A stretch of 64,000 nt of DNA. It comes from a virus. The stretch lies in IMG/VR virus record IMGVR_UViG_3300021961_000023. One strand, 5' to 3'. Position numbers and translations under genes: made by a program. Below the pieces are notes generated by a model. The model had not been told where the DNA came from and ran no database searches. It worked only from the letters and a program-made list of their open reading frames with translations. Position 1 is the stretch's first letter. Every line of letters begins with the position of its first letter. This document shows positions 1 to 64,000 of this stretch, piece by piece.

Positions 1-2
1 CA

Positions 3-3000
3 ATTGCACCTAATCTCATTTTCATTGATGGATTTACTGGTAGAATCGTTGATGTTGAGTTATCTTATTCTATTGGTGACTCTCAAGTATCTATTTTAAA
101 AAATAGTACAGAAATATACAATACTGCTCCCGTTATTATTCCAGTTAATAATACAAATGGAGTTGGTATTAGTTCAATAACTTATGATTCTGGTAAGAAA
201 ACAGTACAAGTCATTTTGAATCCAGGTGCAGTAGGATATAGTACTGTCTCTGCTTTCCCATTCAATATTGGTGATAAAGTTTTAGTTGAAAATGTTAGTG
301 TTGGTATTGGAAGCACTGGAAAAGGATTTAACTCCAAAAACTATGGATACAAACTATTCACTATTACTGCAACTGATCCAAATATTGGTGGTGCTAACCC
401 AACTATTACATATAGTTTGGATGGTGATTTAAATGATGGCAAAGTTCCTGGAGTTTTTGATCCTGTTAACTCAAATGGAAGAGTTATTGGGTTAAAAGAT
501 TTCCCAATTTTTAATGTAACTTTAAGAAAAAATGTATTTTTACTTGGGGAAGAAGTAAAGTCTGGAAACAAAGAAGGTGTAGTTGAAAACTGGAACTCTA
601 GAGGAGATAATCTTAACCTAAGAGTCGCTAGTGAAGATGGATTTGAATCTGGCGATACTATCAGAGGTTCAACTTCTGGATCTGTTGCAATTATACAATC
701 AGTACAAAACTTTAGAGCAATCTATAAAACTGGAGCTGGTGCAACAGTTGTCAACGGTTTCAATAGAAACACTGGATTCTTAAATGATAGCATACAAAGA
801 CTACATGATAATGATTATTATCAGTACTTCTCATATTCTCTTAAGTCTCCAATAGAAATCAACACTTGGGACAACCCTGTAAGTTCTCTTGATCATACCG
901 CTGGATTTAAAAAGTTTAGTGATCTGCAAGTTATTTCTGCTGGAGCAATAGATCGAGATGGAAATACTGGTATTACAACGGATCAAAATGATGGAGATTT
1001 CCTAGGTATTGCAAATATTGATCAAGAGATTGATCTTAACTGTGTTAATGATTTTGACCTTGCAACAGAAAATAATATTATTATTGATGGTACTGTCTAC
1101 TCTGATGAGATTATCTTGAAGTCGAGAGATATTCAAGATTATTTTGAATCAATAGGAAATAGAGTCTTAATGATCGATGACATTAGTGGTCAGTTTAATG
1201 ATCGTCCAAGACCAACAAGATATTCTGTTATTGATGAGTTTCCTCTAACAAGTTTCCGTTCAAGAAAATATTTACTCTTTGTACGTGATAGAAGATTTAC
1301 TGAGACAAAGGAAAATATTTTTGTTTCTGTCCTACATGATGATGTATTCGGATATCTTAACCAGTATGCAAGAGTTGAAACAGTTGAGGACATGGGTTAT
1401 TTTGACTTTGATGTTCTTAATAATAATGGTAGATTACTTTTCTATCCTGAAAAGTATCAATATAATAACTTTGATATCACTTTCACTGCATATGGTCTAA
1501 AAGAAGGTATTTCTGGTATTGGTTCTACAGCACTAGGAGATATTGCAGAGATCAGAACAACATCCACCATAGTTTCTAATGGAATTGTTACTCCTATTGT
1601 CGTTATTGCTGATACATACAGAGCATCAAAACTGCTGATTGATATTCAAACTAGTGATCAAAGATATGAGTTTGACGAGTTTACTCTTATTCATGATGGA
1701 ATAGGAACTTGTGGAGAAGTTGAGGCAGTTGAATATGCACAGTTAACTTCACACTCTCGTGATGACGCAAGCAGTGTAGGTTTAGGAACATATAGTGTTG
1801 TTTGTGGAGCTGCAAATACTCAATCATATTTGGTTGGAGTTACCACATCAGTTTTTGCATCCTTTAGTGGTGTATCTACTGCTTTAAATGGAACAGGTAT
1901 AGGTACTGATGGTGGATTTGCAATCGGATCTCATATTGTCTTTACTGGAACTGGTATTGGTGTTTCAAATCGTAGAGTTGCAGTCACAAATCCTCTTGAT
2001 CTCCAACTTGTTGATACTTTTGTACTTACTGGTTTAGCTGGTGATGACAATAATGGTGGAGAAAAACCTCTGAATATCTTTGGACAGAATCAAACATTAA
2101 AGGTTAACTATAGTATTGATGGTGGGTCAACTTTTGTCGGATTGGGAACTTTAATATCAAACTCAGATATTGCTGCACCAATAAGAGAGTATTCTGTAGG
2201 TATTCCAACAATAGCTAGAACATCATCTACTATTTTCCAGATTGAACAACCAACATCAAGTGGCGGTACATCTGATAACTATGGAATAACTCATATTGGG
2301 TTTACAAATTCTGGTATTTCTACTACTGACATTGTAGTAAACTTCCATCCTTTTGCTGGTGTTGCTGCTACAGTAGATGTATTAAGAGTTTCTATTGCAA
2401 ATACTTCAGCAACTGGAGTTGGAACTACTTCATTAAACGCTGCTATTATTGATTCTCACTACACATCTATTGCATCTTCAAGTTCTCCAGTTGCAACTAC
2501 TGTAGCAACTTATGATGCCACCATTTATAATGGCGGATACTACATTGCAGTAGTTGAAGACTTAACAAATGGATGGCAGCAAGTTTCTGAGTTAATGGTT
2601 GCAAATAATGAAGAATTCAACAATATAACTGAGTTTGGTGAAATATTCACAGTTGTTACTCTTGGTGAGTTTGGAGTTAGAAGAAGTGGTAATCAAGTTC
2701 AAGTAACATTTGAACCAAATCCAGATGCACACATGGAAGTTAGAATCTTCCAAAATGCAATGCGTTTGGTTGATCCTTTGAACGGGGTAACTAAAGTTGA
2801 TATGCGTAATGGCACAGTAGAAACTGGTGCTGGTGTTTACTTTGGTACGGAAACTGATGTTAAGAGGCAATTTGAACTAACTCATAAGTCTCTTCCAATC
2901 TTTAAGAGAGTTTTTGATCCAACTGCTGTAGGTATTGTTAGCATTACCGACAATACAATCAGGATTCCACAAAACTTCTTTGTAACTGGCGAAGCAGTTG

Positions 3001-6000
3001 ATTACGTAGCAGCAGATAGATACGTTTTACCTCAACCTATTGGTATTGCCACTACTACAATATCTGGTATTGGATTAACGGATAAGATGCCATCAACTGT
3101 TTACATTGTTAAAGTTGATGAGATTAATATTCAAGTTGCTGCTAGTGCATCTGAAGCACTAGCAGTACCACCATCTGTTCTTGATATTACTTCTGTTGGT
3201 ATTGGATCTATTCATAGATTTGATGCGAGAAAACAGAATACTAAAGGATTAATCACTATTGACAACATGATTCAATCACCAGTTGCTGGAACTGCGGTGA
3301 CTGTTGGACTTGTCACTACAGTACAACCAACCACTGATAGAATCACTCTCTCTGGTATAACTTCTATTTTTGCAGGGGATATTCTGAAGATTGATGATGA
3401 GATCATGAGAGTTGCAACTGTTGGAGTTGGAACAACTAATGTTCTTATTGTTAATAGACCTTGGATGGGAACGGGTCTTTCGACTCACTTCTCTGGCGCA
3501 ACTGTAACCAAACTATCAGGTAACTACAATATTGCAGATAACCAAATAAACTTTGTTTCTGCACCATATGGAGCATATCCAATAAGCACAACAACTTCTG
3601 GTCCAGATGAAGTTGATTGGACGGGTTTAACTACTCATAGTACATTTAGTGGACGCATATTCACTAGAAATTCTGAACCTGGTAGTGATATAGAACCATA
3701 CACTTATAACACTATTTTTGATGATATTTCTGAAGATTTTAATGGTATTACTACATCATTTAGATTAAAATCAAATCGCGCCGATGTTACAAATGTTGCA
3801 GAGGATAATGCAATCATTCTGATAAGAGATATCTATCAAGGTCCTAGAAGAGCAAATGGAACAGTTCGTATTGAAGGGGACTATGAGTTAGTAGAAGGTT
3901 CTGGAATAACTACTGCAATTTTCCAAGAAACAGATCTTGGAGTTAAATATGACAACAATACTAATAATATTCCTAGAGGTGGAATGATTGTTAGTGTTGG
4001 ATCATCACAAAGTCGTGGTTATCAACCACTTGTAACTGCAGGTGGAACTGCTATTGTTAACTCTTCTGGATCTATAACCGCAATTTCAATAGGAAATACA
4101 GGAGCTGGTTATAGAGAATTAGTTCAAAAAGAAATCATTATTTCTGCATACAATCCTGTAACTGGAACATCTTCTACGATTGGTATTGCAACAGCATTTG
4201 ATGGACACATTGTAGGTTATAGAATTGATTCTCCTGGAACTGCATATACCTCAACAAATCCTCCTATTATTTCTATAGATTCTCCAGCAGGATATGATAG
4301 TATTCCTTTAGTGTACTCTAAAGATTATCCAAATAATACTGGAGTTGGAACTGGTCTTGTAGTTAATCTTGTTGTTGGTGCAGGATCTACAGTTATTGAT
4401 TACAACATTGTAAACTATGGATTTGGGTATAGGCAAGGTGATGTATTAACAATCCCAAGATCGGGAATCGGAAGCATTCCTCGTAATAGTGGAATTGGTC
4501 ACATTGAGTTTACTTTGACTGTTGAAAAAACTTATAAAGATGAGTTTAATGGATGGGCACTTGGAAACTTCTTACCACTTGATGATATTAGTAGATATTT
4601 TGATGGATACAGAACTGAGTTCCCAATCACTGTTAATGGTGTAAGAACCTCGATTCGTGCTAAAAAAGGATCTCAGATTGATGTTCAAGCATGTTTATTA
4701 GTTTTTATTAATGATATTCTTCAGGTTCCTGGTGATGGATATGTATTTAATGGTGGATCTGTTATAAGATTTACAGAAGCTCCTAAAGGATATGATGCTG
4801 ATGCTCCTTGGTCTGGAGATACTGTTAAAATAGTATTTTACAGAGGATCAAAGGATATTGATGTTCAACTGGTTGATATTCTTGAAACCATTAAACCTGG
4901 AGATACTGTTGAACTTTATGATGATAATCCTGTTTTTGCAGAAGATGATAGACTTGTCACTGAAATTCTTGCTACAGACACATTACAAACTAATGTTTAT
5001 CCTGGACCTGGTATTACAACTAACTTGTCTTATGAGAGAGCACTTCAATGGTGCAGACAAACTGAAGACAAGATAATAAATGGTCAACCAGTCGCTAAAG
5101 ATAGAGAGATCTATAAAGCACTGCTAAACCCTGCATCTTCAATCATTCAAAATGTTAGTGTTGGCGATACTTCAATATATGTTGAAAGTGTAAGAGGATT
5201 CTTTGATAATACCAGAGAAAATGTAAGTGGGAGAACTTTAAATACGATTGAAATCATCTCTCAGGATTCTATCTGCGCGGCCGCGGCGACTGCAGTTGTT
5301 TCTGCAGCAGGAACGATTTCATCTATTGTATTAACTGATCCTGTTACTGGTGTAGCAACAACCACTGCAGGTGGTTCTGGATATCGCTCAATACCTGATG
5401 TTACTATTTCACTTCCTACTGGAATTGGGACAACTGGTAGAGCAACCGCTGTTGCTAATGTGACTAATGGTATCGTTACTAGTTTTACTATAACAAATCC
5501 TGGTTACGGATACACATTTACAAGTGTTCCTTTCGTTATGATATCTCAACCAGATTCTCATAAAGAAGAAGTTGTAGCAAAACAGTATAATGGTGATTTT
5601 GGAGTTATTGTTGGTATTGCAACTACTACAATAGTTGGTTTAGTAACAACTGGAGTCAAAGGTTTAGTATTAAATCTCGATATTCCAGATAACTCTTTCT
5701 TACGTGATCAAACCTATGTTGGTACTGCAATAACAGAAACTAGAATAGAAGTAGGAGACTACTTTACTATCAATAGTTCCAACCTTGGATTTGGAGTGAC
5801 TTCTCTTCGCTATGCTGACGGTTCTGTAATCAGTTATGCATCAACTTTCTTTGATGGTGTTTACCAAGTTGCTAATGTTTCCTATGGATCAACTTTAGCA
5901 GGAACTTTAATCGAACAAACTCGTTATGTTACTATAGATCCTGAAATATTTGATGGTCCTGTTGTTGTTGGACCAAATGATCCAGATGGAACTTTAATCA

Positions 6001-6401
6001 CAGGCAGTCCATATACATTCTCTATCACAGAGACTATTGATAGTCCTGTAGAAATTGGATCTTCTTCAATAGCTAGAATTTTGAGTGGAGTAACTTTAAC
6101 AATCGATGATATTTCAAGAACCTCACTCATCGTTGAAGCAACAGGAAGAGCTATTGTTGGTGATAGTGTCCCTTCAAGAATAACAGTTAGAGTTCAAGAT
6201 TATAATGGATTACAAAGTCAGTATCATCCTGGAAGTTACAAAGGTAGATTCTATGGCGACTACAGTTGGGGTAAGATTTCTATACCATCTAGATCGTCTA
6301 CTAGAAACTTTGTAGGATATTCTACTGCTGGATATGTTGGACTTTCCACTTCACCATTGGTAAGAAGAAAGAATCCATTAAGGACAATCAATTATCTTTG
6401 A
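3..6401 (+). CDS. gp7: Giant baseplate wedge initiator (gp7-like), 5'-truncated by window edge
   Basis: Frame is open from base 3 (IAPNLIFIDG...) through the called TTG start at 216. Gly/Thr-rich beta repeats, GxGY repeats, and position immediately upstream of gp8 as in T4-like cyanophages. Confidence 0.75.
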   Translation: MAPNLIFIDGFTGRIVDVELSYSIGDSQVSILKNSTEIYNTAPVIIPVNNTNGVGISSITYDSGKKTVQVILNPGAVGYSTVSAFPFNIGDKVLVENVSVGIGSTGKGFNSKNYGYKLFTITATDPNIGGANPTITYSLDGDLNDGKVPGVFDPVNSNGRVIGLKDFPIFNVTLRKNVFLLGEEVKSGNKEGVVENWNSRGDNLNLRVASEDGFESGDTIRGSTSGSVAIIQSVQNFRAIYKTGAGATVVNGFNRNTGFLNDSIQRLHDNDYYQYFSYSLKSPIEINTWDNPVSSLDHTAGFKKFSDLQVISAGAIDRDGNTGITTDQNDGDFLGIANIDQEIDLNCVNDFDLATENNIIIDGTVYSDEIILKSRDIQDYFESIGNRVLMIDDISGQFNDRPRPTRYSVIDEFPLTSFRSRKYLLFVRDRRFTETKENIFVSVLHDDVFGYLNQYARVETVEDMGYFDFDVLNNNGRLLFYPEKYQYNNFDITFTAYGLKEGISGIGSTALGDIAEIRTTSTIVSNGIVTPIVVIADTYRASKLLIDIQTSDQRYEFDEFTLIHDGIGTCGEVEAVEYAQLTSHSRDDASSVGLGTYSVVCGAANTQSYLVGVTTSVFASFSGVSTALNGTGIGTDGGFAIGSHIVFTGTGIGVSNRRVAVTNPLDLQLVDTFVLTGLAGDDNNGGEKPLNIFGQNQTLKVNYSIDGGSTFVGLGTLISNSDIAAPIREYSVGIPTIARTSSTIFQIEQPTSSGGTSDNYGITHIGFTNSGISTTDIVVNFHPFAGVAATVDVLRVSIANTSATGVGTTSLNAAIIDSHYTSIASSSSPVATTVATYDATIYNGGYYIAVVEDLTNGWQQVSELMVANNEEFNNITEFGEIFTVVTLGEFGVRRSGNQVQVTFEPNPDAHMEVRIFQNAMRLVDPLNGVTKVDMRNGTVETGAGVYFGTETDVKRQFELTHKSLPIFKRVFDPTAVGIVSITDNTIRIPQNFFVTGEAVDYVAADRYVLPQPIGIATTTISGIGLTDKMPSTVYIVKVDEINIQVAASASEALAVPPSVLDITSVGIGSIHRFDARKQNTKGLITIDNMIQSPVAGTAVTVGLVTTVQPTTDRITLSGITSIFAGDILKIDDEIMRVATVGVGTTNVLIVNRPWMGTGLSTHFSGATVTKLSGNYNIADNQINFVSAPYGAYPISTTTSGPDEVDWTGLTTHSTFSGRIFTRNSEPGSDIEPYTYNTIFDDISEDFNGITTSFRLKSNRADVTNVAEDNAIILIRDIYQGPRRANGTVRIEGDYELVEGSGITTAIFQETDLGVKYDNNTNNIPRGGMIVSVGSSQSRGYQPLVTAGGTAIVNSSGSITAISIGNTGAGYRELVQKEIIISAYNPVTGTSSTIGIATAFDGHIVGYRIDSPGTAYTSTNPPIISIDSPAGYDSIPLVYSKDYPNNTGVGTGLVVNLVVGAGSTVIDYNIVNYGFGYRQGDVLTIPRSGIGSIPRNSGIGHIEFTLTVEKTYKDEFNGWALGNFLPLDDISRYFDGYRTEFPITVNGVRTSIRAKKGSQIDVQACLLVFINDILQVPGDGYVFNGGSVIRFTEAPKGYDADAPWSGDTVKIVFYRGSKDIDVQLVDILETIKPGDTVELYDDNPVFAEDDRLVTEILATDTLQTNVYPGPGITTNLSYERALQWCRQTEDKIINGQPVAKDREIYKALLNPASSIIQNVSVGDTSIYVESVRGFFDNTRENVSGRTLNTIEIISQDSICAAAATAVVSAAGTISSIVLTDPVTGVATTTAGGSGYRSIPDVTISLPTGIGTTGRATAVANVTNGIVTSFTITNPGYGYTFTSVPFVMISQPDSHKEEVVAKQYNGDFGVIVGIATTTIVGLVTTGVKGLVLNLDIPDNSFLRDQTYVGTAITETRIEVGDYFTINSSNLGFGVTSLRYADGSVISYASTFFDGVYQVANVSYGSTLAGTLIEQTRYVTIDPEIFDGPVVVGPNDPDGTLITGSPYTFSITETIDSPVEIGSSSIARILSGVTLTIDDISRTSLIVEATGRAIVGDSVPSRITVRVQDYNGLQSQYHPGSYKGRFYGDYSWGKISIPSRSSTRNFVGYSTAGYVGLSTSPLVRRKNPLRTINYL

Positions 6402-6407
6402 TAAATA
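6402..6407 (+). promoter_or_regulatory. T4-type late promoter core TAAATA
   Basis: ATAAATA 17 nt before the gp8 ATG. The same hexamer recurs before late genes at 13331, 18315, 19811, 20579, 22284, 28144, 31137, 32829, 33049, 34287, 36959, 38815, 45066, 47467, 54666, 60957, 61808, 61954 and 63081. Confidence 0.75.
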
Positions 6408-6424
6408 AGTAAAAAACCCGTAAA

Positions 6425-8017
6425 ATGGCAGCTATCATAACTGATCAACTGAGAATTTTGAACGCAAAGAACTTTGTTTCTTTAGCAACTTCTGATAAAA
6501 ACTCATATTATTCTTTTGTAGGTTTACCAGATGCAACTAGAATTTCATCTAGTTGGGATACAACTCCTCCAGCTCCTAAAGATAATTTTGATCAGGAAGG
6601 ATCCTACTGGGATACAATGATTGCATTGAAAAAGATTGTTCCAGATGATGTAAGGCAAGTTGTAAGAAAGATTACCTGGACCTCTGGTACTACCTATGAC
6701 ATGTACCGCCATGATATTACTAGAGATAATCCTTCAAAACCATCTCAAGCATTGAGCATTTATTCAGCAAACTATTACGTTGTTAATAAAGATTTTAGAG
6801 TTTATATTTGCCTTCAGAATGGAACAGACCCAGAAAACCCAAATGGAAGACCATCTCTAGATGAACCAACTTTTACAGACTTAGAACCAAGATCTGCAGG
6901 CACTAGTGGTGATGGATATGTTTGGAAATACTTATATACAATAGCACCAAGTGATATTGTTAAGTTTGACACCATTAACTTCATTCCTGTACCAAAAAAT
7001 TGGGATACAGAAACATCAACTGATTCATGTGGAAATAACGTAGCATCAGTAAGAGAAAATGCTGCTACTAGTGGACAGTTAAAAATATGCACGATTAAAA
7101 ATCGTGGTGCTGGCATTGGAACCGCTAATAGAACATACACAAGAGTTCCTATCCGTGGTGATGGCACTGGTGCAGAATGCACTATTGTTGTAAACAATGA
7201 TTCTAAGATAGGATCAATTACTATTTCTAATGGTGGTTCTGGGTATAGTTATGGAACAGTAGATGTTATTGCTGGTGGTCTTCCAACAGGAACAACTGCT
7301 CCAGTTTTTGATGTTATTATACCTCCACAGGGTGGTCATGGTGCTGATATTTACAGAGAACTGGGAGCATTTAGAGTTCTTGTATATTCCAGAATTGAAA
7401 ATGACAATGAAGATCCTGATTTTATTATTGGTAATCAGATTGCAAGAGTTGGTTTGATTGAAAATCCTAAGGCATATGGAACTAACACAAATCTAACCAA
7501 ATCAAAAGCAAGTGCAGTTGGTGCTATTAAACTTGTTGGTGCTGGATATAGCACGGCAGTTTTTACTGCCGATTCTATCATTTATCAGACAGTCGGAACA
7601 GGCCAAACCGCCGTGGGAAAAGTAGTTTCATATAACCAAACTACTGGAGTTCTCAAGTATTGGCAAGATAGAACTCTTGCAGGTTTCAGCACAGATAGTT
7701 CAAAACTACTTGAGTTTACAAAGAATACAAGTCCAACATATGGATTTGATTTAAAAGAGTTTACAGCAACTCCTTCAAGTGGTGGAAATGTTAGCATCGT
7801 AGGTGGAAACACTACGTTAGCTATACATACAGCATTTACAGGTTCTACTACTACAATAAATAGTAGGACATACAATTTAGGTCAAGAGTTCACGAGTGGT
7901 TTAGCAAATCCAGAAGTTGCAAAACATACTGGAAATATACTCTATGTTGATCATAGACCCTCGATTACAAGATCTCAAAACCAAAGAGAAGACATAAAAA
8001 TAGTATTGCAATTCTAA
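6425..8017 (+). CDS. gp8: Baseplate wedge subunit gp8
   Basis: MAAIITDQLRILNA start, WTSGTTYDMY, VYICLQNG, DGYVWKYLYTI, C-terminal EDIKIVLQF; synteny. Confidence 0.9.
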   Translation: MAAIITDQLRILNAKNFVSLATSDKNSYYSFVGLPDATRISSSWDTTPPAPKDNFDQEGSYWDTMIALKKIVPDDVRQVVRKITWTSGTTYDMYRHDITRDNPSKPSQALSIYSANYYVVNKDFRVYICLQNGTDPENPNGRPSLDEPTFTDLEPRSAGTSGDGYVWKYLYTIAPSDIVKFDTINFIPVPKNWDTETSTDSCGNNVASVRENAATSGQLKICTIKNRGAGIGTANRTYTRVPIRGDGTGAECTIVVNNDSKIGSITISNGGSGYSYGTVDVIAGGLPTGTTAPVFDVIIPPQGGHGADIYRELGAFRVLVYSRIENDNEDPDFIIGNQIARVGLIENPKAYGTNTNLTKSKASAVGAIKLVGAGYSTAVFTADSIIYQTVGTGQTAVGKVVSYNQTTGVLKYWQDRTLAGFSTDSSKLLEFTKNTSPTYGFDLKEFTATPSSGGNVSIVGGNTTLAIHTAFTGSTTTINSRTYNLGQEFTSGLANPEVAKHTGNILYVDHRPSITRSQNQREDIKIVLQF

Positions 8018-8023
8018 CGGATT

Positions 8024-11000
8024 ATGCCACAGGAACTCAATCTCAACGTATCGCCATACTTTGACGATTTCGACAAGGACAAGGACTTTTACAAAGTTCT
8101 ATTTAAGCCTGGGTATCCCGTTCAGGCAAGGGAACTAACTGGATTACAATCAATCCTTCAGAACCAAATTGAACAATTTGGCAATCATTTGTTTAAAGAA
8201 GGATCAGTTGTAATCCCTGGTCAAGTTAGTTATATTGACAACTATTATGCTGTAGAAATACAGTCAGAATATCTTGGTATTAATGTTCTTGCATATCTAA
8301 ACTCTATTGTTGGAAAAACAATAAGAGGAGAAAATACTGGTGTTCGTGCATATGTTGTTGGAGTTTTAAAAGATTCTGACTCTGAAAGAGGGAATAATAC
8401 GTTATACGTTAACTTTTTAGATTCTGATTACTTAACTGGTTCATATCAATCATTTGCAGATGATGAAGTTCTTTTACTTGAAGAAGGTCTATTTGGATCA
8501 AATGAAATTGACTCTACTAAAAGTGTTGTCGTTCAACCTGGATCTGGGTTTGCGGTAACAGTTCCACTTAACTGCAACTCAATAGGTTCAGCAGTTTTCT
8601 TAAATGAGGGTGTTTACTTTTTAAGAGGATATTTTGTCGGCGTTAGATCTCAAACTCTAATACTTGATCAGTATTCAAACAATCCAAGTTATAGAGTAGG
8701 TCTACGCATTACTGAAGAGACTGTAAATGCAGATGATGACGAAACTCTCGTAGATAATGCCAAAGGATTTTCAAACTACGCTGCACCTGGTGCAGATAGA
8801 CTCAAAATTACAGCAGACCTCGTAAAAGTTCCTATTGATCAGTATGATGTAGAAGAGTTTGTTCAACTTTTAGAAATAAGAGGCGGTATTTTAAGGTCTT
8901 CGATTCAAGATCCACAATACAACATTCTTCAAGATTCTTTAGCAAAAAGAACTTACGAAGAATCTGGTGATTACTATATTACTCAACCATCTGTTGCTCC
9001 TAAAGAGTCACTTAATAATCTAAAAGGAAACGGCGGGGTATTCTTAGCAAATGAGTTAACATATAATAGCAATACTCCATCAGAGGATTTAGGAACTTAT
9101 CAAATTTCACCATTAAAAGCAGTTGTTAAAGGATATCCTGTAGAAACAATAAGTCCTACGTATATTGATTTTCCAAAACCAAGAACTACAAGATCATTAG
9201 AAAATCAAGGTATTAACTATGTAACAGGTCCAACATATACATTAAATAATGTATATGGTGCTCCAACGATTGGTATTAATACAAACTTTACTGTTTATTT
9301 GATGGATACTCGTCGTTCAGGAGTATCTTCTACTGGAAAAGAAATAGGTCTTGCAAGAGTATATGATTTTGCACTAGAATCTGGATCATATAATACTTCA
9401 CATCCAAGACTTAATGAATGGGATTTAGCATTATATGATGTACAAACTTATACAGAAATAACTTTAAATCAAAATATTACTCTTTCTACTCCAACCCATG
9501 TTAGAGGAAAGTCAAGTGGAGCAACAGGATTTTTAAGATACAATGTATCAGATTCAAAACTACTAACTCTTTATAATGTAAGTGGAAAGTTTGTTGATGG
9601 TGAAGAGTTTATTTTTAATGGCATAGACAATACTAGAATTTCAGTTGCTACAACTGCGTATGGAACAGATCAAGTAAAGTCTGTTTTTGCAACAGTAGGA
9701 ACTGCTGGTACTTTTAATGCAGATGTAAAACCAACTACTTTGGCAAACGTTGGTTTTGTAACTATAACTGCACGATCTGGTGGTATAAGCACTGTTACAT
9801 CTACTGATTTCAATTTTGTTGGCATCGCTACTTCAGGAACTACAGTATCTTTTACAAATCCAGGACTATCAACTGTTACATTCGCAAGAGTCACTAATGT
9901 AACAAAAAATAGTTTATCAATCGCTGGCGTTACTACAGTAATAGGCATCTGTGATGGTGCTCTTCCTGGCGTAGCGATCAATCCAAGTGATTTTAAAATA
10001 TTATCAACTTCATTCCAAAGTTCTACTGATAATACGCTTTACACAGTATTACCTAAAAAATATATTTCTAAAGTTGATATAGACAACTCAACTCTTATTA
10101 TTAGAAGAAAGTTTACTGTTTCTATTGCAAGTAGTCAAACAAATACTATTCAAGCAGGAGAAAATGAAACTTTCTTACCATTTGACGAAGAAAGATATAT
10201 TTTAATGAGAGATGATGGAACGGTTGAACCTCTGTCTGCAGATAAGTTTAAGTTTAATGCATCCTCCACAAATATAAGAATAGAAGGTTTAGCAAATACT
10301 GATGGAACTGCTACTTTAATCGCAACCTTATCTAAGACATCAATCTCATCTAAGAAAAAGGACGTAACTAAAGTCAATATTTTAAATATTGTATATTCAG
10401 CAGATTCTGCATCTGGTATTGGTACAACAACTATAAACGATGGATTAATCTATAACAGTGGATATCCATATGGAACAAGAGTCCAAGATATTGATATCTG
10501 TTTGTTAAAACCAGATATTACAAAAGTTTATGGCATTTTTGAATCAGATGATACTTCTGATGCTGAACTTCCTAATATACTCCTTCAGAATATTAGTGGT
10601 GCAAATGCAAAAACAACTGATTTACTAATAGGTGAAGAGTTTGAAGGATTGAGCAGTGGTGCAGTGGGCATTTACTGTGAAAAACTTTCTGATACTAGGA
10701 TTAGTTACGTACTTTTAAATCAAGAGTTATTACAAGAAGGTGAAACAATCCGTTTTAAAACAACAGGAGTAACAGCAACTGCAAGCGTTTTACTTACTGG
10801 TGATAATAATATTTCTTCAAATTATACTTTTGATAATGGACAAAGATCAACAATATATGATTATGGCAAGGTGATAAGAAAGGATTTAAAAGTCAGCCCA
10901 ACTAGAAGACTTAAAATTGTATTTGAAACTGCGTCTTTTGCAGCATCAGATAATGGCAATATTATTACAATAGATTCATACAGAGATTTTGATTATTGTG

Positions 11001-13333
11001 ATATTCCTAAGGTTGATGGTATATCAAACTCCGACATGCTCGATATCAGACCAAGAGTTTCTGATTTTACAGTAACTACATCTTCTCTATCCCCATTTGA
11101 GTTTAGAGCAAGGTCAATTGATGCTGTAGGCAACTCTGTTCCTAATATTCTTGCTCCAGATGAACAGATTAATATTGGATATTCTTATTATTTACCAAGA
11201 ATAGATAGACTTTTCTTAACTAAAGACGGAGTTTTTCAACTTAATAGAGGTGCTGCTTCCGAAAATCCACAACTTCCCGCAGCAGTAGAAGATGGTGTTG
11301 AAGTTGCAAGAGCAACACTTCCACCATATGTTTGTAATATTAACGATATTGATATTGATGTATTTGAGTACAAGAGATATCGTATGAGCGATATCAACAA
11401 ACTAGAAAATAGAATTAAAAATCTTGAACTTTATACCTCACTTTCACTTTTAGAAAGTGATACTTCTAATCTGCCAATCAAAGACAAAAATGGATTGATT
11501 AGATTTAAGTCAGGATTCTTTGTGGATGACTTTTCATCTACAAAATCACAAAGAAAAACAACTATTGTTAAAAATAGTATTGATGTTTCTAATGGAGAAC
11601 TAAGACCTGCTCCATATACAACTGAGGTTGATTTACAACTAGGTTCGACATCTGCAATAGGCATCAATGGACCATCAGATCCAACAGTTGATACTGAGTT
11701 TGTAACAGATTTAGTAGGATCTGGAGTTAAAAAAACTGGAAGACTAGTTACGTTAAACTATACAGAAGTTGCAGAAATTCAACAACCTTACGCAACAAGA
11801 ACCGAAAAAGTTTCACCTGTTCGTTCTTCTTATTATGGTGGAACTATAGAACTAACTCCGTCATCTGATGTTTGGGTTGATCAGGTAACCCTTAATGCAA
11901 GAAAGAATGAATATATTGGTGATTTTACAGAAAACCCTGAACAACTTGAAGCCAAAGACAATGATAAGCAAGGAGGATTTGCTCCTATTATTTGGGGAGC
12001 ATGGGATAGAATTTGGTCAGGTATTCAAAAAAATGCTGGCACTGAAAAGATTCTAGAAAATTATGATATTTCAAATAACGTCATTCAAACTTACAATAGA
12101 ACAGGGACAAAATCTACTCAAAGTATTCGTAAGATTGTAAAAGACATTTTCAATGATGTTGCATTAGGTGATGCTTCAATAGGATCTCAAGTTGTCCCAT
12201 ACTTACGTTCGAGAAATATTGAGTTTTCAGCAAGAAGATTAAAGCCATTCACTAGAGTTTATGCCAACTTCGATGGACAAAATATTGACAAGTACATTGT
12301 TCCAAAACTAATACAAATCAATATGATCAGTGGTTCTTTCCAGATTGGAGAAACTGTTGTTGGTCTTATTGGTTCTGGGTTCGATGTTAACGTACCTTAT
12401 ATTAAGTTTAGAGTTGCTCAACCAAATCATAAGTTTGGACCATACAATGCTCCTGTTCAAGTTTATGGTGCAAATCCATATTCTAGAGAAACAACAGTAC
12501 CATCTGCATATTCAACTACTTCAAATATTATTAATGTTGATACTTTTAGTCTATCTCAACAAACCCAAGGATTATTTTATGGATGGATTCGTGCAGGAAT
12601 GACTTTACGTGGACAAACTAGTGGTGCTGAGGCAACTATTTCTAGTGTAAAACTTATAACTGATGCAAAAGGATCTCTGATTGGATCATTCTATATTCCT
12701 GATCCATCAATCACATCTAATCCTGCATTTGAAAGTGGTATTAAACTATTTAAGTTAACCAGTAATAACATAAACTCACAAACTGCGGGTGTGCCTTTAA
12801 CAAGTGCTGAAGAGAAGTTCTATTCTGTTGGATATATTAATCCAACTCAAGAAAATATTACTTCTATTCGTCCTGTAAGATTAGAAACACAAAACACTGT
12901 AGATTTTAGAGTCAACAGTAGTGGTTCTTCTACTGTTATTTCTTCAACTATTTTGGGCAATAATAGTCCATCACAAGTTCCATTAGTTTCTGGTCAAACA
13001 ACACCACAATCTGGATTACAGGGGGCATTAGGGGTAACAGGATCACAAACTAATCAGTTTGTACCTGGAGTTCAAGGAACTTCGACTTTAACTGGATCTG
13101 TAACTCCCATATCTTCTCCACCAGCACCGACAACAGTTGCTCCAAGTAGTGCTCAACCATTAACTGAGTTTTTTAACGTAGTTCAAACTCCAACAACTAC
13201 TACAACAACATTATCTTCAACACCAACACAAACTTCTTCAACTAATGTTCCTACTACTTTTGTAGCACTAAGTGATCCATCTCAAACACTGGGAGCATCA
13301 CAACAGTCAAATGGGTCTGGCAGTGGATACTAA
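8024..13333 (+). CDS. Large virion structural protein (VrlC-like/DUF4815), N-terminal part
   Basis: PYFDDF..KVLFKPGYPVQARELT.LQSILQNQ, APGADR and RFKSGFFVDDF motifs typical of cyanophage VrlC-like proteins; ends in an S/T/P-rich tail. Confidence 0.8.
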   Translation: MPQELNLNVSPYFDDFDKDKDFYKVLFKPGYPVQARELTGLQSILQNQIEQFGNHLFKEGSVVIPGQVSYIDNYYAVEIQSEYLGINVLAYLNSIVGKTIRGENTGVRAYVVGVLKDSDSERGNNTLYVNFLDSDYLTGSYQSFADDEVLLLEEGLFGSNEIDSTKSVVVQPGSGFAVTVPLNCNSIGSAVFLNEGVYFLRGYFVGVRSQTLILDQYSNNPSYRVGLRITEETVNADDDETLVDNAKGFSNYAAPGADRLKITADLVKVPIDQYDVEEFVQLLEIRGGILRSSIQDPQYNILQDSLAKRTYEESGDYYITQPSVAPKESLNNLKGNGGVFLANELTYNSNTPSEDLGTYQISPLKAVVKGYPVETISPTYIDFPKPRTTRSLENQGINYVTGPTYTLNNVYGAPTIGINTNFTVYLMDTRRSGVSSTGKEIGLARVYDFALESGSYNTSHPRLNEWDLALYDVQTYTEITLNQNITLSTPTHVRGKSSGATGFLRYNVSDSKLLTLYNVSGKFVDGEEFIFNGIDNTRISVATTAYGTDQVKSVFATVGTAGTFNADVKPTTLANVGFVTITARSGGISTVTSTDFNFVGIATSGTTVSFTNPGLSTVTFARVTNVTKNSLSIAGVTTVIGICDGALPGVAINPSDFKILSTSFQSSTDNTLYTVLPKKYISKVDIDNSTLIIRRKFTVSIASSQTNTIQAGENETFLPFDEERYILMRDDGTVEPLSADKFKFNASSTNIRIEGLANTDGTATLIATLSKTSISSKKKDVTKVNILNIVYSADSASGIGTTTINDGLIYNSGYPYGTRVQDIDICLLKPDITKVYGIFESDDTSDAELPNILLQNISGANAKTTDLLIGEEFEGLSSGAVGIYCEKLSDTRISYVLLNQELLQEGETIRFKTTGVTATASVLLTGDNNISSNYTFDNGQRSTIYDYGKVIRKDLKVSPTRRLKIVFETASFAASDNGNIITIDSYRDFDYCDIPKVDGISNSDMLDIRPRVSDFTVTTSSLSPFEFRARSIDAVGNSVPNILAPDEQINIGYSYYLPRIDRLFLTKDGVFQLNRGAASENPQLPAAVEDGVEVARATLPPYVCNINDIDIDVFEYKRYRMSDINKLENRIKNLELYTSLSLLESDTSNLPIKDKNGLIRFKSGFFVDDFSSTKSQRKTTIVKNSIDVSNGELRPAPYTTEVDLQLGSTSAIGINGPSDPTVDTEFVTDLVGSGVKKTGRLVTLNYTEVAEIQQPYATRTEKVSPVRSSYYGGTIELTPSSDVWVDQVTLNARKNEYIGDFTENPEQLEAKDNDKQGGFAPIIWGAWDRIWSGIQKNAGTEKILENYDISNNVIQTYNRTGTKSTQSIRKIVKDIFNDVALGDASIGSQVVPYLRSRNIEFSARRLKPFTRVYANFDGQNIDKYIVPKLIQINMISGSFQIGETVVGLIGSGFDVNVPYIKFRVAQPNHKFGPYNAPVQVYGANPYSRETTVPSAYSTTSNIINVDTFSLSQQTQGLFYGWIRAGMTLRGQTSGAEATISSVKLITDAKGSLIGSFYIPDPSITSNPAFESGIKLFKLTSNNINSQTAGVPLTSAEEKFYSVGYINPTQENITSIRPVRLETQNTVDFRVNSSGSSTVISSTILGNNSPSQVPLVSGQTTPQSGLQGALGVTGSQTNQFVPGVQGTSTLTGSVTPISSPPAPTTVAPSSAQPLTEFFNVVQTPTTTTTTLSSTPTQTSSTNVPTTFVALSDPSQTLGASQQSNGSGSGY

Positions 13334-13377
13334 ATAGGTTAGATAGAAAGACACTAACTAGTGATATCTAGACTCCA

Positions 13378-15837
13378 ATGAAACTAATAGACCCATTAGC
13401 ACAATCATTTTACGTTGAATCCGAAAGTGGTATTTTTGTAACTTCGATTGATTTATATTTTTCAGCAAAGGACAATAACCTACCAGTTACTGTTCAACTT
13501 AGACCCATGAAACTGAATGTACCTTCATCTGAAGTGTATCCATTCAGTGAAGTTGTATTGGAGCCTGGACAAATTAATACTTCTGATGATGCTTCTGTTG
13601 CAACAAGAGTTACTTTTAGCTCCCCAGTGTATCTAACTGGTGGAACTTATCACTCGATTTGTATTTTATCAAACTCTAACAACCATAGTGTTTGGGTTTC
13701 TAGACTTGGAGAAGTAGATAAATCATTGAGTTCTGGTGATGAAGCAAGAAACGTATTTGTAACTCAAAATCCTCTTGCAGGAAACTTATTTAAATCTCAA
13801 AATGGATCTTCATGGTATCCAAGCACATATGAAGACTTAAAGTTTATTCTCTATAGAGCAAACTTTGAAAATAACGGAAATATTAACTTCTATAATCCTG
13901 AGTTAACGAGTGGCAATGAAGGAGTAGCAACTTTAATCAAAGATCCACTTATCACTAACTCTAGAAAAGCAAGAGTTGGATTAGGTACTACAGTTAGTGG
14001 AAGTTATGTAACTAGTTTAGTAGTTGGATCAACTATTACACAAAATAATACGAATGCATCTGCAAATCTTGTTGGTTTTGCAGGATCTGCTACTGGCACG
14101 TTAGGTCTAACAAATCCTGGTATTGGTTATTCACCAATATCTGGACAAACTACACACGCTGGTGTACCACTTGTGTCACTGACAGGTAGTGGAATAAATG
14201 CAACCGCAAATATTACAATCAACAATGGTGTTGCTGTAGCAGCAACTATCAATAATGGTGGTTCTGGATATACTCTTGGTGACGTTTTAACTATTAATCA
14301 GATAGGAAACTCAACAATCGGTAGAAATCTAAAACTAACAGTAAGCAATATCTTTGGGCAAAATACTCTGATTCTTGATAATATCCAAGGTGATTTTTCA
14401 GTTGGAGCAGGTAATAGTGTCATCTACACAACTACAACTGGCATAAGTACTATTTTAGTTGGAGCAGCAGTAAGCACAGTTGACTTAGTATCTGATGGTC
14501 TTCATATTAAAGTGAATCACAAGAATCATGGAATGTGTACTTCACATAGTTCTGTTCTTTTATCAAATATTCAACCAGATATTCCCGCAACAAGACTTTT
14601 AGATTCTTATCCAAAAACGAGTACGTCTTCCATTACTATTAGCGACAGTACTAATTTTGGCACATTTGAAAATGTTGGAGTTGGATCAACAAATCCAGGA
14701 TATGCATTGATTGGTGAAGAAATCATTCAATATACTGGAGTTTCAACTAGTTTACTAACTGGAATCACTAGAAATATTGATGATACAGTTTCATACACGT
14801 ACTCCTCAGGAACTGAAATCCGAAAATATGAGTTAGCAGGTGTTTCTTTAAGAAGAATCAATAAAGAACATGATCTAACTGCAGTAACAGTTTCAAATCC
14901 GCTTGATTTAGATTATTATAATATCAAACTTGATATGTCAACTAGTGGAACTGATAGAAGTGTAGGGATAAGTTTTCCAAAGTTATATCTGAATCAAACA
15001 AAGTCAACTGGTGGAAGTAAAGTTACTGCCACACAAAATATTGTATATGAGATCGTAAAACCAATAGTTCAAACATTAAATCTTAGAGGTACTAATATCA
15101 GTGCTTCGATTAGAACTGTTACAGCACATACAGTTGCTGGTGGTGAAACTCCTAATATTGATAGAGGATTTGAAAACATTAGTCTTCAGAAGACTAACTA
15201 CTTAAATTCTCCCAGAATGATTGCATCAAGAGTAAATGAAACTAATGATCTTACTACTCTCCCAGGTAGCAAGTCATTTACTATGAATATGAACTTATCT
15301 ACATCAGATCCTAGGGTATCTCCTGTTATTGATCTTGATAGAGTCAGTGTTGTTTTAAGTTCTAATAGAGTAAATCATCCAATTACCGATTACGCTACAG
15401 ATAAAAGAACTGCTACATTAAGAGAAGATCCGTCTGCATTTGTTTACGCTACAAAACCCATTGCTTTAGAAGTTCCCGCAAACGCTATTAAAGTTTTATT
15501 CTCAGGATACTTAAATCAGTATAGTGACATTCGTGTATTCTATGCGATTCAAGAAGATCCATCGATTGAACCAGTGTATTACCCATTCCCAGGATATCCA
15601 AATATTTCTAGTGATGGAACTGTTAATATTGCAAACAGTAATGGACTTCCTGATGTTAATGTACCAAAAACTGATAAAGTTGGTTTTGAAAGTGAAGAAC
15701 TCATATTCCGTGATTATGAGTTTAGTGCAGATGAGTTACCATCTTTTAGATACTTTAGTATCAAAATCATTGGAACCTCAACTAATGAAGTGTATCCACC
15801 AAGATTAAGAGACCTTAGAATCATTGCTCTTGTTTAA
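13378..15837 (+). CDS. Virion structural protein, C-terminal part of VrlC-like protein
   Basis: Begins with DPLAQSF...FVTSIDLYF, then LFKSQNGSSW...EDLKF, SPVIDL and C-terminal PRLRDLRIIAL; these motifs are usually internal/C-terminal in one VrlC-like ORF. Confidence 0.75.
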   Translation: MKLIDPLAQSFYVESESGIFVTSIDLYFSAKDNNLPVTVQLRPMKLNVPSSEVYPFSEVVLEPGQINTSDDASVATRVTFSSPVYLTGGTYHSICILSNSNNHSVWVSRLGEVDKSLSSGDEARNVFVTQNPLAGNLFKSQNGSSWYPSTYEDLKFILYRANFENNGNINFYNPELTSGNEGVATLIKDPLITNSRKARVGLGTTVSGSYVTSLVVGSTITQNNTNASANLVGFAGSATGTLGLTNPGIGYSPISGQTTHAGVPLVSLTGSGINATANITINNGVAVAATINNGGSGYTLGDVLTINQIGNSTIGRNLKLTVSNIFGQNTLILDNIQGDFSVGAGNSVIYTTTTGISTILVGAAVSTVDLVSDGLHIKVNHKNHGMCTSHSSVLLSNIQPDIPATRLLDSYPKTSTSSITISDSTNFGTFENVGVGSTNPGYALIGEEIIQYTGVSTSLLTGITRNIDDTVSYTYSSGTEIRKYELAGVSLRRINKEHDLTAVTVSNPLDLDYYNIKLDMSTSGTDRSVGISFPKLYLNQTKSTGGSKVTATQNIVYEIVKPIVQTLNLRGTNISASIRTVTAHTVAGGETPNIDRGFENISLQKTNYLNSPRMIASRVNETNDLTTLPGSKSFTMNMNLSTSDPRVSPVIDLDRVSVVLSSNRVNHPITDYATDKRTATLREDPSAFVYATKPIALEVPANAIKVLFSGYLNQYSDIRVFYAIQEDPSIEPVYYPFPGYPNISSDGTVNIANSNGLPDVNVPKTDKVGFESEELIFRDYEFSADELPSFRYFSIKIIGTSTNEVYPPRLRDLRIIALV

Positions 15838-15839
15838 TC

Positions 15840-16064
15840 ATGCAATATACAAAAGTTGAAGGCCATATGAACTTAGTTCGAGATGAAGAAACTAAGGCGG
15901 TGATTAATGTTAGTATAAATGATTATAAAAAATACATTGATCAAAAAGCAGCTAAAGAAAAAGAGATTGAAAAAATTGTATCATTAGAATCTGAAGTTGC
16001 TGATATAAAATCTGATATTGATGAAATAAAAAGTCTTTTACATCAGATTATAACCAGATTATAA
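15840..16064 (+). CDS. Small coiled-coil hypothetical protein
   Basis: ORF tightly packed between structural genes; heptad-rich C-terminus. Confidence 0.75.
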   Translation: MQYTKVEGHMNLVRDEETKAVINVSINDYKKYIDQKAAKEKEIEKIVSLESEVADIKSDIDEIKSLLHQIITRL

Positions 16065-16096
16065 AGGATTATAGATAATATAGGGGGACTCCAAAT

Positions 16097-16936
16097 ATGG
16101 CACAACCATCTACAAGACAAGGATTAATCGATTACTGCAAAAGGCAACTGGGATATCCAGTGCTGGAGATCAACGTTGCTGATGAACAGATTGACGATCT
16201 TGTAGATGATGCGATTCAATATTTTCAAGAAAGACATTTTGATGGGGTTTATCCAACGTTTTTAAAATATCAAATCACTCAAGATGATATTAATAGAGGA
16301 AGAGCACCAAATACTAGTGAATCTGGACTCGTAGGTTTAACAACAAATCATACTGTTGGAGTTACAACTCAGTTTGCTTGGAGAGAAAACTCAAACTATT
16401 TGTACGTACCAGAGTCTGTTATTGGAGTGAATCGAGTTTTTAAATATGATGGTAGTAATAGTATCACTAACAACATGTTTAGTGTTCGCTATCAACTTTT
16501 CCTTAATGATATTTACTATTGGGGATCCACTGAACTTTTGACTTATGCAATGACAAAAACTTATCTTGAGGATTTGGACTTTTTAATCTCTACACAAAAA
16601 CAGTTTAGATTTAATAAAAGACAAGATAAGTTATTTGTTGATGTTGATTGGGGTGCGTTAAATGTTGGTGATTATTTGGTCATTGATTGTTACAGAATCT
16701 TGGACCCAGCGAGCAATACACAAGTTTACAATGATTCATTTTTAAAAAAATATTTAACCTCACTGATTAAAAAACAGTGGGGTCAAAACATGATGAAGTT
16801 CCAAGGAGTAAAGTTACCTGGTGGTGTAGAACTCAATGGTAGACAAATGTATGATGATGCAATAAAAGAGTTGGATGATATTAAAGAAATGATGTCTAGT
16901 ACATATGAACTTCCCCCATTAGACATGATCGGTTGA
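16097..16936 (+). CDS. gp13: Neck protein gp13
   Basis: LIDYCKRQLGYPVLEINV, QWGQNMMKFQGVKLPGGVELNG; synteny. Confidence 0.93.
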   Translation: MAQPSTRQGLIDYCKRQLGYPVLEINVADEQIDDLVDDAIQYFQERHFDGVYPTFLKYQITQDDINRGRAPNTSESGLVGLTTNHTVGVTTQFAWRENSNYLYVPESVIGVNRVFKYDGSNSITNNMFSVRYQLFLNDIYYWGSTELLTYAMTKTYLEDLDFLISTQKQFRFNKRQDKLFVDVDWGALNVGDYLVIDCYRILDPASNTQVYNDSFLKKYLTSLIKKQWGQNMMKFQGVKLPGGVELNGRQMYDDAIKELDDIKEMMSSTYELPPLDMIG

Positions 16937-16940
16937 TATT

Positions 16941-18308
16941 ATGGCACTTAATCCATTTTTTCTCCAGGGATCACCAACTGAACAAGGTCTTGTACAAGAC
17001 TTGATCAATGAACAACTTCGTATGTATGGAGTTGAATGTCATTATCTTCCTAGATCGTATGTGAATCAAAAAACGATAATGGAAGAAGTGACTACATCTA
17101 AGTTCACAAATGCGATCCCTATTGAGGCATACGTAGACACATATGATGGGTATCAAGGTCAAGGTGAACTTTTAACTAAGTTTGGTATTCAACCAATGGA
17201 TGATCTTACCTTGATCATCTCTAAAGAAAGATTTGAACAAAAAGTTCAACCAGTTATTAAAAATGACCCAAGTGGTATTATTTCAACACGTCCTAAAGAA
17301 GGAGATTTAATCCACTTTCCTCTAGGCGATAGACTTTTTGAAATTAAGTTTGTAGAACATGAGCAACCGTTTTATCAACTTCAAAAAACATATACTTATC
17401 AGTTAAAATGTGAGTTATTTCGTTACGAGGATGAAGTTATTGATACTGGAATTGATGAGATTGATGATAATGTAGAAGAAGAAGGTTATATTCAAGAACT
17501 ATATCTCGTTGGAGTTGGTACAACTGCAACTGCTATTACTACTCTCGTTAGCGGTGCAGTTCAGCAGGTATTCATTAACAACGATGGTAATGGATATACA
17601 CTACCACCTCGTGTTGTTTTAGGAAATCCTGTATCTGGTGGTACAACTGCATCTGCAATCGCTATCGCCGCTACTTCTGGTGGAGTTGATCAAGTCCAGT
17701 TTATTAATCCTGGTGCTGGATATACCACTGCTCCTGTTATATTATTCTTCCCAACTTCTGCTGGTGGTGGTGCAGGAGCTGCTGCAACTTGTGGAATTAC
17801 CACTAGTGGAGTTGGTGTGGTAACAGTAACTAATCCTGGAGCTTACTACACGACTACACCAACGATTACTTTTAGCAATCCATCTCCAGGTGCTGGTCAT
17901 ACAAGAGCAACTGCTGTTCCAGTGATGGCAAATGGACAGATTCAAAGTATTCGTTTAACTAATGCTGGTTATGGATATACTCAACCTCCAACTATTACTA
18001 TTTCTGCTCCCAGCACTGCAGGTCTAGGTACTTATATCTTTAATGAAGAGTTAATGGGAATAGCATCTAGTACTCGTGCTCGTGTAAAATCTTGGGATGC
18101 TACAACTGGAATAGTTAAAGTTGGTATTGTAACAGGCAACTTCTCTATAGGAGAAACTATCAGAGGATTGGAATCTGGAGCTGAATATGTCATAAAACTT
18201 CAAGAAAAAGATAATTTAGTAGATCAATATAATCAAAATAAAATCTTAGAATTTGAAGCAGATTCTATTCTTGATTTTACTGAGAGAAATCCATTTGGTG
18301 AAGTTTAA
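16941..18308 (+). CDS. gp14: Neck protein gp14 with inserted GxGYT..P repeats
   Basis: LNPFF..EQGLVQDLINEQLRMYG, RPKEGDLIHFP, FEIKFVEHEQPFYQL, DFTERNPFG. Confidence 0.92.
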   Translation: MALNPFFLQGSPTEQGLVQDLINEQLRMYGVECHYLPRSYVNQKTIMEEVTTSKFTNAIPIEAYVDTYDGYQGQGELLTKFGIQPMDDLTLIISKERFEQKVQPVIKNDPSGIISTRPKEGDLIHFPLGDRLFEIKFVEHEQPFYQLQKTYTYQLKCELFRYEDEVIDTGIDEIDDNVEEEGYIQELYLVGVGTTATAITTLVSGAVQQVFINNDGNGYTLPPRVVLGNPVSGGTTASAIAIAATSGGVDQVQFINPGAGYTTAPVILFFPTSAGGGAGAAATCGITTSGVGVVTVTNPGAYYTTTPTITFSNPSPGAGHTRATAVPVMANGQIQSIRLTNAGYGYTQPPTITISAPSTAGLGTYIFNEELMGIASSTRARVKSWDATTGIVKVGIVTGNFSIGETIRGLESGAEYVIKLQEKDNLVDQYNQNKILEFEADSILDFTERNPFGEV

Positions 18309-18343
18309 ATTTGTTAAATAGTTAGTAATAAACATATTGCATC

Positions 18344-19393
18344 ATGTTTGAATATTTTTATCACCAGATCCTTAGAAAGACTGTTATTTCTTTTGGAACT
18401 CTTTTCAACAACATTTATATTCGTCACACTAATGGTGCGGGACAAGAAGTTAGTGTGATGAAAGTTCCCTTGGCATATGGACCAACCCAAAAGTTTTTAG
18501 CAAGAGTCCAACAATCAGAAAATCTGAATAAACCAGTTCAGTTATCTCTACCAAGGATGTCATTTGAGTTTACAAGTTTAACTTATGATCCAAGTAGAAA
18601 AGTTACTACAACTCAAACATTTCAATCGGTTAAAAGTCTAGGAGATAAGACTGCGGTTAAAAAGGTTTATATGCCAGTTCCATATAATATGGAGTTTGAG
18701 TTGTCAATTATGGCAAAGCAGAATGATGATTGCCTTCAAATCATTGAGCAGATTCTGCCATATTTTCAACCTGCATATACTATGTCAGTAAATCTCATCA
18801 GTGATATTGGTGAAAAAAGAGATATTCCAGTGATTCTTGATAGGATCACTATGAGAGACGACTACGAAGGAGATTTTTCTACGAGAAGAGTTCTCTATTA
18901 TACTTTAACATTTACTGCTAAAACATATCTGTTTGGTCCTGTCAATACCGCGACTGGCATTATTAAAACAGCAACTATTGATTATATGTCAGGAGTTGAT
19001 CCTACACAAGCAAGAAGAGAACAGCGTTATAGTGTTGCTCCTCGGGCCGTTCGTGATTACAATGTTGATCAAACAACCACAGTTGTTGAAGATGTAAATA
19101 AAGTTTCAACTATTATTAGTGTAAGTAGTGTTGCTGGTTTAAGTGAAAGGTCATATATCAATATCAATGGTGAACAAATGAGGATTAATAAAATTGATGG
19201 AACAAATATAGTTGTAGAAAGGGCAAAAGATGGCACAGAAGCTATTGAACATCCCATTGGTTCATACATTAATGTAGTTAATGCTGCAGATACAGAACTC
19301 ATTGAGGTTGGAGATGATTTTGGATTTAATGAAACACTATCATTCTTCCAAGACTTTAAAGAGTACAGTCCTTCTCGTGGTGAGGATATTTAA
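18344..19393 (+). CDS. gp15: Tail sheath stabilizer / completion protein gp15
   Basis: YFYHQILRKTVISFGTLFNNI, KVPLAYGP, LPRMSFE, QIIEQILPYFQP. Confidence 0.93.
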   Translation: MFEYFYHQILRKTVISFGTLFNNIYIRHTNGAGQEVSVMKVPLAYGPTQKFLARVQQSENLNKPVQLSLPRMSFEFTSLTYDPSRKVTTTQTFQSVKSLGDKTAVKKVYMPVPYNMEFELSIMAKQNDDCLQIIEQILPYFQPAYTMSVNLISDIGEKRDIPVILDRITMRDDYEGDFSTRRVLYYTLTFTAKTYLFGPVNTATGIIKTATIDYMSGVDPTQARREQRYSVAPRAVRDYNVDQTTTVVEDVNKVSTIISVSSVAGLSERSYININGEQMRINKIDGTNIVVERAKDGTEAIEHPIGSYINVVNAADTELIEVGDDFGFNETLSFFQDFKEYSPSRGEDI

Positions 19394-19824
19394 TGAAAAC
19401 CGATACTTTTGATGATCTAAATGAAACTTTTAATGTTTCTGCTGAGATTGTACCAAAAGAAATACAATCTGAGATCTCAAATATTATTTCAGAAAAAGAT
19501 TCTAAAAAAACTGATATTCAAAGAGACTATGAATATAGCAGAGGAAATCTATATTCATTGATTGAAAAAGGTCAAGAAGCAATTAATGGCATTCTTGAAC
19601 TTGCTCAAGAAAGTGAAATGCCAAGAGCATATGAAGTCGCTGGACAACTGATTAAAAATGTTTCTGAAGCAACTGAGAAACTAATGGATCTTCAAAAGAA
19701 ACTAAAAGATATTGAAGAGGAAACGGTTCAAAAAGGACCAACAACTGTTAATAATGCCCTTTTTATAGGGTCAACAGCTGATTTACAAAAGTTATTAAAA
19801 TCTAAAGACATAAATAATCAATAA
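19393..19824 (+). CDS. gp16: Terminase small subunit gp16
   Basis: DYEYSRGNLY, PRAYEVAGQLIK, NNALFIGSTADL. Confidence 0.93.
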   Translation: MKTDTFDDLNETFNVSAEIVPKEIQSEISNIISEKDSKKTDIQRDYEYSRGNLYSLIEKGQEAINGILELAQESEMPRAYEVAGQLIKNVSEATEKLMDLQKKLKDIEEETVQKGPTTVNNALFIGSTADLQKLLKSKDINNQ

Positions 19825-19835
19825 AACCTTGAGTT

Positions 19836-20171
19836 ATGACAGCCAGATCTGTTAATCTGACAGTAGAACAGGGAACCAATTTCACAACTACGTTTACTGT
19901 TAAAAACCCAGATGGAACTGTGCTTCCACTAACAGGATATACTGCCACTGCAAAGATGGCAAAACACCCATCTGCTACGGTCGGTATTACTACTTTTACT
20001 ACTAATCTCACAACTGCTTCTGGTAAAGTTACTCTTACTTTACCTAGTGCTACTACATCAAATCTGGCACCTGGTCGATATTATTATGACTGTATTATTG
20101 AATCTAGTGGTGGAACCATTACTAGAATCATTGAGGGTATGATTTTAGTCACTGCAGGATTAGCGTCCTAA
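19836..20171 (+). CDS. Small Ig-like virion protein (BppU-N-like)
   Basis: EQGTNF, LTGYTA, T..L.PGRYYYD, RIIEG..LVT pattern. Confidence 0.65.
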   Translation: MTARSVNLTVEQGTNFTTTFTVKNPDGTVLPLTGYTATAKMAKHPSATVGITTFTTNLTTASGKVTLTLPSATTSNLAPGRYYYDCIIESSGGTITRIIEGMILVTAGLAS

Positions 20172-20180
20172 TAGTCAACT

Positions 20181-20543
20181 ATGGATATCGAAATCACTCT
20201 TGATACCAGTTCACTAGACGTTACTCTTGACAGAGATAGTTCTCTTATTCAAGGTGGCAATCAGTTTGATGCAGTTCTTTCGGAGACAGAAGTGGCAAAC
20301 AGATTTGTAGACTTATCAGATGTTAGTATTAATGAAAATACTTTGAATTCTACAAAAACAAACTACGTGGTTGTCTATAATCATGCGATTGGTCAGTTTG
20401 AACTTGTGGATCCTGATCAAGTTTTAGTTGCAGCAGCATCATCTGTTGGCAACGTTGGATATGTTGGATTGCCAACATCCTTTGTTGACTCTCTTGATCT
20501 TGACCTTGACCAGAAAATCGATTTGGATGCTGGAACTTTTTGA
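20181..20543 (+). CDS. Hypothetical fibre-associated protein
   Basis: DLSDV motif and C-terminal LDAGTF; possible in-frame GTG start at 20292 after GGAG. Confidence 0.6.
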   Translation: MDIEITLDTSSLDVTLDRDSSLIQGGNQFDAVLSETEVANRFVDLSDVSINENTLNSTKTNYVVVYNHAIGQFELVDPDQVLVAAASSVGNVGYVGLPTSFVDSLDLDLDQKIDLDAGTF

Positions 20544-20606
20544 AACTGTATTTATAGTATGCCTACATAATAAAAAGATAAATACTATAAAAGGACACGA
20601 ATAGAA

Positions 20607-22268
20607 ATGGCGGCACCAGTTCTACAGTTTAGAAGAGGTCTTCTCGCAAACCTACCAGCTTTGAGAGCAGGTGAGCCTGGTTTTGCGACTGATAGTTACG
20701 ATATCTTTGTCGGACTAACCTCTCAATCTGGAAATAATAAGTTTTTTGGTTCTGCTCGTTACTGGAACAAAGAAACCTCAACTGTTGGAAGTTCAGTTAG
20801 AGTTGTTGAGGGAACCAATAACGGTGCAAACTATATTGCACTTAAATCACCAGATTCCCTCGCAGGAGATGTAACTTACACTCTACCTGGAACCATTACT
20901 GCAGGAAACTACTTGACAGTAGATGGTACTGGTCAGCTAAGTTGGGTTAACCTGACTGCTGCTGGCGCTGCTTTTACAGGCGCAACTCTTGACAATACTT
21001 TAATCACTGGCGTAACCACTATAAGTGGAAGTATAAACAGCAGTGCAAACTCCACATTTTCTGGTATAACGACGTTTACAAATACAACAGATAATACCTT
21101 AGGAGACGAAAATACTGGAGCTGTTCAACTTGATGGCGGTATGGGTATCGCCAAGAACCTCACAGTTAAACAGAATCTTCATGTTGGTGGATATTCTGAG
21201 TTTGTTGGTGTTGTAACGTTTAAAGGTGGAACAATCAATCTTGGTGATGCAAATACAGACGACATTAATGTTGCGGGTGAGTTTATCTCAAGTTTGAATC
21301 CAAATGCTGATGCTACCTATGACATTGGTGATGGAGCAAACACTAAGAGATGGAGACATGCAAGTTTTTCTGGAGTAGGAACTTTTGCAACTGGTGCTGT
21401 CGTAGATGCTATTCAGATTGGTATTACTGCAGCATCAGAGATTGATACTTCAAGTGGGGATCTTACATTAGATTCTGCTACTGGAACTACAAACATCGAT
21501 GATAACTTAGTTGTAACTGGTGATGTTAGAATCAATGGTAACGACATCCAAGCAAGTGACGGAAATACAAATATAACTCTTACATCTAATACATTAACAA
21601 CTTTTGCTGGTGATATTAGAGTTAACGGCAATGACATTCAGGCATCTGATGGTAACACCAACATCACGATGACCTCCAATACCTTAACTTCTGTTGCAGG
21701 TGATCTTAAGGTTGGTGGTAATGATATTCAAGCATCGGATGGTAATACCAACATCACGATGACTTCAAACACTTTGACAACCCTTGCAGGTGATTTAAAG
21801 ATTAATGGTAATGATATTCAATCAAGTGCTGGTAATACAGTTATTACACTTGCAAACGATGATGCCACTTTTGCAAGTGATGTAACAGTTGGTGGAAACC
21901 TTTATGTTAATGGATCAACAACTCAAGTTAATACAACTTCATTAACTGTTGAAGATAGTTTGATTGAACTTGGATTTGTTGATGGTGTTGCACCTACCTC
22001 AGATCTAAACAAAGATCTTGGACTATTATTTAACTATTATACTACATCAGCTAAAAAGGCGGCAGTATATTGGGATGATTCAACACTAAGAATAGTTGTT
22101 GCTTCTGAAGTTTCTGAATCTACTGGCGTTTTGACTCCTACAACTTATGCAGATTTTGAGATTGGTTCACTTTATGTAAACGATTGTGCAGGAAGTAGTA
22201 AAGTTATTACTTGTACTGGAAGCGAAAGACTATTAGAAAACATCACAATCGACGGTGGTGCATTCTGA
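20607..22268 (+). CDS. Tail fibre-like protein with 30-aa tandem repeats
   Basis: N-terminal LQFRRG...L.AGEPGF (fibre N-terminal motif), GAVQLDGGMGIAKNLTV, VGGNLYVNGSTTQVNT, C-terminal IDGGAF. Confidence 0.75.
   Translation: MAAPVLQFRRGLLANLPALRAGEPGFATDSYDIFVGLTSQSGNNKFFGSARYWNKETSTVGSSVRVVEGTNNGANYIALKSPDSLAGDVTYTLPGTITAGNYLTVDGTGQLSWVNLTAAGAAFTGATLDNTLITGVTTISGSINSSANSTFSGITTFTNTTDNTLGDENTGAVQLDGGMGIAKNLTVKQNLHVGGYSEFVGVVTFKGGTINLGDANTDDINVAGEFISSLNPNADATYDIGDGANTKRWRHASFSGVGTFATGAVVDAIQIGITAASEIDTSSGDLTLDSATGTTNIDDNLVVTGDVRINGNDIQASDGNTNITLTSNTLTTFAGDIRVNGNDIQASDGNTNITMTSNTLTSVAGDLKVGGNDIQASDGNTNITMTSNTLTTLAGDLKINGNDIQSSAGNTVITLANDDATFASDVTVGGNLYVNGSTTQVNTTSLTVEDSLIELGFVDGVAPTSDLNKDLGLLFNYYTTSAKKAAVYWDDSTLRIVVASEVSESTGVLTPTTYADFEIGSLYVNDCAGSSKVITCTGSERLLENITIDGGAF
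21516..21872 (+). repeat. Four in-frame 90-bp (30-aa) tandem repeats
   Basis: Units start at 21516, 21606, 21696 and 21786; consensus xGD[VIL][RK][IV]xGNDIQASDGNTNIT[LM]TSNTLT. Confidence 0.9.
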
Positions 22269-22292
22269 TTAAAATAAAAAATCTAAATAAGA

Positions 22293-22314
22293 GGGTGGGT
22301 AACCACCCCTTTTT
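22293..22314 (+). terminator. Rho-independent terminator
   Basis: GGGTGG-GTAA-CCACCC followed by CTTTTT. Confidence 0.75.
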
Positions 22315-22328
22315 AGTAGGTAAGTGAA

Positions 22329-22535
22329 ATGACTGAACAAGATCTTCAATATTTACTTAAAGTATATCAAGATAAATCCTTTGATCTTTTTTCTCAAACT
22401 ATTGCATTGCAAGCAAAAGTTAATAAGATTTTGGAAGTGAATGCAGAACTTGGAAAAAGAGTTCAAGAACAACAAGAAGAAATTCAGAAACTAGAGTCTA
22501 GATTATCTCGGAAGAAACCAAATGAAAACGTTTAG
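22329..22535 (+). CDS. Small coiled-coil hypothetical protein
   Basis: ORF downstream of late promoter; heptad pattern. Confidence 0.7.
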   Translation: MTEQDLQYLLKVYQDKSFDLFSQTIALQAKVNKILEVNAELGKRVQEQQEEIQKLESRLSRKKPNENV

Positions 22536-22677
22536 ACAGTTTCAAGAGGAGTGGTCAAATAAATATAAAAAGAGTATTGATTGCTCTAATCCAAAAGGAT
22601 TTTCTCAACGTGCTCATTGTGCAGCGAGAACAAAGAGAGCATCAGGACAACAAACCAAATCAAAACCAGTGGAATGA
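22522..22677 (+). CDS. 51-aa basic peptide, putative internal head protein (not in ORF track)
   Basis: Hand translation MKTFRQFQEEWSNKYKKSIDCSNPKGFSQRAHCAARTKRASGQQTKSKPVE; its stop overlaps the next ATG (ATGA). Confidence 0.75.
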   Translation: MKTFRQFQEEWSNKYKKSIDCSNPKGFSQRAHCAARTKRASGQQTKSKPVE

Positions 22678-24458
22678 AATATCAAAAGTTTTCTCATAAA
22701 ACACCACACCTTAAGGGTAAGCAACATCAGTTGGATCCAAATTTGGATCTGAAGCAACTTGTCCATCATGCAACTGTTCAGTATGTTGATCGTGATGCAG
22801 ACGGTGATGTGGATGTTTATGACACCCCCAAGAAAAAAACTCCAGATGAGAATCCTGTTGGAGACTATGTATCGAAGTCTAAAAAACTGATTGCAAAACA
22901 AAAGGGTGAAATCAAACATACCAAAAGAGGTATGGCTTTTGAAGAAAAGGAGAACGGTCGTTGTAAATCAGGTCATTACTATTGCTATACAGATAAAAAA
23001 TGCAAACCAATTCCTTCTGGATTTATGGTAGATCCAGAAGGAATGCTCCGCAAGGAAAATGGACATTCAGTTGATGATGTCAATGAAGAAGGGCTTCGTG
23101 ACTGGTTTGGCAAATCAAAATCAAAAGATGGAAAATCTGGATGGGTAAATGTCGTAACTGGTGGTACTTGCGCTAGTGATGAACCTGGAGAAGGAACTCC
23201 AAAATGCGTTTCTTCAGCAAAAAGAGCAAGTATGACTAAAGCAGAAAGGTTATCTGCGGCAAGAAGAAAAAAAGCAGCTGATCCTGGTCAGCAACAAAAA
23301 ACTGGTGCTGCAAAACCAACATATGTTTCAACTGATAAACCAAAGAAAAAAATGAACGAAGCAAAAGAAAAAGATCATGAATATTCAATGGCTCGTTCAG
23401 AACTTTCTACGATCATGAACGCTGCTAAAAGACTTAAATCCAAAATGAAAGGTGAAGGTAATATTGAGGCATGGGTTCAATCAAAAATCACTAAAGCAGC
23501 AGATTACTTAGATGCTGCAGCTGACTATGTTGACAGTGGAGAAATGAATGAAGAAGCAGATAAATCAGGAAAGTCTAGTGGTAAAAAAGACGCTTGCTAC
23601 CACAAAGTCAAATCTCGTTATAGAGTTTGGCCAAGTGCATACGCTTCAGGTGCCCTTGTAAAGTGTCGCAAAGTTGGTGCTGATAGTTGGGGTACAAAAT
23701 CAGAATCAATCACCATTGAAACCGCAGACGGTAGGACATACGCTGAGTTTATTGATATCATTGGATCTGAAGAAATGCTAGAGGCAGCAAAAAAATGCTG
23801 GCCTGGTTACAAAAAAACAGGGACACAAAAACTCTTCGGCAAAACTTATAATCGTTGCGTAAAAGAAGATGAGCATGAAAAAGAAGAAAAAATAGAATGT
23901 TCTCATACAAAGAAAGGCATTCAATGTCCTATTCATGGAGAAGATGAGTGTCCATTAGTTAAAGGAATGAAACAAGAAGTTGATGAAGCAGTAAGAATTC
24001 CTGCAAAAACTGGCAATATTATTCTTGTAACTCTTTCCTGGAGAGGAAAAGTTTACATGATTAAGATGTTTTTCCCTCAGGTTTCTAAACCAAGCAGAAG
24101 TGATGTTCAACTTCAGATTGATAAAGTTTATCCTGGGGCAAGAGTTAACTCATATTACATTTCAGAAATAAAACCTGGAGAACAGTTTTTACAAACTGAG
24201 GATTGGCAATCAGTTAATCGTAAAGACAAAACTGATGGTTTAAGTCAAAAAGCAGTTGATGCTTATCGTAGCGAAAATCCAGGTTCAAAACTTCAGACTG
24301 CAGTGACAGAAAAGAAACCAGAAGGTAAAAGAGCGAAACGTCGTGCTTCTTTCTGTCGTCGTATGAAAGGAATGAAATCAAAACTAACTAGTGCAAAAAC
24401 TGCACGAGATCCAGATTCAAGAATCAACAAAGCACTCCGTCGTTGGAACTGTAACTAA
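22674..24458 (+). CDS. Modular basic/Cys-rich protein, putative internal head polyprotein
   Basis: ATG at 22674 is translationally coupled to the upstream ORF (preferred over TTG 22617); string of small basic modules separated by hydrophobic-X-E linkers. Confidence 0.75.
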   Translation: MKYQKFSHKTPHLKGKQHQLDPNLDLKQLVHHATVQYVDRDADGDVDVYDTPKKKTPDENPVGDYVSKSKKLIAKQKGEIKHTKRGMAFEEKENGRCKSGHYYCYTDKKCKPIPSGFMVDPEGMLRKENGHSVDDVNEEGLRDWFGKSKSKDGKSGWVNVVTGGTCASDEPGEGTPKCVSSAKRASMTKAERLSAARRKKAADPGQQQKTGAAKPTYVSTDKPKKKMNEAKEKDHEYSMARSELSTIMNAAKRLKSKMKGEGNIEAWVQSKITKAADYLDAAADYVDSGEMNEEADKSGKSSGKKDACYHKVKSRYRVWPSAYASGALVKCRKVGADSWGTKSESITIETADGRTYAEFIDIIGSEEMLEAAKKCWPGYKKTGTQKLFGKTYNRCVKEDEHEKEEKIECSHTKKGIQCPIHGEDECPLVKGMKQEVDEAVRIPAKTGNIILVTLSWRGKVYMIKMFFPQVSKPSRSDVQLQIDKVYPGARVNSYYISEIKPGEQFLQTEDWQSVNRKDKTDGLSQKAVDAYRSENPGSKLQTAVTEKKPEGKRAKRRASFCRRMKGMKSKLTSAKTARDPDSRINKALRRWNCN

Positions 24459-24775
24459 TGAAAAGTTTTAAGCAATTCTTATCAGAGTCAGTAAATATCT
24501 CTGGTGATTTCAATGGAAACTTGTATATAAACTCTCAACCAGAAGAACCACAACAGGTTGGAGAGAGTTATGCTGCTGATGTTATGTGGCAGGGTAGCAT
24601 CTACAGATTAGAGTTAATAACTAAATCTGGACTGCCAACTAAACAAGAACTAGGTGAACAACTTCAAGGAGAATATCCTGGTGCAGTTGTGCAACAAATT
24701 TATCCAGCAATGGAAAAAAATCAAAATATTACAAATATAAAAAGATACCATCCATCAAAGTTAGAGTGGATTTGA
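24458..24775 (+). CDS. Hypothetical protein with capsid-targeting-like N-terminus
   Basis: MKSFKQFLSE N-terminus; YPGA domain paralogous to a module in the upstream ORF. Confidence 0.8.
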   Translation: MKSFKQFLSESVNISGDFNGNLYINSQPEEPQQVGESYAADVMWQGSIYRLELITKSGLPTKQELGEQLQGEYPGAVVQQIYPAMEKNQNITNIKRYHPSKLEWI

Positions 24776-24779
24776 TTTT

Positions 24780-26219
24780 ATGGCACAGTGGAATATACAG
24801 ATTCAAGATTATTTAAATCAAGAAAGATCTTTATTTGAAGTTGTTGGAGTTGCTTCCAGTGATGGGCAAATTATTAGTATTGAAAATCCATTTCCAGTTA
24901 CGGGTACTATTGGAATACAAACTGGATCGGGCTTAATTATTAATCCAGATACCACATCATATGATGCTTTTGGTAGACAAAGAATTTCTGAACCATTTAC
25001 CCTTGGTGATTATAAACATCTATATGCTATTGATACTAATTTTATAGACAGTTCATCAGGAGCTGGTTCAACAGTTTCGTTGATACCAAACCAAGCAGCA
25101 GCAAGATTACAAACGGGTATTGGAAGTACAGCATTTTGTATTCATCAAACAAAGTTTTATCATCACTATCAACCAGGAAAATCACAACTAATTTTTAGTT
25201 CTTTTAATTTCTATGCACCTCAGCAAAATGCAACAAAAAGAACTGGATATTTTGATGATAGAGATGGTATTTACTTAGAGCAAGTAGGTCTTAACACATC
25301 TAATGGTATTAACGCTGGTATAGGAACCTATAACTGGGTCATCAGAACTTTTACAAGTGGTATTGCAACTGAAACAAGAATTCCACAATCACAATGGAAT
25401 AAAGATAAGTGTGATGGAACTGGTACTTCTGGTTTCAATGCCGACTTTACAAAAACTCAACTAGCATTTATTGATTTTCAGTGGTTAGGTGTTGGTAGAG
25501 TTCGTTGTGGTTTTGCTCATGATGGAAAATTAATTACAGCACATGAATTTTATCACTCAAACAATAATCCAAATGTTTATATTTCAAATCCAAACCTACC
25601 AGTTCGTTGTGAAATAAGAAATACTGGTGTAGGTATTGGAGCATCGTTTGATCAAATCTGCTCTACTGTTGCTAGTGAAGGTGGATATGTAGAAAGCGGT
25701 GTTGATTTTGCATATACGATGGAAACTACACGAACAGTCGTAGCTCCAGGTGGAACAGAACTCCCACTAGTTGCAATTCGTCTCAAAAATAATTTCCAAG
25801 GATATCCAAACAGAATATCAGTTAGATTAAATAATATTTCTCTTTATGCGGAGACTAATAGTATTGTTTATAAAATAGTTAAACTTCCAAGCACTGCTTA
25901 TATTGGACTAACCACTTTAGGTAGTGGAACTATTTGGACTTCTGCTTCTGCTAATAGTGGAGTTGAATATTGCACTAACGCTACAGTTTATAGTGATGGT
26001 GATGTGTTTGCTTCTGGATATGTACCATCAGGCGCATCTCAGAACTCATTGTCTCCAGTTGCATCTGGGGCACTTACATCAGCAAAGAAAAACATTATTG
26101 TTCAAAATATTGACTCAACAAATTCAGAAATTTACGCAATTATTGTAAGAACAGTATCAACTAGTGTTGGTGCCGTTGCCCAAGTAGCAGCTTCACTTCA
26201 GTGGAGAGAAATTTATTAA
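24780..26219 (+). CDS. Putative virion structural protein (beta-rich)
   Basis: DAFGRQRISEPFTL, YQPGKSQ, IDFQWLGVGRVRCGF, LPVRCEI motifs; late cluster. Confidence 0.65.
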   Translation: MAQWNIQIQDYLNQERSLFEVVGVASSDGQIISIENPFPVTGTIGIQTGSGLIINPDTTSYDAFGRQRISEPFTLGDYKHLYAIDTNFIDSSSGAGSTVSLIPNQAAARLQTGIGSTAFCIHQTKFYHHYQPGKSQLIFSSFNFYAPQQNATKRTGYFDDRDGIYLEQVGLNTSNGINAGIGTYNWVIRTFTSGIATETRIPQSQWNKDKCDGTGTSGFNADFTKTQLAFIDFQWLGVGRVRCGFAHDGKLITAHEFYHSNNNPNVYISNPNLPVRCEIRNTGVGIGASFDQICSTVASEGGYVESGVDFAYTMETTRTVVAPGGTELPLVAIRLKNNFQGYPNRISVRLNNISLYAETNSIVYKIVKLPSTAYIGLTTLGSGTIWTSASANSGVEYCTNATVYSDGDVFASGYVPSGASQNSLSPVASGALTSAKKNIIVQNIDSTNSEIYAIIVRTVSTSVGAVAQVAASLQWREIY

Positions 26220-26228
26220 GGTGAAAAT

Positions 26229-27872
26229 ATGAGTGAAGTTTATCTTGGTAATCCAAATCTTAAAAAAGCAAATACTGTAATTGAGTTTAGTGAAGATCAG
26301 ATTCTTGAATTTATTAAATGTAAAAATAATCCAGTATACTTTGCAAAAAACTATGTAAAGATTGTAACTCTTGATCATGGTTTACAACCTTTTGAGATGT
26401 ATCCCTTTCAAGAGAAATTGATTCGTAACTTCCATGATCACAGATTTAATATCTGTAAGATGCCTAGACAAACAGGTAAGTCAACAACTTGTGTTTCTTA
26501 TCTATTACATTATGCGGTTTTTAATGACAATATCAATATTGCTATTCTTGCAAATAAAGCATCAACTGCAAGAGATCTTTTAAGTAGGTTACAACTTGCG
26601 TATGAAAACTTGCCTAAGTGGATGCAACAAGGTATCTTATCATGGAATAAAGGTTCTTTAGAGTTAGAAAATGGCAGTAAGATATTGGCAGCTTCTACAT
26701 CTGCGAGTGCTGTCCGAGGCGGTTCATATAATGTCATCTTCCTCGACGAGTTCGCTTTCATTCCAAACCATATTGCAGACCAATTCTTTGCATCTGTTTA
26801 TCCTACTATTTCTTCTGGTAAGAGCACAAAAGTTATCATAGTTTCAACTCCACACGGTATGAATCATTTCTACCGTATGTGGCATGATGCAGAAAAAGGA
26901 GCAAATGAATATATTCCAACTGATGTTCATTGGACTGAAGTGCCAGGAAGAGACTTGGAGTGGAAAAGGCAGACGATTGCAAACACATCTGAGCAACAGT
27001 TTAAAGTTGAGTTTGAATGTGAGTTTTTAGGTTCAGTTGATACTCTGATTGCACCAAGTAAACTAAGATCGTTGGTATATGAAAATCCTAAAACTGGAAA
27101 TGCTGGGTTGGATGTCTATGAAGATCCTATTGATAACCATGATTATATTATTACTGTTGACGTTGCCCGTGGAGTTGGTATCGACTATTCTGCTTTTGTT
27201 GTTATAGATATTACAACATTTCCTCATAAAGTTGTTGCAAAATATAGAAATAATGAAATCAAACCTATGTTATTTCCAAATGTAATTTGGGAAATAGCAA
27301 AATCATATAATCAGGCATTTATCTTATGTGAAGTAAATGATGTTGGTGATCAAGTAGCATCTATTCTTCAATATGATTTAGAGTATCAAAATCTTCTTAT
27401 GTGTTCAATGAGAGGAAGAGCAGGTCAAATTGTTGGACAAGGATTTTCAGGCAAAAAAACTCAACTTGGTGTCAAGATGAGTAAGACTGTCAAAAAAGTT
27501 GGAGCACTCAATCTAAAAACAATGATTGAGGAAGACAAGTTATTGATTAATGATTATGAAATCATTTCAGAACTTACAACTTTTATTCAAAAAAATAACT
27601 CGTTTGAAGCAGAAGATGGATGTAATGATGACCTAGCAATGTGTCTTGTAATCTATGCGTGGTTAGTAGCTCAAGATTATTTTAAAGAACTGACCGATCA
27701 AGATGTTCGCAAAAGACTTTATGAGGAGCAAAAAAATCAAATAGAACAAGATATGGCACCATTTGGATTTGTTTCAGATGGTTTAGATAATCCTAGTTTT
27801 GTAGACTCTGATGGAGATAGGTGGTTTGCTGATGAATATGGAGATAGATCATTTATGTGGGAGTATTTGTGA
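26229..27872 (+). CDS. gp17: Terminase large subunit gp17
   Basis: PRQTGKST Walker A, IFLDEFAF Walker B, IVSTPHG, DVARG, NDDLAM nuclease motifs. Confidence 0.97.
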   Translation: MSEVYLGNPNLKKANTVIEFSEDQILEFIKCKNNPVYFAKNYVKIVTLDHGLQPFEMYPFQEKLIRNFHDHRFNICKMPRQTGKSTTCVSYLLHYAVFNDNINIAILANKASTARDLLSRLQLAYENLPKWMQQGILSWNKGSLELENGSKILAASTSASAVRGGSYNVIFLDEFAFIPNHIADQFFASVYPTISSGKSTKVIIVSTPHGMNHFYRMWHDAEKGANEYIPTDVHWTEVPGRDLEWKRQTIANTSEQQFKVEFECEFLGSVDTLIAPSKLRSLVYENPKTGNAGLDVYEDPIDNHDYIITVDVARGVGIDYSAFVVIDITTFPHKVVAKYRNNEIKPMLFPNVIWEIAKSYNQAFILCEVNDVGDQVASILQYDLEYQNLLMCSMRGRAGQIVGQGFSGKKTQLGVKMSKTVKKVGALNLKTMIEEDKLLINDYEIISELTTFIQKNNSFEAEDGCNDDLAMCLVIYAWLVAQDYFKELTDQDVRKRLYEEQKNQIEQDMAPFGFVSDGLDNPSFVDSDGDRWFADEYGDRSFMWEYL

Positions 27873-28102
27873 TGGATTTGGATAAGCAACTAAAACTAGG
27901 ACATCTACTACTAAACGAAAGAAGATGTAGAGTTTGTGGAGAGTTTAAAGATCTTATTGATGGTTTTTATCGAACTCGTAAAGATAAAGGACCAGTAGCA
28001 TCATCGTATTCATATGAATGTAAAGACTGCACAAAAAAGAGAGTTGTTGTATCTAGAATGACAACTAGAATACTTGATAGATGGGAATATCCTGACTGGT
28101 AG
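27872..28102 (+). CDS. Small Zn-ribbon protein (CxxC...CxxC)
   Basis: CRVC and CKDC; ATG overlaps the gp17 stop. Confidence 0.7.
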   Translation: MDLDKQLKLGHLLLNERRCRVCGEFKDLIDGFYRTRKDKGPVASSYSYECKDCTKKRVVVSRMTTRILDRWEYPDW

Positions 28103-28185
28103 TGTTCACGTCAAGTTTTCTCCCCTGAAACTTAATATTTTAATAAATATTTTTAGTTAAACTGAAATCTCAGGAGACAACAAAC

Positions 28186-30423
28186 ATGGCAACTCCTCAA
28201 TTATCTCCAGGCGTACTCGTCAGAGAGGTTGATTTAACAGTAGGGAGAGCTGATAATGTTTTAGATAATATTGGTGCGATTGCTGGTCCATTCTCTCAAG
28301 GTCCTGTTGAGGAAATCGTAAATATCACCACTGAGCAGGAACTGATTAACGTTTTTGGCAAACCTCTTTCCACTGATAATCAATTTGAGTACTGGATGAC
28401 TGCATCTTCCTTCCTTTCTTATGGAGGAGTTCTTAAGGTCATCAGAAGCAGCGATGCTAACCTCAATAATGCTAATGCGGGTGTGGGTGTAGCGAGTGAC
28501 ACCACACTATTAATCAAAAATAAGGATGATTACGAAATCAATCATTCTGAAGATGCTGTTCAGTTCTTCTATGCAGCAAGAAATCCAGGTAGCTGGGCAG
28601 AATCTTTAAAAGTATGTCAGATTGACGATTTTGCAGATCAAAGACTTTATTTCAACAGCACAAACCTTGCTGGTCTTGGTTTAACTGTTGGTTTTGCAAT
28701 CACCGCAAGCATTCCTGCTGGCACTGCTTTAATCGGTGTTGGAACAACTTCTTCAACCAATGCAGTTCTTAAGGGTATCATTACTGGTGTTAGCACAAAC
28801 AGCAATGATGGTTCTAAGTCATATGTTGATGTAAGAGTTGTTGCCAGAACACTCGCAGTTGGTGGTGGAAGTACCTCTACAAATATTGATTATGCAGAGA
28901 ATGATCCTACTGCATCATTTACTCTAACTGGCGCTGGTTCCAGTGTAGTTATCAGCACTGTTAACACTTCTGGTGTTGCAGTTACATCTAACACTTGTTT
29001 TGCTTTAGAAGATTGGTATGATCAACAAATTCTTGACCTAACTAATACAACTCTTTATTGGAAGGCACTAGCTCCAAAACCAACAAGTAACTCATATGTT
29101 ACTGATCGTGGTGGAAAGAACGATGGTATCCATATCGCAGTTGTCGATGATCTTGGTACTATCACTGGTTCTTCTGGAAATCTTTTAGAAGTACACCTGA
29201 ATCTTTCTAAAGCATATGATGCTGTAAGAGATCAAAGATCAGTATTCTACAAAGATTACATCCGCGACAACTCAAACTATATTTGGATTGGACGTAACCA
29301 GTCAAGTTCATATGTCGCTAATGTAGGTAACGTTGTTCCAACAATCTACCCAACTTCATCTGGGTTCACAACTGCTGGTACAAATACTGGAGTAAGTCTT
29401 GGCGATGGTCTGTGGGGTCTTCCTGCACAAAATACTACTTATTCAGTTGTTGGTAACAAAGGTTTCAGACTGATTGGCGGTAAAGACTATCAAGATTCTG
29501 GTAATAACAACGGATTTGAGGCTAAACTAGGTGACCTGGTAAATGCCTACGAACTCTTCAACGATGTTGAAGGTGTTGAGGTAGATTACTTACTCATGGG
29601 TCCTGGTCTCAGCAAGAAGTCAGAGTCTCAAGCAAAAGCAAACTACCTAATTTCGATTGCTGGACAAAGAAAAGACTGCATGGCAGTTCTTTCTCCTCAT
29701 AGATCTGATGTTGTTAACGTATCAAACTCAAATGATCAAACAGACAACATCCTTGCATTCTATGGTCCATTAGCATCATCTTCGTATGCAGTATTTGATA
29801 CTGGATACAAATATACTTATGATCGCTTTAATAATGAGTTCCGCTACATCCCAACCAATGGAGACGTTGCTGGACTAATGGTTAGAACTTCTATCTTTGC
29901 ATATCCTTGGTTCTCACCTGCTGGTCAACAGCGTGGCATTCTGAACAATGCTATCAAACTAGCATATAATCCAACCAAGGCACAAAGAGATCGTCTCTAT
30001 CCTAAGAGAATTAACCCAATCTCCAATCAACCAGGTATTGGTATTCTTCTCTTTGGTGATAAGACTGCTCTTGGATATGCTTCTGCATTCGATAGAATCA
30101 ACGTTCGTCGTCTGTTCCTCACCATTGAACAAGCACTTCAAAGAGCAGCACAAGCTCAACTCTTTGAACTCAATGATGATATTACAAGATCTAACTTTGT
30201 TAACATTGTTGCTCCATACCTCCGCGACATTCAAGCAAAGAGAGGTCTCTATGACTTCTTAGTTGTTTGTGATGAAACAAACAACACTCCAGATGTCATT
30301 GACAATAATGAGTTTAGAGCGGACATTTATCTGAAGCCCGCTAAGTCGATTAACTTCGTCACACTCACCTTTGTTGCCACCAGAACTGGTGTCAGCTTTG
30401 ATGAGGTTGTAGGTCGAGTTTGA
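28186..30423 (+). CDS. gp18: Tail sheath protein gp18
   Basis: LSPGVLVREVDLT, PWFSPAG, FDRINVRRLF, KPAKSINFVTLTF. Confidence 0.97.
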   Translation: MATPQLSPGVLVREVDLTVGRADNVLDNIGAIAGPFSQGPVEEIVNITTEQELINVFGKPLSTDNQFEYWMTASSFLSYGGVLKVIRSSDANLNNANAGVGVASDTTLLIKNKDDYEINHSEDAVQFFYAARNPGSWAESLKVCQIDDFADQRLYFNSTNLAGLGLTVGFAITASIPAGTALIGVGTTSSTNAVLKGIITGVSTNSNDGSKSYVDVRVVARTLAVGGGSTSTNIDYAENDPTASFTLTGAGSSVVISTVNTSGVAVTSNTCFALEDWYDQQILDLTNTTLYWKALAPKPTSNSYVTDRGGKNDGIHIAVVDDLGTITGSSGNLLEVHLNLSKAYDAVRDQRSVFYKDYIRDNSNYIWIGRNQSSSYVANVGNVVPTIYPTSSGFTTAGTNTGVSLGDGLWGLPAQNTTYSVVGNKGFRLIGGKDYQDSGNNNGFEAKLGDLVNAYELFNDVEGVEVDYLLMGPGLSKKSESQAKANYLISIAGQRKDCMAVLSPHRSDVVNVSNSNDQTDNILAFYGPLASSSYAVFDTGYKYTYDRFNNEFRYIPTNGDVAGLMVRTSIFAYPWFSPAGQQRGILNNAIKLAYNPTKAQRDRLYPKRINPISNQPGIGILLFGDKTALGYASAFDRINVRRLFLTIEQALQRAAQAQLFELNDDITRSNFVNIVAPYLRDIQAKRGLYDFLVVCDETNNTPDVIDNNEFRADIYLKPAKSINFVTLTFVATRTGVSFDEVVGRV

Positions 30424-30459
30424 TTCTTACCCAAATCTACTTAACGGAGAAAAAGAACA

Positions 30460-31116
30460 ATGGCAAACTTAAGAACCATCTCTCAATTTAAAACTAGACT
30501 CGCAGGTGGTGGTGCTCGCCCCAATCTCTTTGAGGTCCACATTCCAGCATTCCCTACAGCAGCAAACTCTGCTGGGGCAAACTGGTCTGGAGAAGTACAA
30601 GAGGATTTCAGATTCCTCTGTAAGGCAGCTGCTCTGCCTGCATCTAATAATGGCGTTATTGATGTACCTTTCAGAGGTCGTATCCTGAAAGTTGCTGGTG
30701 ATCGCACATTCGATACTTGGACTGTAACAATCATCAATGATGAGGACTTCCTTATCAGAACTCAGTTTGAGTATTGGATGAATGCGATTAACAAACTCAC
30801 CAACAACTCTGGTGCAACTAATCCTGCTTCCTACATGGTTGATGCTCATGTATCTCAACTTGGTAGAGCACAGGTAAAAGAAGGCACTTCAAACAATGCC
30901 ACCACTGCTGCACAAACTGCTCTGAGAACATATACGTTCAAGGATATTTTCCCAACTAATATTTCTCAGATTGATCTTTCTTATGATACTGGTGATACCA
31001 TTGAAGAGTTCACTGTTGAGTTCCAAGTTAACTACTACACCGTTGGTGGTAACATGGAAGCTTCTAGTGGATCTGACACTGTTGCTGGTGATCAGTCTAA
31101 CGTTGTTGTCTCGTAA
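30460..31116 (+). CDS. gp19: Tail tube protein gp19
   Basis: GGARPNLFEV, PFRGRILKVAGDRTFDTWTVT, IEEFTVEF. Confidence 0.96.
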   Translation: MANLRTISQFKTRLAGGGARPNLFEVHIPAFPTAANSAGANWSGEVQEDFRFLCKAAALPASNNGVIDVPFRGRILKVAGDRTFDTWTVTIINDEDFLIRTQFEYWMNAINKLTNNSGATNPASYMVDAHVSQLGRAQVKEGTSNNATTAAQTALRTYTFKDIFPTNISQIDLSYDTGDTIEEFTVEFQVNYYTVGGNMEASSGSDTVAGDQSNVVVS

Positions 31117-31166
31117 TAAAGGAATAATAGAGTAACTAAATAGTAAAAAGCTACACTCAACTTATA

Positions 31167-32828
31167 ATGACAAAACTATTTGGTTTCTCTATTGAAGATA
31201 ACGAACCAAAATCACCTACTACACTTTCCCCCGTTCCTCCTAATAATGAGGACGGGGTTGACCATTATCTGAGTAGTGGGTTTTTTGGTTCGTATGTTGA
31301 TATTGAAGGAGTTTATAGAACTGAGTTTGATCTCATCAAAAGATATCGTGAAATGGCACTCCATCCAGAAGTTGATAGTGCCATTGAAGATATTGTTAAC
31401 GAAGCAATCGTTTCAGATTCAAATGACTCACCTGTTCAGATTGAGTTATCAAATTTGAATGCAAGTGATGGTATTAAGAAAAGAATAAGACAAGAGTTTA
31501 AGCATATTTTAGACTTATTGGATTTTGATAAAAAATCTCATGAGATTTATCGTAACTGGTATATTGATGGTAGACTCTATTATCACAAAGTTATTGATAT
31601 AAAGAAACCAGAAGAAGGTATTCAAGAGTTAAGGTACATTGACGCAATGAAAATGCGCTTTGTTCGTGAAAATAAAAATAAAATGGATGATAATCAGCGT
31701 CGTTTATCATCTGTTGCAAATCAAAATCCTTTGGAATATGCTTTTCCAGAAATTGAAGAGTACTATATTTACACTCCAAAAGCATCTTATCCAATAGGAA
31801 ATCCAACAGCAGTAAGTGCAGATAAGGGTATTAGATTCGCAAAAGATTCTATTACATATTGCACTTCTGGATTAGTAGATAGAACAAAAGGCACAACACT
31901 TTCATATCTTCATAAGGCAATCAAAGCAGTTAACCAATTGAGAATGATCGAAGATTCTCTGGTTATCTACAGATTGTCTCGTGCTCCAGAAAGAAGAATC
32001 TTCTATATTGATGTTGGTAACTTACCTAAGGTAAAAGCAGAACAATATCTTCGTGATGTTATGATGCGTTATCGTAACAAACTTGTATATGATGCAAATA
32101 CAGGTGAGATTCGTGATGATAAAAAGTACATGGCAATGCTAGAAGATTTCTGGCTTCCACGTAGAGAAGGTGGTCGTGGTACTGAAATTTCAACTCTTCC
32201 TGGTGGACAAAATCTTGGCGAAATCACAGATATCGAATATTTTAAGAAAAAACTTTTCCGTGCTTTAAATGTCCCACCATCAAGAATGGATGGAGAGGGT
32301 GGATTCAATCTCGGTCGTTCATCAGAAATTTTAAGAGATGAACTTAAGTTCACTAAGTTTGTTGGACGTTTGAGAAAGAGATTCTCAAATATGTTCAATG
32401 ATATGCTCAGAACTCAACTTCTTTTAAAAAATATTGTCACTCCAGAAGATTGGGAAGTAATGAGTGAGCATATTCAATATGATTTCTTATATGACAACCA
32501 CTTCTCTGAACTTAAAGATGCAGAACTATTGACTGAAAGATTGAATCTTGTTTCAACTGCGGAACCATATGTTGGCAAATATTTTTCACAAGATTACTTG
32601 CGTCGTAAGATTCTACGTCAAACTGATGTTGAAATTCTTGAGCAAGATGCACTAATCGAAAAAGAAATCAAAGAAGGAATCATTCCAGATCCAAATGCTC
32701 CCGTTGATCCAGAAACAGGTGCTCCTTTAAATGGTGGTGACTTAGGTGCTCCAATAAATGAACCTGATTTAGAATCTCAAGGAGCAGCAACTGAAGCACC
32801 AGAATTACCTAAGGGTGGAGAAATATAA
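31167..32828 (+). CDS. gp20: Portal protein gp20
   Basis: RAPERRIFYIDVGNLP, EDFWLPRREGGRGTEISTLPGG. Confidence 0.98.
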   Translation: MTKLFGFSIEDNEPKSPTTLSPVPPNNEDGVDHYLSSGFFGSYVDIEGVYRTEFDLIKRYREMALHPEVDSAIEDIVNEAIVSDSNDSPVQIELSNLNASDGIKKRIRQEFKHILDLLDFDKKSHEIYRNWYIDGRLYYHKVIDIKKPEEGIQELRYIDAMKMRFVRENKNKMDDNQRRLSSVANQNPLEYAFPEIEEYYIYTPKASYPIGNPTAVSADKGIRFAKDSITYCTSGLVDRTKGTTLSYLHKAIKAVNQLRMIEDSLVIYRLSRAPERRIFYIDVGNLPKVKAEQYLRDVMMRYRNKLVYDANTGEIRDDKKYMAMLEDFWLPRREGGRGTEISTLPGGQNLGEITDIEYFKKKLFRALNVPPSRMDGEGGFNLGRSSEILRDELKFTKFVGRLRKRFSNMFNDMLRTQLLLKNIVTPEDWEVMSEHIQYDFLYDNHFSELKDAELLTERLNLVSTAEPYVGKYFSQDYLRRKILRQTDVEILEQDALIEKEIKEGIIPDPNAPVDPETGAPLNGGDLGAPINEPDLESQGAATEAPELPKGGEI

Positions 32829-32852
32829 TAAATATAAAAGTGTTATATCTTT

Positions 32853-33038
32853 ATGTCAATGGATGATCTTTTAGATATGGTGGTGAGCGATGAGTCACCA
32901 TCTCAAATTAGTGACGAAATCAAAAATTTACTTTTTGCAAAAGCTGCAGAACGAGTAGATGCTTTTCGTCCAGAAGTTGCCAACAGCATGTTTGGAGAAC
33001 AAGAAGTAGATGATTCTGAGGAAGAAACTGAAGAATAA
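32853..33038 (+). CDS. Small acidic prohead core protein (gp67-like)
   Basis: Lies between gp20 and gp21; AKAAERVD...EVANSMF helix and acidic tail. Confidence 0.6.
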   Translation: MSMDDLLDMVVSDESPSQISDEIKNLLFAKAAERVDAFRPEVANSMFGEQEVDDSEEETEE

Positions 33039-33079
33039 GCGGTATTTATAAATAACTAGTAAATGAACTTTAAACTATA

Positions 33080-33631
33080 ATGGCACATAGACCAGTTGGT
33101 ATTTCATCTTCAATAGCAATAAGTGCAACTTCTGCACAGTCTTCAGCATTTTCTGTTCAATCAGATGTTCTAAGACTTGTTGCTGTTGGAGCAGGAGCTC
33201 ATGTTGCGATTGGAACGGAACCAACTGCAACCACTGCTAGTTATTATATTGCAAGTGGGCAATCAGCAACTCTTGCATTAACCAAAGCATCAAATAGAGT
33301 TGTAGGTGTAATCACTGGAACAACGACTACTATCATTTTCCCAGAAGGTACTCAGTGTCCATTTGGTGTTGGTGATTATGTTAGTCTGACTGCAAGTGGA
33401 CAAGATTACTATAACTTTACACATCAACCAGTTACAGCAGTTGATACTTCATCTAGTTTTAATGGATATCATCAAACTAGATGCACAATCGGAACTAATA
33501 CAAGTGGGATTGTAACTGCATTTTCCTCACCAGATGCAACTTTAAGAAGTTCTCTCAAAGTTGCAGCAAGAACTGATACTGGAACAGGAGTTCTTCATTT
33601 ACAACAAGTTCAATTATCAGGAAACGCATAA
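33080..33631 (+). CDS. Hypothetical virion protein
   Basis: ORF after TATAAATA late promoter; Ser/Thr-rich beta protein coupled to gp21. Confidence 0.7.
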   Translation: MAHRPVGISSSIAISATSAQSSAFSVQSDVLRLVAVGAGAHVAIGTEPTATTASYYIASGQSATLALTKASNRVVGVITGTTTTIIFPEGTQCPFGVGDYVSLTASGQDYYNFTHQPVTAVDTSSSFNGYHQTRCTIGTNTSGIVTAFSSPDATLRSSLKVAARTDTGTGVLHLQQVQLSGNA

Positions 33632-34281
33632 TGAAACTAATCAGAGAAGAAATCGAATCAGTAGAGTTTATCGTTGAGAATAAAAACGGTAAAAAATCAC
33701 TGTATATTGAAGGTGTATTCCTTCAAGGCGATATTAAAAATCGCAATGGAAGAATGTATCCAATGGAGACTCTTCGCCGTGAAGTTGCTCGTTATAATGA
33801 GAATCATGTTGTTGCTGGAAGAGCACTTGGAGAACTGGGTCATCCAGATGGACCAACAGTTAATCTTGATAGAGTTTCACACAAGATCGTTTCTCTAAAA
33901 GAAAGTGGATCTAACTTCATCGGTAAAGCAAAAATCCTCAGCACTCCTATGGGAAAAATTGCTGAGTCTTTAATCAGTGAAGGTGTAAAACTCGGTGTTT
34001 CTTCTCGTGGTATTGGTTCACTTGCTTTAAATAGGGAAGGGATCAATGTTGTTGGCGATGATTTCATGTTAGCAACTGCTGCTGATATTGTTGCCGATCC
34101 ATCTGCTCCCGATGCTTTTGTTGAGGGAATCATGGAAGGAAAGGAGTGGATATGGGATGGCGGTATTCTTCGTGAAAGATATGCAATGAATACTCGCAAA
34201 AAGATCAATACACTCGTAGATCAAAGAATGCTTGATGAACAGAAACTAAATCTTTTCCAAGATTTTTTAGCAAATCTGTAA
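33631..34281 (+). CDS. gp21: Prohead protease gp21
   Basis: NRNGRMYP, ALGELGHP, GVSSRGIGS, DIVADPSAPDAFV. Confidence 0.97.
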   Translation: MKLIREEIESVEFIVENKNGKKSLYIEGVFLQGDIKNRNGRMYPMETLRREVARYNENHVVAGRALGELGHPDGPTVNLDRVSHKIVSLKESGSNFIGKAKILSTPMGKIAESLISEGVKLGVSSRGIGSLALNREGINVVGDDFMLATAADIVADPSAPDAFVEGIMEGKEWIWDGGILRERYAMNTRKKINTLVDQRMLDEQKLNLFQDFLANL

Positions 34282-34331
34282 TTTTATAAATAAATATAGA
34301 TTAAAGTTATACAGTTAATCGGAGAGTTCAA

Positions 34332-35438
34332 ATGTCTCGTGGAGATTTACAAGAAATGGAGAATGGCACAAAGCAATCCAAAACTGCTGTCAATGCTGGT
34401 GCAAAAGCAGCGGAAGCAATGCCTAAGATGACTGATCCTGGAACCCAACTCGGTTCTATTGAGGATCTCGGTGGTCCTACCCCCGAAAACTACAAGTCTG
34501 ATGATGACTCAGCAAAACTAAAAACACCTGGAGCAACTCTGAAGCAAGTAAGAGATGTTGTTAACAAGGGTGCTAAAGCTGCTGATGCCATGAAGGGCAT
34601 GAAAGAAGATGAAGATCTCGACGACGAAGAACTCATTGAAGAAGAAACTGACGAGGAAACCATCGAGGAAGATTCTTCTTTCGATGAAGTTTCTGAGGAA
34701 GAAGTTGTAGAAGAGTATGACATCGAAGAAGATGTACAAGCACTTCTCAGTGGTGAAGAACTTTCCGAAGAGTTCAAAGAGAAAGCAAAAACAATCTTTG
34801 AAGCTGCACTTAATTCAAAAGTTGCCGAAATCAAAGAGGCAATGGAAGCTCAGTATGAGCAACAACTTCTTGAAGAAGTTGAAGAGATTAGAGTTGCGCT
34901 CTCTGAGCGTGTAGATTCTTATCTAGAGTACGTTGCTGATGAGTGGTTCCAAGAGAACGCTCTAGCAATCGAATACGGTCTTAAGACCGAAATGACTGAA
35001 TCCTTCATCACAGGTATGAAGGAACTTTTTGAAGCACATTATGTATCAATCCCTGAAGATAAATATGATGTTCTTGAGAGCATGGTAGAAAAACTTGATG
35101 ATATGGAGACAAAACTCAACGAGCAGATCGAGAAAAATATTTCCCTCAACAAGCGTCTCTCAGAGTCGGTTGCTGATGGTATCTTTGAACAAGTTTCTGA
35201 AGGGCTTGCTGCCACTCAGAAAGAGAAGCTCGCTTCACTTGCCGAAAGTGTAGAGTTTGAAAGTGAGGAAAAATATCGTGAGAAGCTGGAGATGCTGAAG
35301 GAGTCATACTTCTTCAATAAGCAAACTGCTCCAAAAGTTAAAGCAGAATCTCTTTCTGAAGGTGTAGACAATGCTCCTGAATCAGTTTCAGGTACAATGG
35401 CTGCATATCTGAAGACTTTATCTGCATTTAGCAAATAA
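34332..35438 (+). CDS. gp22: Prohead scaffolding/core protein gp22
   Basis: Acidic coiled coil, LSEEFKEKAKTIFEAA, YLEYVADEW; lies between gp21 and gp23. Confidence 0.95.
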   Translation: MSRGDLQEMENGTKQSKTAVNAGAKAAEAMPKMTDPGTQLGSIEDLGGPTPENYKSDDDSAKLKTPGATLKQVRDVVNKGAKAADAMKGMKEDEDLDDEELIEEETDEETIEEDSSFDEVSEEEVVEEYDIEEDVQALLSGEELSEEFKEKAKTIFEAALNSKVAEIKEAMEAQYEQQLLEEVEEIRVALSERVDSYLEYVADEWFQENALAIEYGLKTEMTESFITGMKELFEAHYVSIPEDKYDVLESMVEKLDDMETKLNEQIEKNISLNKRLSESVADGIFEQVSEGLAATQKEKLASLAESVEFESEEKYREKLEMLKESYFFNKQTAPKVKAESLSEGVDNAPESVSGTMAAYLKTLSAFSK

Positions 35439-35488
35439 TTGAATTTTATATAATATTCAAACCCAAACATTCACAAAGGTAACCCGCA

Positions 35489-36910
35489 ATGTTTCATTCC
35501 GAACAATTGCAGGAAAAGTGGGCACCTCTCCTCAACTATGAGGGTCTTGACACAATCAAAGATCCCCATCGTAGAGCGGTAACCGCCGTCCTGCTAGAGA
35601 ACCAAGAAAAATTCCTCCGTGAGCAATCTGCATTCGAGCAGGCTGGATCATTCCTCTCCGAGGCACCAACCAACGCTGTTGGTAATGGTGGTTTCACAGG
35701 TAGCGCAGCTGCTGCTGGCCCTACCGCTGGTTTCGATCCCGTTCTGATCTCGCTGATCAGACGTTCAATGCCAAACCTGGTCGCTTATGACCTGGCTGGT
35801 GTTCAACCAATGAGTGGTCCTACTGGACTCATCTTTGCAATGCGTTCACGCTACATCAATCAGACTGGCTCTGAAGCCTTCTTCGATGAAGTAGATACCG
35901 CATTCTCTGGTCAACCACAAGGTCGTGACGACGCAAACGGTTTCGTTGACGTTGCTGCTGGTCTTGGTACCACTGCTCAGAGCGGCACTAACCCTGCAGT
36001 TCTGAACCCAGTTGGCACTGCTGCTTCAACCGACTATAGAGTTGGTGAAGGTATGCGTACCGACTCTGCTGAGAATCTGGATGGTACAGGCAATGATGCC
36101 TTCAACCAGATGGCATTCAGCATCGAGAAGGTAACTGTTACTGCTAAGAGCCATGCTCTGAAAGCAGAATACAGCCTCGAGCTGGCACAAGACCTTAAGG
36201 CAATCCATGGTCTGAACGCTGAAGCGGAACTCGCCAACATTCTCTCCACTGAGATTCTGGCTGAGATCAACCGTGAAGTTATCAGAACCATCTACAAGGT
36301 TGCTGAGCAAGGTGCTGTACAAAACACTGCTACCGCTGGTGTATTTGACCTCGATGTTGACTCCAACGGTCGTTGGTCGGTTGAGAAGTTCAAGGGTCTT
36401 CTGTTCCAAATCGAGCGTGATGCGAATGCTATCGCACAGCGTACTCGTAGAGGAAAGGGCAACATCATCATGTGTTCTGCAGACGTTGCTTCTGCACTGA
36501 CCATGGCTGGTGTTCTCGACTACACCCCTGCACTCAACGCTAACCTGAACGTTGATGATACTGGCAACACCTTTGCTGGTACTCTGATGGGCAAGTTCCG
36601 CGTATATATTGACCCATATGCTGCTAACTTGACTTCGAATAATGCTGGTCCAACAGGTGGTAACCAGTACTACGTTGTTGGTTATAAGGGCACTTCTCCT
36701 TATGACGCTGGACTCTTCTATTGTCCTTATGTTCCTCTCCAAATGGTTCGTGCCGTTGGTGAGAACAGCTTCCAGCCTAAGATCGGCTTCAAGACCCGTT
36801 ATGGTCTTGTTTCCAATCCTTTCGCAGAAGGCACAAATCAAGGTCTGGGTCGTCTCCAAGTTAACAGCAACCGCTACTACAGAAGAGTTGCTGTTAAGAA
36901 CCTCATGTGA
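35489..36910 (+). CDS. gp23: Major capsid protein gp23
   Basis: GVQPMSGPTGLIFAMR, ELAQDLKAIHGL, FQPKIGFKTRYG. Confidence 0.99.
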   Translation: MFHSEQLQEKWAPLLNYEGLDTIKDPHRRAVTAVLLENQEKFLREQSAFEQAGSFLSEAPTNAVGNGGFTGSAAAAGPTAGFDPVLISLIRRSMPNLVAYDLAGVQPMSGPTGLIFAMRSRYINQTGSEAFFDEVDTAFSGQPQGRDDANGFVDVAAGLGTTAQSGTNPAVLNPVGTAASTDYRVGEGMRTDSAENLDGTGNDAFNQMAFSIEKVTVTAKSHALKAEYSLELAQDLKAIHGLNAEAELANILSTEILAEINREVIRTIYKVAEQGAVQNTATAGVFDLDVDSNGRWSVEKFKGLLFQIERDANAIAQRTRRGKGNIIMCSADVASALTMAGVLDYTPALNANLNVDDTGNTFAGTLMGKFRVYIDPYAANLTSNNAGPTGGNQYYVVGYKGTSPYDAGLFYCPYVPLQMVRAVGENSFQPKIGFKTRYGLVSNPFAEGTNQGLGRLQVNSNRYYRRVAVKNLM

Positions 36911-36929
36911 TCTAAGTTCACATATTTCG

Positions 36930-36955
36930 AGAGGGTCTTCGGACCCTCTTTTTTT
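36930..36955 (+). terminator. Rho-independent terminator with cUUCGg tetraloop
   Basis: AGAGGGTC-TTCG-GACCCTCT followed by a T run. Confidence 0.92.
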
Positions 36956-36986
36956 ATCTAAATACAAATAAAGTAAAAGTAGTATT

Positions 36987-37145
36987 ATGAAACCTACTCC
37001 AAGAGAAACTCAAGAGGCGTATAAAAACTACGAAAAGGTTGTCAATCACCTTATTTCAGAAGGTTATGCCAATGATAAAGAATCTGCGGACAATATTATT
37101 AATGGCATGAGTGAAGAGTGGTTCAATATGATTATTTCTGAATAA
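36987..37145 (+). CDS. 52-aa hypothetical protein (not in ORF track)
   Basis: MKPTPRETQEAYKNYEKVVNHLISEGYANDKESADNIINGMSEEWFNMIISE; late promoter at 36959; stop overlaps the gp3 ATG. Confidence 0.75.
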   Translation: MKPTPRETQEAYKNYEKVVNHLISEGYANDKESADNIINGMSEEWFNMIISE

Positions 37146-37741
37146 TGGCAAGATCTAAAACAAGATCAGTTTACGATAAGCAAATCCAGAATAGGAACTT
37201 TCTACAACCTACTGGATTTAAGTTTAGTCTGGAAAGATCTCCAAAAGTTGCATTTTTTTGTAACTCAGCAAACATTCCAGGAATGACTCTTGGTATTGCA
37301 AATCAACCGACATACTTAAGAGATATTCCAACACCAGGTGATAAAATTGAGTTTGAAGATTTAAATCTACGTTTTCTAGTTGACGAAGACTTTGAAAACT
37401 ACATGGAGTTATATACATGGATTCGTGGTCTTGGATTCCCAGAATCAAGACAAGAAATATTTGATCTACAAAAAGAGTACAGAGAAAGAAAAGATTTTAA
37501 GTTAATAGCAGGCGGAGGAATGGATATTTACTCCGATGGGACTTTGTTTATTTTAAATAGTAGTCAAAATCTAGAGTTCAAAGTAGTATTTGAAGACTTG
37601 TTTCCATACAGCTTGTCAACAATACAGTTTGATGCTACAGACACTGGAATCGAATACTTTACAGCAGAGGTAAGTTTCAAGTATACTTTATTCCATGTAG
37701 TTACCCCAACTAACAAAAGGTTACATCCAAGAGAAACTTGA
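37145..37741 (+). CDS. gp3: Tail tube terminator / tail completion protein gp3
   Basis: NFLQPTGFKF, FCNSANIPG, FLVDEDFENYMELYTWI, FPYSLS. Confidence 0.88.
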   Translation: MARSKTRSVYDKQIQNRNFLQPTGFKFSLERSPKVAFFCNSANIPGMTLGIANQPTYLRDIPTPGDKIEFEDLNLRFLVDEDFENYMELYTWIRGLGFPESRQEIFDLQKEYRERKDFKLIAGGGMDIYSDGTLFILNSSQNLEFKVVFEDLFPYSLSTIQFDATDTGIEYFTAEVSFKYTLFHVVTPTNKRLHPRET

Positions 37742-37753
37742 TTTTTTATTTTT

Positions 37754-38194
37754 ATGGTTATTGATCTTGAAGTGATTCAAAATATGTGGGTGAAAGATGC
37801 TGTGATTGATATGGATAATCTCCATGAAGAATCCGCAGTTAAAACAAACTCTCTTCACGCAAAGTATTTTGAAATCTATAATAACATTTTGCTTTTAAAA
37901 AAGAAAGCAGAGCAACAAAGAAAAAACATTCGACATAACCGTTATGAATACTATTCAGGAAAAGCAGATCCTGATGTTTATATCGAAGACCCATTTCCCA
38001 AAAAAATCAGAGATAAAGATACAATGCAAAAGTATCTTGATGCTGATGAAAAGTTATCTTCAATCAGTCTAAAGGTAGAATATTATGATGTTATGTTAAA
38101 CTACGTAGAGAGTATTTTAAAACAAATTTCTAATAGAACATATCAGATTAAAAATGCTGTTGATTTCATGAAGTTTCAGGCAGGACTTGGATAA
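37754..38194 (+). CDS. uvsY: Recombination mediator UvsY
   Basis: LHAKY, YEYYSGKA, YQIKNAVDFMKF. Confidence 0.9.
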   Translation: MVIDLEVIQNMWVKDAVIDMDNLHEESAVKTNSLHAKYFEIYNNILLLKKKAEQQRKNIRHNRYEYYSGKADPDVYIEDPFPKKIRDKDTMQKYLDADEKLSSISLKVEYYDVMLNYVESILKQISNRTYQIKNAVDFMKFQAGLG

Positions 38195-38817
38195 TGAAAG
38201 GAAAAGAAGTCGATTACTCAAATCATGGTTGGATTGAAACTACTTTAGAACCAGAACATATTGTGTTCTTATGGCAAAAAATCGAAGAGAAAAAAGAATC
38301 TCTGAAGAATAATCTTGCAGGAAATATTTCGGGAAGTTATGCCATTGAAGATACTGAGAACTATTTTTTCAACGAAGTTTTATCTCAACATGTAGAAGCA
38401 TATACCCAACTTTACGGTGGACATCCAATCAGAGATTATGCTTATGGAGACTTTAAACTTGAACTAGGAAAGTTTTGGGTTAACTATCAAAATAAACATG
38501 AGTTTAATCCATACCATCATCATGGAGGTGTTTATTCTTTTGTTGTTTGGATGAAAATTCCTACAGATTGGAGAGAACAAAATAATCTACCATTTTTAGA
38601 TGGTGTAAAAGATGAAGACAGAAAGGTATCGATATTTGAGTTTGAATATCATGATATTCTTGGAAATATTCGTAACTATGGATATCGTTTAGATCCTACG
38701 TTCGAAGGAACCATGTTATTTTTTCCATCAGCACTAAGACATTGTGTTTATCCTTTCTTTAATAGTGACGAAGAAAGAATCTCAGTTTCTGGAAATCTTA
38801 TTTTCAATCAGTGTTAA
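38194..38817 (+). CDS. 2OG-Fe(II) oxygenase-like protein
   Basis: WVNYQ..HEFNPYHHH, SFVVW, FFPSALRHCVYP, ERISVSGN. Confidence 0.8.
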   Translation: MKGKEVDYSNHGWIETTLEPEHIVFLWQKIEEKKESLKNNLAGNISGSYAIEDTENYFFNEVLSQHVEAYTQLYGGHPIRDYAYGDFKLELGKFWVNYQNKHEFNPYHHHGGVYSFVVWMKIPTDWREQNNLPFLDGVKDEDRKVSIFEFEYHDILGNIRNYGYRLDPTFEGTMLFFPSALRHCVYPFFNSDEERISVSGNLIFNQC

Positions 38818-38841
38818 ATAGTATTGTGACGCACTGAACAT

Positions 38842-40311
38842 GTGAATAAGTCTGATATTATCATTACCAAATCAAACGAAGTTTACTTAAAGATCTCTAC
38901 AGAACCTCATATTGAATATGAGCTTAGAGATCATTTTAAGTTTGAAGTTCCAAATGCAAAGTTCATGCCACAATATCGTGGTAGAAACTGGAATGGAGAA
39001 ATACACTTATATGATATGAGATCCAAACAGATTTATGTTGGTCTGTTAGATAAACTTGTTAGTTTTTGTAAGCAATACGAATACACATATAGTTTTCAGG
39101 ATAATAAGTTTTACGGTCTTCCATTTGAAATCAACGAACTGATTTCCTATGAAGGTGTCAAAGATTATATGCAATCTATTTGTACTCATTCTCCACGGCA
39201 GTACCAAATAGAGGCAGTATATGATGCATTAAGGCATAATAGAAAACTATTGATAAGTCCAACTGCATCAGGTAAATCGTTGATGATTTATTCTCTTGTA
39301 AGATATTACGTAAACAAAGGGCAAAGAATTCTTTTAGTTGTTCCGACGACATCTCTTGTAGAGCAGATGTATAAAGACTTCCAAGACTATGGTTGGGATG
39401 CTGAGTCATATTGTCATCGTGTATATTCTGGTCGAGAAAAATATTCTGAGTTACCAGTCACGGTAACAACTTGGCAGTCTATCTATAAGCTAGATCGATC
39501 TTTCTTTGAAGAGTATAACGTTGTTATAGGTGATGAAGCTCACCTTTTTAAAAGTAAGTCATTAATATCCATCATGACCAAACTTCATCATGCAAAATAT
39601 AGATTTGGTTTTACTGGAACTTTAGACGGATCTCAAACTCACAAGTGGGTTCTGGAAGGATTATTTGGTCCATCGTATAAGGTTACTAGAACTTCTGAGT
39701 TAATGCAACAAGGGCATCTTTCAAAGTTAGATATTAACTGTCTTGTTTTAAAGCATGGTCCTAAAAAGTTTGAAACTTATAATGATGAGATTGAATATTT
39801 GATTGGACATCCTCAAAGAAATAAGTTTATCACCAATCTAGCATTAGATTTGAAAGGTAACACTCTGATTCTTTTTAGCAGAGTTGCTGCCCATGGTGAA
39901 CCACTTTTTGAAATGATAAATAAGTTTAAAGGCGGCAATCGTAAAACCTTTTTCGTTCACGGTGGCGTTGATGCAGAAGATCGAGAACTAGTTCGTGAGA
40001 TTACTGAGAGAGAAAACAACGCTATCATTGTCGCTTCTTACGGAACCTTTTCTACTGGCATCAATATTAAAAACTTACACAACGTAATATTTGCTTCACC
40101 TAGTAAGTCCCGTGTCAGAAATCTTCAGTCAATAGGAAGAGTACTCAGAAAAGGTAAAGATAAAACAAAAGCAGTATTGTATGATATTGGTGATGACTGT
40201 AGTTATAACTCTAGAAAAAATTATACTCTGAATCACTTGATTGAAAGAATCAAAATCTACAACGAAGAAAATTTTAACTATGACATTGTAACAATAAACC
40301 TAAAAACATAG
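38842..40311 (+). CDS. uvsW: DNA helicase UvsW
   Basis: SPTASGKS, GDEAH, GFTGT, QSIGRVLR. Confidence 0.96.
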   Translation: MNKSDIIITKSNEVYLKISTEPHIEYELRDHFKFEVPNAKFMPQYRGRNWNGEIHLYDMRSKQIYVGLLDKLVSFCKQYEYTYSFQDNKFYGLPFEINELISYEGVKDYMQSICTHSPRQYQIEAVYDALRHNRKLLISPTASGKSLMIYSLVRYYVNKGQRILLVVPTTSLVEQMYKDFQDYGWDAESYCHRVYSGREKYSELPVTVTTWQSIYKLDRSFFEEYNVVIGDEAHLFKSKSLISIMTKLHHAKYRFGFTGTLDGSQTHKWVLEGLFGPSYKVTRTSELMQQGHLSKLDINCLVLKHGPKKFETYNDEIEYLIGHPQRNKFITNLALDLKGNTLILFSRVAAHGEPLFEMINKFKGGNRKTFFVHGGVDAEDRELVREITERENNAIIVASYGTFSTGINIKNLHNVIFASPSKSRVRNLQSIGRVLRKGKDKTKAVLYDIGDDCSYNSRKNYTLNHLIERIKIYNEENFNYDIVTINLKT

Positions 40312-40321
40312 GAGAACTCGT

Positions 40322-40723
40322 ATGGGTATAGAAGACGATTTTTATGCAACTATTAAGTTAGTTTCTGGTGAAGAGATATTTGCAAAAGTTGCAGCATCAG
40401 AAGAAGAAGATAAAACTCTTTTGATTATCTCAAATCCTATTACTATTGGAGAGATTAAAACCAGAGTTGGCGTAGTGGGATATAAAATAGAACCTTGGTT
40501 AAAAACAACTAAAGAAGATTTGTTTATTATTAATCTAGATAAAGTTTTAACTATCTCTGAATCAAATGACATTGAGATGATTCAAATGTATAGAAAGTTT
40601 TTAAGAGATAGTAATGACGATGACACTCCATCACCATCATCAAGACTCTCTAGGAAAATGGGGTTATTAGGTAATATTGATGAGACTAAGAAAAGACTTG
40701 AAAAGATATTTAAAAGTAGCTAA
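40322..40723 (+). CDS. Conserved hypothetical (Sm-like) protein
   Basis: IKLVSGEEIFAKV motif; position between uvsW and gp55. Confidence 0.75.
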   Translation: MGIEDDFYATIKLVSGEEIFAKVAASEEEDKTLLIISNPITIGEIKTRVGVVGYKIEPWLKTTKEDLFIINLDKVLTISESNDIEMIQMYRKFLRDSNDDDTPSPSSRLSRKMGLLGNIDETKKRLEKIFKSS

Positions 40724-40749
40724 GCCTTATCTTCAAACCCAACAAAGGT

Positions 40750-40801
40750 ATTATAGTGACATTTGAGTACCCTTGTCAAGTATTGGAAAAAGTGTTACAA
40801 T
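40750..40801. promoter_or_regulatory. Divergent sigma70-type promoters sharing a -35 element
   Basis: Plus strand: TTGTCA(40773)-N17-TACAAT(40796) with TGn extension. Minus strand: TTGACA(40779-40774)-N18-TATAAT(40755-40750). Confidence 0.65.
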
Positions 40802-40827
40802 GATCATATTATAAATCAGTTATACTT

Positions 40828-41328
40828 ATGATCACAAATACGTCAATCATGACCAGAAGGAAAAGATCTGAGCACTACGTTAATAACAAAGAGTTTCTTG
40901 CTGCTATAATCGAGTACAAGAAAAAGGTTGCCATTGCTGCTGAAAGGGGTGAACCGAAACCACGTATCACCAACTATCTTGGTGAGTGCTTTTTGAAGAT
41001 TGCAACGCATTTATCCTTTAAGCCAAACTTTGTCAACTATATGTTTAAAGATGACATGGTTTGTGATGGTATTGAAAACTGTGTTCAATACATGCATAAT
41101 TTTGATCCAGAGAAATCTTCTAATCCATTTGCGTATTTTACTCAGATCATTCACTACGCTTTTCTTCGTCGTATTCAAAAAGAGAAAAAACAACTAGAGA
41201 TTAAAAATAAAATCTTAGAAAAGACTGGTTATGAGGAAGTATTTGTGGATAATAACACGGTTGACGGCAGCAACTATTCCGACTATAATTCTATTAAGGA
41301 TGCCGTTCACTCAAAACTTCGCTATTGA
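40828..41328 (+). CDS. gp55: Late-transcription sigma factor gp55
   Basis: HYVNNKEFL, CFLKIATHLS.KPNFVNY, NPFAYFTQI. Confidence 0.96.
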   Translation: MITNTSIMTRRKRSEHYVNNKEFLAAIIEYKKKVAIAAERGEPKPRITNYLGECFLKIATHLSFKPNFVNYMFKDDMVCDGIENCVQYMHNFDPEKSSNPFAYFTQIIHYAFLRRIQKEKKQLEIKNKILEKTGYEEVFVDNNTVDGSNYSDYNSIKDAVHSKLRY

Positions 41329-42377
41329 TGAAAGTCGCTATTATTACAGACCAGCACTTTGGGTGTCGTAAAAACTCAAAAGTATTTCATGACTATTTCC
41401 TAAAGTTCTACAATGAAGTATTTTTCCCGACGCTAAAAGCGGAGGGAATCACCACAGTTATAGATATGGGTGATACTTTTGATAGTCGTAAAGGTATTGA
41501 TTTTTCTGCTTTATCTTGGGCAAAAAACTATTATTATGATATCTTAGAAAAGATGGGAGTTACTGTCCATACAATCGTTGGGAATCACACTGCTTATTAT
41601 AAAAACTCCAATGAAGTAAATGCTGTAGATTTACTTTTGCGTGAATATGAAAATGTGATCGTATACTCTGAACCAACGGAAGTAGTTCTTGGAAAACTTC
41701 CTACTCTTTTTATACCATGGATTAATCAAGAGAATGAGAAAAAAACTTATAGCATTATTGAAAAGACAACTTGCATGTGTGCGATGGGGCACCTTGAACT
41801 CCGAGGATTTAATGCTAATCGATTCGTCGTCATGGAGCATGGTTATGAAAGCGAACTATTTAAGAAGTTCGATAATGTCTTCTCGGGACACTATCACACT
41901 AGAAGCTCAAAAGAAAACGTCAAATATCTAGGTAATCCATATGAAATCTACTGGACTGATGTTGATGATACTCGTGGATTTCATATTTTTGATACAGATA
42001 CTTTAGAACTGACTGCAGTAAACAATCCATTTAAAATGTTTTACAAGATTGTTTATGAAGACACCCCGTATCAAACGTTTGATACAACAAAGTATGAAAA
42101 TAAAATTGTAAAACTTGTCATTAGAAAAAGTACCAATGCAAAAAAGTTAGATAAGTTTGTTGAAAAACTTTATTCTGCAAACGTCGCTGAACTTAAGATA
42201 GTTCAGAACACTGATTTTGAGGGTTATTATCAAAGTCCTAACAATGAAGATTTTGAATCAGAAGATACAATGTCTATCTTGAATAGATATATTCAGGATG
42301 CAGAAGTTGACCTTGATAAATCTTTTATTCAAGGCATAATGCAAGAAATCTATCAAGAAGCTTGCGAGATGGTGTAA
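41328..42377 (+). CDS. gp47: Recombination endonuclease gp47 (Mre11/SbcD-like)
   Basis: DQHFG, GDTFD, GNH, FSGHYH metallophosphoesterase motifs. Confidence 0.96.
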   Translation: MKVAIITDQHFGCRKNSKVFHDYFLKFYNEVFFPTLKAEGITTVIDMGDTFDSRKGIDFSALSWAKNYYYDILEKMGVTVHTIVGNHTAYYKNSNEVNAVDLLLREYENVIVYSEPTEVVLGKLPTLFIPWINQENEKKTYSIIEKTTCMCAMGHLELRGFNANRFVVMEHGYESELFKKFDNVFSGHYHTRSSKENVKYLGNPYEIYWTDVDDTRGFHIFDTDTLELTAVNNPFKMFYKIVYEDTPYQTFDTTKYENKIVKLVIRKSTNAKKLDKFVEKLYSANVAELKIVQNTDFEGYYQSPNNEDFESEDTMSILNRYIQDAEVDLDKSFIQGIMQEIYQEACEMV

Positions 42378-42378
42378 G

Positions 42379-42654
42379 ATGCACATTCTAACTATCGAAG
42401 GTAAAGAAGAGGACGGAGCATACTCAGTAACAGATGAAATGGGGGAAAAGATCCTTTACATCTGGGAAGAAGAGGATGATGCTGTCCGTTTTGCTATGAT
42501 GTTAGAAGATAATGGTTATCCAGAAATGAGTGTTGTAGAAGTTGAAGATGATTTACTTCTAAGGACTTGCGAAATGCACGACTATTCATATACAATAATA
42601 ACCAAGAATGACTTTGTAATCCCCCCTGACGAAAAAGATAATGATCTTATTTAA
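42379..42654 (+). CDS. Acidic hypothetical protein
   Basis: EEEDDAVRFAMML motif; lies between gp47 and gp46. Confidence 0.75.
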   Translation: MHILTIEGKEEDGAYSVTDEMGEKILYIWEEEDDAVRFAMMLEDNGYPEMSVVEVEDDLLLRTCEMHDYSYTIITKNDFVIPPDEKDNDLI

Positions 42655-44350
42655 GACTATTCGATATAAGAACTTCCTTTCAACTGGAAATCATTTTACG
42701 GAGTTCAATCTCACAAGTAACTCTACTACTCTTATTATTGGCAGTAATGGTGCTGGTAAATCAACCGTGTTAGATGCACTTACTTTCACCTTATTTGGCA
42801 AACCCTTTCGTAAGATCAATAAACCACAACTTCCAAATACTGTCAATGATAAAGATTGTCTTGCAGAAGTTGAGTTTTCTATTGGAAGTACAGAGTGGAA
42901 AGTAAGGAGGGGGATCAAACCAAATATTTTTGAGATCTATCAAAATGGTAGATTACTAGATCAAAGTGCCTCTTCTATTGATCAGCAAAAGTGGTTTGAG
43001 CAAACTGTTCTGAAAATGAACTATAAATCATTTACTCAGATTGTGATTCTGGGTAGCAGTACTTTTGTTCCATTTATGCAACTCACTGCTGCAAATCGTC
43101 GTGAGGTCATTGAAGATCTTCTTGATATTAAGATTTTTTCTTCAATGAATAGTATCGTTAAGGATAAACTAAAGCAGGCAAAAGATGAAGTTCATACTTT
43201 GGAACTAACAAAAGAGTCTGTTAAAGATAAAGTTGATATGCAATCTAACTTTATTGAAGAGTTAGAAAATCGTGGTAAGTCTAATATTAAATCTAACAAA
43301 GAAAAGATTTCAAAGTTAGATAGTGAAGTTGATACTTATATGAAGGAGGTAGAGTCTTTAGAAGAACCTCTTCGTGAACGTATTAGTGAGCAAGATAAGA
43401 TTATTGGATATGCTGAAAAACTACGTAAACTTGGAAACCTAAAAGGTAAAATCTCAGAAAAAGTATCTGCTATTACAAAAGAGCACAAGTTTTTTACTGA
43501 GAATACGGTATGCCCAACCTGTACACAATCTATTGATGAAACCTTTAGAATAAATAGAATTAATGACGCTCAAAATAAAGCAAAAGAGTTGCAGTCTGGT
43601 TATAAAGAACTAGAAGAAGCAATTAAAGAGGAAGAAGAGCGAGAGCGTCAATTTAACGCTCTATCTAAGGAGATTTCAAATCTAACGAATGGCATTTCTC
43701 AAAACAACATTAAGATTTCTGGGTGTCGCAAACAGATCAGAGATCTTGAACATGAAATTCAAGTTCTTACCGAGAACCTTGCAAACAGAAATTCTGAGCA
43801 TGAAAAGTTAGAAACTTTTAAACAAAAACTGAAGAGTACGCAAAAAGATTTAGAGTCTAAAAGAGATCTCATTAGATACTATGATTTCTCTTACAATCTA
43901 CTCAAAGACGGTGGAGTTAAAACTCAAATCATCAAGAAGTATTTGCCTCTCATCAATCAACAGGTAAATCGTTATCTGCAGATGATGGACTTCTATATTA
44001 ACTTTACTTTAGATGAAGAGTTTAATGAAACCGTCCAATCTCCCATTCATGAAGATTTTACATACGCATCATTCAGCGAAGGAGAAAAGATGCGTATCGA
44101 TCTTGCTCTTCTATTCACTTGGAGAGAAGTAGCAAAACATAAGAACTCAGTAAATACTAATCTGTTGATTATGGATGAAGTATTTGATAGTTCTCTTGAT
44201 GGATTTGGAACTGATGATTTCCTAAAGATTATACGTTTCGTAATCAAAGATGCAAACATTTTTGTAATCTCCCATAAGGATGGATTGCAAGATAAGTTTG
44301 ATAATGTGATTCGATTTGAAAAAGTTAAAGGATTTAGTAGGATGATTTGA
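42641..44350 (+). CDS. gp46: Recombination ATPase gp46 (Rad50/SbcC-like)
   Basis: GSNGAGKST, CPTC hook, FSEGE signature, IMDE. Confidence 0.97.
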   Translation: MILFKTIRYKNFLSTGNHFTEFNLTSNSTTLIIGSNGAGKSTVLDALTFTLFGKPFRKINKPQLPNTVNDKDCLAEVEFSIGSTEWKVRRGIKPNIFEIYQNGRLLDQSASSIDQQKWFEQTVLKMNYKSFTQIVILGSSTFVPFMQLTAANRREVIEDLLDIKIFSSMNSIVKDKLKQAKDEVHTLELTKESVKDKVDMQSNFIEELENRGKSNIKSNKEKISKLDSEVDTYMKEVESLEEPLRERISEQDKIIGYAEKLRKLGNLKGKISEKVSAITKEHKFFTENTVCPTCTQSIDETFRINRINDAQNKAKELQSGYKELEEAIKEEEERERQFNALSKEISNLTNGISQNNIKISGCRKQIRDLEHEIQVLTENLANRNSEHEKLETFKQKLKSTQKDLESKRDLIRYYDFSYNLLKDGGVKTQIIKKYLPLINQQVNRYLQMMDFYINFTLDEEFNETVQSPIHEDFTYASFSEGEKMRIDLALLFTWREVAKHKNSVNTNLLIMDEVFDSSLDGFGTDDFLKIIRFVIKDANIFVISHKDGLQDKFDNVIRFEKVKGFSRMI

Positions 44351-44351
44351 A

Positions 44352-45068
44352 ATGGAAAAGATTTTAATCACAGGACACAAAGGGTTTATTGGTCAGCATG
44401 TTTTTGCTGATTGGCAACAGACTCACAATCACTTGTTAGTAGGGATTGATTTTCCTTACGATATTGGTAACTTTGATGGTGGAGATTACGATCTTGTGAT
44501 TCATCTTGCTGCATATGCGGATATTCGTGACAGTCAGGAAAACCCAGAAAAATATTATGACAATAACGTAATCAAAACTAAAAAGATTTTTGATTGGTGT
44601 AGAGAAACGAATACTCGTTTGTTATATGCATCGTCTAGTGCTGTTGAAGAGAGATATTGGACAAATCCATATGCAATGACTAAATGGATTAATGAAATCA
44701 TGGCACCACCCAACTCAGTTGGTATGAGATTTACAACCGTTTATGGTCCTGGTGGTCGTGGAAATATGATGTATGATCTTCTCAAAAATAAGAAAGCAAA
44801 GTATGTGACTAATCACAAACGTGATTGGATTCATATAAAAGATGTTTGTCGTGCTATTCGATATCTTGCAAGTAGTGATGTTACTGGTCCTGTAACAATC
44901 GGAACTGGAAAATCTGTTGCAGTAAAAGATCTTGCAAAAGCATTTGGACAAGGACATCTTCCAGTTTTGGAAGATACTCCTGGTGAACGGGAAGATAATG
45001 TTGCAGACATTTCTATTATGAAGAGTATTGGATGGTTCCCAACGATTGATGTCCTTGGTACAGTATAA
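44352..45068 (+). CDS. NAD-dependent epimerase/dehydratase
   Basis: TGHKGFIG, HLAA, YASSS, YAMTK, RFTTVYGP, RDWIHIKD. Confidence 0.88.
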   Translation: MEKILITGHKGFIGQHVFADWQQTHNHLLVGIDFPYDIGNFDGGDYDLVIHLAAYADIRDSQENPEKYYDNNVIKTKKIFDWCRETNTRLLYASSSAVEERYWTNPYAMTKWINEIMAPPNSVGMRFTTVYGPGGRGNMMYDLLKNKKAKYVTNHKRDWIHIKDVCRAIRYLASSDVTGPVTIGTGKSVAVKDLAKAFGQGHLPVLEDTPGEREDNVADISIMKSIGWFPTIDVLGTV

Positions 45069-45123
45069 ATAGTGGCACACGCCACTACCTATGGATCTTG
45101 ACGAGAACACCATATGGTATGAT
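45061..45123 (+). promoter_or_regulatory. Putative early promoter with palindromic upstream motif
   Basis: CAGTATAAATAGTGGCACA motif then TGG-TATGAT; similar copies at 45245 and 47655. Confidence 0.55.
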
Positions 45124-45151
45124 AAGATTATCAACCAGTTTATTCAAGGAA

Positions 45152-45316
45152 ATGAACACTCCAAATTGGCAGCACCACAGCAAGAAGGAGCAGAAACGAA
45201 AACTGAAACCTCAAGCACTCCGACAAGCAAAGGCACGACTGAGCCACTTTAAAAAGCGGCACATGACCTCCCCCAAAAAGGGAGGTTCTTTTGTATTGTA
45301 TACCTATACGAACTGA
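45152..45316 (+). CDS. Small basic hypothetical protein
   Basis: AAGGA SD-like sequence before ATG 45152; PNWQHHSKKEQKRKLKPQALRQAKAR. Confidence 0.65.
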   Translation: MNTPNWQHHSKKEQKRKLKPQALRQAKARLSHFKKRHMTSPKKGGSFVLYTYTN

Positions 45317-45321
45317 ACCCC

Positions 45322-47469
45322 ATGCCTGTTTTCACTCACGAAATCAAATCCCAACTTGCCAGACTGCTTGCCACTGAGGATTTGGTGGTGGAGCACAAGA
45401 AAGTTCAGACTGCCTCTTTCAATGTTCATACTCGTGTTCTGACACTTCCTACCTGGGACAAGGCAAGTGGAACTGTGTATGATCTTCTGGTTGCACATGA
45501 AGTGGGTCATGCTCTGTTCACTCCTGATCGTGATTGGCTTGCTGAGCGTAAGATTCCTCTTCAGTTTGTGAATGTGGTTGAAGATGCTCGTATTGAAAAA
45601 CTGATGAAGCGTAAGTATCCTGGTCTTCCTAAAACTTTTTTCAATGGATATCAGGAACTGAATGATAAAGATTTCTTTTCTCTAGAAGATGAAGATGTTT
45701 CATCCTTCAATCTTGCTGATCGTGCCAATCTTCATTTCAAAATCGGCAACTTTTATCCTCTTTCGTTCAAAGAGGATGAACAGTCGATCATTGACATGAT
45801 TGCAGCAACAGAAACTTTTGATGAAGTTCTGGATGCTGCAGAAATCCTGTATAACTACTGCAAAGAAGAGAACGAAAAGATTCAAACTCCTAGTCTGGAT
45901 GAACTAGAAACTAATAATCAAATGAGTGGTAGTGGCAACACTCCCATGGACAGTGATTCTATTGAGGAAGATGGTGATGATGGGCAGAGGAAAGAAACTG
46001 AAGGATCTTCTTCTGATGGTGTGAGTAACTCTATTCCCTCTGATCCTCTTAAATCTTCTGATGAAGACATTGAGATTCAGACTGATAAATCTCTATCCGA
46101 TAATCTTCAGGAACTGAATGATAATCGTATTGAAGAAACTGTTTATCTGGAAGTTCCTTCTGTTAATCTCAATACTATTGTGATCTCCAACAAAGATCTT
46201 CATGATTCTTGTGACAGATATTATGCAAACATGATTGAGATTCATGATACACCCTCACTGTATTTTGAACCAGACAAGTTGTTTACTTCTTTCAAGGTTT
46301 CTGCTCAAAAAGAAGTCAACTATCTTGTAAAGGAGTTTGAATGTAAGAAGTCTGCATCTCAGTATGCCCGTACTTCAGTATCTCGCACTGGTGTTCTTGA
46401 TACAACTAAACTTCATACTTATAAGTTTAATGACGATCTTTTTAAAAAAGTAAATGTCATCCCTGACGGTAAAAATCATGGATTGATTTTTGTTTGTGAT
46501 TGGTCTGGATCTATGGGAAATGTTTTGCTTGACACAATCAAGCAAATGTTCCAACTGGTATGGTTCTGTAAAAAAGTACAGATTCCTTTTGAAGTCTATG
46601 CTTTTACTACAGAGTGGTGGTCTACTCAACATGATTCTGCAGATGGTACTCCTCTGTTTCCTATTGATCACTATAAAAAACGTGAGAACCTTCTTTCAGT
46701 TCATCCCAACTTTAGTATGATGAACATTCTCACTAGTGGTGTGAGTAACAGAGAACTTGACCGTCAGATGAAGAGTATTTGGCGAGTTGGGGTTCATTAC
46801 TCTATGCACACTCATTGTCCTATTCCTCATGTCCTTGAACTTTGTGGAACTCCTCTCAATGAAGCAATTATTTCTCTTTTTGAGATTATTCCAGACTTCA
46901 AGAAGCGTACCAATGCAGAAAAAGTAAACGTTGTTGTTCTCAGTGATGGGGAATCTAACAATATTGCTCGCCACCGTGAAGTAAAGCGTTCTTGGGAAAC
47001 AGAATCCTTTATTGGGATTGGACATGTTCCTTTTGGTGCTTATATTCGGGATCGTAAGATTGGAACTACTTATAGTATTTCTAAGGCAAATGAGAATGAG
47101 AATATTGGAATGACTGTTACCCTCTTGCGTAATCTCGCTGATCGATTCCCTCAAGAAAACTTGATTGGTATTCGTGTTTGTGAGTCTCGTGATTTTTATC
47201 ATCATCTTCGCCGTTATATTGGATGGACAAACCAATCACTTGAGAATACTCTTACAAAACAATGGAAAAAAGAGAAAGCAGTTGCTCTCCCCAACTCTGG
47301 ATATAAAAAATACTTTACCTTGTCAGCATCTTCTTTGTCTCAGGAATCTGAGTTCAAAGTAGAGGAAGATGCAAGTAAAGCACAGATTAGGAATGCTTTT
47401 AAAAAGTCTCTTACTGCAAAGAAGACTAACAAAAAGATTCTTAGTCAGTTCATTGAACTTGTTGCCTAA
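45322..47469 (+). CDS. Metallopeptidase-like + vWA domain protein (CobT-like partner of the AAA ATPase)
   Basis: HEVGH zincin motif, NVVEDARIE, acidic linker, MIDAS DWSGS...GTPL...LSDG. Confidence 0.85.
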   Translation: MPVFTHEIKSQLARLLATEDLVVEHKKVQTASFNVHTRVLTLPTWDKASGTVYDLLVAHEVGHALFTPDRDWLAERKIPLQFVNVVEDARIEKLMKRKYPGLPKTFFNGYQELNDKDFFSLEDEDVSSFNLADRANLHFKIGNFYPLSFKEDEQSIIDMIAATETFDEVLDAAEILYNYCKEENEKIQTPSLDELETNNQMSGSGNTPMDSDSIEEDGDDGQRKETEGSSSDGVSNSIPSDPLKSSDEDIEIQTDKSLSDNLQELNDNRIEETVYLEVPSVNLNTIVISNKDLHDSCDRYYANMIEIHDTPSLYFEPDKLFTSFKVSAQKEVNYLVKEFECKKSASQYARTSVSRTGVLDTTKLHTYKFNDDLFKKVNVIPDGKNHGLIFVCDWSGSMGNVLLDTIKQMFQLVWFCKKVQIPFEVYAFTTEWWSTQHDSADGTPLFPIDHYKKRENLLSVHPNFSMMNILTSGVSNRELDRQMKSIWRVGVHYSMHTHCPIPHVLELCGTPLNEAIISLFEIIPDFKKRTNAEKVNVVVLSDGESNNIARHREVKRSWETESFIGIGHVPFGAYIRDRKIGTTYSISKANENENIGMTVTLLRNLADRFPQENLIGIRVCESRDFYHHLRRYIGWTNQSLENTLTKQWKKEKAVALPNSGYKKYFTLSASSLSQESEFKVEEDASKAQIRNAFKKSLTAKKTNKKILSQFIELVA

Positions 47470-47485
47470 ATATCTAAAAATTTTT

Positions 47486-47665
47486 ATGGATAAGTTTCCT
47501 TTTGATCATGTAGTAAAACTCTTAGAAAAAGAAGTTTGGATTAAATGTGATAGTGCTATTACCGCTATGGGCATTAGTGCAGTTGTTAAAAAGTATTATC
47601 CTGGGTTTACTGCAAAAATTTGTAATGAAGAACATCTGAGCAAGTTAAAGCAGACAGTTTTGTAA
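47486..47665 (+). CDS. 59-aa hypothetical protein
   Basis: ATG 47486 after TAAATA at 47467. Confidence 0.6.
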   Translation: MDKFPFDHVVKLLEKEVWIKCDSAITAMGISAVVKKYYPGFTAKICNEEHLSKLKQTVL

Positions 47666-47708
47666 CTGGCACATCGGGGGTTGAGACGCCCCCTTTTTCA
47701 TGTATACT
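47655..47708 (+). promoter_or_regulatory. Putative early promoter (palindromic motif, hairpin, -10 TATACT)
   Basis: CAGTTTTGTAACTGGCACA, then GGGGG..CCCCC hairpin with T run, then TATACT at 47703. Confidence 0.6.
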
Positions 47709-47736
47709 AAAGTATACCAAACAAATCCCTCAAACA

Positions 47737-48843
47737 ATGACTCGCGTGAACAACAACCAACTGATTGAAGATCTGATCAGCGTCTATGGAACTGAGTTGA
47801 CTGCTGCAGACGTAAAAGGTTATTGTGCTTCTAAGGGTATTTCTTACCCCACTGTTACTCGTCGTCTTGAGCAATATAAAACCTCTCGTGGTCGTTGGAA
47901 TCTGGAGGTCACTCAAGATAAAGTTGAACAGATTGAACGTTCTTTTAGTGCCCCCTCTGTGCTTCCTGTTGTGCAACAAAACCTTATTCCTGAAAAAGAC
48001 AACACCTTTGTCGCATTTGGTAACTTCACTGATGTGAAGAAAATCATCAAGTCTGGTATTTTTTATCCGACGTTTATTACTGGTCTTTCTGGTAACGGTA
48101 AAACGTTCAGTGTGGAGCAGGCATGTGCTCAACTGGGTCGGGAACTGATCCGTGTAAATATCACCATCGAAACTGATGAAGATGATTTGATCGGTGGTTT
48201 TCGTCTTGTTGATGGTAACACTGCATGGCATAACGGTCCTGTGATTGAGGCACTTGAACGCGGTGCTATTCTGTTGCTGGATGAGATTGACCTTGCATCT
48301 AACAAGATTCTTTGTCTCCAGTCCATTCTGGAAGGTAAAGGTGTGTTTCTTAAAAAGATTGGCAAGTGGGTTAAACCCGCTCCTGGTTTCAACGTGATCG
48401 CCACCGCAAACACCAAGGGTAAGGGTTCTGATGATGGTCGTTTCATCGGCACCAACGTTCTCAACGAAGCATTCCTTGAGCGTTTTCCTGTGACCTTTGA
48501 GCAAGAGTATCCCTCTGCTACAAATGAATATAAGATCCTCTACAAAGTTGCTGCACCTCTTGGAGTTACTGATCTTGACTTCTGCAAGCGTCTTGTGGAC
48601 TGGGCAGACATTATCCGTAAAACCTTCTATGATGGTGGTATCGATGAAATCATTAGCACTCGCCGCCTTGTTCATGTGATTCGTGCTTATAGCATCTTCC
48701 AGGATAAAGCAAAAGCAATTCAAATCTGTCTCAATCGTTTTGATGATGAAACTAAACAGTCCTTCTTGGAACTGTATGACAAAGTTGATGCTGATTTCCA
48801 ACTTCCTACTACTGAACAAGTTGACCAGGAAGCACCTTTCTGA
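47737..48843 (+). CDS. cobS: CobS-like MoxR AAA+ ATPase
   Basis: GLSGNGKT, LLLDEID, ATANTKG, LNEAFLERF, STRRL. Confidence 0.9.
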   Translation: MTRVNNNQLIEDLISVYGTELTAADVKGYCASKGISYPTVTRRLEQYKTSRGRWNLEVTQDKVEQIERSFSAPSVLPVVQQNLIPEKDNTFVAFGNFTDVKKIIKSGIFYPTFITGLSGNGKTFSVEQACAQLGRELIRVNITIETDEDDLIGGFRLVDGNTAWHNGPVIEALERGAILLLDEIDLASNKILCLQSILEGKGVFLKKIGKWVKPAPGFNVIATANTKGKGSDDGRFIGTNVLNEAFLERFPVTFEQEYPSATNEYKILYKVAAPLGVTDLDFCKRLVDWADIIRKTFYDGGIDEIISTRRLVHVIRAYSIFQDKAKAIQICLNRFDDETKQSFLELYDKVDADFQLPTTEQVDQEAPF

Positions 48844-48849
48844 TATGAT
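48821..48849 (+). promoter_or_regulatory. sigma70-type promoter
   Basis: TTGACC-N17-TATGAT with TGn extension, overlapping the cobS 3' end. Confidence 0.7.
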
Positions 48850-48880
48850 TGGGGGAGGTTAATATGACTTCTTCCTTATC

Positions 48881-49282
48881 ATGTTTGGTCCAGAAGATGA
48901 ACAAAATTTAGTTCAAAATCATTCAACAACTTTTACTATTTCTTCTTTGAGTACTATGTCTGAATCCAAAAATCATCTTTGGAAATACAATGAAGATAAA
49001 ATCCTGAAAGATATTGAGGATTATGTGACTTCTACTTATGGTAGTCACTATTGCGGTCACAATCAGCAATACAAAGACACGCAAACGATTGATCTGATGG
49101 CAGCAAAAGACCTTGCAGCACATTTCTGTCAGGCAAATATCCTGAAGTATGGGAGTCGCTATGGTGACAAGGATGGGCGTAACAAGCGTGATCTACTGAA
49201 AGTTATTCACTACGCTATGCTGCTTCTTCATTTTGATGGTCATTATTCTCGTAAGGATAATGGTCTGACAGAATTCCGTTGA
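48881..49282 (+). CDS. DUF3310-like protein (start may be 48956)
   Basis: HY..., FCQANILKY.SRYG.K, DLLK..HY pattern. Confidence 0.7.
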   Translation: MFGPEDEQNLVQNHSTTFTISSLSTMSESKNHLWKYNEDKILKDIEDYVTSTYGSHYCGHNQQYKDTQTIDLMAAKDLAAHFCQANILKYGSRYGDKDGRNKRDLLKVIHYAMLLLHFDGHYSRKDNGLTEFR

Positions 49283-49305
49283 TTATGAAACTTAAACCAA
49301 AAACT

Positions 49306-49971
49306 ATGAAACTTTCTGAAAAAACTGTCTCCCTTCTTAAGAACTTTTCCTCGATTAATCAATCGTTGCTCTTTAAGAAGGGTAACTCTCTTCGTACCAT
49401 TTCTCTTGCAAAGAATATTCTTGCTGAAGCAGAACTGGAAGATGAGATCCCTCAAGACTTTGCCATTTATGATCTCAACCAATTTCTAAATGGTTTGTCT
49501 CTGCATCAAAGCCCAGAACTTGATTTTCAAAATGAAGGTCATGTTGTAATCCGTGAAGGTAAGATGCGTTCCAAATACTTCTTTGCGGATCCTAGCGTAA
49601 TCACCACTCCTCCTGATAAGGAAATCAATCTACCAAGTGAAGATGCTTGTTTCGTTCTGAAGACTCAAGAACTGGATAAACTTATTAAAGCAGCAGCAAT
49701 CTATCAACTTCCTGATCTTTCTGTGATTGGAGAAAACGGAGTTGTGAAACTTGTTGTTCGTGATAAGAAAAACGAAACTTCTAATGATTTTTCTATTATT
49801 GTTGGAGAAACTGAATCAAACTTCATTTTCAATTTCAAGGTAGAAAATATTAAGATTCTTCCTGGAACATATGAGGTTGTTGTCTCTAGTAAACTCCTTT
49901 CTCGTTTTGAAAGTTCTGATAGGAAGCTGGTTTACTTTATTGCTCTTGAACCTGATTCTACCTTCGGATGA
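49306..49971 (+). CDS. gp45: Sliding clamp gp45
   Basis: MKLSEKT..LLKNFSSINQS, FAIYDLNQFL, YFIALE. Confidence 0.95.
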   Translation: MKLSEKTVSLLKNFSSINQSLLFKKGNSLRTISLAKNILAEAELEDEIPQDFAIYDLNQFLNGLSLHQSPELDFQNEGHVVIREGKMRSKYFFADPSVITTPPDKEINLPSEDACFVLKTQELDKLIKAAAIYQLPDLSVIGENGVVKLVVRDKKNETSNDFSIIVGETESNFIFNFKVENIKILPGTYEVVVSSKLLSRFESSDRKLVYFIALEPDSTFG

Positions 49972-50132
49972 TGCCTAAGTGGGAAATTACATACCGTGTT
50001 CCCACCATGGGTACACGGTATCTTACTAGAGTTGTAGACGCTCAATATCAATGGGAAGCAAAAAAACTTTTTGAAGCAGAAGTTCCGTCTGCTACAGTGT
50101 GTGGTAATCCAAGACGAGTTCCTTTCACTTAA
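49971..50132 (+). CDS. 53-aa hypothetical protein (not in ORF track)
   Basis: MPKWEITYRVPTMGTRYLTRVVDAQYQWEAKKLFEAEVPSATVCGNPRRVPFT; fills the gap and is coupled to the gp45 stop. Confidence 0.7.
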   Translation: MPKWEITYRVPTMGTRYLTRVVDAQYQWEAKKLFEAEVPSATVCGNPRRVPFT

Positions 50133-50134
50133 AA

Positions 50135-50344
50135 ATGAACAAGTTTAGATCGGGTGACTGTGTAAAGTTTGTCTCTTATTCTACAGAGCAAGTTAACTGG
50201 GGTGGAAATGATGACCCCATAAAAGTTCTTACTATGGAAGGAACGTATACAATTGAAACGGTTGATGTACATTCTCAGCATACTAAAGTAACATTAGAAG
50301 GTATCACTGGTAGATTTAACTCAGTTCACTTTAAAAAAGTCTAA
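50135..50344 (+). CDS. Hypothetical protein
   Basis: Tightly packed ORF ending FNSVHF. Confidence 0.7.
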   Translation: MNKFRSGDCVKFVSYSTEQVNWGGNDDPIKVLTMEGTYTIETVDVHSQHTKVTLEGITGRFNSVHFKKV

Positions 50345-50856
50345 TGAACATCTTTGTAACTTCTCCTTGGCCTGCTGAAAGTGCTGTATGTCTTCCTGAT
50401 AAACACATTGTCAAGATGCCATTAGAGTGTTGTCAAATGCTTTCTATTGTAGCATCTGAAAAATGGGGTCATGGTTATGGTACTTTGCCTAAGACTGATG
50501 GAACTCCATATAAAACTGAAAAAGGTGCGTTTCGTAATCATCCCTGCACTAAATGGGCAATGGATAGTATCCACAATGCATATTGGTTGATTAAGTGGGG
50601 TCTTAACTTGTCTGATGAGTACGCCCTACGCTATAATAAAACGCACTCCTGTTACAAGACTCTTGTAGATGCTTATTATCTTTTCCCCAAAGGAAAGATA
50701 ACTGAAGTGACTCCATTTGCTAGGGCGATGCCTGAAGAATGGAAATTTGATGATAGCATTGATACCTTTACTGCTTATAAAAGGTACATTGCTTCAAAAC
50801 CTTGGGTGAAGGATAACTACCTTCGTATGCCTGAGCGTAAACCTAACTGGATTTGA
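50344..50856 (+). CDS. Pyrimidine-dimer DNA glycosylase (DenV-like) family protein
   Basis: MNIF...DKHIVKMPLE..QMLS, NHPCTKW, EY..RY.K.H pattern. Confidence 0.65.
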   Translation: MNIFVTSPWPAESAVCLPDKHIVKMPLECCQMLSIVASEKWGHGYGTLPKTDGTPYKTEKGAFRNHPCTKWAMDSIHNAYWLIKWGLNLSDEYALRYNKTHSCYKTLVDAYYLFPKGKITEVTPFARAMPEEWKFDDSIDTFTAYKRYIASKPWVKDNYLRMPERKPNWI

Positions 50857-50858
50857 TT

Positions 50859-51803
50859 ATGAACAGTGATTTTATTTGGGTTGAAAAGTATCGCCCTAAG
50901 ACGATTGATGATTGCATTCTTCCCGAAAGTATTAAGAAAACCTTTACTGACTTTCTAAATAAGGGAGAAATTCCAAATATGCTTCTTGCTGGACCTCCTG
51001 GTATTGGCAAGACAACTGTAGCAAAAGCACTTTGTAACGAGTTGGGAGTAGATGTTTATGTCATCAATGGATCCGACGAAGGTAGATTCCTCGATACTGT
51101 CCGAAACAATGCGAAAAACTTCGCTTCGACCGTTTCGCTTTCGTCAGATGCTAAACACAAAGTCATCATCATTGATGAGGCAGATAACACAACCAACGAT
51201 GTACAACTCTTACTACGGGCGTCTATTGAGGAGTTTGCTGGTAACTGTCGATTCATCTTCACCTGCAACTATAAAAACAAAATCATCGAACCTCTCCACT
51301 CTCGATGTGCAGTCGTTGACTTCAATGTTCAAGGAAAAGAAAAGGCAAACATTGCTGCAAGTTTTTATGGACGCCTTCAAGATATCCTACAGAAAGAAGG
51401 TGTAGAGTATGAACAAAAAGTACTGGCAGAACTTATTAACAAACATTTTCCAGATTGGAGAAGGGTTCTTAACGAGTGTCAACGGTATTCAGTGGGAGGA
51501 AAAATTGACTCGGCAATTCTTGCATCTTTCTCAGACATCTCTGTAAATGAACTAATCAAAAAACTGAAGGAAAAAGATTTTCCTGCTGTTCGTAAATGGG
51601 TTGTTAATAATCTAGATAACGACCCCAGTGTTCTCCTACGTCGAGTTTATGATGCTCTGCAAACGTCTGTTGATGGTCCTTCTCTTGCTGCTGCTGTCCT
51701 TGTAATCGCAAAGTATCAGTATCAGATCGCTTTTGTTGCTGATCAAGAGATCAATCTTCTGGCAGCACTTACTGAAATCATGGTGGAGTGTAACTTTAAA
51801 TGA
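50859..51803 (+). CDS. gp44: Clamp loader large subunit gp44
   Basis: WVEKYRP, GPPGIGKTT, IIDEAD, PLHSRC. Confidence 0.97.
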   Translation: MNSDFIWVEKYRPKTIDDCILPESIKKTFTDFLNKGEIPNMLLAGPPGIGKTTVAKALCNELGVDVYVINGSDEGRFLDTVRNNAKNFASTVSLSSDAKHKVIIIDEADNTTNDVQLLLRASIEEFAGNCRFIFTCNYKNKIIEPLHSRCAVVDFNVQGKEKANIAASFYGRLQDILQKEGVEYEQKVLAELINKHFPDWRRVLNECQRYSVGGKIDSAILASFSDISVNELIKKLKEKDFPAVRKWVVNNLDNDPSVLLRRVYDALQTSVDGPSLAAAVLVIAKYQYQIAFVADQEINLLAALTEIMVECNFK

Positions 51804-52480
51804 TGCAACTTGATTTTGAAGAAGTTTGGAAACCAGTTATTATCGCTGGTAAAGAAACTTCATGGTATTCCATTTCTAACTATGGGAGACTTGTATCTCA
51901 CTTGAAAAAACAATCAACTGTTTGTTCTCGTGATAGTCTTGGTAGGATTGTAAAGGGTGGATCAATCAGTAACTATTTTGTTGATCCATCTTACAGAAAA
52001 GATATTAAGTTTAGTCTTGCGAAGCATAAAGATGGAACTGTAAAATCAATCTACAAGAAGTTACACTTACCTGTTGATTTTTTTCAAGGCACATATCTTG
52101 AGAATGAGGAGTTTTATAAACCAAGTGAAACTACAATCAAGTATCATGCAAATGCTCATCAACTAGTAATGTGGGCATTCCGCCCTATTGATAAGTATCC
52201 ACCTGAACGTTTAGCACATTGTTGGAATGCTTTGCCAGAGGATGCAAAGCAATGGATAAGTGAATGTGTTATAATCAATCATATTAAGCATGATCCAACT
52301 CAAAACTGGATGTGTGCTGATGGTCCTCATCCACAAGATTCTCTAGAGTATTGCACTCCTGGTGAAAATACTAGAAAAGCAAAAGAGTTCTATGGCGGTA
52401 ATCATGCTAATAAAGGAAAACTAGTTCAGTTAAACTCTGAAGAAAAACTGAATCCACTTAAACTATTATTGTATTCTTGA
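51800..52480 (+). mobile_element. Free-standing NUMOD4 + HNH-like homing endonuclease gene
   Basis: EEVWKPV...YSISNYGR (NUMOD4); AHQLVMWAF, INHI..D...N, LEYCT..EN (HNH-like). Confidence 0.7.
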
Positions 52481-52482
52481 TC

Positions 52483-53328
52483 ATGAAATCTTTGAAAACA
52501 CCATTGCGTTACCCTGGAGGTAAGTCTCGTGCTTGTGAAAAGATGGGACCTTACTTTCCAGACCTTCGTAACTATGATGAGTTCCGAGAACCATTTCTTG
52601 GTGGTGGAAGTGTTGCGATTTATATCACAAAGAAGTATCCTTTCCTAGATATTTGGGTGAATGATCTTTATGAACCACTGGTAAACTTCTGGCAACAACT
52701 CCAGATGTTTGGCACAGATCTTAAAGATAAACTTGTAGATCTTAAGACAGATAATAATACTCCAGTCCTGGCAAAAGAACTTTTTCTTAAAGCAAAGGAG
52801 CAAGTTAATGACAAAGATTTGCCAAGCATTGATCGTGCTGTGGCTTTCTATGTTGTCAATAAGTGCAGTTTCTCTGGTCTTACAGAGAGTTCATCATTTT
52901 CACCACAAGCATCTAACTCCAACTTTAGTTTGCGAGGGATCGAAAAACTGCCTTCGTATTCTACGCTGATTAAAAAATGGCGTATAACTAACTATTCCTA
53001 CGATTATCTCATGGATGGAAACAAGGGTGCTTTTATGTATCTCGATCCTCCTTATGACATTAAGGATAATCTCTATGGGAACAAGGGATCAATGCACAAA
53101 AGATTTGATCACGATAAGTTTGCTGCTGACTGCGATGCTAACGATATGGACCAGTTGGTAAGTTATAACTCTGATCAACTTGTAAAAAATCGTTTTCTTG
53201 GTGGGAAATGGAACGCTGTCGAGTTTGATTTAACTTATACGATGCGTTCAGTTGGTGAATATATGCGTGAGCAAAAACAACGTAAAGAACTTCTACTTTT
53301 TAATTATGGACTTGAAGGATTGGCTTAA
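52483..53328 (+). CDS. dam: DNA adenine methyltransferase (Dam-like)
   Basis: LRYPGGKS, EPFLGGGSV, YLDPPY. Confidence 0.92.
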   Translation: MKSLKTPLRYPGGKSRACEKMGPYFPDLRNYDEFREPFLGGGSVAIYITKKYPFLDIWVNDLYEPLVNFWQQLQMFGTDLKDKLVDLKTDNNTPVLAKELFLKAKEQVNDKDLPSIDRAVAFYVVNKCSFSGLTESSSFSPQASNSNFSLRGIEKLPSYSTLIKKWRITNYSYDYLMDGNKGAFMYLDPPYDIKDNLYGNKGSMHKRFDHDKFAADCDANDMDQLVSYNSDQLVKNRFLGGKWNAVEFDLTYTMRSVGEYMREQKQRKELLLFNYGLEGLA

Positions 53329-53686
53329 CTCTATCAATCACACAAAGCAAAATCTGATTGAAGAAGATCCCACATTAATCAAACAATATCCACCCTTTAT
53401 TGTTAATAAATGCCTATCTGGATTTGTTGATACAGTTCTTTATGCGAATGAAATGAATAAGTATCATTTCTTAGATAAAGATATGCAATATTCTTTTTTG
53501 CTAAATAGTCTGAGGAAGCGTAAGAGATTTTCTCCTTGGCTCCGAAAAGATAAAATTGAAGATCTTGAAAGTATCAAAACTTACTATGGATATAGTAATG
53601 AAAAGGCACTACAAGTTCTAGAAATCTTATCTCGTCAACAAATCGATTTTATTAAGAAAAAACTTGACATTGGTGGAAAAAAATGA
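53306..53686 (+). CDS. gp62: Clamp loader small subunit gp62
   Basis: DWLNSIN, YPPFIVNKCLS, RKRKRFSPW, YYGYSNEKA. Confidence 0.93.
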   Translation: MDLKDWLNSINHTKQNLIEEDPTLIKQYPPFIVNKCLSGFVDTVLYANEMNKYHFLDKDMQYSFLLNSLRKRKRFSPWLRKDKIEDLESIKTYYGYSNEKALQVLEILSRQQIDFIKKKLDIGGKK

Positions 53687-54117
53687 CTAGCTCTATTGAA
53701 CCTCAGGTCGATTGGTCTCCTGAACTTATGGTTGAGGTGAATCTGAACGAACCTGATGATTTCCTTAAAATTCGTGAGACTCTTACTAGAATCGGAGTCG
53801 CATCAAGAAAGGAGAAAAAACTCTATCAATCCTGCCACATTCTACACAAGCAGGGTAGATATTATATTGTTCACTTTAAAGAACTGTTTGCCTTGGATGG
53901 TAAACATGCAAATCTGACTGTGAATGACGTTCAAAGACGTAATCGTATCACTCGTCTCCTTGTTGATTGGGGACTGATTAGTGTTACTTCTGAAGAATCT
54001 ATTATGGATATCGCACCACTTAATCAGATTAAAGTTCTTTCCTATAAAGATAAGGGTGATTGGATTCTGGAACCGAAATACAATATTGGTAAGAAGACTA
54101 AAAAGGTTGACGAGTAA
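53683..54117 (+). CDS. regA: Translational repressor RegA
   Basis: PDDFLKIRETLTRIGVAS, LYQSCHILHKQGRYYIVHFKELF. Confidence 0.97.
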   Translation: MTSSIEPQVDWSPELMVEVNLNEPDDFLKIRETLTRIGVASRKEKKLYQSCHILHKQGRYYIVHFKELFALDGKHANLTVNDVQRRNRITRLLVDWGLISVTSEESIMDIAPLNQIKVLSYKDKGDWILEPKYNIGKKTKKVDE

Positions 54118-54132
54118 ACCGAATAATAAAGT

Positions 54133-54157
54133 AGGGAGTTCAACACTCCCTTTTTTT
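54133..54157 (+). terminator. Rho-independent terminator
   Basis: AGGGAGT-TCAAC-ACTCCCT followed by a T run. Confidence 0.85.
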
Positions 54158-54178
54158 ATGTTTGTTGTATAATTAGTA

Positions 54179-54233
54179 GTGGATGCCGTAAGGGTCCACA
54201 CAACACAAACTCGCTTTTAAAGGAGCTACTATA
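54179..54233 (+). promoter_or_regulatory. Structured hsp20 leader, ROSE-like RNA thermometer candidate
   Basis: TATAAT at 54168; GNRA hairpin at 54179-54199; TCGCT pairs with the AAGGAG SD leaving a bulged G. Confidence 0.55.
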
Positions 54234-54668
54234 ATGACTAACCTCACAAGGTATACTGCTGCGGATCTTCCTACTCTAATGGAAAAGATCACACGCAACT
54301 CTATTGGAATGGATGAATATTTTGACCGTCTGTTTCATCTACATGAAACAACTTCCAATTATCCCCCATACAACCTTGTTCAAGTAAGTAACGTAGAATC
54401 GAGACTTGAACTAGCACTTGCTGGATTTAAAAAGAAGGAGGTCTATGTCTATACACAAGATGGGAAACTATTTGTCGAAGGACAAAAAGAGGATAAGGAA
54501 TCCGACACCAACTACCTCCATAAGGGATTGGCTCAACGATCTTTCAAGAGAGCATGGACAATGGCAGACGATACAGAAGTCACAGATGTATCCTTTGAAG
54601 ATGGACTCCTCTCTATCATCATAAGGAAGATTGTTCCAGAACATCACAAACGCAAAGATTACCTATAA
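54234..54668 (+). CDS. hsp20: Small heat shock protein Hsp20
   Basis: YPPYN, LALAGF, YLHKGLAQRSF, FEDGLLSI. Confidence 0.95.
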   Translation: MTNLTRYTAADLPTLMEKITRNSIGMDEYFDRLFHLHETTSNYPPYNLVQVSNVESRLELALAGFKKKEVYVYTQDGKLFVEGQKEDKESDTNYLHKGLAQRSFKRAWTMADDTEVTDVSFEDGLLSIIIRKIVPEHHKRKDYL

Positions 54669-54699
54669 ATATATTTGAATATCGTCGGCGCAATGCCAC

Positions 54700-54752
54700 A
54701 GAGGGGTAACTGGCAAAATCCAGTTGACACCCCTCTTTTTTCTTGCTATGAT
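54700..54752 (+). terminator. Terminator hairpin with embedded sigma70 promoter
   Basis: AGAGGGGT-AACTGG..CCAGTT-GAC-ACCCCTCT-T run; TTGACA(54724)-N17-TATGAT(54747). Confidence 0.8.
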
Positions 54753-54772
54753 ATCTGAAGGAGGATTATGCT

Positions 54773-55024
54773 ATGGACCCAAACTTGTTGATTTTTGAGA
54801 ACGGACTTGTTCTCTTGGCTAGGTTAGAAGAGACTGGTGCAGATCTCGGAGAACCAGATTGTAAGATTGTAGAACCTTTTGTAGTTAATCCAAACGGAAC
54901 TTTAAGTCCGTGGTTGATTGAATACACAGTACAGAACACTTTTAAAGTACACTCGGATAAGATTTTAACGATCTCTTCTCCGAATGAAAAACTTCTGCAA
55001 ACTTATAGGGATTTGACTAAGTGA
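54773..55024 (+). CDS. Conserved hypothetical protein
   Basis: GEPDCKIVEPF, HSDKILT; strong SD (GAGG); upstream of gp43. Confidence 0.8.
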   Translation: MDPNLLIFENGLVLLARLEETGADLGEPDCKIVEPFVVNPNGTLSPWLIEYTVQNTFKVHSDKILTISSPNEKLLQTYRDLTK

Positions 55025-57522
55025 GATTTTATACAAATGTTCAAATGATCGGGAACCAGTTTTTGGTTCGCGGATATGATAATGGTGAACATGTAATGTT
55101 TCGGGAAGAATATTCCCCAACATTGTTTGTACCTTCAAAGAAGAAAACAAAGTATAAAACACTAGAAGGTGATTATGTGGAACCTATTCAACCAGGTTCT
55201 GTAAATGATTGTAGAGAGTTCTATAAAAAGTATGACGGAGTAGAAGGATTCAAGATATACGGAAACGATAGATACGTTTGTCAGTACATCTCAGACAAAT
55301 ATCCAGATGATGAAATTAAGTTTGATATCAACAAAATCAAACTAGTTACTCTGGACATTGAAACTACTTCCGAACAAGGATTTCCCGACATTTCAAATCC
55401 AATCGAAGAACTTCTTTTGATTACGATTCAGGACTATACTACCAAGCAGATCACTACTTGGGGAGTTGGTCCTTTTCGTGCTAGTCAGAGCAATGTTCGA
55501 TACATTGAATGTGAGAATGAGAGAGACTTACTCACTCAGTTTATCAACTGGTGGATGGACACTAACAATACACCAGAAGTATTGACTGGATGGAATATTC
55601 AACTATTTGATATTCCTTATATTGTTCGTCGTCTAGATCGTGTTCTTGGTGAAAAACTGATGAAAAGGTTTTCGCCATGGGGACTTGTATCTGAGAAGGA
55701 GATTTATATTTCTGGTCGTAAATATATCTCTTATGATGTAGGTGGAATCACTCAACTAGATTATCTTGATCTCTATAAGAAGTTTACTTATACAAACCAA
55801 GAATCCTATCGTCTGGATCACATCGCTAATGTAGAACTTGGTGCTCAAAAACTAGATCACTCTGAGTTTGATACTTTTAAAGAGTTCTATACAAAAGGAT
55901 GGAAGAAGTTTGTTGAATACAACATTGTTGACGTAGAACTCGTTGACAAACTAGAAGATAAGATGAAACTTATTGAGTTGGCGCTCACCATGGCGTATGA
56001 CGCAAAGGTTAACTATGTTGATGTGTTTTATCAAGTTCGGATGTGGGATACAATCATTTACAACTATTTGAAGAAAAGGAATATTGTAATCCCACAGAAA
56101 AGCAGTTCTCAGAAAGACGCAAAATATGCTGGTGCTTATGTTAAGGAACCTATTCCAGGAGTGTATGACTGGGTTGTGTCTTTTGACCTCAACTCGCTAT
56201 ACCCTCACCTCATTATGCAGTACAACATCTCACCAGAAACTCTTCTGGAGGAGAGGCATCCAACTGTAACCGTTGATCGTATCTTAAATCAAGAAATCAA
56301 CTTTGAGTTGTATAAAGATCAAGCAGTCTGTGCTAACGGAGCAATGTTCCGTAAGGATGTGCGTGGATTCCTACCTGAACTGATGGAGAAAATCTATAAA
56401 GATCGCACCATCTATAAAAAGAAGATGCTTGCAGCAAAACAGGAATATGAAAAGAAAAAAACGAAAGAACTGGAAAAAGAGATTGCTCGATACAACAACA
56501 TCCAGATGGCAAGGAAGATTCAACTTAACTCTGCTTATGGTGCTATCGGCAATCAGTATTTCCGTTATTACAAACTAGAAAATGCTGAGGCAATCACCTT
56601 GTCTGGTCAGGTATCTATCCGTTGGATTGAGAACAAGATGAATGCCTATTTAAACAAGATTCTCAAAACTGATGGAGTTGATTATGTTATTGCTTCAGAT
56701 ACTGATTCTATCTATCTCAATATGGGTCCTTTGGTTGAACGTGTATTCTCCGAAAGAGAGAAAACTACTGAAGGCGTTGTTTCGTTCCTTGATAAGGTCT
56801 GTCAAGTGGAACTTGAGAAGTATATTGAAGGTTGCTACCAAGAACTGGCTGAGTATGTGAATGCTTATGACCAGAAGATGCAGATGAAGCGTGAGAACAT
56901 TGCTGAACGTGGAATCTGGACCGCCAAGAAGCGTTACATCTTGAATGTTTGGGATAGTGAAGGCGTTCGCTATGAAGAACCTAAACTCAAGATCATGGGT
57001 ATTGAGGCAGTCAAATCATCAACTCCTGCTCCTTGTCGGAAAATGATTAAGGATGCTCTTAAATTGATGATGAATGGGTCTGAAGATGATGTGATTGATT
57101 TTATTGATCAAAGTCGTAAAAAGTTTAAGTCGATGACCCCAGAAGAGATTTCGTTTCCAAGAACATGTTCAAATGTTGGTAAGTATGTTTCTACTTCTAA
57201 CATTTACCAGAAGGGAACTCCTATTCATGTTCGTGGAGCACTTCTTTATAACCACTATCTTAAGCAAAAGAATCTTACCCATAAGTATTCCTTGATTCAA
57301 GATGGAGAAAAAGTAAAGTTTTGCTATCTTAAAAAACCAAACATTATTCATGAAAACATTATCTCTTTCATTCAAGAGTTTCCTAAAGAACTTGGTCTTG
57401 ACAAATACGTTGACTATGAACTACAATTTGACAAAGCATTTTTAGAGCCTCTGAAAATCATTCTTGACGCAATCGGATGGAACGTTGAGAAAACTGTAAA
57501 CCTTGAACTATTTTTTGTGTAA
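55021..57522 (+). CDS. gp43: Family B DNA polymerase gp43
   Basis: DIET exonuclease motif, SFDLNSLYP, KIQLNSAYG, SDTDS, KKRY. Confidence 0.98.
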   Translation: MRFYTNVQMIGNQFLVRGYDNGEHVMFREEYSPTLFVPSKKKTKYKTLEGDYVEPIQPGSVNDCREFYKKYDGVEGFKIYGNDRYVCQYISDKYPDDEIKFDINKIKLVTLDIETTSEQGFPDISNPIEELLLITIQDYTTKQITTWGVGPFRASQSNVRYIECENERDLLTQFINWWMDTNNTPEVLTGWNIQLFDIPYIVRRLDRVLGEKLMKRFSPWGLVSEKEIYISGRKYISYDVGGITQLDYLDLYKKFTYTNQESYRLDHIANVELGAQKLDHSEFDTFKEFYTKGWKKFVEYNIVDVELVDKLEDKMKLIELALTMAYDAKVNYVDVFYQVRMWDTIIYNYLKKRNIVIPQKSSSQKDAKYAGAYVKEPIPGVYDWVVSFDLNSLYPHLIMQYNISPETLLEERHPTVTVDRILNQEINFELYKDQAVCANGAMFRKDVRGFLPELMEKIYKDRTIYKKKMLAAKQEYEKKKTKELEKEIARYNNIQMARKIQLNSAYGAIGNQYFRYYKLENAEAITLSGQVSIRWIENKMNAYLNKILKTDGVDYVIASDTDSIYLNMGPLVERVFSEREKTTEGVVSFLDKVCQVELEKYIEGCYQELAEYVNAYDQKMQMKRENIAERGIWTAKKRYILNVWDSEGVRYEEPKLKIMGIEAVKSSTPAPCRKMIKDALKLMMNGSEDDVIDFIDQSRKKFKSMTPEEISFPRTCSNVGKYVSTSNIYQKGTPIHVRGALLYNHYLKQKNLTHKYSLIQDGEKVKFCYLKKPNIIHENIISFIQEFPKELGLDKYVDYELQFDKAFLEPLKIILDAIGWNVEKTVNLELFFV

Positions 57523-58529
57523 TGGACTTTCTTAAAGATATTGTAAAGGAAATCGGTGATGAGTATGCAGAACTGGCTTCAAACATAGACGAGACTGAAA
57601 CTTATGTTGATACGGGTTCATACATTTTTAATGCACTGGTCTCAGGTAGTGTATTTGGTGGTGTATCTGGGAATAAGATTACTGCTATTGCTGGAGAGTC
57701 TTCTACTGGAAAGACTTTTTTCTCTCTCGCCGTTGTTAAGAACTTTCTTGATTCTAATCCCGATGGTTACTGTCTCTACTTTGACACTGAGGCTGCTGTT
57801 ACTCGATCCCTTTTAGAATCAAGAGGCATCGATACAAGCAGATTAGTTATTGTTAAAGTTGTAACAATTGAAGAGTTTAGAGGCAAAGCCCTTAAAGCAG
57901 TTGATATATACCTTAAGGCACCTGTAGATGAACGCAAACCTTGCATGTTTGTGCTAGATTCCTTGGGTATGCTTTCGACTGATAAAGAGATCACTGACAC
58001 ATTGAATGATAAACAAGTTCGTGATATGACCAAATCACAACTTGTCAAAGGTGCATTCCGAATGCTAACTTTGAAACTAGGTCAAGCAAATATTCCAATG
58101 ATTGTTACCAATCACACTTATGACGTTATCGGATCTTACGTACCAACTAAAGAAATGGGTGGAGGCAGCGGACTTAAGTACGCAGCGTCTACAATCATAT
58201 ATCTCAGCAAAAAGAAAGAAAAGGATGGAACGGAAGTGGTCGGCAATATTATCAAAGCTAAGACTGCTAAATCGCGTTTGAGTAAGGAGAACAAAAATGT
58301 TGAGGTCCGTTTGTATTATGATGAGCGCGGTCTTGATCGTTACTATGGTCTTTTGGAACTTGGTGAGATTGGTGGACTCTGGAAAAATGTAGCAGGTCGT
58401 TACGAAATTGATGGTAAAAAAGTATATGCTAAACAGATTCTAAAAGAACCTGACGTATACTTCACTGAAGAAGTAATGAAACAACTCGACGACATTGCAC
58501 GAAAGGAATTTAGTTATGGAGAAAATTGA
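57522..58529 (+). CDS. uvsX: RecA-like recombinase UvsX
   Basis: GESSTGKT, FDTE, LDSLG, MGGGSGLKYAAS. Confidence 0.96.
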   Translation: MDFLKDIVKEIGDEYAELASNIDETETYVDTGSYIFNALVSGSVFGGVSGNKITAIAGESSTGKTFFSLAVVKNFLDSNPDGYCLYFDTEAAVTRSLLESRGIDTSRLVIVKVVTIEEFRGKALKAVDIYLKAPVDERKPCMFVLDSLGMLSTDKEITDTLNDKQVRDMTKSQLVKGAFRMLTLKLGQANIPMIVTNHTYDVIGSYVPTKEMGGGSGLKYAASTIIYLSKKKEKDGTEVVGNIIKAKTAKSRLSKENKNVEVRLYYDERGLDRYYGLLELGEIGGLWKNVAGRYEIDGKKVYAKQILKEPDVYFTEEVMKQLDDIARKEFSYGEN

Positions 58530-59895
58530 GTTTCTAGTTCTCAGAAACCTTTTATATAATGAAGAATACTTAAGAAAAGTTATCCCTTTTATTAAAAAAG
58601 AATACTTTGAAAATACTAATCAAAGAATTGTATTTGAGGAAATTAGTTCGTTTGTTGAAGAATACAATGAACTTCCAACAAAAGAAGTTCTAAGCATTGA
58701 AGTGGAAAAGCGTAAAGATATTAACGAACAATCATATAAAGACATTCTGTATTTGATATCATCTCTAGATGATGTAGTAGCAGAGTTTGATTGGGTGGTT
58801 AACACCACAGAAAAGTGGTGTAGGGATCGTGCTATCTACTTGGCATTGATGGATTCTATCCAGATTGCCGATGGACAAGATGCAAAACGAAACCGTGATG
58901 CTATTCCAAACATTCTTTCTGATGCTCTTGCTGTAAGTTTTGACAATCATGTAGGACACGATTATCTTCAGGACTATGAGCAACGTTTCGCGTTATATCA
59001 CAGAAAAGAGGAAAAAATCCCATTCGATCTTGACTTCTTTAACAAGATTACAAAGGGTGGTTTGTCTAATAAGACTCTCAACATCGCTCTTGCTGGTACG
59101 GGTGTCGGAAAATCTTTATTCATGTGCCATTTTGCTAGTTCCATCTTACTGCAAGGAAAAAACGTTCTCTATATCACACTTGAAATGGCAGAGGAACGAA
59201 TTGCAGAAAGAATTGATGCCAACCTTCTCAATACCAATATTCAGGAGATTACGGAACTACCAAAAGTAATGTTTGAGAATAAGATTATTGGACTCTCAAA
59301 GAAAACTCAAGGCACACTTATAATTAAGGAATATCCAACGGCATCTGCACATGCTGGACATTTTAAGTCACTTCTTAATGAACTTGCACTTAAGAAGTCA
59401 TTTAAGCCTGATATTATCTTCATTGATTATCTCAATATTTGTGCTTCCTCTCGGTATCGCGGAAATAGCAATATCAACTCTTATACTTTCGTCAAAGCAA
59501 TCGCAGAAGAACTTAGAGGATTGGCAGTCGAATTCAATGTTCCCATCGTTTCTGCTACCCAAACCACTCGTTCAGGTTATGGTAGCTCTGATGTTGAACT
59601 TACTGATACTTCTGAATCCTTCGGTCTCCCTGCTACTGCCGATCTTATGTTTGCTCTTATTAGTACGGAAGATCTGGAACAGTTGGGACAGATTATGGTA
59701 AAACAGTTGAAGAATCGATATAATGATCCAACCATTAACAAACGATTTGTGATTGGTATTGATCGTGCAAAGATGAGACTTTATGACTGTGAACAATCTG
59801 CTCAAAGTGACATACTTGACTCTGGATCTGAGGACGATTATAATGACGAAGAATCGTCCTCAATGAAAAATAAGTTTGGAGGATTTAAGTTTTAA
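58516..59895 (+). CDS. gp41: Replicative helicase gp41
   Basis: AGTGVGKS, TLEMAEE, IDYLNIC, SATQTTR, KQLKNRY. Confidence 0.97.
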   Translation: MEKIEFLVLRNLLYNEEYLRKVIPFIKKEYFENTNQRIVFEEISSFVEEYNELPTKEVLSIEVEKRKDINEQSYKDILYLISSLDDVVAEFDWVVNTTEKWCRDRAIYLALMDSIQIADGQDAKRNRDAIPNILSDALAVSFDNHVGHDYLQDYEQRFALYHRKEEKIPFDLDFFNKITKGGLSNKTLNIALAGTGVGKSLFMCHFASSILLQGKNVLYITLEMAEERIAERIDANLLNTNIQEITELPKVMFENKIIGLSKKTQGTLIIKEYPTASAHAGHFKSLLNELALKKSFKPDIIFIDYLNICASSRYRGNSNINSYTFVKAIAEELRGLAVEFNVPIVSATQTTRSGYGSSDVELTDTSESFGLPATADLMFALISTEDLEQLGQIMVKQLKNRYNDPTINKRFVIGIDRAKMRLYDCEQSAQSDILDSGSEDDYNDEESSSMKNKFGGFKF

Positions 59896-60368
59896 TGACC
59901 ATTTCGATTACCAAAAAAACACTAGAAAACGGATACACTGAATATACTATGACTGAAACTCCAAAGCATGTTAATTTTACTAAGTATGCAGAGTTTGTAG
60001 ATGAAGTCACTTCTGACGCATCGAAAGACTTTCTTGCTCTCTCTGATCGTCTAGTTGAGTTGGATGAGAAAGGTGCAAATATTGAACGTCTCTTGACTGC
60101 TGCTGTTGGTATTAATGCCGAAGGCGGTGAGTTTATGGAGATTGTAAAAAAGATGGTCTTCCAAGGCAAACCCTATAATGAAGACAATCGTGAGCACCTG
60201 ATTATTGAACTTGGTGATATCATGTGGTATGTTGCACAAGCATGTATTGCACTTAATGTTTCTATTGACGATGTTGTTGCTCGTAACGTAACCAAACTTC
60301 TTAAGCGTTACCCTGAGGGCGCATTTGATGTTTATTTTTCTGAAAATCGTGCGGAGGATGACCGATGA
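59895..60368 (+). CDS. mazG: MazG-like NTP pyrophosphohydrolase (start may be 59949)
   Basis: AEGGEFMEIVKK, ELGDIMWY, N..KL.KRYP. Confidence 0.9.
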   Translation: MTISITKKTLENGYTEYTMTETPKHVNFTKYAEFVDEVTSDASKDFLALSDRLVELDEKGANIERLLTAAVGINAEGGEFMEIVKKMVFQGKPYNEDNREHLIIELGDIMWYVAQACIALNVSIDDVVARNVTKLLKRYPEGAFDVYFSENRAEDDR

Positions 60369-60541
60369 GTAAAGTTACATTAAAAATGGATGTTCGGGCC
60401 GCCGCTGCCGTTCGTCAAGTTCTTTTTGATAGTCAAAAGGGATACACCACAGATTCTGTATCTGTTCCTGAAAGAATCGTAGAAATTCGTGAAGTTATTT
60501 CTCAACTTGATAAAGGTATTGAAGGGATTGTAAATGGATAA
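60365..60541 (+). CDS. 58-aa hypothetical protein (not in ORF track)
   Basis: MSKVTLKMDVRAAAAVRQVLF...; ATGA overlap with mazG and GGAGG SD. Confidence 0.7.
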   Translation: MSKVTLKMDVRAAAAVRQVLFDSQKGYTTDSVSVPERIVEIREVISQLDKGIEGIVNG

Positions 60542-60746
60542 ACCTATTACTCTTGATGAGTACAAAGAAGTAGCAGAAGAGTTCTTTCCTAAGTATGATT
60601 TTGTTGCATCTCGTCTACCTAATGAAACTAAGACCGAAGACATTCTAAAAGTTATGGAATCTCTTGCTGGTCTTGTTATGAAAAAACGAGCAGAAAAGAA
60701 GAAAGTATCTTTGGGATTTAATAAGGAGAAAGATGGAGGAGACTGA
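60534..60746 (+). CDS. Hypothetical protein
   Basis: Overlapping operon packing. Confidence 0.7.
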   Translation: MDKPITLDEYKEVAEEFFPKYDFVASRLPNETKTEDILKVMESLAGLVMKKRAEKKKVSLGFNKEKDGGD

Positions 60747-60951
60747 GTACGAGTGGATTGATGATTGCTTTCGTGTTTATGAAACTCAATATAAACTGTG
60801 GCATAGTGTGACAAAAGAAGGACAAGAACTTATCACTGCTTTGCATAAAGAATCTTGTATCACTGCGACTCGATTTTATTTGAAAGGGATACAAGAAGGG
60901 TGGACAGAAAAATCTTCTAGGTATGAAGGAACAGTGGGAGGAAAACTTTAA
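60733..60951 (+). CDS. Hypothetical protein
   Basis: AAGGAG SD; C-terminal YEGTVGGKL. Confidence 0.7.
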   Translation: MEETEYEWIDDCFRVYETQYKLWHSVTKEGQELITALHKESCITATRFYLKGIQEGWTEKSSRYEGTVGGKL

Positions 60952-60991
60952 TATTCTAAATATACATAGAAGATATTAAAGTTTTAATCTA

Positions 60992-61807
60992 ATGGACTCT
61001 AGAGATTTGCGTGCCCTATCAGAAGCATACGCGAGTGTGTATTCTTCACAAGTTCAAGAAGATGTAGATCAACTTGATGAGATTTCATATGATCTAGCTC
61101 TTCGTGCTTCTAAAGCAGCAGATATTAAGCGTGGGAAACTTGCTCATGCTGGTGATAATGAAGGTGCTTCACAAAAAGCAGCACAAGCAAAACGTCTTTA
61201 TCAAGCTCAGGCCAAGAAGAGATTGAATAGAGAAGAAGTTGATGTATTTGACGCTGTTCTTGAGTTCCTTTGTGTAGAAGGATACGCAGAAACTCTGGAA
61301 GAAGCAGAGTGGATGATGGCGAATGTGATTGATGAGGAAGCGATTGATATTATTCTTGGTGAAGCAATCACTAGCGAAAAAGGTAAAGCAAAAGCAGCAG
61401 AAATGATTGCTAAGCGCACTACTGCTTCTGGTAAAGCAAAATCAGGAGAGGGTGATACTGTTGCTCAGATCAAACATATTAGTCGTTCTAGTAGAGAAGG
61501 TCTTAGTGGAACTCCTGCTACTCGTTCTACTTCTGGTTCAAACCGTCCAAAATCATATTCTGGAATGAGTGGGACTGGGAACAAGGCAGCAAGAAGAGCG
61601 GGTTTAACACCAACCAGAGAAAAACCAAATGCTTGGAAAGAAGAATATGTAGATGAAGCACAAGCAGCAAGAGAAAATCCAGAGAAGTATGAAAGAGAGC
61701 AGGCAAAGAAATCTGCTCCTGTTCGTGGAGAAAGAACTCCTATGCCACCAAGAGGTGATAAGCGTAGAGAGGACTTTGAAAAGTGGTATCGTGCTAATGT
61801 TCGCTGA
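60992..61807 (+). CDS. Putative internal head protein
   Basis: Late promoter at 60957; LSEAY N-terminus; alternating acidic and basic modules. Confidence 0.65.
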   Translation: MDSRDLRALSEAYASVYSSQVQEDVDQLDEISYDLALRASKAADIKRGKLAHAGDNEGASQKAAQAKRLYQAQAKKRLNREEVDVFDAVLEFLCVEGYAETLEEAEWMMANVIDEEAIDIILGEAITSEKGKAKAAEMIAKRTTASGKAKSGEGDTVAQIKHISRSSREGLSGTPATRSTSGSNRPKSYSGMSGTGNKAARRAGLTPTREKPNAWKEEYVDEAQAARENPEKYEREQAKKSAPVRGERTPMPPRGDKRREDFEKWYRANVR

Positions 61808-61830
61808 TAAATAAATCGGAAGGTTGCTCT

Positions 61831-61866
61831 GACCCTCTTGACTTCTAGTTGAGAGGGTCTTATAAT
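61831..61866 (+). promoter_or_regulatory. Hairpin-embedded sigma70 promoter for the tRNA
   Basis: TTGACT(61838)-N17-TATAAT(61861) inside/after a GACCCTC..GAGGGTC inverted repeat. Confidence 0.75.
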
Positions 61867-61875
61867 ATCTTTATT

Positions 61876-61949
61876 GGGGGATTAGCTCAGTTGGTAGTAG
61901 CGCATCCTTTGCAAGGATGAAGTCATCGGTTCGAGTCCGATATCTTCCA
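61876..61949 (+). tRNA. tRNA-Ala(UGC), no encoded CCA
   Basis: Acceptor GGGGGAT/ATCTTCC with G3:U70, anticodon arm CATCC-TTTGCAA-GGATG, T arm ATCGG-TTCGAGT-CCGAT, discriminator A. Confidence 0.92.
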
Positions 61950-61982
61950 CTTCTAAATACTTGAAAGAGTATTAGTATATAA

Positions 61983-63080
61983 ATGGCAGACAATTTACCA
62001 TACTTATCTGGTGGAGAGCAAACGACGATTAACTCCACTATAACGGAACTGTTTCCAGCTCTTGCATTTAATTCTGGTGCTCATCCAAGAACTGCAAGTG
62101 AATTGGAAGAGTTTGTCAAAGGATTGGATTTAAACCAAAATGGTGCAAAAAAATCTTTTGTGAATGATAGTAATATAGAATCTGCTAAAGAGTATATCAC
62201 TAAGATGGCGAGGATTAGACCATCTATGAAAAATACTAAACTTGAAAATGCTGTTGGTATTCTTAATTGGATATATGATTATCATCATCAACGAGAGATA
62301 GAGAAAGTTGTTTGGGGATATAGAGAAAAACCTCAAGGAGTTCCTACTAATCATGCTGGGGATATATTTTTAATTTTCAAAGATAAAACAGTTCACCCAA
62401 AAATTTTGGGTATTAGTTTAAAAGCAGGAACGGCATCTTCTAAAGAACCTAAATTAAACTCTTATGTTGCAACTACATTAAGAAAACCCGCTTGGAAAAG
62501 TGCATATCCAAGAGCTGTAGAAGAACTAAAGGAAGAACTATGGGATAAAGTTTATTCCAAAATTCCGAACCTACCAAAAACTGTTAATAAAACAAATTAT
62601 TTGGTATTAAGTACTTCAAGGCAAACACCTAATAAAATACTTCAAGAAAAAATGTTGGATTTGTTTAAATATGATAATGTTATTTTTGAGGCATTATATG
62701 TGAGAATGAATACTATTTGTAGAAATAAATTAATCTCTATGATTAACGGTAATGTTAATGCGACAAAAGGATGGATAGAAGAAGAGTTTAGACTTGAAAA
62801 GAAAGATGTAGAAGTTCCTATGGTTCTTGTTAAAGCCATTGGAAGCACTGCAGAATCTCATGCAACAGATCCTTTAAAAGAATTTTTGCCAGCAGTAACT
62901 TCTGTTAATGCGTATTTAAAACCTGGATCTGTTCAAGAGTGGTTTATTGATTTAAAGGGCGATAATAGTAAAAAAATGACTTTAACTATGACAATTAGAA
63001 GTGATTCTGAATATAGAGAGGCAAAACAAAAAGGAAAACTTGGGGCATTTATGATGCTTAAGTTACTCTATCGTGGTTAA
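61983..63080 (+). CDS. Putative PD-(D/E)xK restriction-endonuclease-like protein
   Basis: AGDIFL...ILGISLK motif; late promoter at 61954. Confidence 0.5.
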   Translation: MADNLPYLSGGEQTTINSTITELFPALAFNSGAHPRTASELEEFVKGLDLNQNGAKKSFVNDSNIESAKEYITKMARIRPSMKNTKLENAVGILNWIYDYHHQREIEKVVWGYREKPQGVPTNHAGDIFLIFKDKTVHPKILGISLKAGTASSKEPKLNSYVATTLRKPAWKSAYPRAVEELKEELWDKVYSKIPNLPKTVNKTNYLVLSTSRQTPNKILQEKMLDLFKYDNVIFEALYVRMNTICRNKLISMINGNVNATKGWIEEEFRLEKKDVEVPMVLVKAIGSTAESHATDPLKEFLPAVTSVNAYLKPGSVQEWFIDLKGDNSKKMTLTMTIRSDSEYREAKQKGKLGAFMMLKLLYRG

Positions 63081-63106
63081 TAAATATAAGTATATCAACA
63101 CATAAC

Positions 63107-64000
63107 ATGAAGAGTTTTACACGATTCTTATCTGAAGCATCTACTGCTGTTGTTCAAGCAACTCGCCTTGGATTAAAAGGTGACGGTCATGGTGGATGGT
63201 ACGATAAAAAAGGTGAGTTTGTCGCAAAGACAGAAAAGGGTAGATTGAAGTTTTATAATAAGAATGAGCGTCCTGGAAAGGATGGTCCTCAGGGAGCATC
63301 TGCTCCTGCTCCTGCTCCAGAACCAGCACCACAAGCGTCCTCTCAAGCACAGCAGGAACCTCAGGAAGGGGAGTTTGGAACGTTCCCAGATGGCACTCCT
63401 CGTCGAATGCCACCACCAGTAAACGCAGACGGATCTCCAAAGGAGGATCGTGGTGAAGTTACTTTAACTTTTGGTAGATTTAACTTCCCAACAACTGGAC
63501 ATGAGAAACTCTTCAATCAAGCAAAGAAAGTTGCTGGCAAGGGAGATCTTCGTATCTATCCATCCCGTTCTGTAGATCCGAAAAAGAATCCTCTTGATCC
63601 TGATGAAAAGGTTGAAATCATGCATCAGATGTTCCCTGATTATTCAAGGAACATTGTGAATGATCCTAATGTAAAAACTATTTTTGATGCACTTAAGCAA
63701 GCACATGAAGATGGATATACAAAGGTAAAGATTGTTGTTGGTGGAGACAGAGTAAACGAGTTTGAAAAAATGTCTTCTTCATATAATGGAAAGTTATACG
63801 ATTTCTCTAACTTAGAAACTGCGTCAGCAGGGGAAAGAGATCCTGATGCTGAAGGATTAGAGGGAATGTCTGCTTCTAAAATGAGGAAAGCAGCTGCTGA
63901 AAACGATTTTGAAACTTTCCGTTCAGGAGTTCCTCAACATATTGATGATAAAACCGCGAAGATGTTTATGAATACTCTTCGTAAAAAAATGAAAGTTACT
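63107..64000 (+). CDS. Cytidylyltransferase-like (HxGH superfamily) nucleotidyltransferase, 3'-truncated (not in ORF track)
   Basis: Hand translation MKSFTRFLSEA...TFGRFNFPTTGHEKL...VVGGDR...GMSASKMR; open to the window end; late promoter at 63081. Confidence 0.85.
   Translation, partial: MKSFTRFLSEASTAVVQATRLGLKGDGHGGWYDKKGEFVAKTEKGRLKFYNKNERPGKDGPQGASAPAPAPEPAPQASSQAQQEPQEGEFGTFPDGTPRRMPPPVNADGSPKEDRGEVTLTFGRFNFPTTGHEKLFNQAKKVAGKGDLRIYPSRSVDPKKNPLDPDEKVEIMHQMFPDYSRNIVNDPNVKTIFDALKQAHEDGYTKVKIVVGGDRVNEFEKMSSSYNGKLYDFSNLETASAGERDPDAEGLEGMSASKMRKAAAENDFETFRSGVPQHIDDKTAKMFMNTLRKKMKVT

Follow-up and report, generated by a model that had tools for sequence, protein, structure and literature searches.

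A candidate protease-processed polyprotein of shuffled small modules between the terminase genes of a T4-like cyanophage

A gene cassette between gp16 and gp17

The DNA analysed here, a stretch of 64,000 nucleotides (the window), came from a new T4-like cyanomyovirus, and all features described below are on its + strand. A large ORF of 594 aa (22674–24458) was located between the terminase genes gp16 and gp17, a position also held by the family member in S-SM2 and in contig L010. Ahead of the cassette were a CTAAATA motif resembling a late promoter (22283–22289), which presumably functions as one, and then a GC hairpin with a T-run (22293–22308). CTAAATA occurred in nine copies in the 64-kb window, and six of these nine sat 29–48 nt 5′ of ORF starts, including that of the portal gene.

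The first gene of this tight cassette was a 68-aa coiled-coil ORF (22329–22535), which overlapped the next ORF by 14 nt and gave weak Pfam matches, to coiled coils only. It was missing in the relative L010, indicating that it is not an essential part. A 51-aa ORF (22522–22677) followed, with a capsid-targeting-like N-terminus (MKTFRQFQE|E; bars mark proposed cleavage sites) and then a basic two-Cys module (WSNKYKKSIDC..HC). The ATG of the 594-aa ORF overlapped the stop codon of the 51-aa ORF as ATGA, and its TAA overlapped the ATG of a 105-aa ORF (24458–24775) as TAATG, in agreement with the translational coupling to two small ORFs that had been proposed in a preliminary description of this DNA. 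L010, whose large ORF is 76% identical, retained the same 51-aa ORF and the same ATGA overlap, and the module of the 51-aa ORF was fused as the N-terminus of the polyprotein in the relatives P0015, P0091, P0094 and P0101. The 105-aa ORF consisted of a targeting sequence (MKSFKQFLSE|S) and a YPGA domain (phrog_1742) resembling module 8 of the large ORF.

Three genes further downstream were relevant to processing and packaging. A gp21-type prohead protease (33631–34281; phrog_207, E 2e-81), in which the residues aligned with T4 gp21 H85 and S140 were conserved, is the presumed processing enzyme. The gp23 major capsid protein (35489–36910; phrog_138) contained the propeptide site GSFLSE58|A59. 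A cytidylyltransferase/NMNAT-like ORF (63107–64000), extending past the window end, began with the targeting sequence MKSFTRFLSE|A.

Modules of the 594-aa ORF and its virion protein family

The string of mini-modules reported in the preliminary description, from C-x6-C-x5-C to SFC..RWNC, was found in full in the 594-aa ORF. Module 0 (aa 1–90; 22674–22943), with an acidic DRDADGDVD motif and the C-terminal end MAFE|E, was conserved, yet predicted by AlphaFold to be disordered (pLDDT <40), and a motif scan found no [LIVMF]-x-E in its interior. Module 1 (aa 91–138; 22944–23087; end DVNE|E) was a C-x6-C-x5-C beta-hairpin mini-domain, modelled at pLDDT ~77 across residues 100–129, and was N-terminal in many relatives. 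Module 2 (aa 139–229; 23088–23360; end KMNE|A) was basic (GLRDWF..GWVNVV..C..PKCV), matched phrog_12753 over residues 141–230 and was a stand-alone gene in Roseobacter phage CRP-901. Module 3 (aa 230–293; 23361–23552; end EMNE|E), an acidic helical hairpin (DHEYSMAR..WVQSKIT), reached pLDDT ~85 and matched phrog_32745. Modules 4–5 (aa 294–370; 23553–23783; end EMLE|A) comprised a KGKxSGxK-DACY..WPSAYASG..KCR module and a variable tail; they matched phrog_38880 and a stand-alone 54-aa ORF in CRP-901.

Module 6 (aa 371–398; 23784–23867; end CVKE|D) was a KCWPGY..NRC beta-hairpin (pLDDT 75–85). Module 7 (aa 399–438; 23868–23987; end EVDE|A) was a variable acidic stretch with three Cys (C..CPIHG..C), a low-confidence region and indel hot spot that matched phrog_32143 at residues 396–427. 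Module 8 (aa 439–509; 23988–24200; end LQTE|D), a VRIPAKTGN..YPGA domain, was the best folded (pLDDT ~90). Module 9 (aa 510–594 plus the stop codon; 24201–24458), very basic (pI 10.7) and carrying SFC..RWNC, matched Pfam PF19846 (DUF6321) with E 1.5e-13 and 51.6 bits against a gathering cutoff of 28.5, over residues 517–591 and profile positions 2–72 of 72; it stood alone in T7-like podovirus P-SCSP1c, pelagiphage Skadi-3 and a Planktothrix phage. The cassette had been described as one of small basic peptides. This was true in part: four predicted fragments had a pI of 9.8–10.7, one of 9.4 and one of 8.0, but three were at 4.9–6.1.

An AlphaFold model (89 sequences) showed confident mini-domains as beads on a string; with a pTM of 0.28, a single fold was not predicted. 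All eight proposed sites were at or beside linkers with pLDDT <50, and different sub-parts of the ORF matched different PHROGs. A representative set of 141 family members was obtained by clustering at 50% identity, such that members were <50% identical pairwise. Among them module order varied widely (e.g. 2469, 12469, 2649, 324689, 36249 and 6429), and modules occurred as separate tiny genes in CRP-901, P-SCSP1c, Skadi-3 and Pra-JY27, so that both shuffled and stand-alone forms, for which a search had been suggested, were observed. The modules of P-SSM4 were distributed over four ORFs. Thus, the modules are independent units.

The whole ORF matched phrog_727 (E 4.5e-108 over residues 75–593) and was 47–61% identical to S-SM2 SSM2_109 and S-SCSM1 ORF29. 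It is a member of the T4-GC119/phrog_727 cyanophage virion protein family, which splits into over 7,800 clusters when grouped at 50% identity. Absence from virions had been named as an outcome that would count against packaging, and the literature recorded presence for relatives: T4-GC119 was found in S-SM1 virions (13 counts, presence only; PMC3037559 Table S8), and S-SCSM1 ORF29 was a virion protein, again as presence only (PMC9602691). The tagged NMNAT-like family was likewise detected in virions (PMC3037559; PMC9602691 section 13). Syn9 has the large-ORF family, yet the family was not detected in its virion, which counts against packaging. The family has so far been annotated as hypothetical or virion (“structural”) protein, and no modular, junction-motif or polyprotein reading of T4-GC119, phrog_727 or DUF6321 was found in the searchable literature. 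Foldseek against PDB gave no match at E ≤0.001, the hits to small phage proteins being weak and unspecific, and a PDB sequence search gave none at E up to 1. BFVD and the ESM Atlas returned family members only, all “hypothetical” or DUF, with no functional lead.

Junction motif and targeting sequences

All eight linkers noted earlier were present, with Glu at residues 90, 138, 229, 293, 370, 398, 438 and 509. Two of them, AFE|E and QTE|D, had no L, I, V, M or F two positions ahead of this Glu, and at residue 90 the scan for these residues read F-E-E, i.e. Glu 91. The 594-aa protein contained nine [LIVMF]-x-E strings, seven at junctions and two within folded modules (498 and 546). Conservation of the linkers, on which the earlier proposal depended, extended to divergent relatives: [LIVMF]-x-E lay just upstream of the module at 365 of 447 internal junctions (82%) in the 141 representatives. 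In 240 relatives, 480 different contexts of internal junctions were counted, and 396 of them had the motif in a short window ahead of the module. Random windows of matching sizes contained it in 3–25% of cases. The motif preceded eight unrelated modules, independent of the upstream module. By module, it was present at 56/86 internal junctions for module 2, 110/114 for modules 4–5, 90/97 for module 6 and 14/14 for module 8 in the 141-member set, and at 20/20 for module 8 in the 240-relative set.

The residue at −2 from the junction Glu was V, I, L, M or F, that at −1 was polar, and that at +1 was A, G, E, D or K. As judged from sequence, the motif matches the form of the gp23 site of this phage, whose FLSE|A (E58|A59), noted earlier, aligned with the T4 gp23 cleavage site GSFLTE|AEIG; T4-type prohead proteases cleave after Glu (PMC5694885). 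With several autonomous domains in one frame and a recurring site matching the cognate protease, the ORF falls into the polyprotein class, its cleavage being predicted. A DNA-level recombination signal behind the motif is unlikely, since conservation was only at the level of amino-acid class. Several observations count against cleavage. About 18% of the junctions in the 141 representatives lacked the strict motif (e.g. KSGDEG-LRDWF and KVSVKD-EEYSM); the residue two before the junction Glu was often M or V, where T4 gp21 sites prefer L or I; and DUF6321 was present also in phages without a T4-type protease.

The capsid-targeting-like N-termini described earlier for the 51-aa (MKTFRQFQEE) and 105-aa (MKSFKQFLSE) ORFs did resemble the T4 IPII/IPIII tag (MKTYQEFIAE, read from NC_000866). 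A tag was defined by the ten N-terminal residues, with an aromatic residue at positions 4 and 7, a hydrophobic one at 8 and Glu at 10. The 105-aa ORF and the ORF at 63107 (MKSFTRFLSE) carried such a tag, the 51-aa ORF nearly so (Q at position 8), and the 594-aa ORF (MKYQKFSHKT) did not. The 594-aa ORF and most of its relatives lacked an N-terminal targeting sequence, with one found in 1 of the 141 large-ORF representatives, and this counts against entry into the prohead and packaging in the head. A genome-wide scan with the tag pattern also matched T4 gene 61.1, which is no known internal protein, so the pattern alone is no proof of packaging.

In the tag of the 105-aa ORF, M1, K2, F/Y4, F7, I/L/M8 and E10 were kept among 120 relatives, and positions 3, 5, 6 and 9 were variable; positions 4, 7, 8 and 10 are those required in T4 (PMC9026906). 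BLASTP gave no significant match between module 8 and the 105-aa ORF, and a later profile–profile comparison found the two homologous (hhalign probability 94.3%, E 1e-7), indicating that the 105-aa ORF is, by this alignment, a tagged paralogue of module 8. The 51-aa module began at E|xW both after its targeting sequence and after internal junctions. Targeting-like strings were also present inside relatives, including an entire one at module 6 (GKTFQDFMNE|CW) and LKSFDEFMSE|AS. Orthologues of the NMNAT-like ORF began with MKKFSAFLKE (P-SSM4), MKSFFQFLSE (S-SM2) and MKSFLQFLKE (S-SCSM1 ORF91), and the ORF at 63107 is predicted to be a second head cargo.

Interpretation and comparison with known systems

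We favor, with a probability of roughly 55%, the reading that the large ORF encodes a late precursor that is built into the prohead and cut by the gp21-type protease into small head proteins; both the cleavage and the location in the head are predicted. In this precursor, some nine small modules would each fold on their own, and every flexible linker between them would end in hydrophobic-x-Glu. It would be incorporated in the prohead core together with the tagged proteins that the two small ORFs coupled to its gene encode, and the protease would cleave after each junction Glu as it does in gp23 at FLSE|A. The resulting proteins of 3–10 kDa, of which about half would be strongly basic and many would contain cysteine pairs, would remain in the DNA-filled head; as a guess, they are co-packaged DNA-associated or injected proteins. 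The family appears to change by fusion and fission of small genes tagged with targeting sequences, and upon fusion the cleavage Glu of a targeting sequence would become a junction Glu.

An alternative explanation needs no cleavage. The ORF may encode a multi-domain protein, virion or DNA-associated, that stays uncleaved and whose hydrophobic-x-Glu junctions are gene-fusion scars kept as linker ends, namely old start codons and old capsid-targeting sequences of fused small genes. We consider this somewhat unlikely. Module-first proteins frequently start with M-x-E-G, which is compatible with relic start codons too (MQEGT-, MNEGS-, MINEEG-, MQEG-W), M makes up 15–25% of the residues two before Glu, well over its usual frequency, and whole targeting-like strings inside proteins resemble fusion scars; the lack of an N-terminal targeting sequence in most members also fits this explanation. 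Nor was a depletion of hydrophobic-x-Glu seen at the other Glu residues of these proteins (22%, against ~20% for other residues), in a set in which many modules of the relatives are unanchored, and this too counts against cleavage. Drift of an ATG, however, would also yield T, K and R, and the position remained V, I, L, M or F; the Glu was retained in eight unrelated modules across clusters <50% identical; and nothing would hold a scar to precisely the form that the gp23 site has. Multi-module fusions were also seen here in T4-like cyanophages only, whereas the four non-T4-like phages examined kept single-module genes.

A late, non-packaged protein such as an assembly or DNA-handling factor, detected in virions through carry-over and with a motif serving another reader or protease, is quite improbable. 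PMC9602691 itself cautions that part of the proteins it detected may be contamination from the CsCl preparation, and the missing Syn9 detection and the lack of matches to solved structures or functional families would suit such a factor; but the family was detected in two independent virion proteomes (S-SM1 and S-SCSM1), and the gene lies among structural and packaging genes, after a late-promoter-like motif and coupled to two ORFs tagged with targeting sequences. Programmed frameshifting that joins the 51-aa and 594-aa ORFs, thereby placing the targeting sequence covalently on the polyprotein, was rejected as very improbable. Both parts are in one frame in P0015, P0091 and P0094, and the frames are one base apart at the ATGA overlap, but GTG GAA TGA AAT holds no slippery heptamer, and the conserved split in L010 fits termination–reinitiation coupling.

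If the joints are cut as in the precursor reading, a single gene would supply the virion with about nine small proteins, and the same pieces would be reshuffled in thousands of relatives. The paradigm of internal proteins and capsid targeting known from T4 would then hold for marine cyanophages as well. This would also explain the repeated detection of the NMNAT-like enzyme in cyanophage virions, give a functional handle on a very large “hypothetical” ocean virus family (DUF6321 and partners) and point to a natural polyprotein format for loading cargo into capsids. A further reading, which we hold tentatively at slightly less than even odds, is that the prohead protease acts as a decoder: a string of swappable mini-proteins, encoded by one late gene, would be released in the capsid at hydrophobic-x-Glu joints, co-packaged with tagged enzymes, the NMNAT-like protein among them, and delivered with the DNA. 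If true, T4-like cyanophages, which are among the most abundant ocean viruses, would possess a combinatorial and quickly reshuffled system of injected cargo.

Adenovirus pVII and pX/mu are basic, DNA-associated core precursors that are packaged and then trimmed in the capsid by the virion protease. They are an analogy only, as virus, protease and sequences are unrelated and they form no multi-module polyprotein. In the giant phages phiKZ, 201phi2-1 and SPN3US, a gp21-related protease cleaves head-internal proteins behind the Glu of A/S/G-x-E, in some cases at more than one place (PMC5694885). The cyanophage system shares with them the short Glu motif and the related protease, its cleavage being predicted; the giant-phage proteins, however, are large with removed propeptides, not shuffled strings of 3–10 kDa modules, and the residue two before Glu is small in them but hydrophobic in the cyanophage.

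The resemblance to T4 IPI, IPII, IPIII and Alt includes a ten-residue N-terminal tag (MK[ST][FY]xxF[ILMQ]xE here, MKTYQEFIAE in T4) that terminates in Glu in the hydrophobic-x-Glu context also seen at the cleavage site of the major capsid protein, a gp21 homologue in the genome, small and often basic products (predicted here) and a gene content that is polymorphic among related phages. It is confined to the tag at the sequence level: no internal-protein PHROG or Pfam family was matched, and there was no similarity to the mature parts of IPI, IPII and IPIII. Unlike the T4 proteins, the cyanophage large ORF is itself untagged, and its system is known from genes and virion presence. The cyanophage gene also differs in stringing many predicted cargo modules together in a single reading frame, in which the proposed site recurs internally.

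Gene neighbourhood and reading of the large ORF

The window derived from a new T4-like cyanomyovirus, and the DNA of its major capsid gene was ~80% identical to those of SynMITS9220M01, Bellamy and S-SM2. Between the gp16 small terminase gene (19393–19824) and the gp17 large terminase gene (26229–27872) were two small ORFs and a fibre-like gene (20607–22268), then a tightly packed cassette comprising ORFs of 68 aa (coiled coil, starting at 22329), 51 aa (starting at 22522), 594 aa (22674–24458, plus strand) and 105 aa (24458–24775), and then a virion structural protein gene (24780–26219, phrog_1645). The genes for portal, prohead protease gp21, gp22 and major capsid protein gp23 (31167–36910) were downstream of gp17. 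The sequence CTAAATA occurred 46 nt ahead of the cassette (22283) and at 13330, 31136, 36958, 60956 and 61953, lying 29–48 nt 5′ of six ORF starts, including that of the portal gene; because of this placement it looks like the form that the T4 late promoter TATAAATA takes in this phage. TATAAATA itself was also found before ORFs 33080 and 34332.

The 594-aa ORF, its module motifs and the eight linkers of the preliminary description could all be read in the sequence, as could the claimed translational coupling to two small ORFs: its ATG overlapped the stop of the 51-aa ORF (ATGA), and its stop overlapped the ATG of the 105-aa ORF (TAATG). The products had been called small basic peptides; cutting at the joints would give fragments of 3–10 kDa with predicted pI from 4.9 to 10.7, only about half of them strongly basic.

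Independence of the modules

The modules of the 594-aa ORF (numbered 0–9 from the N terminus) were real and independent. A Pfam family (DUF6321) covered the C-terminal module only, separate PHROG families matched separate sub-parts, and indel hot spots in an alignment of 120 relatives coincided with the proposed module borders. Folding into one domain, the outcome named earlier as contrary to a polyprotein, was not seen: AlphaFold, run on an 89-sequence alignment, gave a pTM of 0.28 and confident mini-domains at residues 100–129, 181–205, 236–293, 306–334, 371–399, 444–503 and 510–594, separated by linkers with pLDDT <50. All eight proposed sites were inside or at the edge of these linkers.

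The family was very large, with >8,000 relatives when clustered at 90% and 7,815 representatives when clustered at 50%. Modules both shuffled and standing alone were found in other phages: ~60 different orders occurred among 141 representatives, and single modules were separate genes, tiny and basic, in one phage each of Planktothrix and Roseobacter, a pelagiphage and a T7-like cyanopodovirus. In Roseobacter phage CRP-901, module 4 was an unannotated 54-aa ORF (2477–2641, DACY..WPSAYGSG..KCRK), overlapped by a 91-aa TTG-start ORF of module 2 (2598–2873); both lay within a cluster of tiny basic genes. In P-SSM4 the modules were distributed across four ORFs, one of which united modules of two separate window genes, the 594-aa ORF and ORF 60992.

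The latter (60992–61807, 271 aa) carried the hydrophobic-x-Glu sites LSE/A, LDE/I, LGE/A and VDE/A (slash, proposed cut point). Its segment 61058–61222 shared 58% identity with the C-terminal module of PSSM4_156, the middle part of which matched modules 4–6 of the 594-aa ORF. Judged from sequence, ORF 60992 draws on the same pool of modules and is its second member, at a different locus. Among relatives P0018, P0024, P0046 and SSM2_109 of S-SM2, some had a DUF192 (PF02643) domain between modules and others had DUF5661 or DUF5872, suggesting that larger domains travel in the module strings too. Searches of PDB, BFVD and Atlas returned family members only and gave no functional lead.

The junction motif and its interpretation

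Eight unrelated modules were anchored by their conserved motifs, and [LIVMF]-x-E was sought in the few residues upstream. Of 480 distinct internal contexts from 240 relatives, 396 had it ahead of the module. The expected linker conservation was borne out at 365 of 447 internal junctions of the 141 representatives (110/114 ahead of module 4, 90/97 ahead of module 6 and 14/14 ahead of module 8), versus 3–25% for same-size windows at random positions, and was independent of which module stood upstream. Scored over 697 distinct junctions, the position two residues ahead of Glu held V (28%), I (23%), L (21%), M (19%) or F (6%), the residue directly before Glu was polar, and the one after it was A, G, E, D or K. 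The 594-aa ORF held only nine such strings, seven at proposed joints and two within folded modules of the AlphaFold prediction.

In form this motif matched both the site in gp23 and the sites of T4 gp21, and T4-type prohead proteases cleave after Glu (PMC5694885). The FLSE/A site attributed to gp23 was present as GSFLSE58/A59, lining up position by position with GSFLTE/AEIG, where T4 gp23 is cut during maturation. Homologues of the 594-aa protein have been found in virions: mass spectrometry placed S-SCSM1 ORF29 (47% identical) among the virion proteins (PMC9602691), and cluster T4-GC119, to which the homologues of S-SM2 and P-SSM4 belong, gave 13 counts in S-SM1 virions, was absent from S-PM2 and in Syn9 was not detected (PMC3037559 Table S8). 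We favour, with a probability of about 0.55, a precursor that is packaged into the head and cut at its joints by gp21. Less likely is the main rival, in which a multi-domain virion protein stays uncleaved and its joints are scars of fusion. The strict motif was missing at 18% of joints and was not depleted elsewhere in family proteins, where many modules of relatives had no anchor in the set. M was over-represented two positions before Glu and module-first proteins frequently started M-x-E-G; therefore relic start codons contribute to the motif.

Several features linked the joints with capsid-targeting tags (ten N-terminal residues ending in Glu). The 51-aa ORF was itself a module that relatives carried fused to the polyprotein N terminus; the split with its ATGA overlap was kept in a relative whose large ORF was 76% identical. 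Its mature start E/xW was identical behind its own tag and behind internal joints. Module 8 had a tagged, free-standing paralogue in the 105-aa ORF (hhalign probability 94.3%, E 1e-7), and complete tag-like strings, e.g. GKTFQDFMNE/CW, stood mid-chain directly ahead of a module in some relatives. These four features suggest that tagged small genes may have undergone fusion and fission, the cleavage Glu of the tag being kept as a joint. In S-SM2, SSM2_108 (1773–2201) began with the tag MKTLKQFLKE/ followed by TPTNSVGNGGYT, resembling the mature gp23 N terminus APTNAVGNGGFT of the window, and had an internal tag-like KTFEEFRE/SW ahead of a 51-aa-type module.

The N-terminal tag was missing from the 594-aa ORF and most relatives. 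Residues 1–90 (22674–22943), strongly conserved despite predicted disorder and including a DRDADGDVD string resembling calcium-binding loops, may instead act as a region for targeting or for binding the scaffold. A literature search found no paper proposing a polyprotein or capsid-targeting reading for cyanophages.

Comparison with T4 capsid targeting

T4 IPII and IPIII start with MKTYQEFIAE (NC_000866); the 51-aa ORF started with MKTFRQFQEE, the 105-aa ORF with MKSFKQFLSE and ORF 63107 with MKSFTRFLSE, the last two sharing FLSE with the gp23 site. Among 120 relatives, positions 1, 2, 4, 7, 8 and 10 of the 105-aa ORF tag were conserved and 3, 5, 6 and 9 variable; T4 needs positions 4 and 7 for targeting and 8 and 10 for processing (PMC9026906). 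T4 gene 61.1 (18966–19130), annotated as hypothetical only, started with the near-perfect tag MKTFKEFIKE: either its product is packaged and has gone unrecognised, or the tag pattern lacks specificity.

ORF 63107 (63107–64000) was a cytidylyltransferase/NMNAT-like cyanophage core gene with a gp23-type site (MKSFTRFLSE/A), and its orthologues in P-SSM4, S-SM2 and S-SCSM1 bore the same tag, which would explain the repeated detection of this enzyme in cyanophage virions (PMC3037559; PMC9602691 section 13). Given the enzyme in virions and the T4-like tags on its orthologues and on the small ORFs, the T4 loading mechanism is probably conserved in these cyanophages.
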